A stretch of 63,431 bases of DNA, counting the filler, from Alphaproteobacteria bacterium (GTDB taxonomy: Bacteria; Pseudomonadota; Alphaproteobacteria; Caedimonadales; UBA9215), in assembly GCA_024280495.1 (NCBI GenBank). It is 8 parts of 8 records of this genome, joined end to end, with 100 filler letters (N's around TTAATTAATTAA, not from the genome) between each part and the next. Parts side by side here need not be neighbours in the genome. Positions count along the whole stretch, not along the records: positions 23,398 to 31,401 come from JAJRPZ010000099.1; 7 more parts are not named here. One strand, 5' to 3'. This document shows, piece by piece, positions 1 through 63,431 of the stretch. Every line of letters starts with the position of its first letter. The stretch's first letter is position 1. Under the pieces are notes generated by a model that searched no databases, was not told the DNA's origin, and saw only the letters and a list, made by a program, of their open reading frames with translations. Position numbers and translations under genes: made by a program.

Positions 1-421
1 CTGTTAAAACAGCAGTCTCCCACTTACTATCCCAACCCCTTGAGGACAGAGCTGCTCTTAATTGTAAATAGTGATGAGGTCTTTGCGAGACCATCTCATA
101 TGCTGATGACCTTTACAGCGTTGATTAATAAGACTTTTCACTATTGACTCTGCAAGATTACTTGTAAAAGGAAGGCCTTTTTCTTTGCGGTCGTTACCAT
201 CAACTATTTTCTCGATATTATTTCTAATATAAGCCGTGAACTTAATAAGTTTCGTTGATGCTTTATCAGGATATAACTTTATTTGCTTCTTTAAGCCCAT
301 AAATAAGTCTAGTAAGGAAGAAGGTTTTAATAATACCTTCACATAGGGTATGGCTTATAGATACTGCTGTGGAATCTTCCGTATTGTATGCTTCAAATAT
401 AAGGCGATATGAGAAAGCCAT
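1..421 (-). pseudogene. ISKra4-family transposase remnant (frameshifted, internally deleted)
   Basis: ORF 58-342 contains YIRNN...GLPFTSNLAESIVKSLINQRCKGHQHMRWSR, an ISKra4-type C-terminal motif. Other frames give an N-terminus MAFSYRLIFEAY... from ATG 421 and a C-terminus ...ALSSRGWDSKWETAVLT. Confidence 0.65.
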
Positions 422-542
422 AATGGATATTCCTTCTAAATATGAAACACACCCCTATCACTTTAAAACCTAAATCAACACCTATTATATTACACCTCCA
501 AATTGCCGCAGCAGATTTTTTTCAAAAAAAAACAGATCATTT

Positions 543-818
543 TCAGGATACTTTTTCATCTTTCATGAGAGCTTCGAGCTCTCCTTTTTTATAGAGGGTT
601 TGCAACTCATCAAAGCCGCCAACATGAAGAGCACCAAGAAAAATTTGCGGCACTGATTTACGGCCTTGTGCCTTTTTAACAAGCATCGCACGCAATTCAG
701 GTGTTGATACATCGATTTCAGAATAAGAATAGCCTTCTCGATCCAACAGTTTTTTTGCCGCTACACAATAGGGACAATGGCTGGTTGAGTAGACAATAAT
801 TTGACTTTTGTTTTTCAT
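543..818 (-). CDS. grxC: glutaredoxin 3
   Basis: CPYC active site, SVPQIF and HVGGFDEL motifs; lies downstream of comF as usual in alphaproteobacteria. Confidence 0.9.
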   Translation of the reverse strand: MKNKSQIIVYSTSHCPYCVAAKKLLDREGYSYSEIDVSTPELRAMLVKKAQGRKSVPQIFLGALHVGGFDELQTLYKKGELEALMKDEKVS

Positions 819-899
819 GATTATCTCCTCTATGTTTTTGCCTTCTTACTTTTTTACGGATAAGTAATTGCATTTTCAAGAGTATCAGTATCTTTTTTT

Positions 900-1724
900 T
901 TAAAGACGTGCAACCCTAGCAAGGGTTAAAATATGGACGTCTCTGGCACCAGCTTTTAAAAGTTCTTTTGTACAAGCTGAGATGGTAGCTCCTGATGTAT
1001 AAACATCATCGATCAGAATTATTACTTTTTCCTTAATAAATTCTTGTTTTTTTGACTTTATAGCAAATTTCCCAAAAACATTCTTATGTCGTTCTTTTAA
1101 AGAAAAGTGTCCTTGAGGTTGAGTTGCCAAGGGGCGCTCAAGGAGGGTATGATAGGATTTGATACCAGTTAAATGGCTGAGGTCATTGGCCAACATGGAG
1201 GCTTGATTGTAATTCCTTTTCACAAGGCGCATCCAATGCAAGGGAACGGGAATGATCATATCCGCTTGGGGGATTTTGGGGGCAGATAAACGTTGATCTG
1301 CCTTTTGCATCCAATGGGCAAAAAGAGGCGATAAATGAGTGGCATCACCATGTTTAAAGCGCAATATAAGGTCCTTGCTATTATCGTCATATAAAAGTGC
1401 AGAAGTTGTGCTGGTATAAGGCGGGGGGGACTGAATGCATTTGGCGCATTGAAATTTATCTTGAAAAAATTCACTTGAGTTACCCGATATTGAGTGATCT
1501 GCTTTAAAGGCAGGAGATATTTCAAAAGGTAAGGCGCATGTTATGCAACTGGCAGCAGTCAAAAAGGTAATATCACTCCAGCATTGAGGACATAATTGTG
1601 GTGGTAAAGCGGCTAAATTGTTTTGAAAATTTGTTGTATTACCAAGAGCACAACGACACATAACGCATCGCTGAGGCAAAATAAAATCAAGAATTTTTTT
1701 CAAGGACTTTTTTAGGGGGATCAA
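900..1724 (-). CDS. comF: ComF family protein (double zinc ribbon + PRTase domain)
   Basis: CxxC pairs at the N-terminus; IIPVPLH..RL..RNYNQA; ILIDDVYTSGAT PRPP-binding motif. Confidence 0.9.
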   Translation of the reverse strand: MIPLKKSLKKILDFILPQRCVMCRCALGNTTNFQNNLAALPPQLCPQCWSDITFLTAASCITCALPFEISPAFKADHSISGNSSEFFQDKFQCAKCIQSPPPYTSTTSALLYDDNSKDLILRFKHGDATHLSPLFAHWMQKADQRLSAPKIPQADMIIPVPLHWMRLVKRNYNQASMLANDLSHLTGIKSYHTLLERPLATQPQGHFSLKERHKNVFGKFAIKSKKQEFIKEKVIILIDDVYTSGATISACTKELLKAGARDVHILTLARVARL

Positions 1725-1738
1725 AAGTTTTCTTACTC

Positions 1739-1963
1739 CTAAATATTTGAGTGTGATCCATCACACAGAGGCGCTGATTTTGTTTCTTTGCACCCACAGA
1801 AATAAACACAACCTGTTTTGGGTGCAATCCATTTAAGGGATTTTTGCTCTGTCTTACCTCGATGGGAACCATCACACAGGGGCTGCTTTTTAGAGAAACC
1901 ACAAGTGCACCAGGCGTACACTTTACCCTCTTCAACATCAAAAAGAATGGGGGAGTCAGTCAT
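1739..1963 (-). CDS. CDGSH iron-sulfur protein with two CDGSH motifs (CISD3/MiNT-like)
   Basis: WCTCGFSKKQPLCDGSH and FCGCKETKSAPLCDGSH. Confidence 0.9.
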   Translation of the reverse strand: MTDSPILFDVEEGKVYAWCTCGFSKKQPLCDGSHRGKTEQKSLKWIAPKTGCVYFCGCKETKSAPLCDGSHSNI

Positions 1964-2053
1964 ATGAATACCTTTTTAATTCGGTTTATGGTTGATTTAA
2001 ACCATAGCTTAGTTATTTTAATATAAATATATAATCATTTAAAGGTCCCCTTC

Positions 2054-2551
2054 ATGAATCATTCAAATAATACCCATATTTATACAGATGGTGCCTGTAG
2101 CGGCAATCCTGGTCCTGGCGGTTGGGGAGCAGTAATATTACGCGATGATGCCCTGGACCTAAAAAAAGCTGAGGAGCATTTTGGCGGGGTTAATGACACA
2201 ACAAACAATCGTATGGAATTGTATGCCACCATCCACGCTCTGCAGGTTTTAAAAGATGAAAAAGGAACCATTCATGTCCATACGGACAGTACTTATGTCA
2301 AAGATGGTATTACGTCTTGGGTGAAAAATTGGCAAAAAAATGGTTGGAAAACGGCCGCTCGAAAAGATGTTAAAAATAAAGATTTATGGCAAGAACTACT
2401 TGCGGCAACCAATAACATAATAGTTGAATGGCATTGGGTTAAAGGACATGCAGGTCACCCCTTAAATGAACGGGCCGATACCTTAGCACGTAATGGTGTC
2501 ATGAAGATCATGATGAAAAAAGCGATGGAAGCTCAAAACCGCACTGCTTAA
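2054..2551 (+). CDS. rnhA: ribonuclease HI
   Basis: [40 protein letters not shown]. Confidence 0.97.
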
Positions 2552-2609
2552 TTTAAGCAGCTTCGCGATTTTCTCAGTTCTGAAAGGTCTATTTTTGGAG
2601 GGTGACCGG

Positions 2610-2833
2610 GGCAGTGGTGCATAAATAGTCAAAATTTACCAATTATAGTCAAAATTTACCAATTGTGTTGTTTTTCATTCATTAACATGAAAATTCACAA
2701 ACCTTATAAACTGAAAGATCCCTATCGTCACAAATTTAAGAAGCCCGATTATAACAAGAGAGACTAGAGAGCATATGAAGATGGTTTGCGATCTCGAGGG
2801 AGTCTAACATTTTGGATTTGCGAAGATGCCATT
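2610..2833 (+). mobile_element. IS5-family (IS903-group-like) element remnant
   Basis: Possible left IR GGCAGTGGTGCATAAATAG. From ATG 2687 it reads MKIHKPYKLKDPYRHKFKKPDYNKRD*RAYEDGLRSRGSLTFWICEDAI, resembling the IS903-type transposase N-terminus, with an internal stop. Confidence 0.65.
2625..2664. repeat. perfect 2 x 20-bp tandem repeat ATAGTCAAAATTTACCAATT
   Basis: Read directly; lies inside the end of the IS5 remnant. Confidence 0.9.
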
Positions 2834-2994
2834 GAGCTATGACCGAAAGTTGTGTATGAGAGCTCAAGCGGCATCTCTCATGTCCTGATCATTGTTGATT
2901 AAAGCGATGCCATCCACGAATTTAACTCCGGTAATGACTTCGCCCAAGCGCTTAAATCCGGCAATTCTGTGCCAACGCTTTTCAGCACTTTCGC
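2834..2994 (-). mobile_element. IS256-family element, right end (transposase C-terminus + IR), cut by contig end
   Basis: Minus strand reads ESAEKRWHRIAGFKRLGEVITGVKFVDGI...AA* (stop 2864-2866), followed by ATACACAACTTTCGGTCATAGCTC, an IS256-like terminus. Confidence 0.75.
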
Positions 2995-3094
2995 NNNNNN
3001 NNNNNNNNNNNNNNNNNNNNNNNNNNNNNNNNNNNNNNTTAATTAATTAANNNNNNNNNNNNNNNNNNNNNNNNNNNNNNNNNNNNNNNNNNNN
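2995..3094. other. artificial contig spacer
   Basis: 44 N + TTAATTAATTAA (stops in all frames) + 44 N. Confidence 0.99.
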
Positions 3095-3112
3095 AGTCAA
3101 ATAGAAGAAATA

Positions 3113-4429
3113 TTGGAGACCACTGAACTCATTCAAGAGCCCCCTTCCCCCATAATAACTCTCGTAACAACTCAACAGGAAAAGATACAGGCGTCTGATG
3201 CCAGCATTCTTGAGGCAAAACGCCCTGCCAATAGAATGAGAAAAGAATCAACAAAATTTTCAATGGAGTTTAATGACCTTAAAAAGTCCATGTCAAAAAC
3301 AAATAAAAAAGAAGGTCTTAAAAGGGTTACATCTCCTTTCCTACATCGAGGTAACTTGCCAAAGGAAGGGCAGGTTAAGGGGAAAGGCAATTTGGGGAAA
3401 ACTGAACAGAAAAACACCTCACATAATTTAAAATCAATAGTGAAACCAATACTAAGCACGACATCCAAAATTGAAATTTCCGAGGAAAATTCACAATCTA
3501 CTTTTTCTAAGAATGCTAACTCTCTGGATAAAGTTTCTCAGAAAAATAATTCTAAATCTCCTGAGAAAGGGATTGCCCATACCTTTAAAACGAACTTCTC
3601 CCCCAAGAAAACAACTTTTATGGATAAAAAAGATCCTAAAATGCCCATTATAAAACCAGAGGCAAAATCTCTGAAATTAGGGACAATCAAAGCAGAAGAA
3701 GATAATTCTAATTCTTTAACTGCGACTTTGAAGGAGGTGAAAACATCTTTTTCCATGATGAACACCCAGCATAAGAGCACCTTGAGTGCAAATACTAATG
3801 TAACCCGTAATGGGCCAAGTGATTTCACTGATACAGTGTCAAATAACCTGGAATCACTAATAAAAAGAGAAGAACCTTCGGAATCAAAAAACGAAGGGCG
3901 TCTTGAAGGACAACGTCATTTTCAGGGGATGGCACAAGGAACAAGGGGGGCTCAACCATCGTTTTCATCTTTTCACTCCACTCATTATAGTGCCGTTATG
4001 GAACAAATTTCTTTTGGAATCAAAAATAATAGCGTTGGTGGTAAAACTGATATTAGTATCCAATTACGCCCCCATCATTTAGGCGATATCCAAATTAAAT
4101 TTAACACAAATGAACATGGTGAAACCCATATTGTGATTACGGCACGCCCCGATGTTAGAGACCTCCTACAAAGTGGTACAAAGGATTTAACGGATTTATT
4201 TCAAGAGGTTGATCTTGATCTTAACGAGGATAATATTTCCTACGAGAATTCCCCTGAGAGTACTGAAGAAGAAAATTCTAGTGACGATAATTTTGATCAA
4301 GAAGAAATGCTCCTTTCTGGCATTCAGGATTCTGTTTCAGGTAAAAGTTCGACCGTTTCATTACAAAATGCAACCCATGAAGTAGTGGTGCCCCTCACTC
4401 ATACTGGAACTTGGGCCACGAGAGCCTGA
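3113..4429 (+). CDS. fliK: flagellar hook-length control protein (probably 5'-truncated by contig edge)
   Basis: Low-complexity N-terminus, then the FliK C-domain ISIQLRPHHLGDIQIKF...ARPDVRDLLQ; upstream of flgD-flgE. Confidence 0.75.
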   Translation: METTELIQEPPSPIITLVTTQQEKIQASDASILEAKRPANRMRKESTKFSMEFNDLKKSMSKTNKKEGLKRVTSPFLHRGNLPKEGQVKGKGNLGKTEQKNTSHNLKSIVKPILSTTSKIEISEENSQSTFSKNANSLDKVSQKNNSKSPEKGIAHTFKTNFSPKKTTFMDKKDPKMPIIKPEAKSLKLGTIKAEEDNSNSLTATLKEVKTSFSMMNTQHKSTLSANTNVTRNGPSDFTDTVSNNLESLIKREEPSESKNEGRLEGQRHFQGMAQGTRGAQPSFSSFHSTHYSAVMEQISFGIKNNSVGGKTDISIQLRPHHLGDIQIKFNTNEHGETHIVITARPDVRDLLQSGTKDLTDLFQEVDLDLNEDNISYENSPESTEEENSSDDNFDQEEMLLSGIQDSVSGKSSTVSLQNATHEVVVPLTHTGTWATRA

Positions 4430-4467
4430 GTTTTTTTAATCACTTGGCACATCAATTAGATGAGCAC

Positions 4468-4484
4468 TTGGCATAAGCATTGCA
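4468..4484 (+). promoter_or_regulatory. putative sigma54 -24/-12 promoter of flgD-flgE
   Basis: TTGGCATAAGCATTGCA has GG-N10-GC spacing and ends about 36 bp before ATG 4521. Confidence 0.6.
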
Positions 4485-4520
4485 TTGTTAAGGCTAAAGA
4501 GACAATTAAAAGGAATCAAT

Positions 4521-5465
4521 ATGCGTGCTGAACTCAACAAAAATCCAGAAATGAATGCTATCTGGGGACAGAAAATTAAGGAAGAGCGCGAAGCAAGTGG
4601 AGAAGTCTATCGTGATCATAATCATGCTGAAATTTTAAGGCTGAACAAAGAAAAATATAAAGATCGCCCTCAAAGTCTGAGTGATATGAAAGGTGATGAC
4701 TGGCTTAAACTTATTTTATCGAAAACTTCAAACCGACTTCCCGATGAAGACAACACAAAAGATAGCCTGATCGAAGATGCCAGAGGCGTTGCTATGATTA
4801 CAGGAATAACTGATGTCCGTAAAAAAATAGGTGAGATGAAAAATTTAATGGAAAAAGGAATGTCCATGGATGCCAACCAATTCATTGGTCAAAAAGTTGA
4901 AGTTGAATCTAAGAAATTTCGCCATGTAAAGGGGCAAAATGATGAACTTGGTTATAACCTTCCTTATAATGCTCACAGTATCACTGTTAATATTTTCGAC
5001 GAAGAATCTCGTCAGATTCGTACATTGGAAATGAAACACGGTGACACAATTAAATTGAATGGAAAAGAGCAAAAAATCGATTTAAAGGCTGGTCGTAAAA
5101 GTTTTCAATGGGATGGCACCGATGATTTGGGAAAAAAACTAGATGATGGTCAATTCAGATTTCAAATACGTGCCTTTGATAAAAAAGGGAAAGCTTTAAA
5201 AACACCAATGGTTGGTGACCTAGTCAAAATAAAACACTTCACCAGTGGCGTTCTTGAGTCAAACGAATTTGATGGAAAAGTTAGAACTGCCATGGTGAAT
5301 GGCATCGAAGTTCCTGCTGATAATATTAGAAGCTTTTCCGTTGATCGACATCAAAAAGCATCAAAAAGCCCAGAACAATTAGCAGCACAAATAAAAGCAA
5401 ATCTAGAAAAAGATGCTGCTATTGCTCTCAATGACACATCTGGCACGGGACTTGCAAAGGCTTAA
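4521..5465 (+). CDS. flgD: flagellar hook capping protein, divergent
   Basis: ANQFIGQKVEV and an Ig-like domain with FQWDGTDDLGKKLDDGQFRFQIRA; lies between fliK and flgE. Start placed at the ATG after AAGGAA. Confidence 0.8.
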   Translation: MRAELNKNPEMNAIWGQKIKEEREASGEVYRDHNHAEILRLNKEKYKDRPQSLSDMKGDDWLKLILSKTSNRLPDEDNTKDSLIEDARGVAMITGITDVRKKIGEMKNLMEKGMSMDANQFIGQKVEVESKKFRHVKGQNDELGYNLPYNAHSITVNIFDEESRQIRTLEMKHGDTIKLNGKEQKIDLKAGRKSFQWDGTDDLGKKLDDGQFRFQIRAFDKKGKALKTPMVGDLVKIKHFTSGVLESNEFDGKVRTAMVNGIEVPADNIRSFSVDRHQKASKSPEQLAAQIKANLEKDAAIALNDTSGTGLAKA

Positions 5466-5511
5466 GTAAAATACTAACAAATAAAAATATTTTTTTAAAA
5501 GGAAACATATC

Positions 5512-6750
5512 ATGGCAGGTTTAGAAAAAGCAGCTTCGGCCCTAGGAGCCTTTACAAAGGGTATTGATGCTTATACGCAAAATATTGCTGAAGGTAAAAA
5601 TAATGGTAATGGTCAATTTGGCGCTCATTTTCAAAATATTGGGGGGGGTATTAAGGTAACACGAACCAATGACCTGCAAACTCAAGGGTCTATCCAAGAA
5701 TCAGATACCAATACACACGTTGCCCTTGATTCTGGGAATGGCTTCATGGTGGCAGCAACTTCTGATGGCAGCAAGGTTTTAACGCGAGATGGGTCTTGGA
5801 CATCTGATCGTAATGGTGATTTAGTAAACGGGGGAGGACATAAATTACAAGGGTGGATCCTTGATGGGGCGGGGGAAATCCCCAGTGACGTTAATATCTC
5901 CTCTATGGATGGATTGGAAACAATCAATATAACATCGGTTAGTGGAACCTTTACGGAAACCACAGAAGCTCGAGTTATCGTAAATTTGTCCGCGGCAGAA
6001 ATCCCCACCCCTTACCAAAGAAACCTTGTTATTACGGATTCTTTAGGCATTGATCATAACGTTTTTGTAACCTATACAAAAACTGCAACTGACAATGAAT
6101 GGAAGATGAGCATCACTGCACCAGATGCAGTTGTTGCTGGTATCACACAAGATGGTGGTAGCAATGATGGTGTTCCTTTCACCGATGTTTTAATGCAATT
6201 TAATACCGATGGTATATTACAATATTTTAATGGAGATCCCCTTGAAACCACCGTTCCGAAATTTAATATAAATTGGGAAACTTCCACTGCTAAAGACAGC
6301 AATGTGACTCTGAATCTTGGTGTTGGTGAGAATGATGGTACGCGCATTATGGGCAAAAAATCTGCCCACGTAAATGTAACCACAAATGGCCGTTCTTTTT
6401 CTGCTGTGGATGGAACATTTATCAGCCCAGAGGGGGATGTATATGCTGTCTTTAAAAATGGTGAAAAAAGTAAGATTGCAAAAATTGCCATTGCCAATGT
6501 CAACGCACCCAATGAACTCAATCCTGTAAATGGAAATGCCTATACAATTACACCAGAATCAGGAGACGCAGCTCTAGGATCTGCTGGAGAAAGCGGGTTT
6601 GCCGCTGTTATTTCTGGGCAAATAGAGACAAAACCCGTGGACTTTGCAAGAAGCATGTTGAAAATAATCAGCCTTCAACAGAACTATAATGCCATGGTTT
6701 CCGTAACTGGCAAGCAAGCTGAGATGATGAAGAAATTAGAACAACTTTAA
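5512..6750 (+). CDS. flgE: flagellar hook protein, divergent
   Basis: QGSIQESDTNTHVAL..GNGFMV..LTRDGSW..D.NGDLVN..G.KLQGW; DSLG; NAY..TPESG; C-terminal D0-like helix. Confidence 0.85.
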   Translation: MAGLEKAASALGAFTKGIDAYTQNIAEGKNNGNGQFGAHFQNIGGGIKVTRTNDLQTQGSIQESDTNTHVALDSGNGFMVAATSDGSKVLTRDGSWTSDRNGDLVNGGGHKLQGWILDGAGEIPSDVNISSMDGLETINITSVSGTFTETTEARVIVNLSAAEIPTPYQRNLVITDSLGIDHNVFVTYTKTATDNEWKMSITAPDAVVAGITQDGGSNDGVPFTDVLMQFNTDGILQYFNGDPLETTVPKFNINWETSTAKDSNVTLNLGVGENDGTRIMGKKSAHVNVTTNGRSFSAVDGTFISPEGDVYAVFKNGEKSKIAKIAIANVNAPNELNPVNGNAYTITPESGDAALGSAGESGFAAVISGQIETKPVDFARSMLKIISLQQNYNAMVSVTGKQAEMMKKLEQL

Positions 6751-6755
6751 GCTTT

Positions 6756-6830
6756 AATCACTCCCGCGCCTACAAGTTACAGGCGTTGCCCCCTCGCTCC
6801 TAGACTGGAACCTTTTTGGAATGACTTTAG
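6756..6830 (+). repeat. truncated copy of the 107-bp palindromic MITE-like element
   Basis: AATCACTCCCGCGCCTACAAGTTACAGGCG...CCTTTTTGGAATGACT matches the right ~75 bp of the copy at 25333-25439. Confidence 0.85.
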
Positions 6831-8045
6831 TTATGATACGGCTCTTTCTGATTCTTTGAAATAATTTTGCAAACTCTTCTTAAGGTCAGCTTTTTCCCAA
6901 GGGAGGTCTAGTTTTTTATCTCGACCAAAATGACCATAAGAGGCCGTTTTTTGATAAATAGGGCGGCTCAAATTTAAATGGTCAATGATGCCACGGGGTG
7001 ATAAATCAATATTTTTTCGAATATAAGATTCAATGCCTGATTCAGATACTACGCCCGTTCCATGCAAATCTATAAAGAGAGATAAGGGCTCTGAGAGACC
7101 AATACCGTAAGAAATTTGCAACGTACATTTTTTGGAAAGATTTGCCGCCACAATATTTTTTGCTAAATAACGTGCCATGTAAGCCCCAGAACGATCAACC
7201 TTTGTAGGGTCCTTTCCTGAAAAGGCGCCACCACCGTGGGCTGCGGCAGACCCATAGGTGTCTACAATAATTTTACGTCCCGTGAGGCCCGTGTCACCAA
7301 CGGGTCCCCCTATGACAAATCGTCCTGTGGGATTGATGAAGATTTGATCATCGTCACACATCCATCCCTTGGGCAATATGGCCTTAATATAAGGCATAAC
7401 AGTATGTCTCACATCAGTCTGAGTTAGATTTTCTTTGTGTTGGTGAGAGAGAACTATGGTTGCAACCCCCGTTGGCATTCCCTCTTGATAGGTGCAACTG
7501 AGTTGAACCTTAGCATCGGGTCCAAGGGTTGGAAGCATGCCAGATTTTCGATCGGTGGCAAGGGCTTCAAGAATGCGATGGGAGTAATATAAAGGTGCTG
7601 GTAAATATCCAGGAGTTTCATCGGTTGCATAACCGATCATCATCCCTTGATCTCCTGCTCCAATATTACCAGAACCCTCAAAATTAGAAGATTCAGAGAG
7701 TTCTATGCCCCGTGCAATATCAGGAGATTGAGTATGTAAAACATCTTTAATTTCAATTTTCCCCCAATGAAATCCCTCTTGATCATAACCAATTTTACGT
7801 ATGCATTGACGTGCAATATCAGCACGTTCTGTTTTTGTTAGGTGAGCATCCGTGCGGATTTCACCCGCTAAAACAACTAGTTCTTTCGTCACTAATGTTT
7901 CAATGGCGAGTTTCGCTTGGGGATCTTTTGCAAGATAGGCATCAACCAAAGCATCGGAAATAATATCACACATTTTATCGGGGTGGCCTTCGGAAACGGA
8001 TTCAGAAGTGAAAATAAAAGACCTTTTTGAAAGGGGGAATGCCAT
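6831..8045 (-). CDS. metK: S-adenosylmethionine synthetase
   Basis: FTSESVSEGHPDK, GAGDQG, GLTGRKIIVDTYG, GGAFSGKDPTKVDRS. Confidence 0.98.
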   Translation of the reverse strand: MAFPLSKRSFIFTSESVSEGHPDKMCDIISDALVDAYLAKDPQAKLAIETLVTKELVVLAGEIRTDAHLTKTERADIARQCIRKIGYDQEGFHWGKIEIKDVLHTQSPDIARGIELSESSNFEGSGNIGAGDQGMMIGYATDETPGYLPAPLYYSHRILEALATDRKSGMLPTLGPDAKVQLSCTYQEGMPTGVATIVLSHQHKENLTQTDVRHTVMPYIKAILPKGWMCDDDQIFINPTGRFVIGGPVGDTGLTGRKIIVDTYGSAAAHGGGAFSGKDPTKVDRSGAYMARYLAKNIVAANLSKKCTLQISYGIGLSEPLSLFIDLHGTGVVSESGIESYIRKNIDLSPRGIIDHLNLSRPIYQKTASYGHFGRDKKLDLPWEKADLKKSLQNYFKESERAVS

Positions 8046-8050
8046 GCAAT

Positions 8051-9754
8051 TTAACCATTTTTTCTTGAGTTAATAGTTAATCCTATCATGAAAACAAAAA
8101 ACAAGAAAAGTGTAATAAAGTAAAAATTATGTCTATACTTAGAAAAAAACGTTTTAGTCATTGTTTCTTTTGGTAAAAGAACAACCTCAAAACGTCCTTC
8201 ATTAAAAGGGATTTCTGCTGTCACTCGACCATTGGCATCAAAAACTGACGTGATTCCCCGATAATTCACCCGAACAAGAGGTAACCCCTCTTCGATAGCT
8301 CGCATACGGGTTAATTGAAGATGTTGATAAATACCAGATGACTCTAAATACCAACCATCATTGGTAATATTCAGTAACCATTTTGGACGCGTATTTTTTT
8401 CAGAAATTACCTGCCCCGAAAAAATAGCTTCATAACAAATAAGTGGGCTAAAGGAGGGAAAGGAAGTGAGAGATATTGTTTCTCGTCCAGAGCCCTCTTT
8501 AAACTCACTATTACCTGGTGCAAGAACATCGATAAAACGAGGCATAAATTCTCGATATGGCACATATTCTCCAAAGGGAACCAAATGAGATTTGTCATAA
8601 GTAGCCAAGATTTTACCCCCAGGAGCCAAGGCAAATAATGAATTATAATGTTGTCCCGTATCACTCACACGATTTGCACCAGCAATAAGCACATCACCTT
8701 TTGATAAAATTTGCGTTATATAAACGGCCGTTGTTCCTTTATCCGTCAGGCTATAGGGCACCGAAGCCTCTGGCCAAATATAAAGACGTGGCTTGCGCTT
8801 ATTAAAAGACAAAGGGATTAAATGGCTTTGTTGAGAAAATCTCATCAACGTTTCAAGGTTTGATTGCAGAAATTTAGAATCCCATTTTTTCTTTTGAATT
8901 ATATTGGGCTGCACCATCACTATTTCAAAATCTTCATAAAACGCTTTAGGATTTTGACGTAAATGCCATTGACCCAAGGCCAGCATAGACACCCCTACCC
9001 CAAGAAACAGCATCAAACTCAACCGCCTATATTGAGGGACAAAAAAGACCGTAACATATACAAGGACAACAAGGATTAAAGTCAAAAGACCAAGACCATA
9101 AACGCCAATAAACGCAAGCATTTGCGCCATAACGTCACCACCCATCCATACCTCGGCAACATTCAACCAAGGAAATCCCGTAAGTAACGTTCCCTTTATA
9201 TACTCAAATCCAGACCACAAAAGAACAAAGGTTAGTAAAGGCGCCAATCGAGATTTACGGTGAGTTGCAAGATAAATTTTCAAGGCACCATAGGTACAAA
9301 TCCCAAGACCCAATGAAAGAATTGCTGGAATCCCAAGGGCAGCCAATGGAACAAGAATTGCATATTTTAACCAGTCGATATGCAAGGCATATGCAATCCA
9401 ATACAACCCCCCTGAAAAATAACCAAAACCAAACCAATATCCTGTTAAAAAAGCTTTTGAACCGTCAAAAGGCAAATGTGATTTTCGAGGCGACATATTT
9501 AAGACGCCTTTTTCGAAATACCGATAAAAAAGGATAAGGCCAGTAAATGCAGTAATTAAATGCCCACGAGGTTGAAATGCCAGGGAAAAAAGCCAACCCA
9601 AAAAAAGAGGAGGTAAAATACGACGCATTCTAGATTTTTGAAAATCAAAGAAAAACCACTGGAGAAAACGTCCAAAAAAAGGAATAGCACGAGGATTCAT
9701 CGCTTTTGCTCGGAAGTCCCCTTGCCATTTATGGTCATTATTTTTCAACGTCAA
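8051..9754 (-). CDS. lnt: apolipoprotein N-acyltransferase
   Basis: TM helices, GFPW, IWPEAS, YDKSHLVPFGEYVP, PLICYEAIF, NITNDGW. Confidence 0.95.
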   Translation of the reverse strand: MTLKNNDHKWQGDFRAKAMNPRAIPFFGRFLQWFFFDFQKSRMRRILPPLFLGWLFSLAFQPRGHLITAFTGLILFYRYFEKGVLNMSPRKSHLPFDGSKAFLTGYWFGFGYFSGGLYWIAYALHIDWLKYAILVPLAALGIPAILSLGLGICTYGALKIYLATHRKSRLAPLLTFVLLWSGFEYIKGTLLTGFPWLNVAEVWMGGDVMAQMLAFIGVYGLGLLTLILVVLVYVTVFFVPQYRRLSLMLFLGVGVSMLALGQWHLRQNPKAFYEDFEIVMVQPNIIQKKKWDSKFLQSNLETLMRFSQQSHLIPLSFNKRKPRLYIWPEASVPYSLTDKGTTAVYITQILSKGDVLIAGANRVSDTGQHYNSLFALAPGGKILATYDKSHLVPFGEYVPYREFMPRFIDVLAPGNSEFKEGSGRETISLTSFPSFSPLICYEAIFSGQVISEKNTRPKWLLNITNDGWYLESSGIYQHLQLTRMRAIEEGLPLVRVNYRGITSVFDANGRVTAEIPFNEGRFEVVLLPKETMTKTFFSKYRHNFYFITLFLFFVFMIGLTINSRKNG

Positions 9755-9766
9755 AAGAAAATAGCC

Positions 9767-10213
9767 TTAGGATAGTTTTTTCAAAAGTTCAATCTTAATC
9801 ATCATTAATTCCCGACTACGATTGAGTTCGCGTTTTTCACTTTCATCACGGGCAATATCTATTTCATCTTGAATTTTTTTAGAAAGCATTTCCATTTCTT
9901 CTAGGTTGAGTTTTTCAACAAACTCACATGATTCAGCCAAAACGGTACAGGACGTTTCATTCACATTTGCAAAGCCATCGGTAATAAAAATATGCTCTTT
10001 TTTATCGCCACGGTGCAACGTCACAAGACCAGGACGCAAAGTCGAAATAATCGCCGCATGGTTAGGAAGTACACCAAAATCACCAGACTCACCAGGCACA
10101 ACAACCATATCTACTTTGTCTGTTAAAACATGTTTTTCTGGGGAAACGAGATTAAATTCAACTTGAGTCGTGTTTGTTTGAGTTCTATTTGAGTGTGTGG
10201 GCATTTTCGTCAC
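9767..10213 (-). CDS. atpC: F1 ATP synthase epsilon subunit
   Basis: LVSPEK..., MVVVPGESGDFGVLPNHAAIISTLRPG, GFANV. Confidence 0.93.
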   Translation of the reverse strand: MTKMPTHSNRTQTNTTQVEFNLVSPEKHVLTDKVDMVVVPGESGDFGVLPNHAAIISTLRPGLVTLHRGDKKEHIFITDGFANVNETSCTVLAESCEFVEKLNLEEMEMLSKKIQDEIDIARDESEKRELNRSRELMMIKIELLKKLS

Positions 10214-10296
10214 CTCTTGATCAGTCCTTGAGTCATTTAATGGTCATAGGATATCACATTGACTTCAAATACCAAGGGTCAAGAAAAGAAATATGC

Positions 10297-12447
<2,151 letters not shown>

Positions 12448-12492
12448 TTAAGCATTTTTGACCTAAAATAGAAACAAATAGTATCGGTTGTT

Positions 12493-13656
12493 TTGAAAAT
12501 TATGCACGCACATTTACCTCACTGGATAACGTCATCCCCTATAAAAAAACTCTTTCGAGCTATTCCTAATAGCATGGAAACCCTGCGTTTTGTTGGGGGG
12601 TGTGTCAGAGATCACCTCCTTGGCATTGAAAGCCAAGACATAGATCTTGCCACCTCATACCCTCCTCTTGATATCATGAATTTTCTCAAAAAATCTAATT
12701 TAAAATTCGTACCAACGGGCCTGGACCACGGCACCGTTATGGCCATAATCGAGGAAAAAGGCTATGAAATAACAACACTGCGCCATGATATTGAAACAGA
12801 TGGCAGGCACGCCAACGTTGTTTTCACAAATTCATGGCAAGAAGACGCCGCAAGGCGAGACTTCACATTTAATGCCCTTTACATGGATATCAATGGCACT
12901 ATTACGGATTTTTGGGACGGAACAAAAGATCTTGCTGCTGGCCATGTTAATTTTATTGGAGACCCTTCAAAACGCATAAAAGAAGATTACTTACGCATAT
13001 TAAGGTTTTTTCGATTTTACGCACGTTTTTCAGATAAAAATCCCGATAATATAACTCTTAATGCTATCCATAATAATGCAACAGGCCTTAAAAATATTTC
13101 TGGGGAGCGCATAAAAACTGAACTTTTAAAACTCCTTGAGTGTCAATCTCCCCTGCCAGCTATTTCTCTTATGGAAAAAACACACATATTTCACTATGTC
13201 CTTGAAAGGAATGAACCTCTTAATATGGATATTCTTAAAAGGCTTTTGAAAACAGGTATAAAGACATCAAGTTTGACAAAGCTTCTTGCCTTATTGGGTT
13301 CGGAAGAAAATAATATCGAAAATGCCGCCAAACGCCTTAAATTTTCAAAGAAACAAAGGACTTGGATCTCCTGTGTTAATGCTCTTTCTTTGAAATTTGA
13401 AGCAGAACCCCTTGATATTCATTTGCATTTTCAAGGGACAGAAAAAGTTTTAGCAGCCTATGCCATAATGCTTTCCAGAAAAGATATTCAAGTGAAAAAA
13501 ACATTACTTAATCACATCAAAAACTGGGAACACAAATCCTTTCCTATGACGGGACAAGACCTCATTGAAAAAGGCTTTAAACCAGGACCTCACCTTGGTG
13601 CAGAACTCAAAAGACAAGAAAGAAATTGGATCTTGGAGGGGCGTTTAAAGTCATAA
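12493..13656 (+). CDS. cca: CCA tRNA nucleotidyltransferase / poly(A) polymerase family
   Basis: FVGGCVRD, DIDLAT, DAARRDFTFNA, EDYLRILRFFRF. Confidence 0.9.
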   Translation: MKIMHAHLPHWITSSPIKKLFRAIPNSMETLRFVGGCVRDHLLGIESQDIDLATSYPPLDIMNFLKKSNLKFVPTGLDHGTVMAIIEEKGYEITTLRHDIETDGRHANVVFTNSWQEDAARRDFTFNALYMDINGTITDFWDGTKDLAAGHVNFIGDPSKRIKEDYLRILRFFRFYARFSDKNPDNITLNAIHNNATGLKNISGERIKTELLKLLECQSPLPAISLMEKTHIFHYVLERNEPLNMDILKRLLKTGIKTSSLTKLLALLGSEENNIENAAKRLKFSKKQRTWISCVNALSLKFEAEPLDIHLHFQGTEKVLAAYAIMLSRKDIQVKKTLLNHIKNWEHKSFPMTGQDLIEKGFKPGPHLGAELKRQERNWILEGRLKS

Positions 13657-13703
13657 TAAAAACCCCAGATAAACTGAGGGTTTATTTGCAATGATTAACT
13701 GTA

Positions 13704-14192
13704 TTATTTGATTTTTAAAAGTTCAACATCAAATACAAGGGTTGCATTTCCAGGAATAAGACCACCTGCACCGCGTTCTCCGTAACCAAGTTCTGAAGAT
13801 ATAGTTAAAATGCCACGCTCACCAACGGATAATTCAGCAATACCTTTATCCCAACCTTGAATTACTTGACCAACGCCAAGACGAAATTCAATGGGATCGC
13901 CACGATCACGAGAGCTATCAAATTTAGTACCATCTTCAAGTGTACCTACATAGTGAACAGAAACCGTATCACCAGCCTTTGGCTTCTCGCCGTTACCAGC
14001 ATTTATTTGTTGGTAATTAAGACCTGGGACTATTTCAACAGAAGGTGTTGTTGATTCTTTTAAAGAGGTTGCTGTCATGCTGATACTACCTTTATTTTGT
14101 TGTTCAATTAAAGTGGAATTGGCAGATGAAGTATTCATCGATGCACCAGATACCACGAGGGTTACTGCCATAAAAAGGTTGATTTTTATCAT
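13704..14192 (-). CDS. FKBP-type peptidyl-prolyl isomerase with N-terminal signal-like sequence
   Basis: VHYVGTLEDGTKFDSSRDR, GQVIQGWD, LGYG..G, IPGNATLVFDVELL. Confidence 0.93.
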   Translation of the reverse strand: MIKINLFMAVTLVVSGASMNTSSANSTLIEQQNKGSISMTATSLKESTTPSVEIVPGLNYQQINAGNGEKPKAGDTVSVHYVGTLEDGTKFDSSRDRGDPIEFRLGVGQVIQGWDKGIAELSVGERGILTISSELGYGERGAGGLIPGNATLVFDVELLKIK

Positions 14193-14293
14193 TATTAAAT
14201 TCCCTATTAGTACGTTGCACACCCTAACATATTTCAAAGGAAAAGTAAAAAAAATCTAGAGATACAATGATTTATTCTTAGAGTTGATTAGCT

Positions 14294-15034
14294 CTAGAGT
14301 CGCTCGAAGTCCATGTAGGTACATAAAATACCTTGCGCACGAGCTTTGGATTCATACCTTGTTGGCACCCAATCATTGGGACGTTCCGTTGGTAGGTGAT
14401 CCCAAGAAAAAAGGGGTTTGAATTTTTTATCCTCTTTCATGCGTTGGATAATCCATTCACGATAATCCCCATGATCCGTCGCAATACGCAAAGTTCCTCC
14501 TGGTTTAACAAGGCGCGCAAGACGCTTTAAATTTTTTCCATTCACAAAACGACGCTTGTTATGGCGGGATTTGGGCCAAGGATCTGGAAACAAAAGAAAG
14601 GCTCTTGAAATGGAATTTTGAGGGAGTTTATCAAGAAGAGGACGCACATCCTCTGGCCAAATGCGTACATTTTCAAGGTCTCGATCTAAAAGATCTCGGA
14701 GCATGAGACTGATACCATTCATAAAGGCTTCGGCACCAATGAGGTTTACTTTGGGATTTCGAGCTCCTTGAGCACAAAGGTGCTCACCACCACCACAGCC
14801 AATTTCTAACCATAATTCCTGGGCATCTTGATCAAAGTCAGCGTGGGGATCACTGGCAAGAGTCACATCAAATGTGTATGTGGGGAGCGCGCGCTCGAGA
14901 AGTTCTTGTGTTTTTGGACGTAAAGGTCTTCCCATGCGTCTACCATAGAATTTTTCGGTATGACTATCAGGATGATCTGGTGAGTTAGATGGCAACAGTT
15001 TCTTCTCAAATTTTGTACAAGGAAGCTCTTTCAT
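14294..15034 (-). CDS. trmB: tRNA (guanine-N7)-methyltransferase
   Basis: LEIGCGGGEH, FPDPWPKSRHNKRR, ATD, TRYESKA. Confidence 0.95.
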   Translation of the reverse strand: MKELPCTKFEKKLLPSNSPDHPDSHTEKFYGRRMGRPLRPKTQELLERALPTYTFDVTLASDPHADFDQDAQELWLEIGCGGGEHLCAQGARNPKVNLIGAEAFMNGISLMLRDLLDRDLENVRIWPEDVRPLLDKLPQNSISRAFLLFPDPWPKSRHNKRRFVNGKNLKRLARLVKPGGTLRIATDHGDYREWIIQRMKEDKKFKPLFSWDHLPTERPNDWVPTRYESKARAQGILCTYMDFERL

Positions 15035-15102
15035 GGATCTATCATCTTATTAAGGGTAAGTAATGAGTGATTAGCACAAATATTTTTTTTAATCCAGCAT
15101 GG

Positions 15103-16158
15103 TCAATTACCTTTAACTGGCGACGTTTTATTTTCTTTTTTAGGAGACGGAGACGTGGAAGTCGGTTTTTCCAATCCTAAATAATCATAAGCTATATCTG
15201 TCAACATTCGCCCCCGAGAAGTGCGCTGGACAAACCCTTGTTGGATTAGATAGGGTTCGACCACTTCTTCCAAGGTATCTTTCTGCTCCGAAAGAACAGC
15301 AGCCAAAGTCTCGGCACCAACAGGGCCACCTCTATAAACCCGCGCTATATGTTCGAGATAACGGCGATCTTGATCATCCAACCCCATATGATCAACCCCA
15401 AGACGTGATAAAGCATCATCGGCTAGCGCTTTGTCAACAACTGATACCCCTTTAACGGAGGTAAAATCTCGCACCCGACGCAATAAACGTCCCGCGATAC
15501 GCGGGGTGCCCCGAGAGCGCTTGGCGATCTCAAAAATTGCATCTGCTTTCATATCAAGACCCAATAATTTAGCGCCTCGGTGCACGATGGCTGATAAATC
15601 TTCTGGCGAGTAAAAATTCAAGCGCAAAGGAATGCCAAAACGATCCCGTAATGGCGATGTAATAAGTCCTGTTCTGGTCGTTGCTGCAACCAAAGTAAAG
15701 GGGGGTAAATCAATTTGGATGGATCTTGCTGCTGGACCTTCTCCAATAATAAGGTCCAATTTGAAATCTTCCATGGCTGGATAAAGTACTTCTTCAACAG
15801 CTGGGCTCAAGCGGTGAATTTCATCAATAAATAAAACATCAAAAGGCTGCAAGTTTGTCAAAATCGCGGCAAGGTCCCCCGCTTTCGAAATAATAGGGCC
15901 AGAGGTTGATTTAAAACCAACGCCAAGTTCCGTTGAAATAATTTGAGCTAATGTTGTTTTCCCAAGGCCTGGCGGGCCAAAAAACATAACATGATCCATT
16001 GCTTCACCACGCCCTTTGGCTGCCTGGATAAAAACCTTGAGGTTATCACACACATCACGCTGTCCTGTGAAATCATCCAAAAGTTTGGGGCGCATAGAGC
16101 GCTCTTGATGATCTTGTCCTGGTTGAAAATCAGGGGTTAGTATATTTCCTTGCGACAT
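15103..16158 (-). CDS. ruvB: Holliday junction helicase RuvB
   Basis: [25 protein letters not shown]. Confidence 0.98.
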
Positions 16159-16161
16159 TGT

Positions 16162-16794
16162 TTATGCCCTCTTAGTAAGGGTGCGCAACGCGAGTGGAAT
16201 AAGAACTTCGACGGAATCTGCCCCCTCTCCTTTTTGTTTAATCTGAACCAGAGTTTGGTTCACTTCAAAAGGTTTATACCCCAAATTTACAAGGGCGGAG
16301 GCCGCGTCTTGATACACAGATTCGGCGGGCATCGATGAATTTGGAGAAGCGTCTGTAATCACTCCCCCCCCTCCAGCATTCACACCAAAAAGTTTTTTAA
16401 CCTTGTCTTTTAATTCATTGACAAGCCTGGTTGCAAGCTTAGGTCCAACGCCATCTGCCGCGGAAAAAGTCGTTTTATCACCCGATAGAACCGCCGCGTG
16501 CATTTGATCTGGAGACGCAACGGACAAAATAGCTAATGCCACCTTCATACCAACACCCTGAACACTTGTAAGTGTTTGAAACCACTGATGTTCCGATGAC
16601 GTTGAAAAACCATAAAGGGCCATAATGTCTTCACGTACATGCATTTCCGTTATCAATGTGCGCTCTTGACCAACCCCTTGAATTTCATCCAAGGTTCTGG
16701 CCGAACAAAACACATGGTAAAAAACACCATTAACATCCAAAACCGCCCAATTGGGACCTGTCGAATCCAGAACACCGCGAAGTTTTGAAATCAT
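16162..16794 (-). CDS. ruvA: Holliday junction binding protein RuvA
   Basis: MISKLRG, HVRED, LYGF, SVQGVGMKVAL, GVGPKLA. Confidence 0.97.
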   Translation of the reverse strand: MISKLRGVLDSTGPNWAVLDVNGVFYHVFCSARTLDEIQGVGQERTLITEMHVREDIMALYGFSTSSEHQWFQTLTSVQGVGMKVALAILSVASPDQMHAAVLSGDKTTFSAADGVGPKLATRLVNELKDKVKKLFGVNAGGGGVITDASPNSSMPAESVYQDAASALVNLGYKPFEVNQTLVQIKQKGEGADSVEVLIPLALRTLTKRA

Positions 16795-16812
16795 TATTTT
16801 ACCTTTTTAATT

Positions 16813-17295
16813 TTAAGACCCAAAGAGGATATTTTTAGAATCTAGAGTGTGGGCATGGCATATGGCCACTGCCAAAGCATCTGCTTCATCATAGGACATA
16901 TTACCACATGCTGGCAAAAGATATTTCACCATGGCTTTCACCTGGTCTTTATCCGCATGCCCCGCACCCACAACATTCTTTTTTACATGGTTAGCAGAAT
17001 ATTCCCCGACACGAATGCCAAAAGTCGTCGGCACAACCATAACAACCCCCCGAGCCAATCCTAACTTCAAAGTCGTTGAGGGGTTTTTATTAAGAAAAGT
17101 TTCTTCAACGGCGGCTGCTTGGGGAAGGTAAGTCCGCATCACTTCACAAAGGCCACTGTGTAATATTTGCAACCGTTCATCAATATCCAACTGATCACTC
17201 ACTTTAACCGTACCATGGGCAACATGTGTCATTTCACGACCTGCACAGTCAATAATTCCCCATCCAGTGAGACGAAGTCCAGGATCCAATCCCAA
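16813..17295 (-). CDS. ruvC: crossover junction endodeoxyribonuclease (start uncertain)
   Basis: GLDPGLRLTGWG, AVEETF, LGLARG, DEADALAVAICH. Confidence 0.95.
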   Translation of the reverse strand: MGLDPGLRLTGWGIIDCAGREMTHVAHGTVKVSDQLDIDERLQILHSGLCEVMRTYLPQAAAVEETFLNKNPSTTLKLGLARGVVMVVPTTFGIRVGEYSANHVKKNVVGAGHADKDQVKAMVKYLLPACGNMSYDEADALAVAICHAHTLDSKNILFGS

Positions 17296-17420
17296 AATCC
17301 TCTCAGTATTCTGCGATGAATTTTGAAACGGCGTTTTTTTTATAACAGCCTTCCCATTAGAGTTCGAATAATATTGACGGGAAGGGTGAATATAAACAGG
17401 TTTTGAAATGGGATTAGATC

Positions 17421-18176
17421 CTATTTTTCTGCGCTCAATTTTTCCATGACGGCGTCATCAATATCAAAATTTGAAAATACGCTTTGAACGTCGTCGTTAT
17501 CTTCAAGAATATCAATAAGTTTTAAAAGAGTTGTTGCCTTATCTATATCGACGGGCACTGTGTTCTGTGGACGCCACACAGCCTCTGCCCGCAAGGCATC
17601 TTTATAGCTTTTTTCAAGAATTTCACGCACGGAATTTAGACCTTCATAGGTCGTTGATATCACATGGGACTCATCGTTGCTCTGAACATCTTCGGCGCCT
17701 GCCTCCAGAGCGGTTTCGAACATATCATCGGTGCTGGCTTTATCCAGAGCGTATTCAATTTCACCCACATGGTCAAATTGAAAGGCTACACTGTTGGGCT
17801 CTCCAAGGGATCCCCCATATTTGGAAAATGTCGACCGTACATCAGACGCAGTTCTGTTTTTATTATCGGTCAAGCCAACCACGATCATGGCAACGCCTCC
17901 AGGGCCATATCCTTCATATCGTACTTCTGTATAGTTCGTATCATCATCGGCACTGGCTGCTTTTTTAATGGCGCGCTCAACGTTATCCTTTGGCATATTT
18001 ACGGCACGGGCGGCTGCAATTGCTCCTCGCAAGCGGGAATTTCCATCGGGATCTGGCCCTGCTTCTTTCACGGCAACAATAATTTCTTTTGTGGCCTTGG
18101 AAAATACTTTGGCACGTTTTTTATCCTGAGCGCCCTTACGATGCATAATGTTTTTAAATTTTGAGTGACCTGCCAC
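17421..18176 (-). CDS. yebC: YebC/PmpR family protein
   Basis: GTG start, then AGHSKFKNIMHRKGAQD; YEGYGPGGVA; DNDDVQSV. Confidence 0.95.
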   Translation of the reverse strand: MAGHSKFKNIMHRKGAQDKKRAKVFSKATKEIIVAVKEAGPDPDGNSRLRGAIAAARAVNMPKDNVERAIKKAASADDDTNYTEVRYEGYGPGGVAMIVVGLTDNKNRTASDVRSTFSKYGGSLGEPNSVAFQFDHVGEIEYALDKASTDDMFETALEAGAEDVQSNDESHVISTTYEGLNSVREILEKSYKDALRAEAVWRPQNTVPVDIDKATTLLKLIDILEDNDDVQSVFSNFDIDDAVMEKLSAEK

Positions 18177-18268
18177 GATTCTACCTTTCATAAAGTCTAT
18201 TACATATAGTTTTGACAAAGTTTTCAAAAAAGGTCAATTAGAAAGGAATTTGATGACTCCTCCATAAA

Positions 18269-19370
18269 TTATCCTGCGAGCTTTGCAGCCAAGGCAGCTT
18301 CTAGAAAATCATCAATTTCACCGTCTAAAACAGCGGTGGGGTTTCCTTTTTCAACGGAAGTCCTTAAATCCTTAACCATTTGATAAGGATGCAGAACATA
18401 TGATCTAATTTGATGCCCCCAGCCAATATCGCCTTTATTTGCATTGGCGGCCTGGGCGCTTTCTTCGCGGCGTTTAAGTTCTACTTCAAATAGTCTGGCG
18501 CGTAACATAGACAAAGCTTCTGCCTTGTTTTTATGTTGAGATCTTTGGTTTTGACATTGCACGACAACATTTGTTGGAATGTGGGTAATGCGAACGGCAC
18601 TATCCGTTGTGTTAACATGTTGCCCCCCTGCGCCAGATGCCCGATAAGTATCGATACGCAAATCTTTTTCTTCTAAGTCAATATGGATATTATCATCAAT
18701 AACTGGATAAATTGAGACAGATGAAAAACTTGTATGGCGTCTAGAATTGGAATCAAAAGGAGAAATACGTACCAAACGATGCACACCACTTTCTGTTTTA
18801 AGCCATCCGTAGGCCTGATGTCCGATAACTTTAAAGGTTGATGACTTAATACCAGCTTCTTCCCCTGATACCTCTGCCATCCATTCAATTTTATAATTAT
18901 TACGCTCAGCCCAGCGCACATACATACGTTGAATCATGAGAGCCCAGTCTTGTGCCTCGGTTCCGCCAGCTCCTGCGTGAATCTCAAGAAAACAATCGTT
19001 TCCATCAGCTTCACCAGATAATAATGATTCAAGGCGTAATCTTTTGCAACGGGTGGCAAGGTTTGATAAGCCCCCCTCACCTTCTTTAATAGTCTCTGGA
19101 TCTTTTTCTGCGTCACCAAGGTCAATAAATCCAACTGCATCTTCAAGCTCAATTTCAAGTCCTTGAATGCGATCAAAGGCCGTTTTAAGAATATCGCGTT
19201 CACGCATAACTTTTTGCGCTTCCTTTGGGTCTGACCATAAATCAGCTCCTTCGGCTTGAATATTCAGCTCGTTCAAACGTCTTGTTGCTTTGTCATAGTC
19301 AAAGATGCCTCCTCAGAACGTCGATGACAGATTCCACCTCGTCCTTGAGTTTTTGCATTTCAGCGCGCAT
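18269..19370 (-). CDS. prfB: peptide chain release factor 2 (programmed +1 frameshift)
   Basis: ATG 19370 gives MRAEMQKLKDEVESVIDVLRRHL, then CTT TGA C; the +1 frame continues to the SPF and GGQ motifs. Confidence 0.96.
19298..19313 (-). promoter_or_regulatory. RF2 frameshift cassette
   Basis: Minus strand AGGAGG-CAT-CTT-TGA-C: internal Shine-Dalgarno plus slippery stop. Confidence 0.93.
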
Positions 19371-19479
19371 GGGGATTCCTTATTTTTCCATTTTATTATG
19401 TAAGATAAAATGTTTTATGCTTTATGACAACAATGCTATTATAAAAAAAGAATTTCATTTTTTAAGTACGTAGAGTGTC

Positions 19480-20844
19480 ATGAATATTCTTATTTGCGGA
19501 GCAGGTCAAGTTGGCTTTAACCTGGCGCGTTACCTCTCTGGTCGGAATCACAATATTACCATTGTGGATATCGACAAAAAACTCATTGATGAAATCAATG
19601 ATCGTCTTGACGTCAGGGCTATCTGTGGTCACGCATCCCACCCCAATATTTTGAAACGTGCTGGTATTGAAAGCGCTGATATGATCATCGCCCTAACCCG
19701 TTATGATGAAGTCAATATGATTTCCTGTCAAATTGCCCACAGCATTTATGGTGTCAAAAAGAAAATAGCTCGCATTCGGAGTAAATCTTACCTTACGGCT
19801 TCTGGAAGAGGTCTTTTTGATGATAATCACATGCCTATTGATTATATTATTTCACCAGAAATTGAGGTTGCCCATGCTCTGTCACGGGGACTTGCTGTCC
19901 CTGGTGCCTTTGATGTTACACCTCTCGCCAATAGAAAATTCCAGCTTTTAGGGGTCAGGTGCACTCAAAACACTCCTATTGTGAATACTCCCATTACCCA
20001 TATACCCAGCCTTTTTCCTGAAGTGAATTTTACCATCGTTGGCATCTCACGGGGGGACCGAAAATTTGTCCCCACAGAGCGCGAGGCCCTTTTACCTGAA
20101 GATGAAGTTTTCTATATTGTGGAAACGGGAAATGTAGAGGCTTCTCTTGCGGCTTTTGGCCATACGGAAGAAAGCACGAAACGCCTTCTTATTATGGGGG
20201 GTGGTAACATTGGGCTTTCATTGGCCCAAGAAATTGAAGCGCACTCTCCTCATATTCGCATTACAATCATTGAAAACAACCACAAGCGCGCTGAGAAAAT
20301 TGCTCAACACCTCAGCAAAGCCCTTGTTCTAAATGGTGATGCCCTGGATAGTGATTTACTCCTCGAAGCAGGCATTGATAATGTTGATACTGCCGTTGCC
20401 GTAACGGAAGATGATCGCGTTAATACCCTTGCAACTGTTTTAGCTAAACGCCTTGGTGCCAAAAAAGCCATGTGCCTCACCAATAAATTATCTTTCGAAC
20501 AATTGGTTATCTCCCTTGGTGCCAACGCCGTTATTAACCCCCGTGTGGTGACGGTCTCAAAAATCATGCAGTATATCCGTAAAGGTAACTTACATTCCGT
20601 ACATTCCCTTGGAGAAAACTTTGGCGAAGTCATAGATATTGCAGCTAGCAACGCCCCTAATATCGTTGGAAAATCAGTGAGTCAGTTGCAAAAAGATCAT
20701 AAAATTCTCGTTGCTGCCCTTATACGAGACGACCAAACAGAAATCCCAAAGGGATCTACCATCATTAAAGTTGATGACCGCATTATTTTAATGCTTGCCA
20801 GCAACGAAGCTAAAATTTCTGAATCTATTTTGGGTATTAATTAA
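19480..20844 (+). CDS. trkA: Trk potassium transport regulatory subunit
   Basis: Two RCK units: ICGAGQVG and IMGGGNIG; ISPE motif. Confidence 0.96.
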   Translation: MNILICGAGQVGFNLARYLSGRNHNITIVDIDKKLIDEINDRLDVRAICGHASHPNILKRAGIESADMIIALTRYDEVNMISCQIAHSIYGVKKKIARIRSKSYLTASGRGLFDDNHMPIDYIISPEIEVAHALSRGLAVPGAFDVTPLANRKFQLLGVRCTQNTPIVNTPITHIPSLFPEVNFTIVGISRGDRKFVPTEREALLPEDEVFYIVETGNVEASLAAFGHTEESTKRLLIMGGGNIGLSLAQEIEAHSPHIRITIIENNHKRAEKIAQHLSKALVLNGDALDSDLLLEAGIDNVDTAVAVTEDDRVNTLATVLAKRLGAKKAMCLTNKLSFEQLVISLGANAVINPRVVTVSKIMQYIRKGNLHSVHSLGENFGEVIDIAASNAPNIVGKSVSQLQKDHKILVAALIRDDQTEIPKGSTIIKVDDRIILMLASNEAKISESILGIN

Positions 20845-20981
20845 AAAAAAAGTCGGCACTTTTTGCCGCTTCACCCTTTTTTTATCTCAAATGGTATTTA
20901 ACGGCAATAAATACCACCCTTTTTTCACCTCTCCCTATGTTTTTTTTATAAAGTCATCCATATTTATGGCTGTTCTACCAC

Positions 20982-20998
20982 TTGGCACGAAATCTGCA
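20982..20998 (+). promoter_or_regulatory. putative sigma54 promoter of flagellin
   Basis: TTGGCACGAAATCTGCA: TGGCACG plus GC at GG-N10-GC spacing. Confidence 0.7.
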
Positions 20999-21084
20999 TC
21001 ATTATTTCTGAGAGCATGGTGTTCTCAAAGAAAGGGACCAGGTAGGACCCTTAAAAAAATCGCAGGATGCGAAAGGAATATATT

Positions 21085-22575
21085 ATGACAACAAGTATTA
21101 TGAACAACGCTGCCGCAAACACGGCACTTATTAACCGAGCAAAAGCAACAGTCGATAATAACATAGCCAATAATGAACTTTCTTCTGGTATCACTGACCG
21201 TGGCCCAGCCATTAAATCCCTCGTTGCTGGTTTGAGCGCTTTGAGAGAAGTAACTAATGCCGCACTTGGTAATATCAATAGCTTGTCATCTGTAGGTCAA
21301 TTGGGTATTAAAGTTCTTGATAACATGATTGAGACCGTGGCTTCACTTGATGCCTTGGCAACACAAGCAAACGACGGAACTTTGACTGATAAAGAACGCT
21401 CCCAAATTAACGGTGTGGCCCAAAACCTTCTTAAAGGTCTGGAAACTGCTGCGCAAAAAGCTGAATTTAATGGGACAAAATTCTTCATTGGTTCTGCTGG
21501 TACCGTTGACATTGCTGCTGCAAGCGTCTCATCCTCCACAGCTGCTGTTGTTGTTGATACCTTTGTTGCAGGCATAAAAGGTGATGCAACTGGTGATATA
21601 AGTGGCACATTGACAAGCGCAGAATTCAACTATAACGCAACGGATGGTCGTCTTGATCTAAAAGAAACAATTGGTGGGCAAGTTTTTGAAGCTCTGAATG
21701 TAAACTGGGCAAATGATGCTGAAATCGTATTTGTCAGTATATCAAACCCAAATAACCGTTATACCCGCGTTCTTGGTGCTGATCTTACGACCGTCCCAGT
21801 TAATGACCTGACAGATGCTGCGCATCTTGCTTCTGCAAAAACCGCCTACGAAACGCATACAGGTACTGCTCCTGGTGTCGCTTCAGTTGTGCAAAAGTCT
21901 GTTACAACAGCCGTCAACAATGGTTTAACTGGAATGTCCGTTGGAACTACTGCCGAACCTGGTACTGTTACTGCAAGTTATGATGGCGCGACAAATATCC
22001 TCCATGTTCAACACAAGGATGCGGATGGTGTTATCAAAACACAAAATATTACGATGGATACGGCGGGTGCCCAGGATATCAGCACAAACTTTGGTGTGAC
22101 ATTGACGTTTGATGCTGCTTTCGCCCTTGCTACCAGTGTTACTCAAGTGGTTGGTGTTATTGCCGAAGGTACTGAAGTCAAAATGACATCACAAACAGGT
22201 GCCAATTCCAATGACACAACAACATTGACTTTTAAAGGTGCTACGCTTTCTGCTCTTGGGTTAAGTAATATAAGTTTATCAACGGCAACAGACGCAACAA
22301 CTGCCTCCGATGCTTTCAAGGCTGCACTGGCACTATTAACAGCAAACAAAGCTGATGTTGCCGCTGCCTTGGATAACCTTGAATTGAAAGCTGCGGTATT
22401 GAAGGACACCGCCAATGAGCTTTCTAATGTTATTTCTGGTTTCCAAGATGCTGACATGCCAGCTGCTGCATTGGAGCAAGCCCTCTCCATGCAAAAAATC
22501 GAAAGCGCGGGTATGGGGTTTGCTAAAGCCTTGCAACAAATGCAAATGCTTATGAAAGCCCTCCAACAAGCTTAA
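21085..22575 (+). CDS. flagellin, highly divergent
   Basis: LATQANDGTLTDKERSQIN...AEFNGTK in the N-domain, QTGAN, LSALGL, C-terminal QDADM; Ala/Thr-rich variable middle. Confidence 0.85.
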   Translation: MTTSIMNNAAANTALINRAKATVDNNIANNELSSGITDRGPAIKSLVAGLSALREVTNAALGNINSLSSVGQLGIKVLDNMIETVASLDALATQANDGTLTDKERSQINGVAQNLLKGLETAAQKAEFNGTKFFIGSAGTVDIAAASVSSSTAAVVVDTFVAGIKGDATGDISGTLTSAEFNYNATDGRLDLKETIGGQVFEALNVNWANDAEIVFVSISNPNNRYTRVLGADLTTVPVNDLTDAAHLASAKTAYETHTGTAPGVASVVQKSVTTAVNNGLTGMSVGTTAEPGTVTASYDGATNILHVQHKDADGVIKTQNITMDTAGAQDISTNFGVTLTFDAAFALATSVTQVVGVIAEGTEVKMTSQTGANSNDTTTLTFKGATLSALGLSNISLSTATDATTASDAFKAALALLTANKADVAAALDNLELKAAVLKDTANELSNVISGFQDADMPAAALEQALSMQKIESAGMGFAKALQQMQMLMKALQQA

Positions 22576-22597
22576 TAAGTAATTGTTTTTAACAAAG

Positions 22598-22629
22598 AAA
22601 TAGTGTTGAAATAATTTTCAACACTATTT
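22598..22629. terminator. inverted repeat after flagellin (probable terminator)
   Basis: AAATAGTGTTGAAA-TAAT-TTTCAACACTATTT. Confidence 0.6.
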
Positions 22630-22718
22630 ATTGTTTTTAATGTTTTAATTATTTAAAAAACAATATACTATGATAGTAGGAAAGTCCGTAAGAGAATAAA
22701 GTTCTCAAGGAGTAAAAT

Positions 22719-23132
22719 ATGAGTATATCCGCAATATCTAATCCTATGGCTCACACTCAGCTTGGTGACGCTGGGCGCAGTAAATCCTCTGGACATAAAG
22801 GCTCTACAGAATTTGCAACCCTTTCTGGCATAAAAGAAACTTCTGGCATAGAGGATGATACTTCTCATAAAAAAACTGCAAAAACTCAAGAAAACAAAAC
22901 AGATTCCCAGCACGATAAAGTAGCAGATGATCGTATCAAACGCGCCGAAGTGAAATTCAAACTTGATGGCACACGGGAACAAATCAAACATCTCGATAAT
23001 GGTACAAAAATGCACACTCCAATTGATGATATGAAAAATTCTTTTAAAATAGCCTTACCTAATAAAGATATACCTAAAGATAATATCGAAAACTCAAGCT
23101 TAACTGCCACCCTATTTAACGAAATAGCCTAA
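22719..23132 (+). CDS. hypothetical protein downstream of flagellin
   Basis: 137-aa hydrophilic ORF preceded by an AAGGAG Shine-Dalgarno. Confidence 0.6.
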   Translation: MSISAISNPMAHTQLGDAGRSKSSGHKGSTEFATLSGIKETSGIEDDTSHKKTAKTQENKTDSQHDKVADDRIKRAEVKFKLDGTREQIKHLDNGTKMHTPIDDMKNSFKIALPNKDIPKDNIENSSLTATLFNEIA

Positions 23133-23161
23133 ATAAAATTAATCACGTTTTTTTAAAAGGG

Positions 23162-23297
23162 CCCCTTCACATGTGAAGTGCGTCATTTGAGTTTTTGGTC
23201 TGGTCTTCGTAAAACACTTCAGTTGGCGTTTTAAAATTAAGGATGCGTCTTGGTCTTGTGTTGAGTAACATTTCGATCTTTTTCACATCCTCTTGAG
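23162..23297 (-). mobile_element. IS30-family transposase C-terminus and right end, cut by contig end
   Basis: Minus strand reads QEDVKKIEMLLNTRPRRILNFKTPTEVF...NDALHM*, matching the LNxRPRxxLxFxTP IS30 motif. Confidence 0.8.
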
Positions 23298-23397
23298 NNN
23301 NNNNNNNNNNNNNNNNNNNNNNNNNNNNNNNNNNNNNNNNNTTAATTAATTAANNNNNNNNNNNNNNNNNNNNNNNNNNNNNNNNNNNNNNNNNNNN
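23298..23397. other. artificial contig spacer
   Basis: N-run + TTAATTAATTAA + N-run. Confidence 0.99.
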
Positions 23398-23483
23398 ATA
23401 ACACGCCCAGAGAATAAAAAGGTATGGAGTGCGGCAGTAAGGCAGGTTTGAAAACCTATGTGCAAAAAAGAAGGGAGATAATC

Positions 23484-24623
23484 ATGAGTTCTATTGCGAA
23501 AACAGTGGATACGCTTGTGCAATCTTTTCAGACCTATCGGGATGAAAATGAGCAGAAGTTTGCAGATCTTGAGACAAACATCGAGACTGAAACAAAAAAA
23601 CAAGAGTTAATAAATAAGCCGCCCGTGGAACGGTCTATACGCGCAACAACAGAAGGGGAGTTTACAATGACGCTATCTCAAGAAAGAGACTATAAAAATG
23701 CATTTCAATCATATGTAAAATGCGGTGAAGAACAAGCTCTTCGAACTTTAGAACGTAAATCTTTATCAACTATGGTCAATGCTGATGGGGGGTACTCCGT
23801 ACCGCAAACCCTGGTTGCAAAACTGGAAGAAGATCTAAGTGATGTGAGTGTTATCCGTCGTTTGTCTAATGTTATGCAAGTGTCTTCAAGCTCTGTTGAT
23901 CTTTTGCTGAATGCTACTGGAGCTGCTGTCGGTTGGGCTGGAGAACAAGATGAACGGGGGGAAACAGATACGCCACACATGCAAAAGTTAGTGGTACCCG
24001 TCCACGAAATGTATGCAAAACCACGTGCAACTCAAAAACTTTTAGATGACGCAAGCATTAATATAGAACAATGGTTGTCTGAATCAGTTTCCCATCGTTT
24101 GGCCGAAGTTGAAAATCATGCCTTCCTTTATGGGGATGGCGATAAAAAACCAACGGGCATTTTAACATACCCAATGGCAGAAGACTCAGAATGGGGCACT
24201 TTTTCCAAGGTGTCTTTTGATGAAAATAATATTATCGATAATTTGGTTGATATGTTTGCAGGTATTGAAGGGCAATACCTTAGTAATGCCGTATGGATGA
24301 TGTCACGTTCAACTTTGGCTCATATTCGCAAGGTTAAAGATCAGGATGGTCGTCATATTTGGCAACCAAGTCTGGATGCAACGTCACCCTCAATGCTTTT
24401 GGGTTACCCCGTAGAGCTTTGTGATGATATGCCAACATTAGGTACCGAAGAAGCTGCATCTATTATCTTTGGTAACTTTGAACGTGCCTATCAAGTGGTC
24501 GACCGTCAAGGCATTAATGTGCTTCGTGATCCATACTCATCAAAGCCATACATTGAATTTTATACAACAAAGCGCGTTGGGGGAGATGTTATTAATTTTG
24601 ATGCTCTCATCATGCTCAAATAG
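23484..24623 (+). CDS. HK97-fold major capsid protein, GTA-type
   Basis: DGGYSVP, HEMYAKPRATQKLLDD, AFLYGDGDKKPTGIL, LRDPYSSKPYIEFYTTKRVGGDV resemble RcGTA-type capsids. Confidence 0.93.
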   Translation: MSSIAKTVDTLVQSFQTYRDENEQKFADLETNIETETKKQELINKPPVERSIRATTEGEFTMTLSQERDYKNAFQSYVKCGEEQALRTLERKSLSTMVNADGGYSVPQTLVAKLEEDLSDVSVIRRLSNVMQVSSSSVDLLLNATGAAVGWAGEQDERGETDTPHMQKLVVPVHEMYAKPRATQKLLDDASINIEQWLSESVSHRLAEVENHAFLYGDGDKKPTGILTYPMAEDSEWGTFSKVSFDENNIIDNLVDMFAGIEGQYLSNAVWMMSRSTLAHIRKVKDQDGRHIWQPSLDATSPSMLLGYPVELCDDMPTLGTEEAASIIFGNFERAYQVVDRQGINVLRDPYSSKPYIEFYTTKRVGGDVINFDALIMLK

Positions 24624-24713
24624 CTTATTAAAGAGGGGTTCTTCTAGAACCTTGATTAAGGTAGACTACAAAAGAGGGATGCATTTCCCTCTTAGACTAT
24701 AGGGAGAAGGAGC

Positions 24714-25328
24714 ATGGCTCTTAGAAAAATCGAGATGTTAGGTGATGAACCCTTGGAAATTTCCTACGTGAAATCTTATTTGCGTATCGAACATGACAAG
24801 GATGACGGCCTTATTGAAGGGTTTATGGCAGCGGCAAGGTCTTCTATTGAAGCCTATACCTCGAGGGCATTGATCCCTCAGAAATGGGAATTGACTTTAA
24901 ATGCGGGTTTTGCCGTTGCAAGAAGTGATCGTACTTATTTGAGTGGGGATAAATCCAGGGGGACTAAAGGTATAGAACTGCCTCGGTCGCCTTTTATGGA
25001 AATGGTGGGAGATCCTATTTTGGAAAGTGATTATGGGCAAAAAAATCTGACGGATTATCGCGTTGATACCTCTGGACGGACTGCGAAAATTCATTTTGGA
25101 CCCAGCGCGCAGGCTATGCTAAATGGAACAGGTAAAATTATTATTCAATTCATAGCAGGGTATAGCGCAAAAAATCTGCCAGATGGATTAAAGCAAGCAA
25201 TACTCATGATCATAGCACAATTATATGAGAATCGTGTTCCCTCAAATGATAATCCAGGCTTGGTTGGTGAATTTAGTGAGAATGTTTCGTTACTTTTACG
25301 ACCTTATCAGGTTAAACGTCTGGCTTAA
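24714..25328 (+). CDS. phage/GTA head-tail connector (gp6-like)
   Basis: EPL...KSYLRIEH..DD.LI...AAR..IE.YT.RALI.Q; F.AGY...LP..LKQAIL.....LYENR; LL.PY. Confidence 0.88.
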   Translation: MALRKIEMLGDEPLEISYVKSYLRIEHDKDDGLIEGFMAAARSSIEAYTSRALIPQKWELTLNAGFAVARSDRTYLSGDKSRGTKGIELPRSPFMEMVGDPILESDYGQKNLTDYRVDTSGRTAKIHFGPSAQAMLNGTGKIIIQFIAGYSAKNLPDGLKQAILMIIAQLYENRVPSNDNPGLVGEFSENVSLLLRPYQVKRLA

Positions 25329-25332
25329 TCAT

Positions 25333-25439
25333 TATAGTCATTCCAAAAAGGTCCCAAATGTCGTCAATCACTCCCGCGCCTATAAGTTATAGGCGTTGGT
25401 CCCTCGCTCCTAGACTTGGACCTTTTTGAAGCGACTATA
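25333..25439 (+). repeat. 107-bp palindromic MITE-like element
   Basis: Terminal IRs TATAGTCATTCCAAAAAGG / CCTTTTTGAAGCGACTATA; internal hairpin CGCCTATAA-G-TTATAGGCG. Confidence 0.88.
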
Positions 25440-25512
25440 GATTTTGGTCTGTCGTCATCTCAATGACTCCCATAAATATGGGCGAGGGTATGGAAAAAAG
25501 AAGGGGATAAGA

Positions 25513-25884
25513 ATGGGGCTAAAAAATAAAATAAATTTTTCAGAATTGAATGATCGTGTCGCCATGGCCAGTATTCACTATGTTGATGATGGATATGGGG
25601 GATTGAAACGTGACTTTTCTGAGGAAAAAAGCTTTTGGGCAGCCGTGACTTTTGTGTCTGCTCGGGACGTTATATCAAAATCTATTAAGGGAATAGATGC
25701 TCAAAAAGGGGCATTAAGAAAATCTATATACCAATTGGTTGTGCGCCAGGAAACAGAGGTAATATCAGAATCCCAACTTTCTTGGAAAGGACGGGTTTTA
25801 AAACCGTTAAATGCCATGGTGCCTTGTGATAAGAGGCAGGGCTACAGTCATTTTTATGCCGTTGAGATCAAAGGGGAGACCTGA
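25513..25884 (+). CDS. putative head-closure / head-tail adaptor protein
   Basis: ELNDRV...DDGYGG......WAAV pattern typical of SPP1 gp16-like proteins; follows the gp6-like gene. Confidence 0.65.
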   Translation: MGLKNKINFSELNDRVAMASIHYVDDGYGGLKRDFSEEKSFWAAVTFVSARDVISKSIKGIDAQKGALRKSIYQLVVRQETEVISESQLSWKGRVLKPLNAMVPCDKRQGYSHFYAVEIKGET

Positions 25885-25885
25885 A

Positions 25886-26248
25886 ATGAAAGGGACTTTA
25901 AAACATCAAGATATTTTTAAAATAATTCAAAAAGGCTTTGAAGCCGACGCTGTTTTACAGGGGGTGCCTCTTGTGACTTATGAGGATCCAAGTTTTAAAG
26001 GAGCTCTTGTTTTATTTGAAGCACAGAAAATTTCAAATGATCTGTTTTACCTAAAGCTTGACGTGAAAAGTTTATATATGGGGAAACTCGAAAAAATTTC
26101 TATACAACAAAGTATACAGTCACTGTTAGTAGAAAATTTTTTTGAGATGAAAAATTATGAATTGGGATTTAAAGAGATCTTGGATAAATCAAAAGAAATT
26201 CTTTGTTATAAGGTAAAGATTTTTCAAAAAGGGAATGAGTTATTATGA
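25886..26248 (+). CDS. hypothetical protein, possibly a diverged tail-completion protein
   Basis: Based on position and size (~120 aa) only; no clear motif. Confidence 0.4.
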   Translation: MKGTLKHQDIFKIIQKGFEADAVLQGVPLVTYEDPSFKGALVLFEAQKISNDLFYLKLDVKSLYMGKLEKISIQQSIQSLLVENFFEMKNYELGFKEILDKSKEILCYKVKIFQKGNELL

Positions 26249-26484
26249 ATTTATTAAAAGAAAGATCTTCGGCTCGCCGTGTCAATTTATTTCAAAATCA
26301 TAGTGAAGACTTTGGTCCAGACTTTGATAATGATAATTTACAAACAGTGCTAGGGGAGAAATTTGTGAGTGATTTCGAACAAGAAGAGTTATTAAGTGAA
26401 ATTTTAGGGCAGCAACTCAGACGTTTGCATGGAGGCGTTGAAAATCATCACAGGCTTAAACCACGGTGGCTTTATGACTTTTAA
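26245..26484 (+). CDS. hypothetical protein in the phage-like cluster
   Basis: 79-aa ORF overlapping the previous stop (ATGA coupling). Confidence 0.5.
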   Translation: MNLLKERSSARRVNLFQNHSEDFGPDFDNDNLQTVLGEKFVSDFEQEELLSEILGQQLRRLHGGVENHHRLKPRWLYDF

Positions 26485-26537
26485 GATGAGAATATTTAAA
26501 AAATGTTTTAAAGAAGTTTTTAATATTTGGGGGAACT

Positions 26538-27041
26538 ATGGAAACAGTTTTAGAAATTAAGGGAATAGGGTTTCCAGCATTTTCTTGCCGTGATGTAAAG
26601 CAAACCCTTGTACCCATCGCAACGGGTGAGATGTGTCGGACTGTCAATGGTGAATTGCGCCATATTGGCTCTCAAAATCATAAGAAATTTAAAACAACTT
26701 TGCGCTGTCATGATCAGGCTTTGCCAGGGATGCAGCAGTCTTGGGTGGGGGCCCCTTTGACCGTTCATTGTGTGTCAATACTATTTGAGCAATTCGAAAG
26801 TGATGAGTTAGTAAAACTCTCGAGAGCCCCCGTGCCAGGATCCGTTTCAGTGATGAATTACCTTGGGCATAAAGTCTCTTTCGAAATAGAAGGAGATTGC
26901 ATTCTTTCTCATGAAAGTCCTCAAGGAATTTTACGTATAAGCTATCGCCCTATCCTTGAAATGCGACTTATATCTTTCGAGATGCAAGAGCAAGAGTGGG
27001 GCGATGGTGCTTCTTGGCAAATGTTATTGGAAGAAATTTAA
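26538..27041 (+). CDS. hypothetical phage-type protein, possible distal tail component
   Basis: QTL.PI..GEM.RTVNGEL...K.KTT..C.DQ..P pattern recalls alphaproteobacterial prophage tail-region proteins (recalled, not searched). Confidence 0.5.
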   Translation: METVLEIKGIGFPAFSCRDVKQTLVPIATGEMCRTVNGELRHIGSQNHKKFKTTLRCHDQALPGMQQSWVGAPLTVHCVSILFEQFESDELVKLSRAPVPGSVSVMNYLGHKVSFEIEGDCILSHESPQGILRISYRPILEMRLISFEMQEQEWGDGASWQMLLEEI

Positions 27042-28054
27042 TTTTTCTTACGGACCTTTATTTCATACCAGGCAATAAGGGCAGTTGAAAGTATGATAAT
27101 ACCAGCACCAGAAAACGTCCAGATGGTGGGGATTTCTGCATAAAGAAAATACCCAAAGAATCCAGCAAAAATAAGTTCCGTATAACGATAAGGCGCAAGG
27201 GAAGAAACATCCGTCGCGGCGAAGGCTTTGAGCAAAAAGAAAAGAATGAGGTTGCCGCCAGCACCAAGGAGCACAAGATAAAATAATTCATCCATGGTGG
27301 GCATTACAAAAACTGGATAGGCAAAAAATGAGGCGAAAATAGCCGTTCCAAGGGCGATATAAAATAGCATGGAAAGATTAGATTCTTTGCTGACATATTT
27401 TTTATTAACTATATCACTGAGGGCAAAGGCTATGGCAGCTCCAAGAAGCATCCAGATTCCTGTTAAAACATGAGGGGCAGTATTGCTTTGGAGAGTAAGA
27501 CTTTGAAAAAGGGTGTCTGTATCTGTGACCGAGCCGTGCATAATGACAAAAATACCGATGACACCAAGAATTGTAGCTAGGGTGCGTTGCCACCCAACAC
27601 GTTCTTTTAGAAAAAGAGATGCCATAGGTAATACAAAGAGAGGCACTGTTAGGGCATAGATGCTCATAACAGTGAGAGGGACAAGTTTAACGGCGCCAGC
27701 CCACGATAAAATAGCAACAAAAAGAAGAAGGGAACGAATGATGTGCAGACCAGGGCGTTCGGTTTTAAAGGCTGTTTTGTACTTTACCAACATAATGGGC
27801 AAAAGGGTTATGAGCGCAAAAAAGTAACGAAAAAAGGTGACTTCTTGGGCAGGGAGTCTTGAGGCTTCACGCATGAGAATATCGTTCATGTTACTGGTGA
27901 GAGCAACGAGGGTGATCCAAAATACACCCTGAGCATAACCAGGTTTCAAAAACCACGAGGTGGACTTGTTACAGTTGGCAGGGAGCGGGATCTTTGACAT
28001 GGCGTTTAAAACTTTAATTTGAAAAATATTATTTAACGTATCGGATTTGATCAC
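27038..28054 (-). CDS. DMT/EamA transporter, Rickettsia SAM-uptake (Sam) type
   Basis: About 10 TM helices; EVTFFRYFF, KTERPGLHIIRSLLLF, DIVNKKYVSKES..SMLFY, LILFFLLKAF, APYRY.EL match rickettsial Sam as recalled. Confidence 0.75.
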   Translation of the reverse strand: MIKSDTLNNIFQIKVLNAMSKIPLPANCNKSTSWFLKPGYAQGVFWITLVALTSNMNDILMREASRLPAQEVTFFRYFFALITLLPIMLVKYKTAFKTERPGLHIIRSLLLFVAILSWAGAVKLVPLTVMSIYALTVPLFVLPMASLFLKERVGWQRTLATILGVIGIFVIMHGSVTDTDTLFQSLTLQSNTAPHVLTGIWMLLGAAIAFALSDIVNKKYVSKESNLSMLFYIALGTAIFASFFAYPVFVMPTMDELFYLVLLGAGGNLILFFLLKAFAATDVSSLAPYRYTELIFAGFFGYFLYAEIPTIWTFSGAGIIILSTALIAWYEIKVRKKN

Positions 28055-28082
28055 ATAAATCCAAGGAAAAGAGGAGGGGGTA

Positions 28083-29807
28083 ATGCAATTTCATTTTGCA
28101 TGGATTAAAGAAGGGGATGTTTTTTGTTCTAAAACCCATTGCCATGAGGGGGAAAAGGTTTTTTCTTTTCAAATATTCGAATCTGAAGGCGCCCTTCCAA
28201 AGGCAAAAATTCGTATTGAGGCTTCCCCTGACAAAAGTGTGGATGGTACGCATTTTATTCTTTTATTAGAGGAGAATTGTTTATTCAAAGGACAAGTTAC
28301 TCATGTTTCTTTTGAAAAACAGGGGCGTATTGCGGTGCTCCATTGCATTGGTTTCGATGCCATTATTGGCGACGGGTTGGAAGCATTACGTGCTGATCTA
28401 TCAAATGACCCAGGGGTAGAGCCTTTATTTATGACCCCTCAAAAAAGGGCGGAGCCGGAACTTTGGGAAATTCCAGATTTATTGCTCCATCGTCCTGAAA
28501 TAGTTTATATACCTCGTGATTTATCAAAAATATCTTTGGTTCCTTTAGTGCCAAAACAAGAATATTTCACTTTTGATGTATCAGATATTTATTATGTAGA
28601 TTCCTTAAGACATGTCAGTAAATCATCTAAATATCAATCCGTATCCATTGTTTTAAAGGCTGATTGGATTCAGCGTTACAGCGGTACTACTGATATTACT
28701 CAGGCTTTGAGAGAGCGGTTATCACTGAGAGGGATAGAAACTTTTACGGCCATAGAATTCCAAAATAAATGGTGGCGAACCAATCACAGATTTGGTGTTA
28801 GTGGGTACCGAGTTGAAGATACGTCTATAAATATTTTGGGAGTGGGTCGTGAAATACCTTTTGATGATTTATCAGAAAGGTCCCAAGAAAAACTTGCGCG
28901 GCGCCATAGCTCTGGAAAAATTAAAGAAGGCCTTACCTTAAAGTCAACGGTTCTGCAGCCAAATATGTCCCTTTCCTGGCGATATATACAACCTCGCCGT
29001 GAAGAAGTTCGTTTGACTTTTTCAGGAAATGAGATACTGGATTCGGAAGTGAAAAAAATCACATTAAAGTTGAGAAATCTAACGGATAAAAAAAATATTC
29101 TTCATTGGTCTCCTGATATTTATTATCAACAGGGGGAATGGGTGGATGTAGAAGACGTTCTTTATTTATGTAGTGTTTCCCATAGATCTACCTTTAATTT
29201 TTTCAATGATGACAGTTTTTGGCGGTTGAAAGGTCCCCGTCAATCTTATCCCCTCCTTGAAAATCAGGGAATGTTTTTTGAAACAAAACGAGGACAAGAA
29301 GTTATTCATGCTGCTGCGGATATTGCCCGTGTCTATCAAATGGCGTTGGAAAGATCCCATGAGATTTCTTTTCAGTGTGCTCTTGGAGAAGCACTTCATC
29401 TTTCAACGTCTTCTTTTATAAAAATTCCAGGTGAAGAAAATCTTCTAGGCAAGGTAACGAAGCTTTGTTTTGAAGCACTGGGTAACCAAGGGCGTTTTCG
29501 AGCTTATGTTACGGTTTCTTGTGTTGATATGACGATTATTCATAAGGACGTTTCTTGTAAAGACTCTTATGACCTCATTCTTTTGGAAGAAAAAGGAAAT
29601 AGAGGGCATAAAGAACCGCACCTTTTTTCAGGAAATGAACTTTTGAAAGAAGTAATAGTTCGACATGGGGCCGACGAACAACTTTCTCAATTGCAAGAAG
29701 AGGATACCGAAATATCAAGTGGTATTCAAGGAACTCAGGTGCGATTGCACTTAGAGGATCTTCGCACGAGAGAGGCGAGTCTAACGCGCTATGGCGTAAA
29801 AATATAG
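28083..29807 (+). CDS. large hypothetical protein, putative tail-tip/hub protein
   Basis: 574 aa with a strong SD; N-terminal F.FAW...E.VFSF.I...EG pattern recalled from prophage tail regions; internal CBM-like segment. Confidence 0.5.
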   Translation: MQFHFAWIKEGDVFCSKTHCHEGEKVFSFQIFESEGALPKAKIRIEASPDKSVDGTHFILLLEENCLFKGQVTHVSFEKQGRIAVLHCIGFDAIIGDGLEALRADLSNDPGVEPLFMTPQKRAEPELWEIPDLLLHRPEIVYIPRDLSKISLVPLVPKQEYFTFDVSDIYYVDSLRHVSKSSKYQSVSIVLKADWIQRYSGTTDITQALRERLSLRGIETFTAIEFQNKWWRTNHRFGVSGYRVEDTSINILGVGREIPFDDLSERSQEKLARRHSSGKIKEGLTLKSTVLQPNMSLSWRYIQPRREEVRLTFSGNEILDSEVKKITLKLRNLTDKKNILHWSPDIYYQQGEWVDVEDVLYLCSVSHRSTFNFFNDDSFWRLKGPRQSYPLLENQGMFFETKRGQEVIHAAADIARVYQMALERSHEISFQCALGEALHLSTSSFIKIPGEENLLGKVTKLCFEALGNQGRFRAYVTVSCVDMTIIHKDVSCKDSYDLILLEEKGNRGHKEPHLFSGNELLKEVIVRHGADEQLSQLQEEDTEISSGIQGTQVRLHLEDLRTREASLTRYGVKI

Positions 29808-29816
29808 GAGAGCACT

Positions 29817-30692
29817 ATGAGTATTGAACAATATATTAGGGAGTCTATTAAATGTTTTTTGGAGGACGGTCAGGTAGAAAATAATCTTCAAAATACTGAA
29901 GGAAACACACAAAATGGTTTTTTAGACATGGAGTCTTATAAGTCTTTCGAGCTAGGAATACCAAAAAATCCTAAACATCAATTTATGGTTCTTGATTTTG
30001 AAGTTCACCCTTTGTTTTTGAAAGATATTATGCCTGATTATTCTTTTTTGTATTCAGTGGTGGGATTAGGGCGGCATCCTACACTTTTTTCAGCCGTGCC
30101 AGGAAGTATACCAAGTTTCTGTGTTTCAAAAATACAATTGAGGTGTTTAGGGAAGGGGTATTATCAAGATGTCAATGCCCTTGAAACAGGATTTGGTGAA
30201 AGCCTTGAGATAACAGAGGATATTAATTTTACGATTCCCTTTTCTATTCCTCCAGGTGGAGGATTTGACTTACGTGTAGAAGCACAGCCCAATGGCAGTG
30301 CTGCATATTCCTGTGATATGTGGGAGGGGAGCCGTCTTCAAGAAAAACCACTTATACCATTTGGTGGCTATTTGGACCCAATCTTGGATTTTGCTAAAGT
30401 CGTTCCTATGCTGGGAACCCTTCGGGGGGGAGCTCAAACTAATGTTGGTATTAAGTCAGTGAATTTTTGGGTCAGCCGTGGATTATCTAACACGGCACCA
30501 GCACTGGAGGGAGATCATCGTTATTCTGTGGTTGGGGAGGGGGAAGATATATTTAAATCCTCTCTGGCTCAGCAAATACAACAAGGTGTTTTTAAAATTT
30601 CCCTTCAAGGGCACGATTATGAATCCAGGGAATATAGTGTTCTGGACCCTTTTAATCGACGTATTCAAATGAGCTTTATAGCAGTGGACTAA
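29817..30692 (+). CDS. hypothetical protein in the phage-like cluster
   Basis: 291 aa, AGGAG SD, 9 bp after the previous gene. Confidence 0.6.
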   Translation: MSIEQYIRESIKCFLEDGQVENNLQNTEGNTQNGFLDMESYKSFELGIPKNPKHQFMVLDFEVHPLFLKDIMPDYSFLYSVVGLGRHPTLFSAVPGSIPSFCVSKIQLRCLGKGYYQDVNALETGFGESLEITEDINFTIPFSIPPGGGFDLRVEAQPNGSAAYSCDMWEGSRLQEKPLIPFGGYLDPILDFAKVVPMLGTLRGGAQTNVGIKSVNFWVSRGLSNTAPALEGDHRYSVVGEGEDIFKSSLAQQIQQGVFKISLQGHDYESREYSVLDPFNRRIQMSFIAVD

Positions 30693-30721
30693 ATATAAAA
30701 ATATGCTTTTTAAAAAGGGAG

Positions 30722-31150
30722 ATGGTTATGAAGGAATTAGAAATAGATGTAGTGGCACGTACAATTTTTGGAGAAGCACGGGGAGAGTATTACAGACCAG
30801 ACGGGGGAATTTCAGCACTCATAAGCGTTGCAAATGTGATGCGTAATCGTTTGGAGGGCTCTAAACGATTCGGAAAAACTTATCAAGAAGTTTGTCGCAA
30901 ACCCTATCAATTTTCCTGTTGGAACCCACGAGATCCTAATGCTCATTTAGTTGCGCGTATACAAAAGGGAGAAGATAGGCTTTTTGATATTTGCTTGAAA
31001 GTTGCAGAAAATGTTATCCATGGGGCTTGGCCAGATATCACTTCTGGTGCCAACCATTATCATGCCTCTTGGATGAATACTTATCCTGCTTGGGCTATGG
31101 GAGTTGTTCCCTCCTATAGGTGCGGTCAACATATCTTTTATAAATTATAA
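30722..31150 (+). CDS. cell wall hydrolase (Hydrolase_2/SleB-like), probable endolysin
   Basis: VARTIFGEARGE, VANVMRNR, PYQFSCWN..DPN, GANHYHA, P.WA, HIFY. Confidence 0.9.
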   Translation: MVMKELEIDVVARTIFGEARGEYYRPDGGISALISVANVMRNRLEGSKRFGKTYQEVCRKPYQFSCWNPRDPNAHLVARIQKGEDRLFDICLKVAENVIHGAWPDITSGANHYHASWMNTYPAWAMGVVPSYRCGQHIFYKL

Positions 31151-31162
31151 AAGGAGAGCATT

Positions 31163-31401
31163 ATGAGTTTGACAATTATGGGGGTGGCAAGCGCCCTTGC
31201 AGATCTTGTGCCTGGTGTTGCAAGGTGGTTTACCAATGACCCAAAGGACATTGATCGTACCAAGACCATTGCACAAAAAGTTATTAATATTGCAAAAAAA
31301 ATTACGGGTAAAAATGATGCTGCCAAAGCACTGTCCGTTTTAGAGGCCAATCCAAAAGCATTGATGGAATTTCAAAAAGCTATTTTATCAATGGAACGAG
31401 A
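31163..31401 (+). CDS. putative holin-like protein, 3'-truncated
   Basis: Directly follows the hydrolase; LVPGVARWF...IAKKITG...NP.ALMEFQ resembles the N-terminus of phage/GTA 3TM-holin-associated proteins. Confidence 0.5.
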
Positions 31402-31501
31402 NNNNNNNNNNNNNNNNNNNNNNNNNNNNNNNNNNNNNNNNNNNNTTAATTAATTAANNNNNNNNNNNNNNNNNNNNNNNNNNNNNNNNNNNNNNNNNNN
31501 N
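31402..31501. other. artificial contig spacer
   Basis: N-run + TTAATTAATTAA + N-run. Confidence 0.99.
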
Positions 31502-31503
31502 CG

Positions 31504-31554
31504 AAGTATGATAAAACACAACCGATCTTGTTCGGTATGTCCACGAGGTTCTAG
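31504..31554 (+). CDS. bamA: extreme C-terminus of outer membrane assembly factor BamA (partial)
   Basis: Reads KYDKTQPILFGMSTRF* (terminal-Phe beta-signal) immediately upstream of skp-lpxD. Confidence 0.6.
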   Translation, partial: KYDKTQPILFGMSTRF

Positions 31555-31608
31555 TTTTTTTCTCCCTTGTTTTTAAGTGCAAGGAAGATATTTTTTTATG
31601 GAGTTATT

Positions 31609-32193
31609 ATGATGCGTTCTCTTTTTTCCTCTTTTTTCCTCTTTTTTTCTCTCTTTTTTAGTGCGCCTCTTTTTGCTGTGGTCGCTGATAACTCCCTTAA
31701 GATTGCCATTGTAAATTTTGAGAAAGTCATTCAAGAGTCAAAAATTAATGTTTATATTCAAAAAAATGTTGATGAGAAACGCGAAGAATTACAGGTTTAT
31801 GTAGAAAAATTTGAAGTTAAATTGCGTGAAAAAGAATCTCATTTAAAGGATTTGCAAAACAAAAATGATCCTTCTGTATCAAAGGCTAAAACGGACTTTG
31901 AAAACAAAGTGACCGATGTTCAAAATTCTATTAAAGCACGTTCTAAAATTTTAAGTAGGGTGTTTGGAGAAGCACGTAATAGAGTTACCACCAAAGTAAT
32001 GGATATTATTAAAGATATTGCAGAAAAACAAGGTTATACTCTTTTCTTACCCTCAAGTGTGGTTATTTATCAAAATGGTCATGATATCACCGAAAAAGTT
32101 GCAATACGCTTGGATAAAGAAATGCCAACCATTGAAATTGATTTTTCAGAATTATCTGACTTAGCTACTAAAAAGGATGCACTTAATGACTGA
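31609..32193 (+). CDS. skp: OmpH/Skp periplasmic chaperone
   Basis: Signal peptide, [10 protein letters not shown], coiled coil, DIT.KV..RLD. Confidence 0.85.
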
Positions 32194-33247
32194 TTCACGT
32201 TTTTTTAAATGCTGTGATCCCTTGTCTGCACAGGAATTATTAGAGCACCTTGCATCTGAGCCAGGGGCTGAAAATTTAAAAATGAATTCCCATGCTGCCG
32301 TTAAAATTTCAGATGTAAATACATTAAATGAAGCTGGTCCTCACGATGTGACTTTTTTTCATAATAAAAAATATTTGGATGACTTAAAAAATACAAGGGC
32401 AGGGGCCGTTATTGTATCGCCTGAATTTGTGGAATATGTACCAAAAGAATCCGTTGCTATTCAGTCTAACGAACCCTACAGAACTTATGCAAGGACTGCG
32501 CATTATCTGTATCCTCACGTGGAAAATGATTTTGAAGCCTGTCATAAGAGCCTTCATCCCGAGGCTAAAATTGCCCATGATGTTGTTATTGAGCCAGGTG
32601 TGGTTATTAATGCTTGTGCAGAAATTGCATCAGGATGTGCCATCGGTGCAAATACCGTTATCGGTCGTGGTGTTAAGATTGGAAAAAATACACGCATTGG
32701 CGCTAATGTAACCCTTTCTCATTGCTTAATTGGAGCAAATGTCACCATTCTTCCTGGGGCCAGAATTGGGCAAGCTGGGTTTGGGTTTCATATGGATGAA
32801 AAAGGACATATTAGTGTCCCACAATTGGGACGCGTCATTATTTCTGATGCCGTTGAAATTGGTTCTAATACGACCATTGATCGGGGAACCCTTGAGGATA
32901 CTTTTATCGGTCATGGTACCCGCATTGATAATTTAGTTCAAATTGCCCACGGCGTTAAATTGGGTGAATATTGTGTTATTGTGTCACAGGTCGGTATTTC
33001 TGGCAGCACGCATTTCGGTGATTATGTTATTGCTGCGGGACAAGCTGGTTTTGTCGGTCATATCACCGTTGGAAATGGTGCACAAGTTGCGGCAAAAGCA
33101 GGCGTGATGCGGAGTGTTGACCCAGGGCAAAAAATGGGTGGGCATCCTGCTGTTCCTATACGACAATGGCATAAGCAAGGCATTGCCCTTGGAAAATTAG
33201 CGTCTTCTGGGGTTTCTGGACGCTCTGCCCGTAAGGGGTCAAAATAA
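32186..33247 (+). CDS. lpxD: UDP-3-O-acylglucosamine N-acyltransferase
   Basis: Hexapeptide repeats, [20 protein letters not shown]. Confidence 0.96.
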
Positions 33248-33278
33248 AATTATTAAACAAGTTAATTAGGCACTATAA

Positions 33279-33740
33279 ATGACCACTGAAATTAAAGATC
33301 AAACGGTTCTCTCTGTTACAGATATTATGAACCTTATACCCCATCGTTATCCAATGTTAGGGGTAGATCGCATTCAGGATATTATTCTGGGTGAATCCTG
33401 TGTTGGCGTTAAAAATGTGACTTTTAACGAACCCTTTTTTCAAGGGCATTTTCCAGGTGACCCCATTATGCCTGGTGTTCTTATTGTTGAGGCTATGGCG
33501 CAAACTGCTGGTGCTCTTGTTTGTCACAGTGAAAATATTTCTAGTGAAAATACGGGAGTTTATTTTATGAGTATCGAAGAGGCTAAATTCAGAAATCCCG
33601 TCTTGCCAGGGCATGTTTTGAAAATGCATGTTGAAAAAATTCAAAACCGTGGAAAAATTTGGAAGTTTTTTGGTAAGGCCATGGTGGATGATAAAGTCTA
33701 TGCCGAAGCTAAATTCACTGCCATGATTGTTAAAAAATAA
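33279..33740 (+). CDS. fabZ: 3-hydroxyacyl-ACP dehydratase
   Basis: IPHRYP, NEPFFQGHFP, MPGVLIVEAMAQ. Confidence 0.97.
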   Translation: MTTEIKDQTVLSVTDIMNLIPHRYPMLGVDRIQDIILGESCVGVKNVTFNEPFFQGHFPGDPIMPGVLIVEAMAQTAGALVCHSENISSENTGVYFMSIEEAKFRNPVLPGHVLKMHVEKIQNRGKIWKFFGKAMVDDKVYAEAKFTAMIVKK

Positions 33741-33766
33741 AGAAATTTAAATTGGGTACATCTGCC

Positions 33767-34567
33767 ATGACAAAAGAAATAAATATTCATTCAACGGCCA
33801 TTGTCAGTCCAGAAGCAATAATTGGTAATAACGTTGTTATCGGACCTTATTGTATTGTGGGTCCTCATGTGACCCTTGGACAAGACGTTCATTTGCATTC
33901 CCATGTTGTCATCGACAATGTGCATTGTGATATTGGTGATGGATCAAATCTTTTTCCCTTTGTCTCCCTTAATAAAACTCAAGATTTGAAATATAAAGGT
34001 GAAGCATCTTGGATTCGTGTTGGAAAGAATACGACCATTCGTGAATATGCAACCATTCATCCTGGCACCAAAGGTGGCATTATGGAAACACGGGTTGGTG
34101 ATAATTGTTTGCTGATGTGTGGCACTCATGTTGCCCACGATTGTGTGGTTGGTAATAATGTTTTAATGGCCAATAATGCAACCCTTGCGGGACATGTGAC
34201 CATTCAAGATTTCGCTATTATTGGTGGTTTAGCAGCAATTCATCAATTTGTTACCATTGGTGCCCACGCTATTATTGGTGGTATGAGTCCCGTTGAACAC
34301 GATGTTATCCCCTACGGCAATGTTAAAGGAGAACGCGCCTTTTTGAATGGCCTTAATCTTGTTGGTCTCAAACGTCGCGGATATACTCGTGATCAAATTT
34401 CAATGATACGTAGTGCCTATGATACTTTATTTGCATTGGATGGTACTCTCTCGGAACGTATTCAAGAATTGAAAAATGACCTCGGTGGGAATGCAGATTC
34501 TTGTGTTCAAGGTTTGATAGATTTTGTGACAAGGGAAAATAAACGTTCCTTAATGATGCCCAAATAA
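33767..34567 (+). CDS. lpxA: UDP-N-acetylglucosamine acyltransferase
   Basis: QDLKYKGE, HVAHDC, NNATLAGHV, GLNLVGLKRRG. Confidence 0.97.
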   Translation: MTKEINIHSTAIVSPEAIIGNNVVIGPYCIVGPHVTLGQDVHLHSHVVIDNVHCDIGDGSNLFPFVSLNKTQDLKYKGEASWIRVGKNTTIREYATIHPGTKGGIMETRVGDNCLLMCGTHVAHDCVVGNNVLMANNATLAGHVTIQDFAIIGGLAAIHQFVTIGAHAIIGGMSPVEHDVIPYGNVKGERAFLNGLNLVGLKRRGYTRDQISMIRSAYDTLFALDGTLSERIQELKNDLGGNADSCVQGLIDFVTRENKRSLMMPK

Positions 34568-34634
34568 TCTTTTTACCCTTGGATTTTTTATAACTTTTAT
34601 TTTTGTGGTGACGAAATTTGTGAAAAAATGATAA

Positions 34635-34662
34635 AAAAGGCACCTTGTGATAGGTGCCTTTT
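34635..34662. terminator. bidirectional intrinsic terminator between lpxA and rne
   Basis: AAAAGGCACCT-TGTGAT-AGGTGCCTTTT. Confidence 0.75.
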
Positions 34663-34680
34663 GTTTGAGGAATGTTTAAG

Positions 34681-37095
34681 TTAGTCTAATAATTTTTTTA
34701 ACCAGCTGCGACGGCGTGGTTTTCCTTTTGGTTTGTCGTCGGCGGAGGGCACAGCCTCTTTTTTAACCGTAGCAGATTTCTCTTCTTTTTTTATTTCGCT
34801 ATTGGCGACTTTTGCCTTAGGTTTTATTTTTTTGTCGACAGCTTTGATGTCAGTTTTCGTCCCAGACTTTTTTTCAGCCTCTTTTTTCTCAGGTATTTTT
34901 TTCTCAAGGGTTTTATTTTCAGAGTTCTTATTGGAAGGTGAACGACGGCGATTTCGCACGCCTGCCTTTTTAGGAGAGGATCCTTGAGCTGCTTTAGGAG
35001 TTGAATTTTCTGCAACTTTAGGAGTTGGTCCCGCTGCTTTTTTAGGGGAGGGTTTTTCAGAATCAATTTTATCATTTTGAGTGAGGGGGGTAGTTTTATT
35101 GCCTTCGGTTGTCATTTTCCCTTTATCATCAGTATCTTTTTGATGGCGGTTACGATTGCCACCTCGACGGCGATTGCGATTGTTGCGGTTTTTACCCTCA
35201 GGTTTATTTTCGGAAGAATCCCCCTGTTTTTTATCCCGAATTTCCTGAGTTTCGCTGCCACTGTCTTTCTTTTGGGGACGGCGATTGTTGTTGCGTCGTC
35301 CTTGATCTTTGGTGTCTTCACGTTTTCCTTGGCCACGGAGGTCGTTCTTTTGGGAAGAATGACGTTGTGTAGAAATGCGTAATTGAGTTAAGTCAATTTC
35401 TGTTGCATTTTCCTCGGGAGTCCCTTCTTTTGTTTTTCGTTCCAATTGAAACATTTTAAATTGAGGGGCTATAAAGTTTGGGTCACCAAAAATTTGGACG
35501 GTCATGCTGTGACGTTCTTCGATCTTAGCCAAATGAGTACGTTTTTCGTTGAGGATATAAAAGGCAACATCCGAAGGGACGACGGTTTTAATTTTTGCTG
35601 AACGATTGGTTATCCCTTCTTCTTCGAGGGATCTCAATACCAAGAGAGACATTGATTCAGTTGATCGCACATAACCTGTTGCATGACAATGGGGACAGGG
35701 GATAGAGCTCGTTTCTAGCATGCTGGGGCGTAAGCGTTGTCGGGATAATTCCAGCAAGCCAAAGGGAGATATTTTTCCCATTTGAACGCGGGCACGGTCA
35801 TTTTTAAAAGCTTCCCGCACTTTGCGTTCTACTTGTCCAGTATGACGTCGGTCATCCATGTCGATAAAATCGATGACCACGAGGCCAGCAAGATCTCGCA
35901 AGCGCACTTGGCGTGCAATTTCAACGGCGGCTTCGAGGTTGGTATTCAATGCCGTGTCAGAAATATGACGTTCTTTTGTGGCACGTCCTGAGTTAATATC
36001 AATGGAAACAAGGGCTTCCGTAGGGTTGATCACAATGGATCCTCCAGACGGTAACATTACTGTTGATTCGTGCATTTTTTCAATTTGTTGTTCGACTTTA
36101 TGTTCGATGAATAAAGGAACACGTTCACTCTTATAGAGCTTGATGTTTTTTGCATGGCTTGGTAAAAGTTTTTTCATAAAGGCTTTGGCGGATTTATGAC
36201 ACTCTTCACCTTCAACGAGAACTTCTTCAATATCTTTGTTATACTGATCACGAATGACGCGTTTGATAATGCTGTCTTCTTGATAAATCAAAGATGGCGC
36301 CATAGATTTTAATGTTAAATCACGAATTTCACCCCATTGACGCATAAGATAAGTAGCATCACGTTTGATTTCGGTTTTTGTGTGACCGCGCCCAGCCGTG
36401 CGAATAATCATCCCCATTTCTTTTGGCATTTCTAAAGATACTAGAACTTCGCGGAGTTTTTTGCGTTCCTTAGGATTTGAGATTTTCCTAGAAATCCCCC
36501 CAGCTTGTGGAGAGTTGGGCATCAACACGCAATAGCGACCTGCAAGTGACATATACGTCGTGAGGGCGGCACCTTTTTGACCACGTTCTTCTTTTGTGGC
36601 TTGAATTAAGAGGATTTGATTTTTATGAATGACTTCTTGGATTTTGTACATTCTATGAAGGGCAGGTCGACGGCGTCGTGCATCTTCTTGATCTTCATCT
36701 GAGTGATCAACGCTTTCGCCAGCAATGGTAGATACGGCGTCTTCTTCATCTTGAGGGGTTTTATCATCATTTTCAGGGATATCTATTTCCTGGATTAATT
36801 CTACGGCATCTTGAAGTTTTGCTTCAAGGACTTCGCGATCAGAAACGGGAATGCGAAAATAATCAGGATGGATTTCACTAAAGGCTAGAAAACCATGGCG
36901 GTTGCCCCCATAATCCACAAAAGCAGCTTGCAAGCTTGGCTCGACACGCATCACTTTTGCAAGGTAAACATTACCTTTGATGGTTTGTTTGTGCAGGGTA
37001 TCGATGTCATATTCGACAAGACGTTTTTTTTCATCGATGAGCGCAACCCGTGTTTCTTCTTTGTGGGCGGCATCAATTAATAGTTTTTTTGACAT
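34681..37095 (-). CDS. rne: ribonuclease E
   Basis: EPSLQAAFVDYG..RHGFL, IDINSG, IDFIDM, CPHC Zn-link, long Arg/Lys-rich disordered C-terminus. Confidence 0.95.
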   Translation of the reverse strand: MSKKLLIDAAHKEETRVALIDEKKRLVEYDIDTLHKQTIKGNVYLAKVMRVEPSLQAAFVDYGGNRHGFLAFSEIHPDYFRIPVSDREVLEAKLQDAVELIQEIDIPENDDKTPQDEEDAVSTIAGESVDHSDEDQEDARRRRPALHRMYKIQEVIHKNQILLIQATKEERGQKGAALTTYMSLAGRYCVLMPNSPQAGGISRKISNPKERKKLREVLVSLEMPKEMGMIIRTAGRGHTKTEIKRDATYLMRQWGEIRDLTLKSMAPSLIYQEDSIIKRVIRDQYNKDIEEVLVEGEECHKSAKAFMKKLLPSHAKNIKLYKSERVPLFIEHKVEQQIEKMHESTVMLPSGGSIVINPTEALVSIDINSGRATKERHISDTALNTNLEAAVEIARQVRLRDLAGLVVIDFIDMDDRRHTGQVERKVREAFKNDRARVQMGKISPFGLLELSRQRLRPSMLETSSIPCPHCHATGYVRSTESMSLLVLRSLEEEGITNRSAKIKTVVPSDVAFYILNEKRTHLAKIEERHSMTVQIFGDPNFIAPQFKMFQLERKTKEGTPEENATEIDLTQLRISTQRHSSQKNDLRGQGKREDTKDQGRRNNNRRPQKKDSGSETQEIRDKKQGDSSENKPEGKNRNNRNRRRGGNRNRHQKDTDDKGKMTTEGNKTTPLTQNDKIDSEKPSPKKAAGPTPKVAENSTPKAAQGSSPKKAGVRNRRRSPSNKNSENKTLEKKIPEKKEAEKKSGTKTDIKAVDKKIKPKAKVANSEIKKEEKSATVKKEAVPSADDKPKGKPRRRSWLKKLLD

Positions 37096-37637
37096 TTTAA
37101 ACTCCGTTATCAAATTCGTAAACTTGATTTAATATGGAGTTATAAGAGGATTGTTTGACTTATTTTAGAGAGAAGCCTTCGCAGTATCAAGGGTCTCTCT
37201 TTGTATTAAAGAATAAAGGGCTCTCAATACATAAAGCACGAAGAACTGACTATTCACCCGAAGAAAAGCAACGGGTTTCTTAATATTAGAGATGCGCGTT
37301 TTGACGTTGGTCTGCAATTTGTTCTCTTTTAAAATCTAATCTTTTATAATCATTATAACTCTGGCCTGATTGAGGGGCAAAATTGACGGGGCGTTTAAAG
37401 CCAATAACGGTGGCTGTCCCAAGCAAGGCGGATCTCAAATAAGGCATTTAACAAACATGTTTTTATTTTGACAACACAATTGGCGTTGAATTTTTGAAAA
37501 TTCAATTGATGCCTGTTGCGAAAATATCACATGCAACAAAAATATTACTAAATCATTCTAGTCTTTTTTATGAAAAGGTACAAATGAATTTTTTTTGTGT
37601 GTATAAAGGAAACCCCGACCTTAAATGGAGTTTTAAT

Positions 37638-38186
37638 ATGAATATTTATATCGTTGGTACATCAGGGGTTGGTAAAACCACCCTTGCCAATCAATTGTCT
37701 CAAAAATATGGACTTGAACATGTTGAGCTTGATGCAGAGCTTTTCCTGGAAGGCTGGAAGGCTCGCAAAAAAAGTGTTTTTCGTAAACGGGTAATGAAAA
37801 AGGTTTTTACCCTTCAAAAAGAACGAAAGTCCTGGATTATGTGTGGTAACTATAGGGTTATTATACCTCGTTTGTCACGTGACTTGGATTTAATCATTTG
37901 GTTGGATTATTCTTTTTACCTTATTTTCTGGCGCCTTTTAAAGCGTACTTTTCGCCGTTTACTTTCCCAGGAAAAATGTTGTGGTGATAACCAAGAGTCT
38001 TGGCGACAACAATTTTACTCCCGTAAATCTATATTTTTGTGGATGTTTAAGACTTTTTTAAAAAATAAAATTCGATATTCTCGCCTTATGCAAAAAGAGA
38101 CGTATAAACATAAGGTTGTTCGTTTGCGGTCACCAAAAGAATTACGCTATTTTGTAAAAAAAATAAATGAACGATTTTCTATTTAA
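37638..38186 (+). CDS. P-loop kinase (adenylate-kinase-like / FlaR-like)
   Basis: IVGTSGVGKTTLA, ELD, GNY, IWLD. Confidence 0.8.
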   Translation: MNIYIVGTSGVGKTTLANQLSQKYGLEHVELDAELFLEGWKARKKSVFRKRVMKKVFTLQKERKSWIMCGNYRVIIPRLSRDLDLIIWLDYSFYLIFWRLLKRTFRRLLSQEKCCGDNQESWRQQFYSRKSIFLWMFKTFLKNKIRYSRLMQKETYKHKVVRLRSPKELRYFVKKINERFSI

Positions 38187-38236
38187 TTTAGTTATTTGAA
38201 ATATTCAAAAGATACCGTAATGTTAAAAAGTATATT

Positions 38237-38941
38237 TTGTTAAACAGGTTTGTTTTTGTGAGTTTGCGCCGTGATAATATGGTTTTTGGTCAGTTTTTAC
38301 CCAATAAATTGACGAATGAAGGAATTGTTCAGGCTTTTCGCTCGACGCCTTATGAAAAATTTCTTCCACAAAGCCTTGGGAAAATCGCTTATTGTGATGC
38401 TCCCTTAAAGCTTGAGAATCAGACAGGGGATCGTTATGTATTGCCACCTTTGACTCTTATGCGTCTTTTTCAAGCGGCAAAAATCAATCGACACGAACGG
38501 GTTCTTCTTGTTGGAGACCCAACGGGGTATGTGGCTATTTTATTGAGTTATATTGCGCAACAGGTTACGTCCCTTGAACCAAACCCCCTTTGGTTTTCTC
38601 ATCTTTCAAAAGCAGTTAGTAATCGATCGCCCCATAATGTCACTCTTTTTAAAGGCCCATATAGCGAGGGGGTAAAAACCCAAGCACCTTTTGATTGCAT
38701 TATTGTGGTTGGGGATTTAAGTGGGCAGATCGATCAACTTTTAAGGCAATTGAAACCCAGGGGACGTTTGTTGGGATTTGAAGCTCTTTTGCGGGGGGCT
38801 CAAAAAGGTATTTATTTTTCCAAGGCCTTTAGCCTTCAAAAAAAAGAACGCAGCCGAACAAAAAAATATCTTTTTGAAGCCGCTGCTCCTTGTTTTTTGC
38901 ACAGTGAAATAGCAAAAAATCAAAAAGATTTTTATTTATAG
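38237..38941 (+). CDS. pcm: protein-L-isoaspartate O-methyltransferase family
   Basis: R.NMV..Q..PN, EKFLP...AY.D, VLLVG..TGY.A, APFDCI, QLKPRGRL. Confidence 0.75.
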   Translation: MLNRFVFVSLRRDNMVFGQFLPNKLTNEGIVQAFRSTPYEKFLPQSLGKIAYCDAPLKLENQTGDRYVLPPLTLMRLFQAAKINRHERVLLVGDPTGYVAILLSYIAQQVTSLEPNPLWFSHLSKAVSNRSPHNVTLFKGPYSEGVKTQAPFDCIIVVGDLSGQIDQLLRQLKPRGRLLGFEALLRGAQKGIYFSKAFSLQKKERSRTKKYLFEAAAPCFLHSEIAKNQKDFYL

Positions 38942-38946
38942 GGTGT

Positions 38947-39045
38947 ATGATGTTGGATATTTTAACTGTTCAGGGACTAAAAGAAAAACAAGACAAGGCT
39001 CAACAGGAAAAATCATTTTCTTTTTCTTTATTGGATGTGCGAGAG
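38947..39045 (+). CDS. rhodanese-like protein, N-terminus (partial)
   Basis: Reads MMLDILTVQGLKEK...LLDVRE; typical position after pcm. Confidence 0.55.
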
Positions 39046-39145
39046 NNNNNNNNNNNNNNNNNNNNNNNNNNNNNNNNNNNNNNNNNNNNTTAATTAATTA
39101 ANNNNNNNNNNNNNNNNNNNNNNNNNNNNNNNNNNNNNNNNNNNN
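39046..39145. other. artificial contig spacer
   Basis: N-run + TTAATTAATTAA + N-run. Confidence 0.99.
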
Positions 39146-39822
39146 TCTATAAAAAGGGGCATCAAAAAGAAGGGCGCATTCATAAATGAAGGGCCTTGTG
39201 CGAGGTCTGGTATAAAAAAGAAAAAGAGTTTTAAAAATCTTATCAGGGAGTCAGAAGCCTCTGGAAAGAGACCCGTAAAAGTGAGGAATACGGATGATTT
39301 GAGACGTGCAAGTATATAGAAAAAAGCCGTTACTATCATGGCTTTGGTCGTGTTTAGTTTTTGAATGAAAAAAAGTAATACTAGGATTATAAAACTCCCC
39401 TCTAGAAAAAGTCCTGCGGCATATTTCAAACTCATAAGTCCTGTCATTATCTGGGGAATCAATAAAAAATGACTCAAAAAAGAAACCATCATAAGGCTTG
39501 TATAAACCATAATTCCACAGAAAAATAATTGTGCAAAAATATATTTTTCATGGGGGATATTAGTTAATAAAAGATCATATTCACTGGTCGTTTTGATCTT
39601 GGAAACATAGATGGAAAGCAAAATTATGCTCATGAAGAAAGCAAAAAGTCTTGAGCATTCTCCCATAAGGACGAGGGAGGCTTGGGTACTTTCTAGGGGT
39701 GCCATTTGCCCCAAAAAATAACATAAAAACAAAAACAACGTCAAAAAAAAGGGATAAAGAAAAAGGGTTTTTTCCCGTAAAATTATTTTAAAAAAATGCT
39801 GAATGAGAAGGGATGATTGCAT
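39146..39822 (-). CDS. integral membrane protein, possibly ABC-2-type permease (3'-truncated)
   Basis: At least 5 hydrophobic helices; only 2 bp after the pgsA stop. Confidence 0.55.
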
Positions 39823-39824
39823 AG

Positions 39825-40373
39825 TTATTTCAAATATTTCAGGCTTTGTTTAAGATAATCATATCCTGTGATGAGAGTCAAAATACCAGCGACCCAAAAG
39901 GTCACAAAACCCACAAAAGTAAAGGGTATTACCGTGATAGTGTCATTAATAATCAAACATCCTATACCTGTCATTTGAAAGCCAGTTTTCCATTTAGCAA
40001 GGTACGTCACAGGAAGAGTTACATTCATGGATCCAAGGTATTCTCGTAAACCAGAAACTAAGATTTCACGACAAATAATAATAATGGCAGGAATAATAGT
40101 CAGACCTGAAATATGATCAAACCCCACAAGCATGATAATAGCCGCTGTGATAAGGAGTTTATCTGCAAGGGGATCAAGAAAACGCCCAATGTTGCTTTCA
40201 TGTTGATGTTGGCGCGCAAGGGCGCCGTCGAAATAATCGGTTAGACCCGCAATGGTGAATAGAACTCCAGCAGAAATAACCCCATAGGGGCCAGGAATAT
40301 AAAAAAGGGCAATCAAAACAGGAATGATTAGAATACGTATGAGGGTGAGAATATTTGCTGGCGTGGTGAGCAT
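39825..40373 (-). CDS. pgsA: CDP-diacylglycerol-glycerol-3-phosphate phosphatidyltransferase
   Basis: NILTLIR, TDYFDG.LAR, GRFLDPLADK, REILVSGLRE; follows uvrC. Confidence 0.96.
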   Translation of the reverse strand: MLTTPANILTLIRILIIPVLIALFYIPGPYGVISAGVLFTIAGLTDYFDGALARQHQHESNIGRFLDPLADKLLITAAIIMLVGFDHISGLTIIPAIIIICREILVSGLREYLGSMNVTLPVTYLAKWKTGFQMTGIGCLIINDTITVIPFTFVGFVTFWVAGILTLITGYDYLKQSLKYLK

Positions 40374-40405
40374 GGGGCAGACCTATTTTTTTATAATAAT
40401 GGATC

Positions 40406-42322
40406 TTAGCTTGAATGGATAAAAGAATAAATACTTTTTGCCAAGTTTTTTGAGATTCCATCAATGGCTTCAAAATCCTTTTGTGAAGCGGCTTTGACCG
40501 ATTGGGCCGTGCCAAAATGATGAAGAAGTGCTTTTTTACGGGCTGCTCCCACGCCAGGAATGCCATCAAGAATAGATTTTACCATGGATTTTGTGCGTTT
40601 TGTCCGATGAAATGTGATGGCAAATCTGTGGGCCTCATCCCGCAGTCTTTGTAAAAAATACAAGGCAGATTTATTATGATTTAGCTTAAATCCCTGAGGG
40701 GTTTCTTTAGTAAAAAAAGTTTCATTTCCCGCATTTCGTTCGACACCTTTTGCGATGCAGAGTAAGGGGATTTTGATGTCGTTGGCCTCAAAAATTTCTT
40801 GAGCTGCACTCATTTGTCCTTTCCCTCCATCAATAATCACAAGGTCGGGGAGGGGGCTTTTGTTAATATCTTTTGAAAGGGAGCCTTTAAAACGACGTTT
40901 TAAGACTTCTTTCATCATGGCAAAATCATCGCCAGGGGTTATGGTATCAGATTTAATATTGAATTTTCGATAGTGTTTTTTTTCGAATCCATCCACCCCT
41001 GAAACAATCATTCCGCCAATGGCGTTGCTGCCTTGGATATGACTGTTATCATAAACTTCAATGCGCTGAATAGGGGTGGTAAAGGATAAAATATGAGTTA
41101 AATTCTCGAGATTTTCCTGGGCTGATTTTCGTGTCAAATTTTGACGTTCGAGGGCTTCCATAGCATTTTTTGAAACGGATTCGAGAATAGTTAATTTTTC
41201 ACCTCTCTGGGGGCGGTGAAAATGGATTGTTTTATTTTTTCCCTCTTGTGAAAGGCGTTCTCGTAGGGCTATAAGGGCTTTCTTAGTGAGGGAGTCTGTC
41301 ATGGAAATATTAGAAATGATATGAGATGGTGGACAAGTGTTTTCATAAAATTGAAGGAGAAAAGCCTGAAAAACATCAGAAGAGGAGATATCTGATGTTT
41401 CCTTGAGGAAAAAACTTTTTGTGCCGTAATTGCTACCATTGCGATAGAAAAATCCTTGGATGCAAACTTGTCCCCCAAGGGATTCGAGAGCGAAAATATC
41501 GGCATCATCACTATTTTTAAGATTAATATTCTGATGGGATTGTATTGAGGTAAGGGCCTTAATTTGATCACGTAAAAGCGCAGCTTGTTCGAATTTTTCT
41601 TTGTGGGAAAAGGCCAGCATTTTTTCTTGAAGGTCATGCTGAACTTCTTGAGTCTTACCGTTAAGGACGCGTTTTACATTCAATATATTGAGGTCATATT
41701 CTTTATTATAGGTTTCTTGGGCATCTTTTGGTGCACTTTTTTGGACACCCTTTTGAATACAAGGTGCGCTGCATCTTTTTATATGATATTGCAAACAGGG
41801 ACAAGTTCTTCCTTTGAAATAAGAATCCGCACAGGAACGAATTTTAAAGCTTTTTTGCAAGGCTAAAATAACGTGGTCAATGGCATTTATGGAAACAAAA
41901 GGTCCAAAATAATCGCCTTTATCATGGGGGCGACCGCGCTGTTTTGAGAGACGCGGGTAGGGTGCTTCAGAAAGATGAATATAGGAAAAAAACTTGTCGT
42001 CCTTTAGACGAATATTATAGGGTGGGTCAAATCGTTTGATAAGGTTAGCTTCGAGAAGTAGGGCCTCTACTTCAGATGAAGTCACCACAAATTCCATGGA
42101 TATGGTTTCGGAAATCATCCGCTGAAGGCGCCGTGGTTGGTTTTGTGATTTGGTATAACTGGTGACGCGATTTTTAAGATTGAGGGCCTTACCCACATAT
42201 AAAACTTTTTGACGTGCCCCTATCATACGGTATACGCCAGGCTTTGAGGGCAATGTTCTCACATGGGCCATTATGGTGTCGAGTCCATTTTTTAAAGAAG
42301 GGACAATGGAGGGGGTAATCAT
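40406..42322 (-). CDS. uvrC: excinuclease ABC subunit C
   Basis: PGVY...LYVGKA, IEVYDNSHIQG, DDFAMM, IDGGKGQ, RDEAHRFA, HhH motifs. Confidence 0.97.
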   Translation of the reverse strand: MITPSIVPSLKNGLDTIMAHVRTLPSKPGVYRMIGARQKVLYVGKALNLKNRVTSYTKSQNQPRRLQRMISETISMEFVVTSSEVEALLLEANLIKRFDPPYNIRLKDDKFFSYIHLSEAPYPRLSKQRGRPHDKGDYFGPFVSINAIDHVILALQKSFKIRSCADSYFKGRTCPCLQYHIKRCSAPCIQKGVQKSAPKDAQETYNKEYDLNILNVKRVLNGKTQEVQHDLQEKMLAFSHKEKFEQAALLRDQIKALTSIQSHQNINLKNSDDADIFALESLGGQVCIQGFFYRNGSNYGTKSFFLKETSDISSSDVFQAFLLQFYENTCPPSHIISNISMTDSLTKKALIALRERLSQEGKNKTIHFHRPQRGEKLTILESVSKNAMEALERQNLTRKSAQENLENLTHILSFTTPIQRIEVYDNSHIQGSNAIGGMIVSGVDGFEKKHYRKFNIKSDTITPGDDFAMMKEVLKRRFKGSLSKDINKSPLPDLVIIDGGKGQMSAAQEIFEANDIKIPLLCIAKGVERNAGNETFFTKETPQGFKLNHNKSALYFLQRLRDEAHRFAITFHRTKRTKSMVKSILDGIPGVGAARKKALLHHFGTAQSVKAASQKDFEAIDGISKNLAKSIYSFIHSS

Positions 42323-42356
42323 TTTTATACTCGAGTTTTAACCTCTTTTATGAAGT

Positions 42357-42944
42357 TTATTTTTGTTTTTTTTTCCGATTTTTACGGCGAATAAATTGAA
42401 GCGTAAAAAGAGGAATAAACAACAATAAGGCGAAAATGGTAGTTTTACCACCTCTTATGATCATATGGATGAAAATTCCCCATTCTGCGATATAAACTTT
42501 ATTATGTAATTTTTTCCATTTTGAAAATTTCATTTTTTTTAAAGCAAATTTATTACTAGTCAATGCTAGTGGAATAAAAACAAGAAGTGCGACGAGGCCA
42601 GGTAAAATAACAGGGTGAAACATCCATTTGAGTGTTGCCACAATGGATCCTTTTTTTATGGCGAAACAAATGAAATGTGTCAGGGCATAATTAAAGGAAG
42701 CAACGCCTATAATTCTGCGATGTTTATTGAGTTCCCTGAGTATTTTTGATGTGGGAAAATGTATGCGGAGGGGATTAATTAATAACAGTATAATAAAGAG
42801 GGTTAGCGCACTATAAGCAGTCCAAGAAGTTAGGGGTTTCCAAAATTTTGGGTCTTTAATTAAAAGGGAAACAAAGATAAATGCAGGGATATTTAATAAA
42901 ATCCAATTTTTATTTTTCTTGAATATTGATTTTAAATAAGACAT
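42357..42944 (-). CDS. MsrQ/YedZ-like ferric-reductase transmembrane protein
   Basis: RRIIGV..F.YA..H, LALTSN, WKKLH..VY......H. Confidence 0.8.
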   Translation of the reverse strand: MSYLKSIFKKNKNWILLNIPAFIFVSLLIKDPKFWKPLTSWTAYSALTLFIILLLINPLRIHFPTSKILRELNKHRRIIGVASFNYALTHFICFAIKKGSIVATLKWMFHPVILPGLVALLVFIPLALTSNKFALKKMKFSKWKKLHNKVYIAEWGIFIHMIIRGGKTTIFALLLFIPLFTLQFIRRKNRKKKQK

Positions 42945-43040
42945 TTGTTCATTTTGAGAAATTTTCTATTTACTTTTCATACTATTATCTATTAGTAATG
43001 TCAATATTTGATGGGGGAGCATGGACTTATTCATAACCAG

Positions 43041-43147
43041 TATAGTTATTCCAAAAAGGTTCCAGTCTAGGAGCGAGGGACCAATGCCTATAACTTATAG
43101 GTGCGGAAGTGATTGACGACGTCTGGAGCCTTTTTGGAATGACTATA
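43041..43147 (-). repeat. 107-bp palindromic MITE-like element (inverted relative to the 25333 copy)
   Basis: TATAGTTATTCCAAAAAGG...CCTTTTTGGAATGACTATA; the reverse complement aligns end to end with 25333-25439. Confidence 0.88.
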
Positions 43148-44938
43148 TTACGCAACTTTCTCTGCGGCTGAGTTTATTGGTTTGTTGGCTTCTTTATTGA
43201 AAGTATCGGCTACCTTCTGTCTTGTACTTCTGGGCATGTTGATAGAGAAAATGGTGCCTTTACCATGCTCACTGCTGAAACAAATGTTACCGCCCAACAT
43301 TTCAGTGAATTTTTTGGTAATAGTGAGGCCAAGTCCCGTACCGCCAAAATTCCTGGTGGTTGAACTGTCGGCCTGAGTAAAGGGTTGAAAAATCTTTTGC
43401 ATTCCCTCTGGAGTGAGGCCTATTCCCGTATCTATAATGCTAAAGGTAATGTGTTCACGATTTTGAATGGTGTTTGGTTCAATCTTAATGGTCACGGTCC
43501 CATCTTTTGTAAATTTACAGGCATTGCTGAGTAAATTAAAGACCATTTGGCGTAATTTTGTCAAATCTGAATACATTTCACCGATATCATCGGCAATCTC
43601 AAGGACGACTTTATTGTTATTTTTTTCTGCGGATGGATAAATGATATCCACCATACTTTGCGCAACATTTTGAATAGAAAAAGTCTCCAGATGAACAGTC
43701 ATTTTACCAGCCTCAAGCTTGGAAACATCCAAAATATCGTTAATTAAGGTCAAAAGGTGACGACCAGACGTATTTATTTTTTTGAGGTCTCCAAGCATCA
43801 TATCATCCCCTTCCTCTTCTTCCACTTCTTCTATGAGCATATCACTATAGCCGATAATGGCATTCAGGGGGGTTCGAAGTTCGTGACTCATGGTAGCAAG
43901 AAATGTGGACTTTGTCTGATTAGCCGTTTCAGCAGCAGCAACGGCATTGGCTAGCTCTTGTTCGCGCCTTGCCTCCCGCGAGACATCCGTTGCAAAAATA
44001 TAAAAACCTATAATGGATTTTTTAACACCGTCGGAATAAGCAGGAACTATAACCATCTGAACGTAAACTGTTTTATTTTCTAAATTGAGCAACTCTAGGG
44101 TTAATTTATCTTTCGTAAGGTCAGAATTTTTTTTCTCAAATGTATTAAATATTTTTTGAAGTTTTTTCTGATCACGTTCGTTAAAAAATTCATAAATGGA
44201 TTTATATTGTAGAACATGTGACGGAGCACCCACAATTTTCACGTAGGGATCATTGACCTGTTGATGAAAGCCATTTTTGTTGATGAAAGCCACTCCGTTG
44301 ACGGCATTTTCAAGGGCGCTTACAAGATTTCTGTATTCTGATTCTTTGTTTTTTTGATCAGTTATATCAAAGAAATGCCCCGTTAGATAAAGTTCTTTTG
44401 TTTGGGGAGAACGAACTGCTTTTGCCCGTTCATGCATCCACCTGATGGTACCATTGGCATGTATAATACGGTAATCTAAAAAGTATTCATGATTAGCCTT
44501 TGGTTTAAGTCCGATTATTTTTTCCACTTTAAGAATATCTTCTGGATGAACTATTTCAATGTATCTTTTGGAATGATTTAAAAAATCTTTGGGATTATAA
44601 CCCGTTATAGTCTGGAATTGCTCACTAAGGTAATTCATACGCCAGTTTCGATTAGGGTGGCAGCGGAAAATGACACCAGGGGCATTTTGAATAAGGGTTC
44701 GAAATTTTTGTTCTTGGCGAAATAAATTGGTAGTCATGCGACTGGCCAAATCAAGTGCGCGTTGTCGCATGGTCAAAAGAGACCATATAAATCCTACCAT
44801 CAAAAGAGAAACAAATAGCCCCATGGCAAAAATATAGAAAGCAGAAAGGGGAATGAGAAATTTACCGCCATAGATGGTGATGCCGTTATAAAGGTAATGG
44901 GTTCTTATGGTAAATTTTAAAGCTCCAATGCTTTTCAA
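43148..44938 (-). CDS. PAS-domain sensor histidine kinase (5'-truncated)
   Basis: TM helix, PAS domains, FLATMSHELRTPLNAIIG, NLLSNACKFT, DTGIG, GGTGLGL. Confidence 0.93.
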   Translation of the reverse strand: MKSIGALKFTIRTHYLYNGITIYGGKFLIPLSAFYIFAMGLFVSLLMVGFIWSLLTMRQRALDLASRMTTNLFRQEQKFRTLIQNAPGVIFRCHPNRNWRMNYLSEQFQTITGYNPKDFLNHSKRYIEIVHPEDILKVEKIIGLKPKANHEYFLDYRIIHANGTIRWMHERAKAVRSPQTKELYLTGHFFDITDQKNKESEYRNLVSALENAVNGVAFINKNGFHQQVNDPYVKIVGAPSHVLQYKSIYEFFNERDQKKLQKIFNTFEKKNSDLTKDKLTLELLNLENKTVYVQMVIVPAYSDGVKKSIIGFYIFATDVSREARREQELANAVAAAETANQTKSTFLATMSHELRTPLNAIIGYSDMLIEEVEEEEGDDMMLGDLKKINTSGRHLLTLINDILDVSKLEAGKMTVHLETFSIQNVAQSMVDIIYPSAEKNNNKVVLEIADDIGEMYSDLTKLRQMVFNLLSNACKFTKDGTVTIKIEPNTIQNREHITFSIIDTGIGLTPEGMQKIFQPFTQADSSTTRNFGGTGLGLTITKKFTEMLGGNICFSSEHGKGTIFSINMPRSTRQKVADTFNKEANKPINSAAEKVA

Positions 44939-45038
44939 NNNNNNNNNNNNNNNNNNNNNNNNNNNNNNNNNNNNNNNNNNNNTTAATTAATTAANNNNNN
45001 NNNNNNNNNNNNNNNNNNNNNNNNNNNNNNNNNNNNNN
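44939..45038. other. artificial contig spacer
   Basis: N-run + TTAATTAATTAA + N-run. Confidence 0.99.
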
Positions 45039-45081
45039 GAGAGATGGCTATTTTAATGGCAAGCGTTTATTAGACGGGAAG

Positions 45082-45948
45082 ATGTATTATGGGGTCGCGA
45101 AGGTCAATATTCCGTTTACGCATAAAAAGGGACAGATGGAACTACCTTGGATGGGTATTAAATCTTGGCAAAATGAAAAACAGCATATTTATATCCGCAA
45201 GCTAGATGATTTGAACGAAAACAATTTCTTTTCATCTATTGCCGCGAAACCAACATGGAAGGGCAGTGAAAAGGATTTACTGGTGTATGTGCATGGTTTT
45301 AATGTTGATTTTAATGAAGCCATTTTAAGGGCGGGGCAAATTGCTTTTGATTTTGGTTTTTCTGGCACACCGATTGCTTTTTCATGGCCATCAGAAGGAC
45401 AAACCACCTCATATAATCTTGATAGAGCAGATGCCCTTTATAGTGCCAAATATTTAGAGTTGTTTTTAGAAAAATTAAGTGCCAAAAACCCAGGTCGTAA
45501 GATACATATCATTGCGCATTCTATGGGTAACCAAGCACTGTTGCATGGGCTGAGACTGATGGCTTATAAAAATAAAAAGCAACGCTTTTTTTCCGTTATT
45601 TTAGCCGCGCCAGATTTTGATGCGGAGCTGTTTACGCAGCAAATTTCGAAAGAAATCCAGTCTTTGGCTCAAAACTGGACGATCTACACGTCCAATAAAG
45701 ATTCGGCCTTATGGGCTTCTGAGAATTTTAATGCCGTGAAGCGTTTAGGTACACCGTTAAGTGTTGTTGAGGGATACCAAATTATTGATGCTTCTGAGTT
45801 AGAAGTGACGCCATGGAATTTAGCTGAAAATCATTCATATTATGCCACTAAAAAAATAATCTTAGATGATATGATTAAGGTACTAAGAGGTGTACTTCCC
45901 GCAGAGCGTGGTTTGGTTGCGATGGGGTCTGCTTGGAAATTTAAGTAA
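45082..45948 (+). CDS. alpha/beta hydrolase, DUF900 family (probably 5'-truncated)
   Basis: YVHGFN, FSWPS, IAHSMG nucleophile motif, LAAPD, HSYY. Confidence 0.88.
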   Translation: MYYGVAKVNIPFTHKKGQMELPWMGIKSWQNEKQHIYIRKLDDLNENNFFSSIAAKPTWKGSEKDLLVYVHGFNVDFNEAILRAGQIAFDFGFSGTPIAFSWPSEGQTTSYNLDRADALYSAKYLELFLEKLSAKNPGRKIHIIAHSMGNQALLHGLRLMAYKNKKQRFFSVILAAPDFDAELFTQQISKEIQSLAQNWTIYTSNKDSALWASENFNAVKRLGTPLSVVEGYQIIDASELEVTPWNLAENHSYYATKKIILDDMIKVLRGVLPAERGLVAMGSAWKFK

Positions 45949-46294
45949 GAGATATTTGATGAGAGGTGTTGGTCGGTTATTTAAAAGGCGAAAGGGGATT
46001 TTAAAAATAGTTTGGTTAAAATACAATATGATTATCATTTTAGACAAAATTCTAAGGTAGAGATAAAAGAAACAAAGAAGATATTTATGCGACTTTGGCT
46101 TGAAATATAGGGTTTTAGGCGTATATATTGATCAAAATGCCTATATTTAAGTGGTTGGTGACTATGGCAATTTTATGAGATTAACTTATGAAGTTTTGCC
46201 ATGAACATACTGTCTTATGCAGATTATCTGAGGTTTTAAGTCTTTTAAATTTTTAAAAGCTTGGCGGTTTGGGCTGGAAAAAGGGATGTTTTAA

Positions 46295-48171
46295 GTGAAT
46301 AATTTTCTTTTAGCCATTGCAGGGCTGATTATATCAGTTTTTGCGGCTGCTTTTGCGATACCTTATTTTGTCAATTGGAATGATTATCGCCCAGAAATAG
46401 AATCTCAAATATCATCTCTTATAGGTCGAGACATGAAGGTGGATGGCGGTATTGAAATTCGCCTTTTGCCACGCCCCTTCATACGGTTACAAAAAGTGCG
46501 CGTGCTTGATACCTTTCCTGGAAGCAAAAAGCCTTTTGTTGAAATTGAAAAATTTACCCTTTGGTTGTCAGCGCCTGCGCTTTTGAGCGGACAAATTTCA
46601 GCTCAAAAACTGAAGCTCATGAATCCTGTGGTTAATCTTGTTGTTGATGGGCGTGGACGTGGAAACTGGGAAGAATTTAACCAAAAAAATACCGCGCAAT
46701 CTGGGGTGAATATTCAAGATATTAAGCTGCAAGATGTTGCGATTGAAAAGGGACGGATCATTGTTCATTCGTTGGTGGATAAAGGTAATGAAATTTTCAA
46801 AACGCCAGCTGTCAGCGGTGCTTTATCTGCACCTTCTTTATCAGGCCCTTATAAATTTAAAGGTCATCTTGAGACCAAATCGGGTGCGCGTAATGCGTTA
46901 AATTTTTCGACAGGACGCAATGACAAAGTAAAAGGTATGCGGGTAACGGCCTTTTTACAAAATGCGCTTAAAAATGCGACCTATCGTGTGGATAGTGTGA
47001 TCAAAGCAGAAAATGGTGGGAAACTTTCCTATCAAGGGAAGATGATTGCTAAAATTCCTTTTGAATCTTTGTTTAAGTCTGGAAAGACTTTGGCTACGCC
47101 GCGTAAAAATAAAACCAAAGAACCTCTTGAGATTGTAGCTGATCTTGACGGTACAGCCACACGGGCTAAGTTAAAGAATATTACGTTTTCTCTTGTGCGC
47201 AAAAACAGACCTCAAGCTTTCAAAGGTGCGGTTCAGTTAGATTGGTCGCAAGGTGATTTGCAAGCGGTTGGTAGCTTTAATGCGCGGTCACTTGATTTTG
47301 ATCTTATGGGATCTGACGTTGGTGAAAAATTCAATGTAAGCCGTCTATTAGCCGACTTGCCTCAGCATATTTATGATTTTGGCAATGTGTTTCATCGTGC
47401 CGATTTTGTCGTCCAACTTGAGCAAATTCAAGTTGGCGGTGAAATAATCCGAAATTTAGAAGGGTCGCTCCAAAAGACGTTAACAGAGTTAACCATCTCA
47501 AATTTGACGGCAAAGTTACCTGCGGCCAGTTATCTGTCGTTGTCTGGTAAGATTGAAAAAGAAGCCACAAAAAGCGTTACTTTTTCGGGGCCACTGCTTA
47601 TTCAAGGGCAAAATGTGGGGCGTTTTCAAAACTGGATCATATCCCAAAAAGAAAAAGACGGTTTGAATAAACCTTTTATCTTTGCATCAGAGGTCATTGC
47701 AGGAAAAGGCCAAGTAAAATTTACAGATATTGAGGCTGATCTTGCGGGCAATGTGATTGCAGGTGAAGTCCATCAACACTCTGAAAATAATGAGCCTCTT
47801 ATGGTAAAATTAGATCTTGTGAACCTAAATATTGCCGAACTTTTTGGGGAAGAAATTTCTTTGAAAAGTCTTGTTCAAAAGCAAGGAAATGCTGAAGGTG
47901 ATCGTTTTCGGTTGCCTTTGCTTCAAAATATGTCGCTTTCCGATTTAGAACAGCAAAAAGCTAAAATTTCTATACGGGTAGGGCAGCTTACGCTTACGGA
48001 CACAGTTTTAAATGATTTTCGAATCCAACTGGATTTTGGCCAAAAAAACAAACGCCTGAAAGAGTTTTCTTTTATTTCTAAAGAGGGCTTGAAGGTGGTG
48101 TTAGACGGTGCTTTACCGTCAAAACAGATGCCTGTTGGGCATAAGCTTAATTTACGGATAGAAACGCTTCA
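46295..48171 (+). CDS. AsmA family protein (3'-truncated)
   Basis: N-terminal anchor, PYFVNWNDYR..IE...S..IGR...V.G, RLLPRP, G..NW. Confidence 0.85.
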
Positions 48172-48271
48172 NNNNNNNNNNNNNNNNNNNNNNNNNNNNN
48201 NNNNNNNNNNNNNNNTTAATTAATTAANNNNNNNNNNNNNNNNNNNNNNNNNNNNNNNNNNNNNNNNNNNN
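48172..48271. other. artificial contig spacer
   Basis: N-run + TTAATTAATTAA + N-run. Confidence 0.99.
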
Positions 48272-49117
48272 AAACAAGGGGAAGAAACAGGACACTATCA
48301 AGAGAGTTGCCAACAAATAATCAGTCTTTTAAAGTGGCAAATAGATTTAAAATCAAAGATGCGGAAATCAGCGACCTACCCTTCAATGCTCATTATCATG
48401 AGTCTTGCCCTTTTGAATTTTCTCGTTCTTTATGTCGTTCCCCAACTGATTTCTCTCTTTCACCTAAGCGGCCACGCCCCTCCCCCTGAAACACAATTAT
48501 TGTTAGACATCATTTCTGTTTTACCAAGCATTCTTATTTTCCTTTTTGTGACCCTCATATGTCCACTTTTTTTCATGGGCCTATTTGTTTTCTTTTCCCC
48601 CACCACCAAAACAAAGGGCGGCTTCAATAAAAACATCGCCCATATCATTGCAAAGAGCTTATTCAAGTGGCCTCTGTTTGGGCCTCTTTTAAAGCAGAGA
48701 GCCTATTTGCAGTTCTTCAAACCCCTTGCTCTCTTGAGAAAACAAAATAAAACACCTCTTCTAGAAAGCCTTTCTTTTGCAACTGAAAGTCTCTCTCCCA
48801 AAATAACCCAGCTTCTTTTCCTACCCATCAAAAATGATATCCAATCAGGCATAAGCCTGAGCCGTAGCCTTGAAAAAAACCTCCAATTTAAGGGTTTTCT
48901 TTTGGATATTTTAAAAACAGGTGAAGAATCAAGTCAGCTTGATAAGGCATTTTCCCACATAAGCCTCCTCCTAGAAAACAGGTTAGAAACGACCCTTAAA
49001 CAAGTTATTTCAAAAATATCACCAACTCTTATGCTTCTTGTGGGCAGTATTCTTTTATTTATTATTTGGAGTATTATTTTGCCCCTTTATAGCCATATTG
49101 GAGGTATGGACATATGA
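48272..49117 (+). CDS. type II secretion F / PilC-family platform protein (5'-truncated, possibly frameshifted near the contig edge)
   Basis: TYP, YVVPQ, P..TQ.L, PLFG, G.SLS, TGEES..L, LPLY. A second GEETG motif lies just upstream at the contig start. Confidence 0.8.
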   Translation, partial: KQGEETGHYQESCQQIISLLKWQIDLKSKMRKSATYPSMLIIMSLALLNFLVLYVVPQLISLFHLSGHAPPPETQLLLDIISVLPSILIFLFVTLICPLFFMGLFVFFSPTTKTKGGFNKNIAHIIAKSLFKWPLFGPLLKQRAYLQFFKPLALLRKQNKTPLLESLSFATESLSPKITQLLFLPIKNDIQSGISLSRSLEKNLQFKGFLLDILKTGEESSQLDKAFSHISLLLENRLETTLKQVISKISPTLMLLVGSILLFIIWSIILPLYSHIGGMDI

Positions 49118-50370
49118 GTAAAAATCACAAAGGTACTTTTATCTCCTTCCTCATCATTGAAGATCAAGGTGCCCGTTTCATATCATCAGAACTTGACCTT
49201 TTTTTGAAAGAGTCAAAAGACCTCTTGCTTATCCCAATAAAACATCCCCTTACGGTTATTATTGATAGTGCCGATACGGATTTTCAATCAGAACCCCTCC
49301 CCTCGTTGAATTGGATTGAGCAAAAAGAACTTTTAAAAATTCGAAAACAACAAGCATGCTCAAAAGAAGATTATCAAAGCGTTTTATTCGCACGAGGAAC
49401 GGCTTCAAAACCTGCGTCCCTAACCACTGCAACTGTTAAAAAAAACACGTCTCTCTTTCGTTGGATTAAGCAATTGCGCCACTTGGATTTGAGCATTGAA
49501 CTCATTACTTTTTCTGCATTCTTTGATGTGCTAGAAACGGGAACATTTTCTCACACTTACACAGAAACACCTTCTTCTAGAAATCTTATGCGTCACACTC
49601 TCCATAACCATGGTGCTGTTATTTTGTCACGTTTTTCAAAAAATGCTGATAAAGACGTGGAAAAGATGTACCAAGAAAACATCTCTTATGCAGAGCGCAC
49701 TTTTGGCCTTAAATCCAATGATATAAAGCGCCATAAAAATGAAGTGCCTTTTCATAAAGGACCTGATTTTTCTCAACGAATCACCTACCTTAAAACCAAT
49801 ACAGTCTCACAAAGAATCCAGTCAAAGAAACACCTTGATATAAGTCTTAAAAAAACCTTTGTTCCTTGGCTTAAGAAAATATTTTTCCTGAATAGGATTC
49901 ATTTGAAACGCATATTCAAAGCAAGCCTCATTACTTTTGCAGTTTTTTTCACCCAGGAAAGCTGGCAATTACTGGAATCTTATTTAACCCTCAATAACCT
50001 TGAACGACATCACGGAAACCTCCAGAAAAAATTATCAGCGGCCAGACCTTCTGATCAACCCGTTAATATTGATTTCCTTGCCTTTCGTGTTCAAAACAAT
50101 ACCTTGCCTTTAAAGATTTTAAAAAAATTGCCCCCCACAAAAAATCTTCAGAAGATTTCCTGGAAACAACAAGGCTCCACCATAGGAAGTACCCTTTCAT
50201 TAACCTTCAAAAAGACAATAGATATGGAAATAGCAACGAAAATAAAGAACTTAGAAAAAAATCTCGGTGGGACAGCGACTGTGGAATACCCCCTGGACAA
50301 AAGCGTCTGTTTTTCATGTCAAATTCCCAACACGAGCGCGCCTCAAAACCACAATGAAAAACAAGGTTAA
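49114..50370 (+). CDS. hypothetical protein, possibly PilM/PilN or GspL-like
   Basis: Coupled to the GspF-like gene; cytoplasmic domain, one TM, coiled coil, small periplasmic domain. Confidence 0.45.
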   Translation: MSKNHKGTFISFLIIEDQGARFISSELDLFLKESKDLLLIPIKHPLTVIIDSADTDFQSEPLPSLNWIEQKELLKIRKQQACSKEDYQSVLFARGTASKPASLTTATVKKNTSLFRWIKQLRHLDLSIELITFSAFFDVLETGTFSHTYTETPSSRNLMRHTLHNHGAVILSRFSKNADKDVEKMYQENISYAERTFGLKSNDIKRHKNEVPFHKGPDFSQRITYLKTNTVSQRIQSKKHLDISLKKTFVPWLKKIFFLNRIHLKRIFKASLITFAVFFTQESWQLLESYLTLNNLERHHGNLQKKLSAARPSDQPVNIDFLAFRVQNNTLPLKILKKLPPTKNLQKISWKQQGSTIGSTLSLTFKKTIDMEIATKIKNLEKNLGGTATVEYPLDKSVCFSCQIPNTSAPQNHNEKQG

Positions 50371-51242
50371 TGCCCCCCATGAACAAATATATAAAACTCA
50401 TCTACCTCAATTTGAGTATGTTTTTTATCGCCATAACGGTTTTTTATGGCTTTGAATTATTGTATGCAAAAATAGATGAAAACCGTGAAAAATCTCAACT
50501 TATCCAAGAAACACTCAATGCCCTCATGAACCAAGATGTCATTCAACCCTTTTTAGATTCACCCCTTGGCACCCCTCTAAGCGTCCCCTTTAATAAAAAT
50601 AAACGGGGGAAAAAAGAAAAAAACCAAGTGCGAAATACCTTGAATTTTTCTTTGGAAAAACACCATGTGCGTCTTATATCTCTTGTGGAAGAAAAAAACA
50701 AACCAGCTAGACCTTACAAGACTTATATTTGCACTTTAGAAGCTGAACTTGATACGGACATTACAGATTTTCTAAAGGAAATTAATAAAAATCATCAAGG
50801 ATATATTGCCATTCAAGAGATCAGCCTTCAGCGCCACAAAAACATCATTACCTCAACGGTTAATCTTAAAAGTTATATGGCTCCAAAAGTTGAAGAAATA
50901 GCGAAACAAACAAACACACTGAAAAACATAAACACTCCTGAAAATCTTTTTTTTACAAAAAAAAATTCTCAAACTATTTTGAAAGAACGCCATGATCGTT
51001 TATTAAAATCAGGAGCCTGTCTTCAATGCACGGGGTTCTTCTATATCAATGAAAATAAATGGAGTGCCTGGGTTAATGGCAATAAAATCACCGCGACAAC
51101 TGGTAATTTACCTAAAAATTTACATATAAAAAAAGTGACACCAGAAGGCCTTTATGTGAACTGGACGTCAAAAAATGAAATATATGATATCCTCTTGAAA
51201 AATACTGAAAGATATGATCCCTATGGTCGAAAAATTCATTAA
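50370..51242 (+). CDS. hypothetical protein, possibly PilO/PilP-like
   Basis: N-terminal TM; C-terminal G..Y.....W.AWVNG segment; same operon. Confidence 0.4.
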   Translation: MPPMNKYIKLIYLNLSMFFIAITVFYGFELLYAKIDENREKSQLIQETLNALMNQDVIQPFLDSPLGTPLSVPFNKNKRGKKEKNQVRNTLNFSLEKHHVRLISLVEEKNKPARPYKTYICTLEAELDTDITDFLKEINKNHQGYIAIQEISLQRHKNIITSTVNLKSYMAPKVEEIAKQTNTLKNINTPENLFFTKKNSQTILKERHDRLLKSGACLQCTGFFYINENKWSAWVNGNKITATTGNLPKNLHIKKVTPEGLYVNWTSKNEIYDILLKNTERYDPYGRKIH

Positions 51243-51843
51243 GAAAGCAGATAATAATTTTCTACTTCAGACAAAGTCTCTAGTTTTAATTCAAGGAAAA
51301 AAACATCTTATTGATATACCTGATATAAACATTAATCCAGGTGAATGCCATGTCATTTTGGGACTTAATGGCGTTGGAAAATCCACTTTATTAAAAGACA
51401 TCATGACCTTGCACCATCATTATAAGGGAGAAATCATAAGACTCCATCCCCCCCATAAACTCTGTGCCTATTTACCTGAAATTTTTCAAATATCACCCGC
51501 TATTACTGGAAAAGATTTCATTAATCTCTTTAAAAAAGAATATAACCTTAAAGTTATGGCATTTCTCCAAGAGAAATTGAATTTATCTGCTCCGATTCTT
51601 TCTATGCCCCTCAGGAAATATTCTAAAGGCATGATTCAAAAGCTGGGGTTATTGCATTTTTTCTGCTTTAACCGCCCCTTAAAAATCGCTGATGAAATCA
51701 TGTCTGGCCTTGATGAAAAAACACGTCCTCTCGTTATTGATGAAATCCACCGCCAATGCGAAAAAGGGATCTCTTTTCTTATAACCACCCACCACCGAAG
51801 TGACATTTCCCATTTATCACACCAATTGATTGAGATCCGTTAA
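51214..51843 (+). CDS. ABC transporter ATP-binding protein
   Basis: GLNGVGKST, YSKGM signature, ADE.MSGLD, TTH. Confidence 0.88.
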   Translation: MIPMVEKFIKKADNNFLLQTKSLVLIQGKKHLIDIPDININPGECHVILGLNGVGKSTLLKDIMTLHHHYKGEIIRLHPPHKLCAYLPEIFQISPAITGKDFINLFKKEYNLKVMAFLQEKLNLSAPILSMPLRKYSKGMIQKLGLLHFFCFNRPLKIADEIMSGLDEKTRPLVIDEIHRQCEKGISFLITTHHRSDISHLSHQLIEIR

Positions 51844-51870
51844 AAAATTCAACCTCAGTCATTTGGAAAA

Positions 51871-52293
51871 TTACGACGCTTTATTAAGGATAATGTATTC
51901 ATATTCCAATTCATAAATACGAGCATCCAATTGGCCTTTTTTTTCATTGGATTGCCAATGCAAAACACGCAAATTTTCAATATCATCATTTTTAGATGAT
52001 GATTTTTTACTGTTAATGGGACAAATATGATCAATCTCCCAACCATAGTCAGAAGCCTCACCAAATTTATCGAAGGAAACCATATGACCATAAGAATCAA
52101 GAATATAGGATCCTGACTTGATCTTTGATGAAACGGTTTTGCTTAGCAAATGGAGCAATGGATGAGATTCAAAAATTTTCTGTGATTTTTCCCAAACGGC
52201 TTTAATTTGAGCATCCGTAAAAGGCTCACCTGAACTCTGGACATTACGTTGACATTTCTTTCCTGTTGTTTTTGCAAAGTCAGTAACAGACAT
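51871..52293 (-). CDS. HNH endonuclease
   Basis: GWEIDHICP...DDIENLRVLHWQSNEKK. Confidence 0.8.
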   Translation of the reverse strand: MSVTDFAKTTGKKCQRNVQSSGEPFTDAQIKAVWEKSQKIFESHPLLHLLSKTVSSKIKSGSYILDSYGHMVSFDKFGEASDYGWEIDHICPINSKKSSSKNDDIENLRVLHWQSNEKKGQLDARIYELEYEYIILNKAS

Positions 52294-52513
52294 ATAATGA
52301 TCTCCCTGTTTAAATCTATTTTATAGGGTTTTATCTTTATATATTTTTTATTGCTTTGCATTCTACCTATTCAAACAGGCCCTGTTAATCGCATCACATT
52401 ATATAAAAATTCAATTACCTATAATTTCAGTGTATTAGAGGAATTCAAAATCGTATAGAAAAAAATGAAAAATATTTATTTATGGAAGAGTTTATAGTCA
52501 AGTTTTAGATAAG

Positions 52514-52588
52514 TGGTGCCGCAGAGAAGAATCGAACTTCCGACCTCACCCTTACCAAGGGTGCGCTCTACCCCTGAGCTACTGCGGC
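52514..52588 (-). tRNA. tRNA-Thr(GGT)
   Basis: Minus strand GCCGCAGTAGCTCAGGGGTAGAGCGCACCCTTGGTAAGGGTGAGGTCGGAAGTTCGATTCTTCTCTGCGGCACCA. Confidence 0.96.
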
Positions 52589-52679
52589 ATTGACAAAGTA
52601 TCCAAAAATAAGATACACCATTTTTATAGGATAAATTTTCCCTTGGATCAAGGATCTTTTCAAAAAGGGAACAAAAAAG

Positions 52680-52940
52680 ATGGGTAACGAAAAAATGGGT
52701 AACGAAAAAGTAATTGATAAATTAATCTCTCAAAAAAAAGATCCCTCTCAACTTCCCCTTCAAAATCCTAACCATAAATTGACCCCGAAAGAGTACGAAG
52801 CCATGAAAAAAAAACGCAAACTTGAAGCTCTGAAAAAGCAAGCGACCATTGAGAAAAAACGACTGGATGATCGAGCAAAAGCTTTGCGCGCTAACCTTTT
52901 ACAACGCAAATCTCAGAAAAAAACCCGAGAGCAGAAATAG
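52680..52940 (+). CDS. small basic hypothetical protein
   Basis: C-terminal RAKALRANLLQRKSQ resembles a small alphaproteobacterial protein found beside tRNA-Thr; begins with a 2 x 15-bp repeat ATGGGTAACGAAAAA. Confidence 0.55.
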   Translation: MGNEKMGNEKVIDKLISQKKDPSQLPLQNPNHKLTPKEYEAMKKKRKLEALKKQATIEKKRLDDRAKALRANLLQRKSQKKTREQK

Positions 52941-53051
52941 AGAACTGCAATAAAGAATTTTTAAAAACACCTTAGACTTTGCCGCTTTGTTTCAACATAA
53001 AGCCCCACATCACGCGAGGCTTTTATAATTAATGACTACTTTAACAAGAAA

Positions 53052-53681
53052 CTAAGCAGCAACTGGAGTCGGTGCCTTGGTGACAACTTCATCAACAATA
53101 CCAAATTTTTTGGCTTCTTCGGCATTCAAAAAATTATCACGCTCCATGGCATCTCCAAGGGTTTTAATGGTTTGCCCCGTGTGATCTGAATAAACTTGAA
53201 TCAACTTCTTTTTCAAAGTTACAATTTCTCTGGCATGGATTTCAATATCCGTTGCTTGACCACGGAATCCACCCAATGGTTGGTGAATCATAATTCGTGA
53301 ATTTGGCAAAGAATAACGTTTTCCCTTTTGGCCTGCCAATAATAAAGTTGCCCCCATGGAGGCTGCTTGACCAATACAAAGGGTTGCAACATCAGGGCGG
53401 ATATATTGCATGGTGTCATACATGGCAAAACCAGAAGACACGACACCACCTGGAGAGTTAATGTACATGTAGATATCTTTATTTGGATTTTCTGCTTCGA
53501 GGAAAAGCAATTGCGCGCATACAAGAGTGGACATGGTGTCATTGACTTCACCGGTCACAAAAATGATGCGTTCTTTTAATAAACGTGAAAAAATATCATA
53601 GGATCTTTCCCCGCGGGCTGTTTGTTCCACAACCATTGGAACCAAGGTATTTTGATAAACGTCTAAAGAATCTCTTGCCAT
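53052..53681 (-). CDS. clpP: ATP-dependent Clp protease proteolytic subunit
   Basis: [31 protein letters not shown]. Confidence 0.98.
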
Positions 53682-53777
53682 GGGGCACTCCTATTATTTA
53701 TATATGTGTCATCATACTATAATAATTAAGGCTCGCCAAAGGCTAATGCATTTTTTCCTAAAACCATTTTTTCCCAT

Positions 53778-53803
53778 AAAAAAGGAGGGTCAAACGACCC
53801 TCC
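53778..53803 (-). terminator. intrinsic terminator after tig
   Basis: GGAGGGTC-AAAC-GACCCTCC hairpin with a T-run on the minus strand. Confidence 0.7.
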
Positions 53804-53827
53804 CCTCTTCATAAATTATGAAATAAC

Positions 53828-55177
53828 TTAAGCTTCTGCCTCAGTTATTTTCTTAACGGCTTTTTCAAGGTCTGCTTGTGAAACTTCTTTTTCTGTCACA
53901 GTGGCTTGCTCAATGATGAGCTTAATAACTTTGTCTTCAAAAATTGGCGCCCTTAAAGTTTGTTGAGCGTCAGTGTTCTTTGCAAAATAATCCATGACTT
54001 TTTGTTCTTCACCAGGGTAACGACTTGCTTGCTCTATCATAGCCTTATGAAGTTCTTTATTTGTCACTTCGATTTTGTTTTTATTACCAATATCGGCAAG
54101 CAAAAGACCCAAACGCACGCGACGCTCTGCAATAACACGCATATTATCTTCTTCTTCTTGCTCTTTTTTAGTTTTTTTCTTATTTGTCTCTGAATCTTTA
54201 TCATCTTTTTTCGATGATGCTGCCTCTTTTGGCATGATTTCTGTTAATTCACTTTCAACCAAAGTTGTTGGTAAATCGAATTTTTCATCTTCAAGGGCAT
54301 CCAAAACATCACGTTTTGAAATCATAAATGACATTTTATCATTTTCAACTTGAAGTTGTTCTTCAACCGCTTTTTCAAAATCTTCACGATTTTTAAAACC
54401 AACTTTTTCGCAAAATTCATCATTAATTTCAGGAGTGATAGATTCATGAATATCTTGAAGAGTGCAGTCAAATGTTGCATCCAAACCAGCCAAATCAGAT
54501 GAAGAATAATCATCTGGGAACTTAACGTCGATTTTTTTATCTTGACCTTTTTTCATGCCGACAATTTGGTCTTCAAAACCTGGAATAAAATACCCAGAGC
54601 CTATCTCCAACTGGACATTTTTGCCAGACCCACCAGAGATTGGGCCTTTTTTTGTGCGACCTTCGAAATCAACAAAAACAACATCACCTTTTTTAGCAGC
54701 ACGTTCTTTTATCAAAGCTTTGGTTGTTTTATTTACGTTAACGACACGGGCAATAGTCTCATCAATTGATTTTTTATCAACTGCTGCCTTAAGTTTTTCA
54801 ATTTTGACTTTTTTCTTGATATCAACATCATTAATTTCAGGAAGGACTTCAAATTCGTATGTGCAGACTAATTCTTGATTTTCTTCATAAGAATCAACGG
54901 TAATTTGAGGTTGACCAACGGAACGCAATTTTTTATCCGCTAGAATTTGGCGATAGGTTGCATCAATGACTAAACGGATAACTTCAGGACGAACGGTGCC
55001 CTCATAACGCTTTTGTAGAATTTGAAAAGGGACTTTACCAGGACGAAAACCAGGAATTTTAGCATTTTTACCAGTTTCTAAAATACGTGTCTTAACACGC
55101 ATTTCGATAAGCTCAGGGGCAACAGCCACTTGATAAGTATGTTTCAAACCGTTTATTGTATCTTTTTTGATTTCCAT
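53828..55177 (-). CDS. tig: trigger factor
   Basis: IPGFRPGKVP, FIPGFEDQ, AERRVRLGLLL; start placed at MEIKK after AAGGA. Confidence 0.96.
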   Translation of the reverse strand: MEIKKDTINGLKHTYQVAVAPELIEMRVKTRILETGKNAKIPGFRPGKVPFQILQKRYEGTVRPEVIRLVIDATYRQILADKKLRSVGQPQITVDSYEENQELVCTYEFEVLPEINDVDIKKKVKIEKLKAAVDKKSIDETIARVVNVNKTTKALIKERAAKKGDVVFVDFEGRTKKGPISGGSGKNVQLEIGSGYFIPGFEDQIVGMKKGQDKKIDVKFPDDYSSSDLAGLDATFDCTLQDIHESITPEINDEFCEKVGFKNREDFEKAVEEQLQVENDKMSFMISKRDVLDALEDEKFDLPTTLVESELTEIMPKEAASSKKDDKDSETNKKKTKKEQEEEDNMRVIAERRVRLGLLLADIGNKNKIEVTNKELHKAMIEQASRYPGEEQKVMDYFAKNTDAQQTLRAPIFEDKVIKLIIEQATVTEKEVSQADLEKAVKKITEAEA

Positions 55178-55258
55178 TAGAAAAAGGATCCTTTGAATGC
55201 ATTGGATGTCGTTGATATAGTGTACCTGATATATCTCATGGGGAATATATCTAATAAG

Positions 55259-55343
<85 letters not shown>

Positions 55344-55556
55344 ATTAAAATTGGACACAAAATTATGATGTTTTTTTAATAGCGCTTTTTAAAGGTATTG
55401 GCAATGGGGAAATGTGGAAAAACTTAAGAAATGATTCAAATAGGCGGTGTTCACATGATATAATAGTATAGCTTGTTCGTTAAAATCAACAATAAGGTAT
55501 AAGCAAAGGTATAAGCGTAAGAATCATTCGCTTTAAAATGAACAGGGATCATCATC

Positions 55557-55928
55557 ATGAAAATTATTACCCACGAAACAAACTACATTGAAATTCATCC
55601 CTCAACCCCCATTAAAGAAAATATGTTCAATGAACTATCAAAGCATATTGATTGTTTTATAGAACATAAAGGCCACACATCCTTACTAATTGACCTTCAA
55701 AATTTCAAGGGATGGCATTCTTTTCATGACTTTATAAAACATATTCAATTTATCCAACACCATCATCGTAATGTCAAAAAAATTGCTTTTATGACTTATA
55801 ATATTTGGCAAACATACCTTCCCCTTATAATGAAACCTTTTTTAAAAACGAAGATACATACTTTTCAGAATTGCTCATCTGATGTTGCAAAGGACTGGAT
55901 TCTTCATCCCGTTTCTCAAGAAGGGTAA
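55557..55928 (+). CDS. STAS/SEC14 (SpoIIAA-like) domain protein
   Basis: LLIDL.NFKGW.....F..H..F...H...VKKIA...AKDWI. Confidence 0.75.
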   Translation: MKIITHETNYIEIHPSTPIKENMFNELSKHIDCFIEHKGHTSLLIDLQNFKGWHSFHDFIKHIQFIQHHHRNVKKIAFMTYNIWQTYLPLIMKPFLKTKIHTFQNCSSDVAKDWILHPVSQEG

Positions 55929-55934
55929 CCAAAC

Positions 55935-57146
55935 ATGTCTCCTTTTTTAGGCAATATTATTGTCGTAAGTTCAATACTTTTTATAATACCTTTCTTTTTT
56001 CTAAAAAAATTTAGGACCTCGAAAACATGGCAGGCGACAGTCACTCCCCTTGCCTCCATCATTGGAAGTGGTTTTTTAATCTCTGCCCCCCTTGTTGTTA
56101 TAACGACAGGAAGCTGGGCCCCCTTAGCTATGCTCGTCATTACAGTCATAGCCTATGGTCTGGGGAGTATTATGCGTTTTAATATCAATATATTAGAACC
56201 TCTTTTAGAACACGGAAAAGAGTTGAAAACACTGGGTACCATAGAGAAAATTTCCCACCCTACCCTTGGTATCGCCTATATGATATCCGTTGCCTTTTAC
56301 CTCAAACTTCTTGCTGTCTTTTTTTTCCAAGCCTTCAATATAAATAACCATATGTATGAGAACACCCTCACCACGATAGTGCTCTGTTTTATCGGAGGTA
56401 TGGGATGGCTAAAAGGACTCAGCATTCTTGAAATTCTTGAAAAATACGCGGTCAATATCAAGCTCATTATTATTAGTGCGCTTATTATTGGGTTCTATGG
56501 TTTTAACATTTCTGAATTTCAACAAGGAAAATGGAAAATACTTGAGCACACAAATTTCACCCCGTGGGAATCTTTTAGATATCTTCTTGGCATTTTAATT
56601 ATTGTACAAGGATTTGAAACGTCACGATATATGGGGGATTTATATTCAAAAAAGATGCGTATAAAAACCATGAAGTATGCCCAACTTATTTCAGGATTTG
56701 TCTACGTCACTTTTGTTGCCTCAGCCATGATTCTTTTTAATGATATCGGCACAATTAATGAAACAGTTGTTATTGAACTATGTCGGAAAGTTGCCCCTAT
56801 TTTACCACCGCTTCTTATTATTGCAGCGATTATGAGTCAGTTCAGCGCAGCCATTGCCGACACCATTGGTAGCAGTGGCCTTATTTCAGAAGCCACATCA
56901 AAATTCATTTCCATTAAAATGGCTACCCTCATGACCGTCACCGCTGCTTTAATACTTGTATGGGCAACAAATGTTTTTGAAATCACTGTTATAGCCTCAA
57001 AAGCTTTTGCACTTTATTATGGCTTTCAAGCCTTCATTGCCACGTACCTTGCATATGAACAAAAAAATATGAAGAAAGTTATTCTTTTTGCAGCTCTGCT
57101 TACCCTCATGATTTCCATTGTACTTTTAGGGAAACCCCTTTCATAA
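55935..57146 (+). CDS. APC-superfamily-like membrane permease
   Basis: About 12 TM helices; TVTPLASIIGSGFL (TM1 GSG), VQGFETSRY, SQFSAAIADT. Confidence 0.7.
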   Translation: MSPFLGNIIVVSSILFIIPFFFLKKFRTSKTWQATVTPLASIIGSGFLISAPLVVITTGSWAPLAMLVITVIAYGLGSIMRFNINILEPLLEHGKELKTLGTIEKISHPTLGIAYMISVAFYLKLLAVFFFQAFNINNHMYENTLTTIVLCFIGGMGWLKGLSILEILEKYAVNIKLIIISALIIGFYGFNISEFQQGKWKILEHTNFTPWESFRYLLGILIIVQGFETSRYMGDLYSKKMRIKTMKYAQLISGFVYVTFVASAMILFNDIGTINETVVIELCRKVAPILPPLLIIAAIMSQFSAAIADTIGSSGLISEATSKFISIKMATLMTVTAALILVWATNVFEITVIASKAFALYYGFQAFIATYLAYEQKNMKKVILFAALLTLMISIVLLGKPLS

Positions 57147-57170
57147 AATAATTGTTTTAAGTCAACCTAA

Positions 57171-57353
57171 TTAAATCGATGATGAGTCCTCACCGTCATG
57201 GCCAGGAATAGAGTATCTTCCAGTAAACCAATGCCCGAGATCAATATTCTTGCAACGTTTAGAGCAAAAGGGCCTAAATGCCCGTAACCCTTTTTTTTCG
57301 CAAAGAGGACAATTTGTTTTCAGTTCTTTTTCAAGGAGTTTTCTCTCTTCCAT
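57171..57353 (-). CDS. yacG: DNA gyrase inhibitor YacG
   Basis: CPLC...RPFCSKRCKNIDLGHW. Confidence 0.92.
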   Translation of the reverse strand: MEERKLLEKELKTNCPLCEKKGLRAFRPFCSKRCKNIDLGHWFTGRYSIPGHDGEDSSSI

Positions 57354-57360
57354 ATTATCC

Positions 57361-58509
57361 CTATAGCTTGTATTTCATCAGAGTTGATTTAATAGAATTT
57401 CCATCTTTGCGTTTGGTAAATTCAAATAACCCTGATTTCGTCGGACCCAAAACTTGTAAGTATGAATCTTCATAGGATTTCACATTTTTTTCAAGGGCTC
57501 GTTGATGTTTAGGATTGGTCAAACGTGGTAAATCCAAGAGAATTATGCCTCCAATACGACGCAAAAAAACCTGCCGTAAGGCTTCATTTAAGGCCGTATT
57601 TGCAAAATCAAACAATCCTTGATCACTGGCAATACGAACCCCCATACCTTGAACACTTGCAGCACTTGTATTCACATCAATGGCCGTTAATGCGTGCCCT
57701 TCTTCAATGATCAAATGTCCACCACCAGGAATTGGCACGACATCTTCTTGTGTTTCTGTCATCCAGCAATCAAATTGACCCTGCCATGCTGGCTTAAGAT
57801 CAAACTCGATTTGTTCTGACGAAAATCCCTGTGTTTTTACCGTTACAACAACATTTGAGTCATCAGTAATAAGTTTCGTCTCCGTGGAATCAGTTAGAGA
57901 TTCAACACAGGTTTCGAGCCATAATGGCAATGGAGATTCAATAACTAAACCTGGTTTTAATCCTTCGATGGATTTTTCTTGAAGAGCTTTAAATCGTGTT
58001 TTCAACCCGTCCAGATCCCCTGAAAGAGCCTCAAAACTTCGACCATAAGAAGACTCACGAATCATAAGACCTTCGGATTCAGGCATAATATTTCGAAAAG
58101 ACTCGAGCATATCTCGGCGCCAATTCTTATCTTTGATTTTGGAAACAGCGTGCACACCCTTTTTATAGGGCATATAGGTCATTCCTTTAGAAGATAGCAT
58201 AAGGGCATCGCTTACTTCCGCTGGTTTTGAAGAATAGCGTTCTTGAAGGGCTGTTTTTTTAATTTGAACCAACACCCCCTGCCCTTGCTCATAATCAGCG
58301 TGACGGTGTTGCATCACCGCTGGTTTGTCAAGACCAATATCAACCCAATAAAGATCTTTTCTCTTTGCAACAACACGGCCAAAAAGGATGGTCCCCACAT
58401 AAGGACCTCCCTCATCAATAATGAGGTCTAATAAAAAGCCATCTTGGGTCACGGCTACACAAGTTAAGGGAGAGTCTTTATAAGAACGAATATAAAGTGT
58501 ATCGGACAT
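57361..58509 (-). CDS. ribonuclease E/G family protein (RNase G-like)
   Basis: S1-like N-terminus, ALTAIDVNT, LRRIGGIILLD, G.TKSGLFE.TKR; between infA and yacG. Confidence 0.8.
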   Translation of the reverse strand: MSDTLYIRSYKDSPLTCVAVTQDGFLLDLIIDEGGPYVGTILFGRVVAKRKDLYWVDIGLDKPAVMQHRHADYEQGQGVLVQIKKTALQERYSSKPAEVSDALMLSSKGMTYMPYKKGVHAVSKIKDKNWRRDMLESFRNIMPESEGLMIRESSYGRSFEALSGDLDGLKTRFKALQEKSIEGLKPGLVIESPLPLWLETCVESLTDSTETKLITDDSNVVVTVKTQGFSSEQIEFDLKPAWQGQFDCWMTETQEDVVPIPGGGHLIIEEGHALTAIDVNTSAASVQGMGVRIASDQGLFDFANTALNEALRQVFLRRIGGIILLDLPRLTNPKHQRALEKNVKSYEDSYLQVLGPTKSGLFEFTKRKDGNSIKSTLMKYKL

Positions 58510-58527
58510 CAGGACGGTAATTCCTGT

Positions 58528-58746
58528 CTATTTTGCACGAAAGGTAATACGACCCTTTGTCAGGTCATAAGGTGTCATCTCAACGGTAACGGTATCATTC
58601 AAAAGAACACGAATTCTATTTTTACGCATGCGTCCTGAAACTTGTGCCAAAATAATATGACCATTTTCCAACTCAACACGGAACATCGCATTCGGAAGAA
58701 TTTCCACAACAACACCTTGAAACTCAATTAAATCTTCTTTTGCCAT
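58528..58746 (-). CDS. infA: translation initiation factor IF-1
   Basis: [11 protein letters not shown]...[13 protein letters not shown]...[13 protein letters not shown]. Confidence 0.98.
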
Positions 58747-58911
58747 ACTTTTATATTACCTAATTTGTATAATTATAGTGTAGGTATACCCGATTTCAAT
58801 GAATCATCCAAGGAGGATCTTTTAAAAGCTTTTTTTTTGACATTTCATCAATGATGCTTAGACTTTTTTAAGGTTTTCAGGCAATACTTAAAGAAAAAGT
58901 ACGCTATTATT

Positions 58912-59715
58912 ATGGATATAGATTTTCTCATTATCGATACCCTTGATTTCATTCGCTCTTCCACGACGGATCTATTTGCCCTTGGGTGGTTTTTAGTCTG
59001 TTGGATCGGATATAGCGTTATTGTTGATAATTTCATCACGAGTTCAAGGGGGCTCAGTGCTCGCATGTACCTTTACCGTATTCAATGGATGACCAATGTC
59101 CTAACACGGGAAAACCGAGTGGTGGATGTAAATATTGTAAGTTCACTTCATCAAAGCATTTCTTTTTTTGCTTCAACCTCTATCTTGATTATTGCTGGTA
59201 TACTTGCCATCGTAGGGTCATCGGATGCGGCCCTCACTGTCATTCGAGAACTTCCCTTTGCTAGCCAACCCACTCTCGCCATTTGGTATACAAAGCTAGG
59301 ACTAATGGTGATTCTCTTTGTTTATGCTTATTTTAAATACACATGGGCTTTAAGACAATTGAACTACGCCACTATTTTGATTGGTGCCATGCCTCTTCAA
59401 AAGGACAATATGGACGATTATATTCCTGCATCAAGGCGCGCTGCAATGGTTCTCACCATGGCTGCAAAACACATGAATAGAGGACTTCGGACCTATTATT
59501 TTGCCCTTGGAGGTATTGCTTGGCTTTTAAATCCTTGGTTTTTTATTATCGCCACGACGTGCATTGTTTGGATTCTTTATAAAAGAGAGTTTGATTCAGA
59601 CATCGTTCGTGTTCTCAACATGCCAAGTGAGGAAAAAATCTTTTTATCTGACTCTCATTACAAAACTGATCTTAAAAATGAAAAAGAACGTGTGAAAGAA
59701 GAAAAAAATAAGTAA
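58912..59715 (+). CDS. DUF599 family membrane protein
   Basis: R..WM....RENR..D, FFASTS, F.W.LRQ.NY, N.GLR.YYF. Confidence 0.85.
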   Translation: MDIDFLIIDTLDFIRSSTTDLFALGWFLVCWIGYSVIVDNFITSSRGLSARMYLYRIQWMTNVLTRENRVVDVNIVSSLHQSISFFASTSILIIAGILAIVGSSDAALTVIRELPFASQPTLAIWYTKLGLMVILFVYAYFKYTWALRQLNYATILIGAMPLQKDNMDDYIPASRRAAMVLTMAAKHMNRGLRTYYFALGGIAWLLNPWFFIIATTCIVWILYKREFDSDIVRVLNMPSEEKIFLSDSHYKTDLKNEKERVKEEKNK

Positions 59716-59727
59716 AAAAAGCGTCCT

Positions 59728-59813
59728 TAGTGATTTCAAAAATGTTTCAGCCTATAAGGAACGAGGGAGAGATGATGATGATGACGTCGGGGGTGTCTTT
59801 TGGAATCACTATA
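59728..59813 (-). repeat. degenerate copy of the 107-bp MITE-like element
   Basis: TAGTGATTTCAAAAA...CGAGGGA...GACGTC...CTTTTGGAATCACTATA retains both IRs; the interior is decayed. Confidence 0.6.
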
Positions 59814-60162
59814 TCGAAATTTGAATTACCAGGACATCCAAATCTGATGCAGATTCATTTTTAAGGCCATGAGACTCGTAAGGCGAATTGAGGATCATAT
59901 CGCCCTTTTTAACATCAACAGTTTTACTATCTAAAGTCATCACACCCTGACCGTCCAAGATAATGTACATTTCTTCATTATCACCGTGCTAGTGCAATCC
60001 AATGCTTGATTGAGGAGGGACAACCATTCGATCAATAAAATCAACTTTACTTTTAAAATCGGATTTTTCCCAAATTTCATAAAGTGTCATGGGGCCTTGA
60101 CCACAATGAGATCCTTCTTGAACTTCGCCTTTTTCAATCAAATAATTTTTAATAGTAGAGAT
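59809..60162 (-). pseudogene. cupin-domain protein pseudogene
   Basis: One frame reads ...VVPPQSSIGLH*HGDNEEMYIILDGQG...GDMILNSPYESHGLKN...ISI*. In-frame TAG at 59989-59991; ATC where an ATG is expected after AAAGGAA. Confidence 0.8.
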
Positions 60163-60184
60163 ATTAAAGATTCCTTTTTTTACT

Positions 60185-60345
60185 TTAGTGATGCAAAAAC
60201 AATGGAAAATCACATTTTTTCATAATGGTTTTTGTTGAGGATCCAAAAAGAGCTTCGCGGATGGCAGTATGGGAAAACCCTCCCATAACCATCATAGAAA
60301 CATCCATTTCATGGGAGATAGAGATTAACTGTTCTGCTAAATTAC
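60185..60345 (-). CDS. universal stress protein, C-terminus (partial)
   Basis: Reads MMVMGGFSHTAIREALFGSSTKTIMKKCDFPLFLHH*. Confidence 0.75.
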
Positions 60346-60445
60346 NNNNNNNNNNNNNNNNNNNNNNNNNNNNNNNNNNNNNNNNNNNNTTAATTAATTA
60401 ANNNNNNNNNNNNNNNNNNNNNNNNNNNNNNNNNNNNNNNNNNNN
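60346..60445. other. artificial contig spacer
   Basis: N-run + TTAATTAATTAA + N-run. Confidence 0.99.
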
Positions 60446-61677
60446 AATAAAGGCACCTCTTCACCAATCATATTTTCGGCTCGGAGTTTAACCGCAGCGC
60501 CAAGTCCAACAGCACTATGAGGGTCGGCAACATAGCCATTTTGATTATAATAATCTAAGATTGTTTGTTGTGTGGCTTCTTCATCAATTTTATAAGCTGC
60601 AAAGAATGCGCGTAGTGGCTCTAATTCACTTGCAGAAAGACTAAATTTTCCTTTATCCGCAAAATCTGCCATTAGAGACTTAACGCGCCCTGCATCTCGG
60701 TCTGACAATTCAAACAACAGCCGCTCAAAGTTACTAGAGACCTGAATATCCATACTTGGGCTATCCGTTGCGACAACACCTTGAGGCTGATAAATGCCCC
60801 CATGCAAAGTACGCGCGAGAATATCATTTACATTGGTCGCAATCACAAGCTTTTCAATTGGCAGTCCCATTTTGTGGGCAACATATCCAGCGAAAATATC
60901 TCCAAAATTCCCTGTGGGCACAGAAAATGCCACTTTACGATCTGCACTGCCCCCAAGAGCCGCAAAAGAGGTGAAGTAATAAACCACTTGCGCTAAAATA
61001 CGCGCCCAGTTAATAGAGTTCACACCCGCAAGCTTTAATTCATCTCTAAAATCAAGGTCATTAAACAATCCCTTTACCAAAGCTTGGCAATCGTCGAAAT
61101 TACCTTCAACCGCAATATTATAGACATTACTTTCTGTCGGCGTTGTCATTTGCTTACGCTGCACATCACTGACGCGACCATGTGGGTGAAGAATAAAAAT
61201 ATCAATAGCATCTCTGCCGCGAAACGCTTCAATCGCTGCGCCGCCCGTATCACCAGACGTTGCCCCCACAATTGTGGCACGTCTATTCTCTTCACTGAGC
61301 GCATTATCCATCAGTCGCGCTAAAATTTGCATAGCAACATCTTTAAAAGCAAGCGTAGGCCCATGAAACAGCTCAACCAACCAATCATTACTGTCCATTT
61401 GAACGAGCGGCGTTACAGCTTTATGGTCAAACGTGGCATAGGCTTCTTTAAGCATCGTCTTAAAACGGGCTTCATCCAAATCAGCACTTATAAAAGGCCA
61501 CATAACTTCAAAGGCCACATCAACATAAGGTTTACCTGCAAAACTTTTTATGGTTTCTGCCGAAAGATGAGGCCATGTTTCTGGTACGTAAAGCCCGCCG
61601 TCACGCGCTAAGCCCGCGAGCAAAGCACCGTTAAAACCTAAAACTGGCGCATCCCCGCGCGTACTTACATATTTCAC
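60446..61677 (-). CDS. thrC: threonine synthase (3'-truncated)
   Basis: MKYVSTRG, ELFHGPTLAFKD, GATSGDTG, NSINWAR, VPTGNFGD, SPSMDI. Confidence 0.96.
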
Positions 61678-61730
61678 TTCATTTCTCCAAAAGTTAAGGG
61701 TACAGCCGCAATATTTCTTTGTCTTAAGCC

Positions 61731-62543
61731 TTAAGCCTTGCGTCTTTCGCCTGCAAGAAAAAAACCTGTAATAATCAGCAAAGTGAGCGCAAAACTAAAC
61801 CAAGTCATCATATAGGTAAAATGATTATTGGCTGGTTTTAAAATCGTTGTCCCTGCTTGAGGCCATTGAGCATTATGATCATTTTTTTCAAGGTCTAAAG
61901 AAAAAGGTAAAATTTTAGATATTTTTTCGCTCTGGTTTTGCAGCTTATCGGTTTGCTTTTGAGAATCATCTAATCTCGTGATGACAAAACCATTCGCCCC
62001 AAAAGCCCCCACAGACATATCTAAAATTGAACGCCAAAAATATTGATTTTTTTTGATGGCATTATCAGGATTAAAGTAAGAACTTTTCTCCTTTAACCCC
62101 ATACGAAACAATCCTGTGATCGTTAGCTCTGTAGATGGCGTTGCCACCTCAGCCGTTTGTTTTTTACGATAAAGGTCAGGAATAAAGCCACGATTGACAA
62201 AAACAAATTTATTTTTTTCATACTCAAAAGGAGTATAAATCGTCCAGCCAACTTGCCCCTGACGCTGCGTAAAAAAGTAACGTTTTTTATCATGGTGATA
62301 ATGACCCAACAGGCTAACACGACTATATTCAGCCTTGTTGATACCCTCAATTTTAGCTTTTGATTTTTCAATTACCGCTGATAACGAAATAGGCTGAGCC
62401 GTGCTATTTTCCTCAATAAGCGTGAGAATATCAGCTTTCCATGCCATACGCTCCCATTGCCAATTCCCCAAATAAATCAAGGTCACAAACATCACCAATG
62501 ACATGATAATAACATAAAGTTTTTTTTGAAAAATATCTAACAT
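61731..62543 (-). CDS. SURF1 family cytochrome oxidase biogenesis protein
   Basis: LGNWQWERMAWK, VNRGFIP, NNHFTYMMTWF. Confidence 0.92.
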   Translation of the reverse strand: MLDIFQKKLYVIIMSLVMFVTLIYLGNWQWERMAWKADILTLIEENSTAQPISLSAVIEKSKAKIEGINKAEYSRVSLLGHYHHDKKRYFFTQRQGQVGWTIYTPFEYEKNKFVFVNRGFIPDLYRKKQTAEVATPSTELTITGLFRMGLKEKSSYFNPDNAIKKNQYFWRSILDMSVGAFGANGFVITRLDDSQKQTDKLQNQSEKISKILPFSLDLEKNDHNAQWPQAGTTILKPANNHFTYMMTWFSFALTLLIITGFFLAGERRKA

Positions 62544-62582
62544 AATGATTTAAACACCGCCTTGAAAAAGAACAAATACGTT

Positions 62583-62990
62583 TTATAAGTCGGTATATTT
62601 TCCTTCTCTGGCATTGCGTGAAAACTGATTATTCACCCACCACCCCTTAAGGGGACGCAATATTAATAATGGCAAAATAATCACCACAGGCAACCAAATC
62701 ACAGCATGAATCCAATAGGCTGGTTGATATAAAATATCAACAATCACAGCCGCAGTTACCACGATAAAACCGACAATAAGCATCACAAAAACGGCTGGGC
62801 CATCACCACTATCTGCAAAAGAATAGTCAAGGTCGCACTTATTACAACAGGAAGCCAATTCCAAATAACCTTCAAAGAGCTTGCCCTCTCCGCACTGCGG
62901 ACAACGTCCCATAACACCTGTTTTCACAGCTGAAAGAGTTTGGATCTTTTCGTCTTGTTCCATATCATCAAAACCTCTCTGTAAAAACAC
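62583..62990 (-). CDS. DUF983 family protein
   Basis: GRCPQCGEGKLF.GYL...C..C.LD....DSGDGPA, LRPLKG. Confidence 0.88.
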   Translation of the reverse strand: MFLQRGFDDMEQDEKIQTLSAVKTGVMGRCPQCGEGKLFEGYLELASCCNKCDLDYSFADSGDGPAVFVMLIVGFIVVTAAVIVDILYQPAYWIHAVIWLPVVIILPLLILRPLKGWWVNNQFSRNAREGKYTDL

Positions 62991-63076
62991 GCATTGAGTA
63001 TAATTGAATATATAGGCCAGTCACCCAGCGCTCCGTATTTTAGAGTTTCCGTGCAACAGGCCTATAAAATAACAAA

Positions 63077-63108
63077 AGAGCAGCCCTTCTTTTCAGAAGA
63101 ACTGCTCT
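63077..63108. terminator. hairpin downstream of the cytochrome oxidase subunit III gene
   Basis: AGAGCAG..CTTCT-TTTC-AGAAG..CTGCTCT. Confidence 0.55.
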
Positions 63109-63195
63109 GTCATATTTAACAAGGTTTTTTAAATTTACAACTTGTGATTATGTCGCCATCAACAATAGAGCCTAGGCCCTATCAATAAACGAGCT

Positions 63196-63431
63196 TTAAC
63201 TCGCAGGCGTACCCGCACCAAGAACATAAATAACAACAAAAAGGAACAGCCAAACCACATCAACAAAATGCCAATACCAAGCAGCAGCTTCAAATCCAAA
63301 ATGTTGTTTTGGGGTAAAATGTCCTTTCAAGGCACGCATCAACACCACAAACAAAAAGATTGTACCGATGATGACATGGAAACCATGAAAGCCAGTAGCC
63401 ATAAAGAAGGTTGAACCATAAATATTACCTG
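63196..63431 (-). CDS. ctaE: cytochrome c oxidase subunit III, C-terminus (partial)
   Basis: [31 protein letters not shown]. Confidence 0.95.

What the first reader, a model, noticed from the sequence alone, without database searches (positions are those of the whole stretch)
23484..31401. Domesticated GTA-like particle cluster with a non-canonical tail-tip module
Seen: a co-oriented run of GTA-type HK97 capsid, gp6-like connector, head-closure gene, five unassigned ORFs (about 120, 79, 167, 574 and 291 aa), a cell-wall hydrolase and a holin-like gene. All ORFs are open, and no integrase, replication or repressor gene is on the contig. Established: the RcGTA order is capsid, adaptors, tail terminator, tail tube, chaperones, tape measure, DUF2460, hub, NlpC/P60, megatron. 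Inference: the head half is RcGTA-like but the distal half is a different gene set. This suggests a hybrid, host-domesticated particle in a probable endosymbiont and is the best candidate for an undescribed system here.
Basis: partly seen in the sequence, partly recalled or inferred. Interest (0 to 1): 0.75.

Follow-up and report, generated by a model that had tools for sequence, protein, structure and literature searches.

The report
Holosporales gene-transfer-agent cluster, stubby tail tip
This is the chromosomal, phage-derived "gene transfer agent" cluster already reported from Holosporales endosymbionts, and its unnamed downstream genes look like a very short tail tip rather than a missing tail.

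Summary
The ORFs are real, but the "window" is a chain of MAG contigs. The finding is one whole 8,004-bp contig (23398-31401). Portal and protease lie on contig C4, the end of the last gene on C73, and a lone large terminase on C67.

The same gene order recurs in relatives titled Caedibacter, Caedimonas, Odyssella and Holosporaceae. It is flanked by host genes, and every gene is under purifying selection. George et al. 2022 (PMC9254644) already described this as the reduced Holosporaceae GTA, whose tail was "missing or undetected". It is therefore not an undescribed system.

What is new here:
- The 145-aa ORF belongs, by a chain of similarity, to a tail-terminator family.
- The 167-aa protein has a tail-tube/distal-tail fold.
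- The 574-aa protein is a one-piece gp27/Mu gp44-type baseplate hub with a CBM5/12-like insert.
- No tail tube, tape measure or RcGTA g12-g15 families were found in five genomes.

The 291-aa protein stays unassigned.

Best reading: a domesticated DNA-packaging particle with a stubby tail that lacks a tube. This scan reached the hub reading earlier on another genome (e1-2396997).

The parts
23398..31401 (.). Whole contig C28 of the MAG. It is the middle piece of the cluster: portal and protease lie on C4, and the end of the last gene lies on C73.
   Evidence: Contig mapping and N spacers. Portal, protease and last-gene matches on C4 and C73.
23424..24623 (+). HK97-type major capsid protein, RcGTA-like. 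The real start is probably the ATG at 23484.
   Evidence: PF05065 E 8.3e-78. TIGR01554 E 3.8e-103. Best PDB relative is the RcGTA capsid, E 3.5e-70. Relatives align from residue 9-21 onward.
24714..25328 (+). Head-tail adaptor (gp6-like, RcGTA g6 equivalent).
   Evidence: PF05135 E 7.2e-13. TIGR02215 E 3e-25. phrog_442 E 3.5e-20. RcGTA Rcc01688 E 0.0031.
25444..25884 (+). Head-completion / stopper protein (RcGTA g7 equivalent). The real start is probably an inner ATG.
   Evidence: PF05521 E 6.3e-6, 27.2 bits against a cut-off of 25. A family HMM built without the window's own genus and family scores it at E 6.7e-17.
25811..26248 (+). Probable tail terminator / tail-completion protein (RcGTA g8 equivalent), fast-evolving. 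About 120 aa if it starts at the ATG at 25886.
   Evidence: The evidence is indirect. BLASTP to the same-genus positional orthologue gives E 8e-8 over 110 aa. 20 of 39 members of that family match PF11367 Tail_completion_gp17, best E 5.3e-10. The window's own copy matches neither Pfam nor a family HMM built without its close kin.
26245..26484 (+). Small 79-aa protein of unknown role, with a conserved C-terminal P-R-W..W/F motif. It is present in only part of the lineage.
   Evidence: 0 Pfam/PHROG families. In 16 of 38 loci a comparable 40-73-aa ORF lies between the terminator-like and 167-aa genes. In most of the other loci those two genes abut or overlap. dN/dS is 0.07 and 0.28 in two pairs.
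26538..27041 (+). Tail-tube-fold protein, best read as the distal tail protein (Dit; functional equivalent of RcGTA g12).
   Evidence: AF2 model with pLDDT 92.0 and pTM 0.83. The only chain of 48,161 with Z >= 8 is 8gtc_G of roseophage R4C's baseplate-tail complex (Z 8.3, 154 aligned). Dit and tube proteins follow at Z 5.5-7.4. It sits directly before the hub gene. No Pfam family in 0 of 44 members.
27038..28054 (-). EamA/DMT-family transporter, a host gene nested antisense inside the cluster. It is not part of the particle.
   Evidence: PF00892 E 8.3e-29. It lies between the two tail genes in 34 of the 39 loci that have both. dN/dS median 0.058.
28083..29807 (+). Baseplate hub protein in one piece (gp27 / Mu gp44 / VgrG-type fold, residues about 1-485). 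It carries a CBM5/12-like carbohydrate-binding insert at about residues 340-390.
   Evidence: AF2 model with pLDDT 68.7. Foldseek gives 16 PDB matches at E <= 0.001, all hubs or spikes. VIA gives 55 chains with Z >= 8, top Z 14.1. The CBM insert scores Z 6.8, rmsd 2.0 over 47 residues. The top Atlas cluster is 'Tip attachment protein J domain', score 0.98.
29817..30692 (+). 291-aa conserved protein of unknown fold. Inferred tail-tip component, with no direct evidence.
   Evidence: 0 Pfam/PHROG/NCBIfam families. 0 of 31 family members have a relevant Pfam match. No usable Atlas hit. 343 representative clusters at E <= 0.001 among 1.84 billion proteins. dN/dS median 0.169. Its position after the hub is fixed.
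30722..31150 (+). SleB-type cell-wall hydrolase (Hydrolase_2). It stands where RcGTA has an NlpC/P60 peptidase.
   Evidence: PF07486 E 1.5e-15. phrog_938 'endolysin' E 1.8e-16. dN/dS median 0.043.
31163..31401 (+). N-terminal 79 codons of an approximately 178-aa membrane protein (holin-like), cut by the contig end.
   Evidence: phrog_1544, unknown function, E 9.5e-9. The C-terminal half lies at the end of C73. Orthologues have one strongly hydrophobic segment at about residues 106-135 and an invariant FEFGSSR motif. dN/dS median 0.042.

Best explanation
This is the vertically inherited, phage-derived GTA-type cluster of a Holosporales-type alphaproteobacterium. In this MAG it is spread over three contigs.

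Gene order:
- portal and prohead protease (contig C4)
- capsid, adaptor, stopper, terminator-like protein, a small 79-aa protein, a Dit-like protein, an antisense EamA host gene, the hub, a 291-aa unknown, a SleB-type hydrolase and the start of a membrane protein (contig C28, which is the finding)
- the rest of the membrane protein (contig C73)
- a solitary large terminase among housekeeping genes (contig C67)

Proposed mechanism:
1. The terminase packages DNA into an HK97-type head through the portal.
2. The adaptor, stopper and terminator rings close the portal.
3. Instead of a tube built on a tape measure, the ring of Dit-like protein stacks directly on the terminator. It carries a trimeric one-piece hub whose CBM5/12-like insert binds a surface glycan.
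4. The hydrolase and the membrane protein act either as an endolysin-holin pair that releases particles, or as the wall-piercing enzyme of the tip.

Shown: gene content, gene order, conservation, purifying selection, the folds of two tail-tip proteins, and the failure to find tube, tape-measure and g12-g15 families.
Inferred: that the products assemble into one particle, that the tail has no tube, what the particle carries, and what it binds.
For: Lineage and gene order:
- Relatives of the 574-aa protein occur in 24 of 41 genomes searched, including 21 of 22 of the same order.
- Six 20-kb loci from four families show the same order.
- Of 48 capsid-anchored loci with at least 8 kb downstream, 39 have both the 167-aa and 574-aa genes, and 34 of those have EamA between them.
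- Record titles name Caedibacter acanthamoebae, Caedimonas, Odyssella and Holosporaceae.
- Flanks in relatives are host genes: PolA, a GNAT acetyltransferase, an ABC-transporter binding protein and ALAD. No integrase is present.

Head module:
- Capsid to RcGTA capsid, E 3.5e-70.
- Portal PF04860 E 1.1e-82, protease PF04586 E 7.4e-35, and TerL with Terminase_6N and 6C domains.
- TerL homologues occur in 20 of 22 same-order genomes.

Tail tip:
- Hub fold with Z up to 14.1 and 55 chains at Z >= 8 (Foldseek).
- The 167-aa model has pLDDT 92, and its best structural match is the 214-aa chain of R4C's baseplate-tail complex, Z 8.3.
- 20 of 39 members of the terminator-like family match PF11367.
- In locus L141, PF11367 is followed directly by DUF2460, hub and megatron genes with no tube or tape measure between. 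A terminator-to-Dit arrangement therefore also occurs with a canonical tip.

Selection (Nei-Gojobori dN/dS medians): 167-aa 0.126; 574-aa 0.136; 291-aa 0.169; hydrolase 0.043; membrane protein 0.042; capsid 0.071.

Capsid tree: the 57 capsids from loci with these tail genes fall on one side of a branch (SH-aLRT 92), apart from 6 prophage capsids.

Canonical families not found in G000, G001, G005, G008 and G012: PF06199, PF09343 (only two 40-residue sub-threshold hits in G008), PF09931 and PF13550.

Literature: George et al. 2022 report the same head clusters, expression and purifying selection. The Table S3 rows I saw for Odyssella, Caedimonas and Bodocaedibacter stop at or before g8.
Against: - No particle has been seen. 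George et al. examined over 850 endosymbiont cells by TEM and found none.
- The Dit call rests on a fold shared by tube, terminator, Dit and Hcp proteins. Z 8.3 is at the level the tool gives as a typical best score for models without a clear match. The Foldseek TM-scores are low, 0.3-0.44. That 8gtc chain G is the Dit is my inference from chain lengths in PMC10276861. The 167-aa protein could instead be a one-ring tail tube.
- The hub model is only moderately confident (pLDDT 68.7, pTM 0.47).
- The window's own 145-aa ORF is tied to the terminator family only through a weak pairwise match. A family HMM built without its close kin does not hit it.
- The 291-aa and 79-aa proteins have no assignment at all.
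- Absence of tube and tape measure was tested with a few Pfam models and tblastn from five prophage loci only. Diverged versions could be missed, and this MAG is 89% complete.
- No small terminase was identified.
- The dN/dS pairs share ancestry and are not independent.
Confidence: 0.6

Rival explanations
1. The particle is repurposed and no longer transfers DNA between bacteria. The head plus a stubby adhesive tip serves host interaction or cargo storage and delivery, as George et al. 2022 suggested. The CBM5/12-like hub insert would then bind a eukaryotic-host glycan or another non-bacterial glycan.
For: - The lineage consists of obligate symbionts with small, clonal populations, where gene transfer between bacteria is hard to justify (discussion in PMC9254644).
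- Neither the canonical membrane-penetrating megatron nor a tape measure was found.
- A CBM5/12-like module sits in the hub, and a separate 120-208-aa CBM protein occurs in many relatives (PF02839 E 5.8e-6 in L017; HMM cross-hits).
Against: - An intact large terminase with ATPase and nuclease domains is retained in 20 of 22 same-order genomes. That is hard to explain without DNA packaging.
- Carbohydrate-binding modules are common in ordinary phage tips, for example in R4C's hub and megatron.
- There is no cargo or effector gene in the cluster.
Confidence: 0.2
2. The distal genes (167-aa to membrane protein) are not part of the head's particle. They would be a separate, co-located module, for example a remnant tail tip used alone or a cell-wall remodelling/lysis cassette. 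The heads would then be tail-less.
For: - A host gene on the opposite strand separates the two halves in 34 of 39 loci, so they need separate promoters.
- In Caedibacter acanthamoebae the 167-aa/EamA/574-aa genes lie far from the capsid.
- In L075 and L078 the cluster is rearranged.
Against: - The 167-aa Dit-like gene stays with the neck genes, on the head side of the EamA gene, while its expected partner, the hub, is on the other side. The split therefore runs through a functional unit, not between two.
- Even in the rearranged loci L075 and L078, most of the gene families are retained (no hydrolase match there).
- Capsids from loci that carry the tail genes are monophyletic.
- Selection on both halves is of similar strength.
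Confidence: 0.12
3. It is an ordinary decaying prophage fragment without function.
For: - The tail gene set is incomplete.
- The terminase is detached.
- A host gene and a dispersed 105-bp repeat are inserted in the cluster.
- In some relatives single genes are broken, for example the capsid split in L026 and the hub split in L138.
Against: - The same gene order occurs in 21 of 22 same-order genomes and beyond.
- All ORFs are open here.
- dN/dS is 0.04-0.23 for every gene.
- No integrase or lysogeny genes are in the flanks examined.
- The capsids form one clade consistent with vertical descent.
Confidence: 0.04

Closest known systems
Reduced GTA clusters of Holosporaceae endosymbionts (George et al. 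2022, Genome Biol Evol, PMC9254644)
   Same: - Same lineage and same head module: portal, protease, capsid, adaptor, plus or minus stopper and terminator.
- One cluster with conserved gene order.
- The large terminase is encoded elsewhere.
- Purifying selection.
- Unknown genes lie downstream of the adaptor.
   Different: That paper lists no distal tail, hub or later components in the Holosporaceae rows I saw (Table S3 passages). It calls the tail missing or undetected. Here the downstream genes receive structural assignments (Dit-like, hub with a CBM insert), and the nested EamA gene is noted.
RcGTA of Rhodobacter capsulatus (head-tail cluster g1-g15; structures 6TBA, 6TE9 and others). The gene order is recalled from memory and checked against a canonical locus, L135.
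   Same: - Homologous capsid (E 3.5e-70), adaptor, stopper, terminator family and a T4-type terminase (Terminase_6N/6C).
- Chromosomal and lacking lysogeny genes.
- The functional order neck, Dit, hub, wall hydrolase.
   Different: - No tail tube, chaperones, tape measure, DUF2460, PF09931/PF09356 hub, NlpC/P60 peptidase or megatron were found.
- The hub is one gp27-like polypeptide rather than a g13 + g15 pair.
- The hydrolase is SleB-type.
- The terminase is not beside the portal.
- A host transporter gene lies inside the cluster.
Central baseplate hubs: T4 gp27, Mu gp44, T6SS VgrG N-terminal part, siphophage Tal/BHP such as T5 pb3
   Same: The fold of residues about 1-485 of the 574-aa protein matches: Z 14.0 to Mu gp44, 10.6-11.0 to T4 gp27, 11.3 to T5 pb3 and 13.4 to VgrG1.
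   Different: - No detectable sequence similarity (3-12% identity across the hub matches).
- A CBM5/12-like domain is inserted.
- There is no needle, OB-fold spike or long C-terminal fibre.
- It is encoded in a cluster without tube or sheath genes.
Distal tail proteins (Dit) of siphophages: R4C/RcGTA g12 type, T5 pb9, SPP1 gp19.1
   Same: - The 167-aa protein has the tube-like beta-sandwich fold: Z 8.3 to the R4C chain, 6.5 to pb9 and 5.5 to SPP1 Dit.
- Its gene lies immediately upstream of the hub gene.
   Different: - No sequence or profile similarity to DUF2460.
- It is shorter (167 against about 210 aa).
- A tail-tube identity cannot be excluded from the fold alone.
Small-cluster GTA loci with a canonical tip but no tube or tape measure between terminator and Dit (locus L141, genome G172; compare the Rickettsiales pattern described by George et al.)
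   Same: - The terminator gene is followed directly by the Dit gene.
- A host gene (an MCP chemoreceptor) is inserted in the cluster.
- Its capsid groups next to the Holosporales-type capsids.
   Different: L141 keeps recognisable DUF2460, a PF09931/PF09356 hub and a 1,134-aa megatron. The Holosporales type has none of these.

Membership tests
RcGTA-like gene transfer agent (alphaproteobacterial head-tail cluster) | HK97-type capsid, portal, protease and large terminase homologous to RcGTA g2-g5 | tested here: met
   Capsid to Rcc01687, E 3.5e-70. Portal PF04860 1.1e-82, protease PF04586 7.4e-35, TerL with Terminase_6N/6C as in the canonical locus L135.
RcGTA-like gene transfer agent (alphaproteobacterial head-tail cluster) | Chromosomal and vertically inherited, without integrase, replication or lysogeny genes | tested here: met
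   Host genes flank the cluster in the same-genus, same-family and same-order loci examined. The gene order recurs in 21 of 22 same-order genomes. The capsids form one clade. Only 20-kb flanks were inspected.
RcGTA-like gene transfer agent (alphaproteobacterial head-tail cluster) | Complete tail set: tube g9, chaperones, tape measure g11, DUF2460 g12, hub g13, NlpC/P60 g14, megatron g15 | tested here: not met
   PF06199, PF09343, PF09931 and PF13550 are not over cut-off in G000, G001, G005, G008 and G012. tblastn from five prophage tail modules found nothing. The hydrolase is PF07486, not NlpC/P60.
RcGTA-like gene transfer agent (alphaproteobacterial head-tail cluster) | Particles package random host DNA in pieces too small to carry the cluster, and transfer it | not testable with these tools
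   Needs particles. No RNA or particle data were obtained (one search listed no RNA holder).
Holosporaceae-type reduced GTA cluster (George et al. 2022) | Single head cluster with conserved gene order, large terminase encoded elsewhere, no RcGTA tail homologues detectable by sequence, purifying selection | tested here: met
   Paper text read. Table S3 passages seen.
Baseplate hub (gp27 / Mu gp44 / VgrG-N fold) | Four-domain hub fold covering most of the protein | tested here: met
   55 chains with Z >= 8, top 14.1, aligned range 1..480-490. 16 Foldseek matches at E <= 0.001, all hubs or spikes. The model's pLDDT is only 68.7.
Baseplate hub (gp27 / Mu gp44 / VgrG-N fold) | Forms a trimer that plugs a hexameric Dit or tube ring | not tested
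   No multimer model could be run. The complex-prediction queue was full at every attempt.
Distal tail protein (Dit) | Tube-like beta-sandwich core and a gene immediately upstream of the hub/Tal gene | tested here: inconclusive
   The fold match to Dit chains is best but modest: Z 8.3, then 5.5-7.4, with tube proteins at 5.7-6.1. The position criterion is met. There is no sequence link to DUF2460.
Tail terminator / Tail_completion_gp17 (PF11367; RcGTA g8) | Sequence membership of the 145-aa ORF | tested here: inconclusive
   20 of 39 positional orthologues match PF11367. The window's copy does not match it, and a family HMM built without its close kin does not hit it. It matches its same-genus orthologue at E 8e-8.
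Holin | Small membrane protein with one or more transmembrane helices, encoded beside an endolysin | tested here: inconclusive
   One strong hydrophobic segment and a second weak one in the 178-aa orthologues. It is adjacent to the Hydrolase_2 gene. The only family match is phrog_1544, of unknown function.
Intact temperate prophage | Integrase, repressor, replication genes and a full tail module next to the head genes | tested here: not met
   None in the flanks of relatives. The prophage loci found with the same capsid query (L083, L089, L092) carry 721-853-aa tape measures and tube genes that this cluster lacks.

The most novel reading that the evidence does not exclude
Holosporales-type GTAs may be siphovirus-derived particles that lost the tail tube and tape measure altogether. 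The terminator ring would dock straight onto a Dit-like ring and a one-piece hub carrying a CBM module. This would be a 'zero-length' non-contractile tail assembled without a tape measure. The optional 40-79-aa protein with the C-terminal P-R-W motif would be the last vestige of a tape measure or a lumen plug. Such a particle could deliver DNA, or other cargo, across a single envelope contact. In an intracellular symbiont its target might not be a bacterium.
Probability: 0.35. Interest if true: 0.7.

Novelty: new member of a known kind. Interest (0 to 1): 0.42.

Why it matters
The published account of Holosporaceae GTAs left open whether their tails are lost or only unrecognisable. That question decides whether these particles can still deliver anything.

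Four observations point to a working but radically shortened tail rather than to tail-less heads:
- The conserved unknown genes include a hub and a tube/Dit-fold protein.
- These genes are under purifying selection.
- They travel with the neck genes across the order.
- No tube or tape measure was found.

This gives cryo-EM, particle proteomics and binding assays of the CBM-bearing hub concrete targets. If confirmed, it would be a natural example of a siphovirus-type tail assembled without a tape measure. For the window itself the result is a re-annotation of a known system, not a new one.

Tried and rejected
- Profile searches of the 167-aa, 291-aa and 145-aa families against PDB sequences gave nothing meaningful.
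- hhalign of the 167-aa family against a canonical DUF2460 protein, and of the 291-aa and 574-aa families against a canonical g13 hub, found no similarity (probabilities 0.1-0.5%, single-sequence templates).
- The idea that the 291-aa protein is the RcGTA/R4C 291-aa hub was dropped. The profiles do not match, and the family alignment has no conserved four-cysteine set.
- For the 291-aa protein: no usable Atlas hit; the word-indexed homology search returned 2 proteins; 0 of 25 sampled distant relatives carry an informative Pfam domain.
- A 718-aa fused form (P0032) is not a hub fusion.
- PF03354 TerL_ATPase was not found. It was the wrong terminase family: the terminase here is Terminase_6N/6C.
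- A CtrA-type TTAA-N7-TTAA pattern near the portal gene occurs at chance level (4 found, 4.63 expected).
- Sigma-70-like promoters and terminators in the contig are at chance level (19 against 19.3, and 10 against 7.7).
- Sequencing runs: one DNA holder with a small share of words, and no RNA holder listed.
- The search for related loci with the hub alignment failed for lack of a conserved stretch. The capsid alignment was used instead.
- Same-genome notes of this scan held nothing relevant.

Full report
**What the window is.** The 63-kb window is not one piece of DNA. It holds seven pairs of 44-N runs. BLAST of the laid genome shows it is eight contigs of a 99-contig, 1,140,619-bp MAG placed end to end; the MAG is 89.3% complete. 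The finding (23484-31401) is contig C28 in full: 8,004 bp, window 23398-31401. The TrkA and flagellin-like genes before it belong to C26. The OmpH-LpxD-FabZ-LpxA genes after it belong to C29. Adjacency to either is not shown. 'No integrase on the contig' therefore carries little weight.

**The observation.** The listed ORFs exist and are open. Pfam assigns four of them:
- capsid: PF05065, E 8.3e-78
- gp6-like adaptor: PF05135, E 7.2e-13
- head-completion protein: PF05521, E 6.3e-6
- Hydrolase_2 wall hydrolase: PF07486, E 1.5e-15

The 145-, 79-, 167-, 574-, 291- and 96-aa ORFs get nothing. PHROGs agrees, and gives only phrog_1544 (unknown function) for the last ORF. The last ORF runs into the contig end.

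**The rest of the cluster in this genome.**
- Portal (422 aa, PF04860 E 1.1e-82) and prohead protease (176 aa, PF04586 E 7.4e-35) lie on the 3.2-kb contig C4, pointing towards its end.
- The missing C-terminal half of the last gene lies at the end of C73, followed by the same GNAT acetyltransferase gene as in the same-genus locus.
- The likely order is therefore C4 (reversed), C28, C73 (reversed).
- C4 ends in a copy of a roughly 105-bp dispersed repeat. At least 15 near-full copies at 87-94% identity occur in the genome, which probably caused the assembly break between protease and capsid.
- A 445-aa large terminase (Terminase_6N E 4.9e-28, Terminase_6C E 5.1e-10) stands alone on C67, among NADH-dehydrogenase, cytochrome b561 and thioredoxin-like genes.

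**Relatives.** The 574-aa protein has relatives in 24 of 41 genomes searched, G000 included. That is 21 of 22 genomes of the same order and 2 of 18 others. Six 20-kb loci from four families show this order: portal, protease, capsid, adaptor, stopper, a 113-140-aa gene, sometimes a 66-79-aa gene, the 167-aa gene, EamA antisense, the 574-640-aa gene, a roughly 300-aa gene, often a 120-208-aa CBM5/12 protein, Hydrolase_2, and a 178-aa gene. Host genes lie on both sides.

A scan of species-representative genomes with a capsid alignment returned 78 loci. Their titles include Caedibacter acanthamoebae, Caedimonas, Odyssella thessalonicensis, Holosporales and Holosporaceae. Of the 48 loci with at least 8 kb downstream of the capsid:
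- 39 carry both the 167-aa and 574-aa families, and 34 of those have EamA between them.
- 8 carry neither. Five of these are ordinary prophages with tube genes and 721-853-aa tape measures. The other three are L026, L027 and L061.

The lineage also extends to small genomes that the genome collection places in other families of the class.

**Already published.** George et al. 2022 (PMC9254644; I read parts 1-3 of the main text) describe GTA clusters across Rickettsiales and Holosporaceae. In Holosporaceae they report:
- a single head/portal cluster with conserved gene order
- the large terminase elsewhere
- evidence of transcription, and dN/dS below 1
- no particles in more than 850 cells examined by TEM

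[quoted passage not shown] In the passages of their Table S3 that I saw, the Odyssella, Caedimonas and Bodocaedibacter rows stop at or before g8. I did not read the whole table.

Two full-text searches returned no paper assigning these downstream genes: 'Holosporales' + 'gene transfer agent', and 'gene transfer agent' + 'Holosporaceae' + 'tail'. The 2025 Holosporales review cites only the 2022 paper. A third search, with tail-tube and tape-measure terms, returned only a paper on Rhodobacter phages, which I did not open.

An earlier follow-up in this scan (e1-2396997, another genome) independently read the corresponding gene as a tail hub.

**The unknown genes.**

*574-aa protein.* An AlphaFold model built from 7 sequences has pLDDT 68.7. 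Foldseek gives 16 PDB matches at E <= 0.001, all central hubs or spikes of contractile injection systems, Mu-like phages or T6SS. A second alignment pass gives 55 chains at Z >= 8, all over model residues about 1-485:

| Match | Z |
|---|---|
| PVC hub | 14.1 |
| Mu gp44 | 14.0 |
| VgrG1 | 13.4 |
| T5 pb3 | 11.3 |
| T4 gp27 | 10.6-11.0 |

Residues 340-390 align to the CBM5/12 module of a Vibrio chitin deacetylase (Z 6.8, rmsd 2.0 A, 47 residues, 23% identity). The protein-language-model atlas puts the protein next to clusters auto-named 'Tip attachment protein J domain', in which 14-19% of members carry PF02839. The HMM of the separate small CBM protein cross-hits the hub family.

*167-aa protein.* A model from 44 sequences has pLDDT 92.0 and pTM 0.83, and is all-beta. 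Of 48,161 representative chains, only one reaches Z 8: chain G (214 aa) of the R4C roseophage baseplate-tail complex (Z 8.3, 154 residues aligned). It is followed by baseplate, Dit and tube-fold proteins at Z 5.5-7.4, including T5 pb9, SPP1 Dit, lambda gpM and the R4C tube. By the component sizes given in PMC10276861, the 214-aa chain should be the Dit: the hub is 291 aa, the fibre 230, the megatron 1,447 and the tube chain 130. That identification is my inference. Foldseek also lists RcGTA neck and tube chains and phage PhiJL001 gp83 weakly. The fold class is clear. The choice of Dit over a single tube ring rests on best coverage and on the gene's place directly before the hub.

*145-aa ORF.* 20 of 39 positional orthologues match PF11367 Tail_completion_gp17 (best E 5.3e-10), and the family HMM hits the annotated terminator of a prophage. 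The window's copy itself matches only its same-genus orthologue (E 8e-8). It is missed by an HMM built without its close kin.

*79-aa ORF.* Equivalents of 40-73 aa, ending in a P-R-W..W/F motif, occur in 16 of 38 loci. In most of the other loci the two flanking genes abut or overlap.

*291-aa protein.* No assignment by Pfam, PHROGs, NCBIfam, PDB profile search or the atlas. It belongs to a family of 343 representative clusters, nearly all 270-320 aa.

*Last gene.* The orthologues (178 aa) have one strongly hydrophobic segment, a second weaker glycine-rich one, and an invariant C-terminal FEFGSSR motif. Together with the adjacent SleB-type hydrolase this looks like an endolysin-holin pair, but that is inference.

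**What is missing.** These were not found over cut-off in G000, G001, G005, G008 and G012:
- PF06199, tail tube
- PF09343, DUF2460 / g12 (two 40-residue sub-threshold hits in G008 only)
- PF09931, hub g13
- PF13550, megatron

tblastn with all ORFs of five prophage loci found only terminase, portal, protease, capsid and adaptor in this genome. A canonical GTA locus (L135) found with the same capsid query shows the expected set: a 236-aa putative tape measure, DUF2460, a PF09931+PF09356 hub, NlpC/P60 and a 1,315-aa megatron. Another locus (L141) has PF11367 followed directly by DUF2460, hub and megatron with no tube or tape measure between. A terminator-to-Dit junction is therefore not unique to Holosporales. 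These are limited tests; diverged tube or tape-measure genes elsewhere are not excluded.

**Selection and descent.** Nei-Gojobori dN/dS on 11 close locus pairs, counting pairs with dS between 0.02 and 2, gives these medians:

| Gene | Median dN/dS |
|---|---|
| portal | 0.061 |
| capsid | 0.071 |
| adaptor | 0.111 |
| stopper | 0.175 |
| terminator-like | 0.223 |
| 167-aa | 0.126 |
| EamA | 0.058 |
| 574-aa | 0.136 |
| 291-aa | 0.169 |
| CBM protein | 0.231 |
| hydrolase | 0.043 |
| membrane protein | 0.042 |

The pairs are phylogenetically related, so the counts overstate independence.

In a 67-row capsid tree (IQ-TREE quick search, LG+G4), the 57 capsids from loci carrying the 167-aa or 574-aa genes fall on one side of a branch (SH-aLRT 92, not starred). 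Next to them are L141 and L136. The six prophage capsids and two canonical GTA capsids lie on the other side. I left out capsids shorter than 340 aa and loci that could not be typed. The window's capsid groups with its genus (support 100). The terminase has intact homologues in 20 of 22 same-order genomes.

**Reading.** The cluster is the Holosporales form of the alphaproteobacterial GTA.

Shown:
- gene content and order-wide conservation of gene order
- host flanks and purifying selection
- an RcGTA-like head and neck
- a hub-fold protein and a tube/Dit-fold protein in the 'unknown' half
- no detectable tube, tape measure or g12-g15 families

Inferred:
- the products form one particle with a stubby tail (terminator, Dit ring, hub)
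- the retained terminase fills it with DNA
- the CBM insert mediates adhesion
- the hydrolase and membrane protein lyse the producer cell or breach the target wall

Rivals are a particle repurposed for host interaction, a distal module functionally separate from the heads, and a dead remnant. The last is poorly compatible with the conservation data.

**Verdict.** The system is already described in print, and this scan has met it before. The added value is the structural reading of the tail tip.

Noticed in passing
window 2995-3094, 23298-23397, 31402-31501, 39046-39145, 44939-45038, 48172-48271, 60346-60445: Each junction is 44 N + 12 bases + 44 N. The window is eight MAG contigs (C25, C26, C28-C32, C46) laid end to end, so gene neighbourhoods across these points are not real evidence.
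   Followed up: yes
G000:C4:1-107 (contig not in the window); copies on C13, C36, C42, C44, C64, C67, C68, C69, C73, C75, C81, C92: A roughly 105-bp dispersed repeat with an internal inverted repeat (at least 15 near-full copies, 87-94% identical) lies just downstream of the prohead protease gene, at the contig break before the capsid. It looks like a MITE/REP-type element family of this genome.
   Followed up: partly
window 23160-23297 (end of C26): A 138-bp stretch is identical or nearly identical at the ends of contigs C13, C14, C69, C97, C49 and C94. It is a repeat boundary that breaks the assembly, possibly an IS or rRNA edge.
   Followed up: no
L141 (G172:C1:892000-911000), 7186-17393: A GTA-type locus in a 2.06-Mb genome has PF11367 (terminator) followed directly by DUF2460, a PF09931/PF09356 hub and a 1,134-aa megatron. 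No tube or tape-measure gene lies between them. A methyl-accepting chemotaxis gene is inserted upstream of the terminator.
   Followed up: partly
L075, L078, L133 (rearranged loci): In one sublineage the cluster is reshuffled. Portal, adaptor, stopper, terminator-like and 167-aa genes come first, then several unrelated genes, then protease, capsid, hub, the roughly 300-aa gene, the CBM protein and the membrane protein. Most families are kept; no hydrolase match there.
   Followed up: no
L016 and L026 (Caedibacter acanthamoebae CP008936): Here the 167-aa/EamA/574-aa trio lies about 160 kb from the capsid. The capsid matches two ORFs (234 + 126 aa), and no 291-aa, hydrolase or membrane-protein match follows the hub. 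This may be a decaying copy of the system.
   Followed up: no
L020/L036 (G003), locus positions about 12050-13120 of L020: tblastn finds the EamA gene at 69% identity over 303 residues, but no long ORF exists there. It is a possible pseudogene or an assembly error in that genome.
   Followed up: no
window 21067-22575 (+), contig C26: A 502-aa ORF has a weak Flagellin_N match (E 1.3e-5, 25.8 bits, just under the 26.6 cut-off). It may be a hook-associated or flagellin-like protein in a reduced genome.
   Followed up: no
window 26245-26484 and small ORFs in 16 related loci: Small proteins of 40-79 aa lie between the terminator-like and Dit-like genes. They share a helical L..E.LE..LR motif and end in P-R-W followed by W or F at the very C-terminus. 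They are absent where the two flanking genes overlap.
   Followed up: partly
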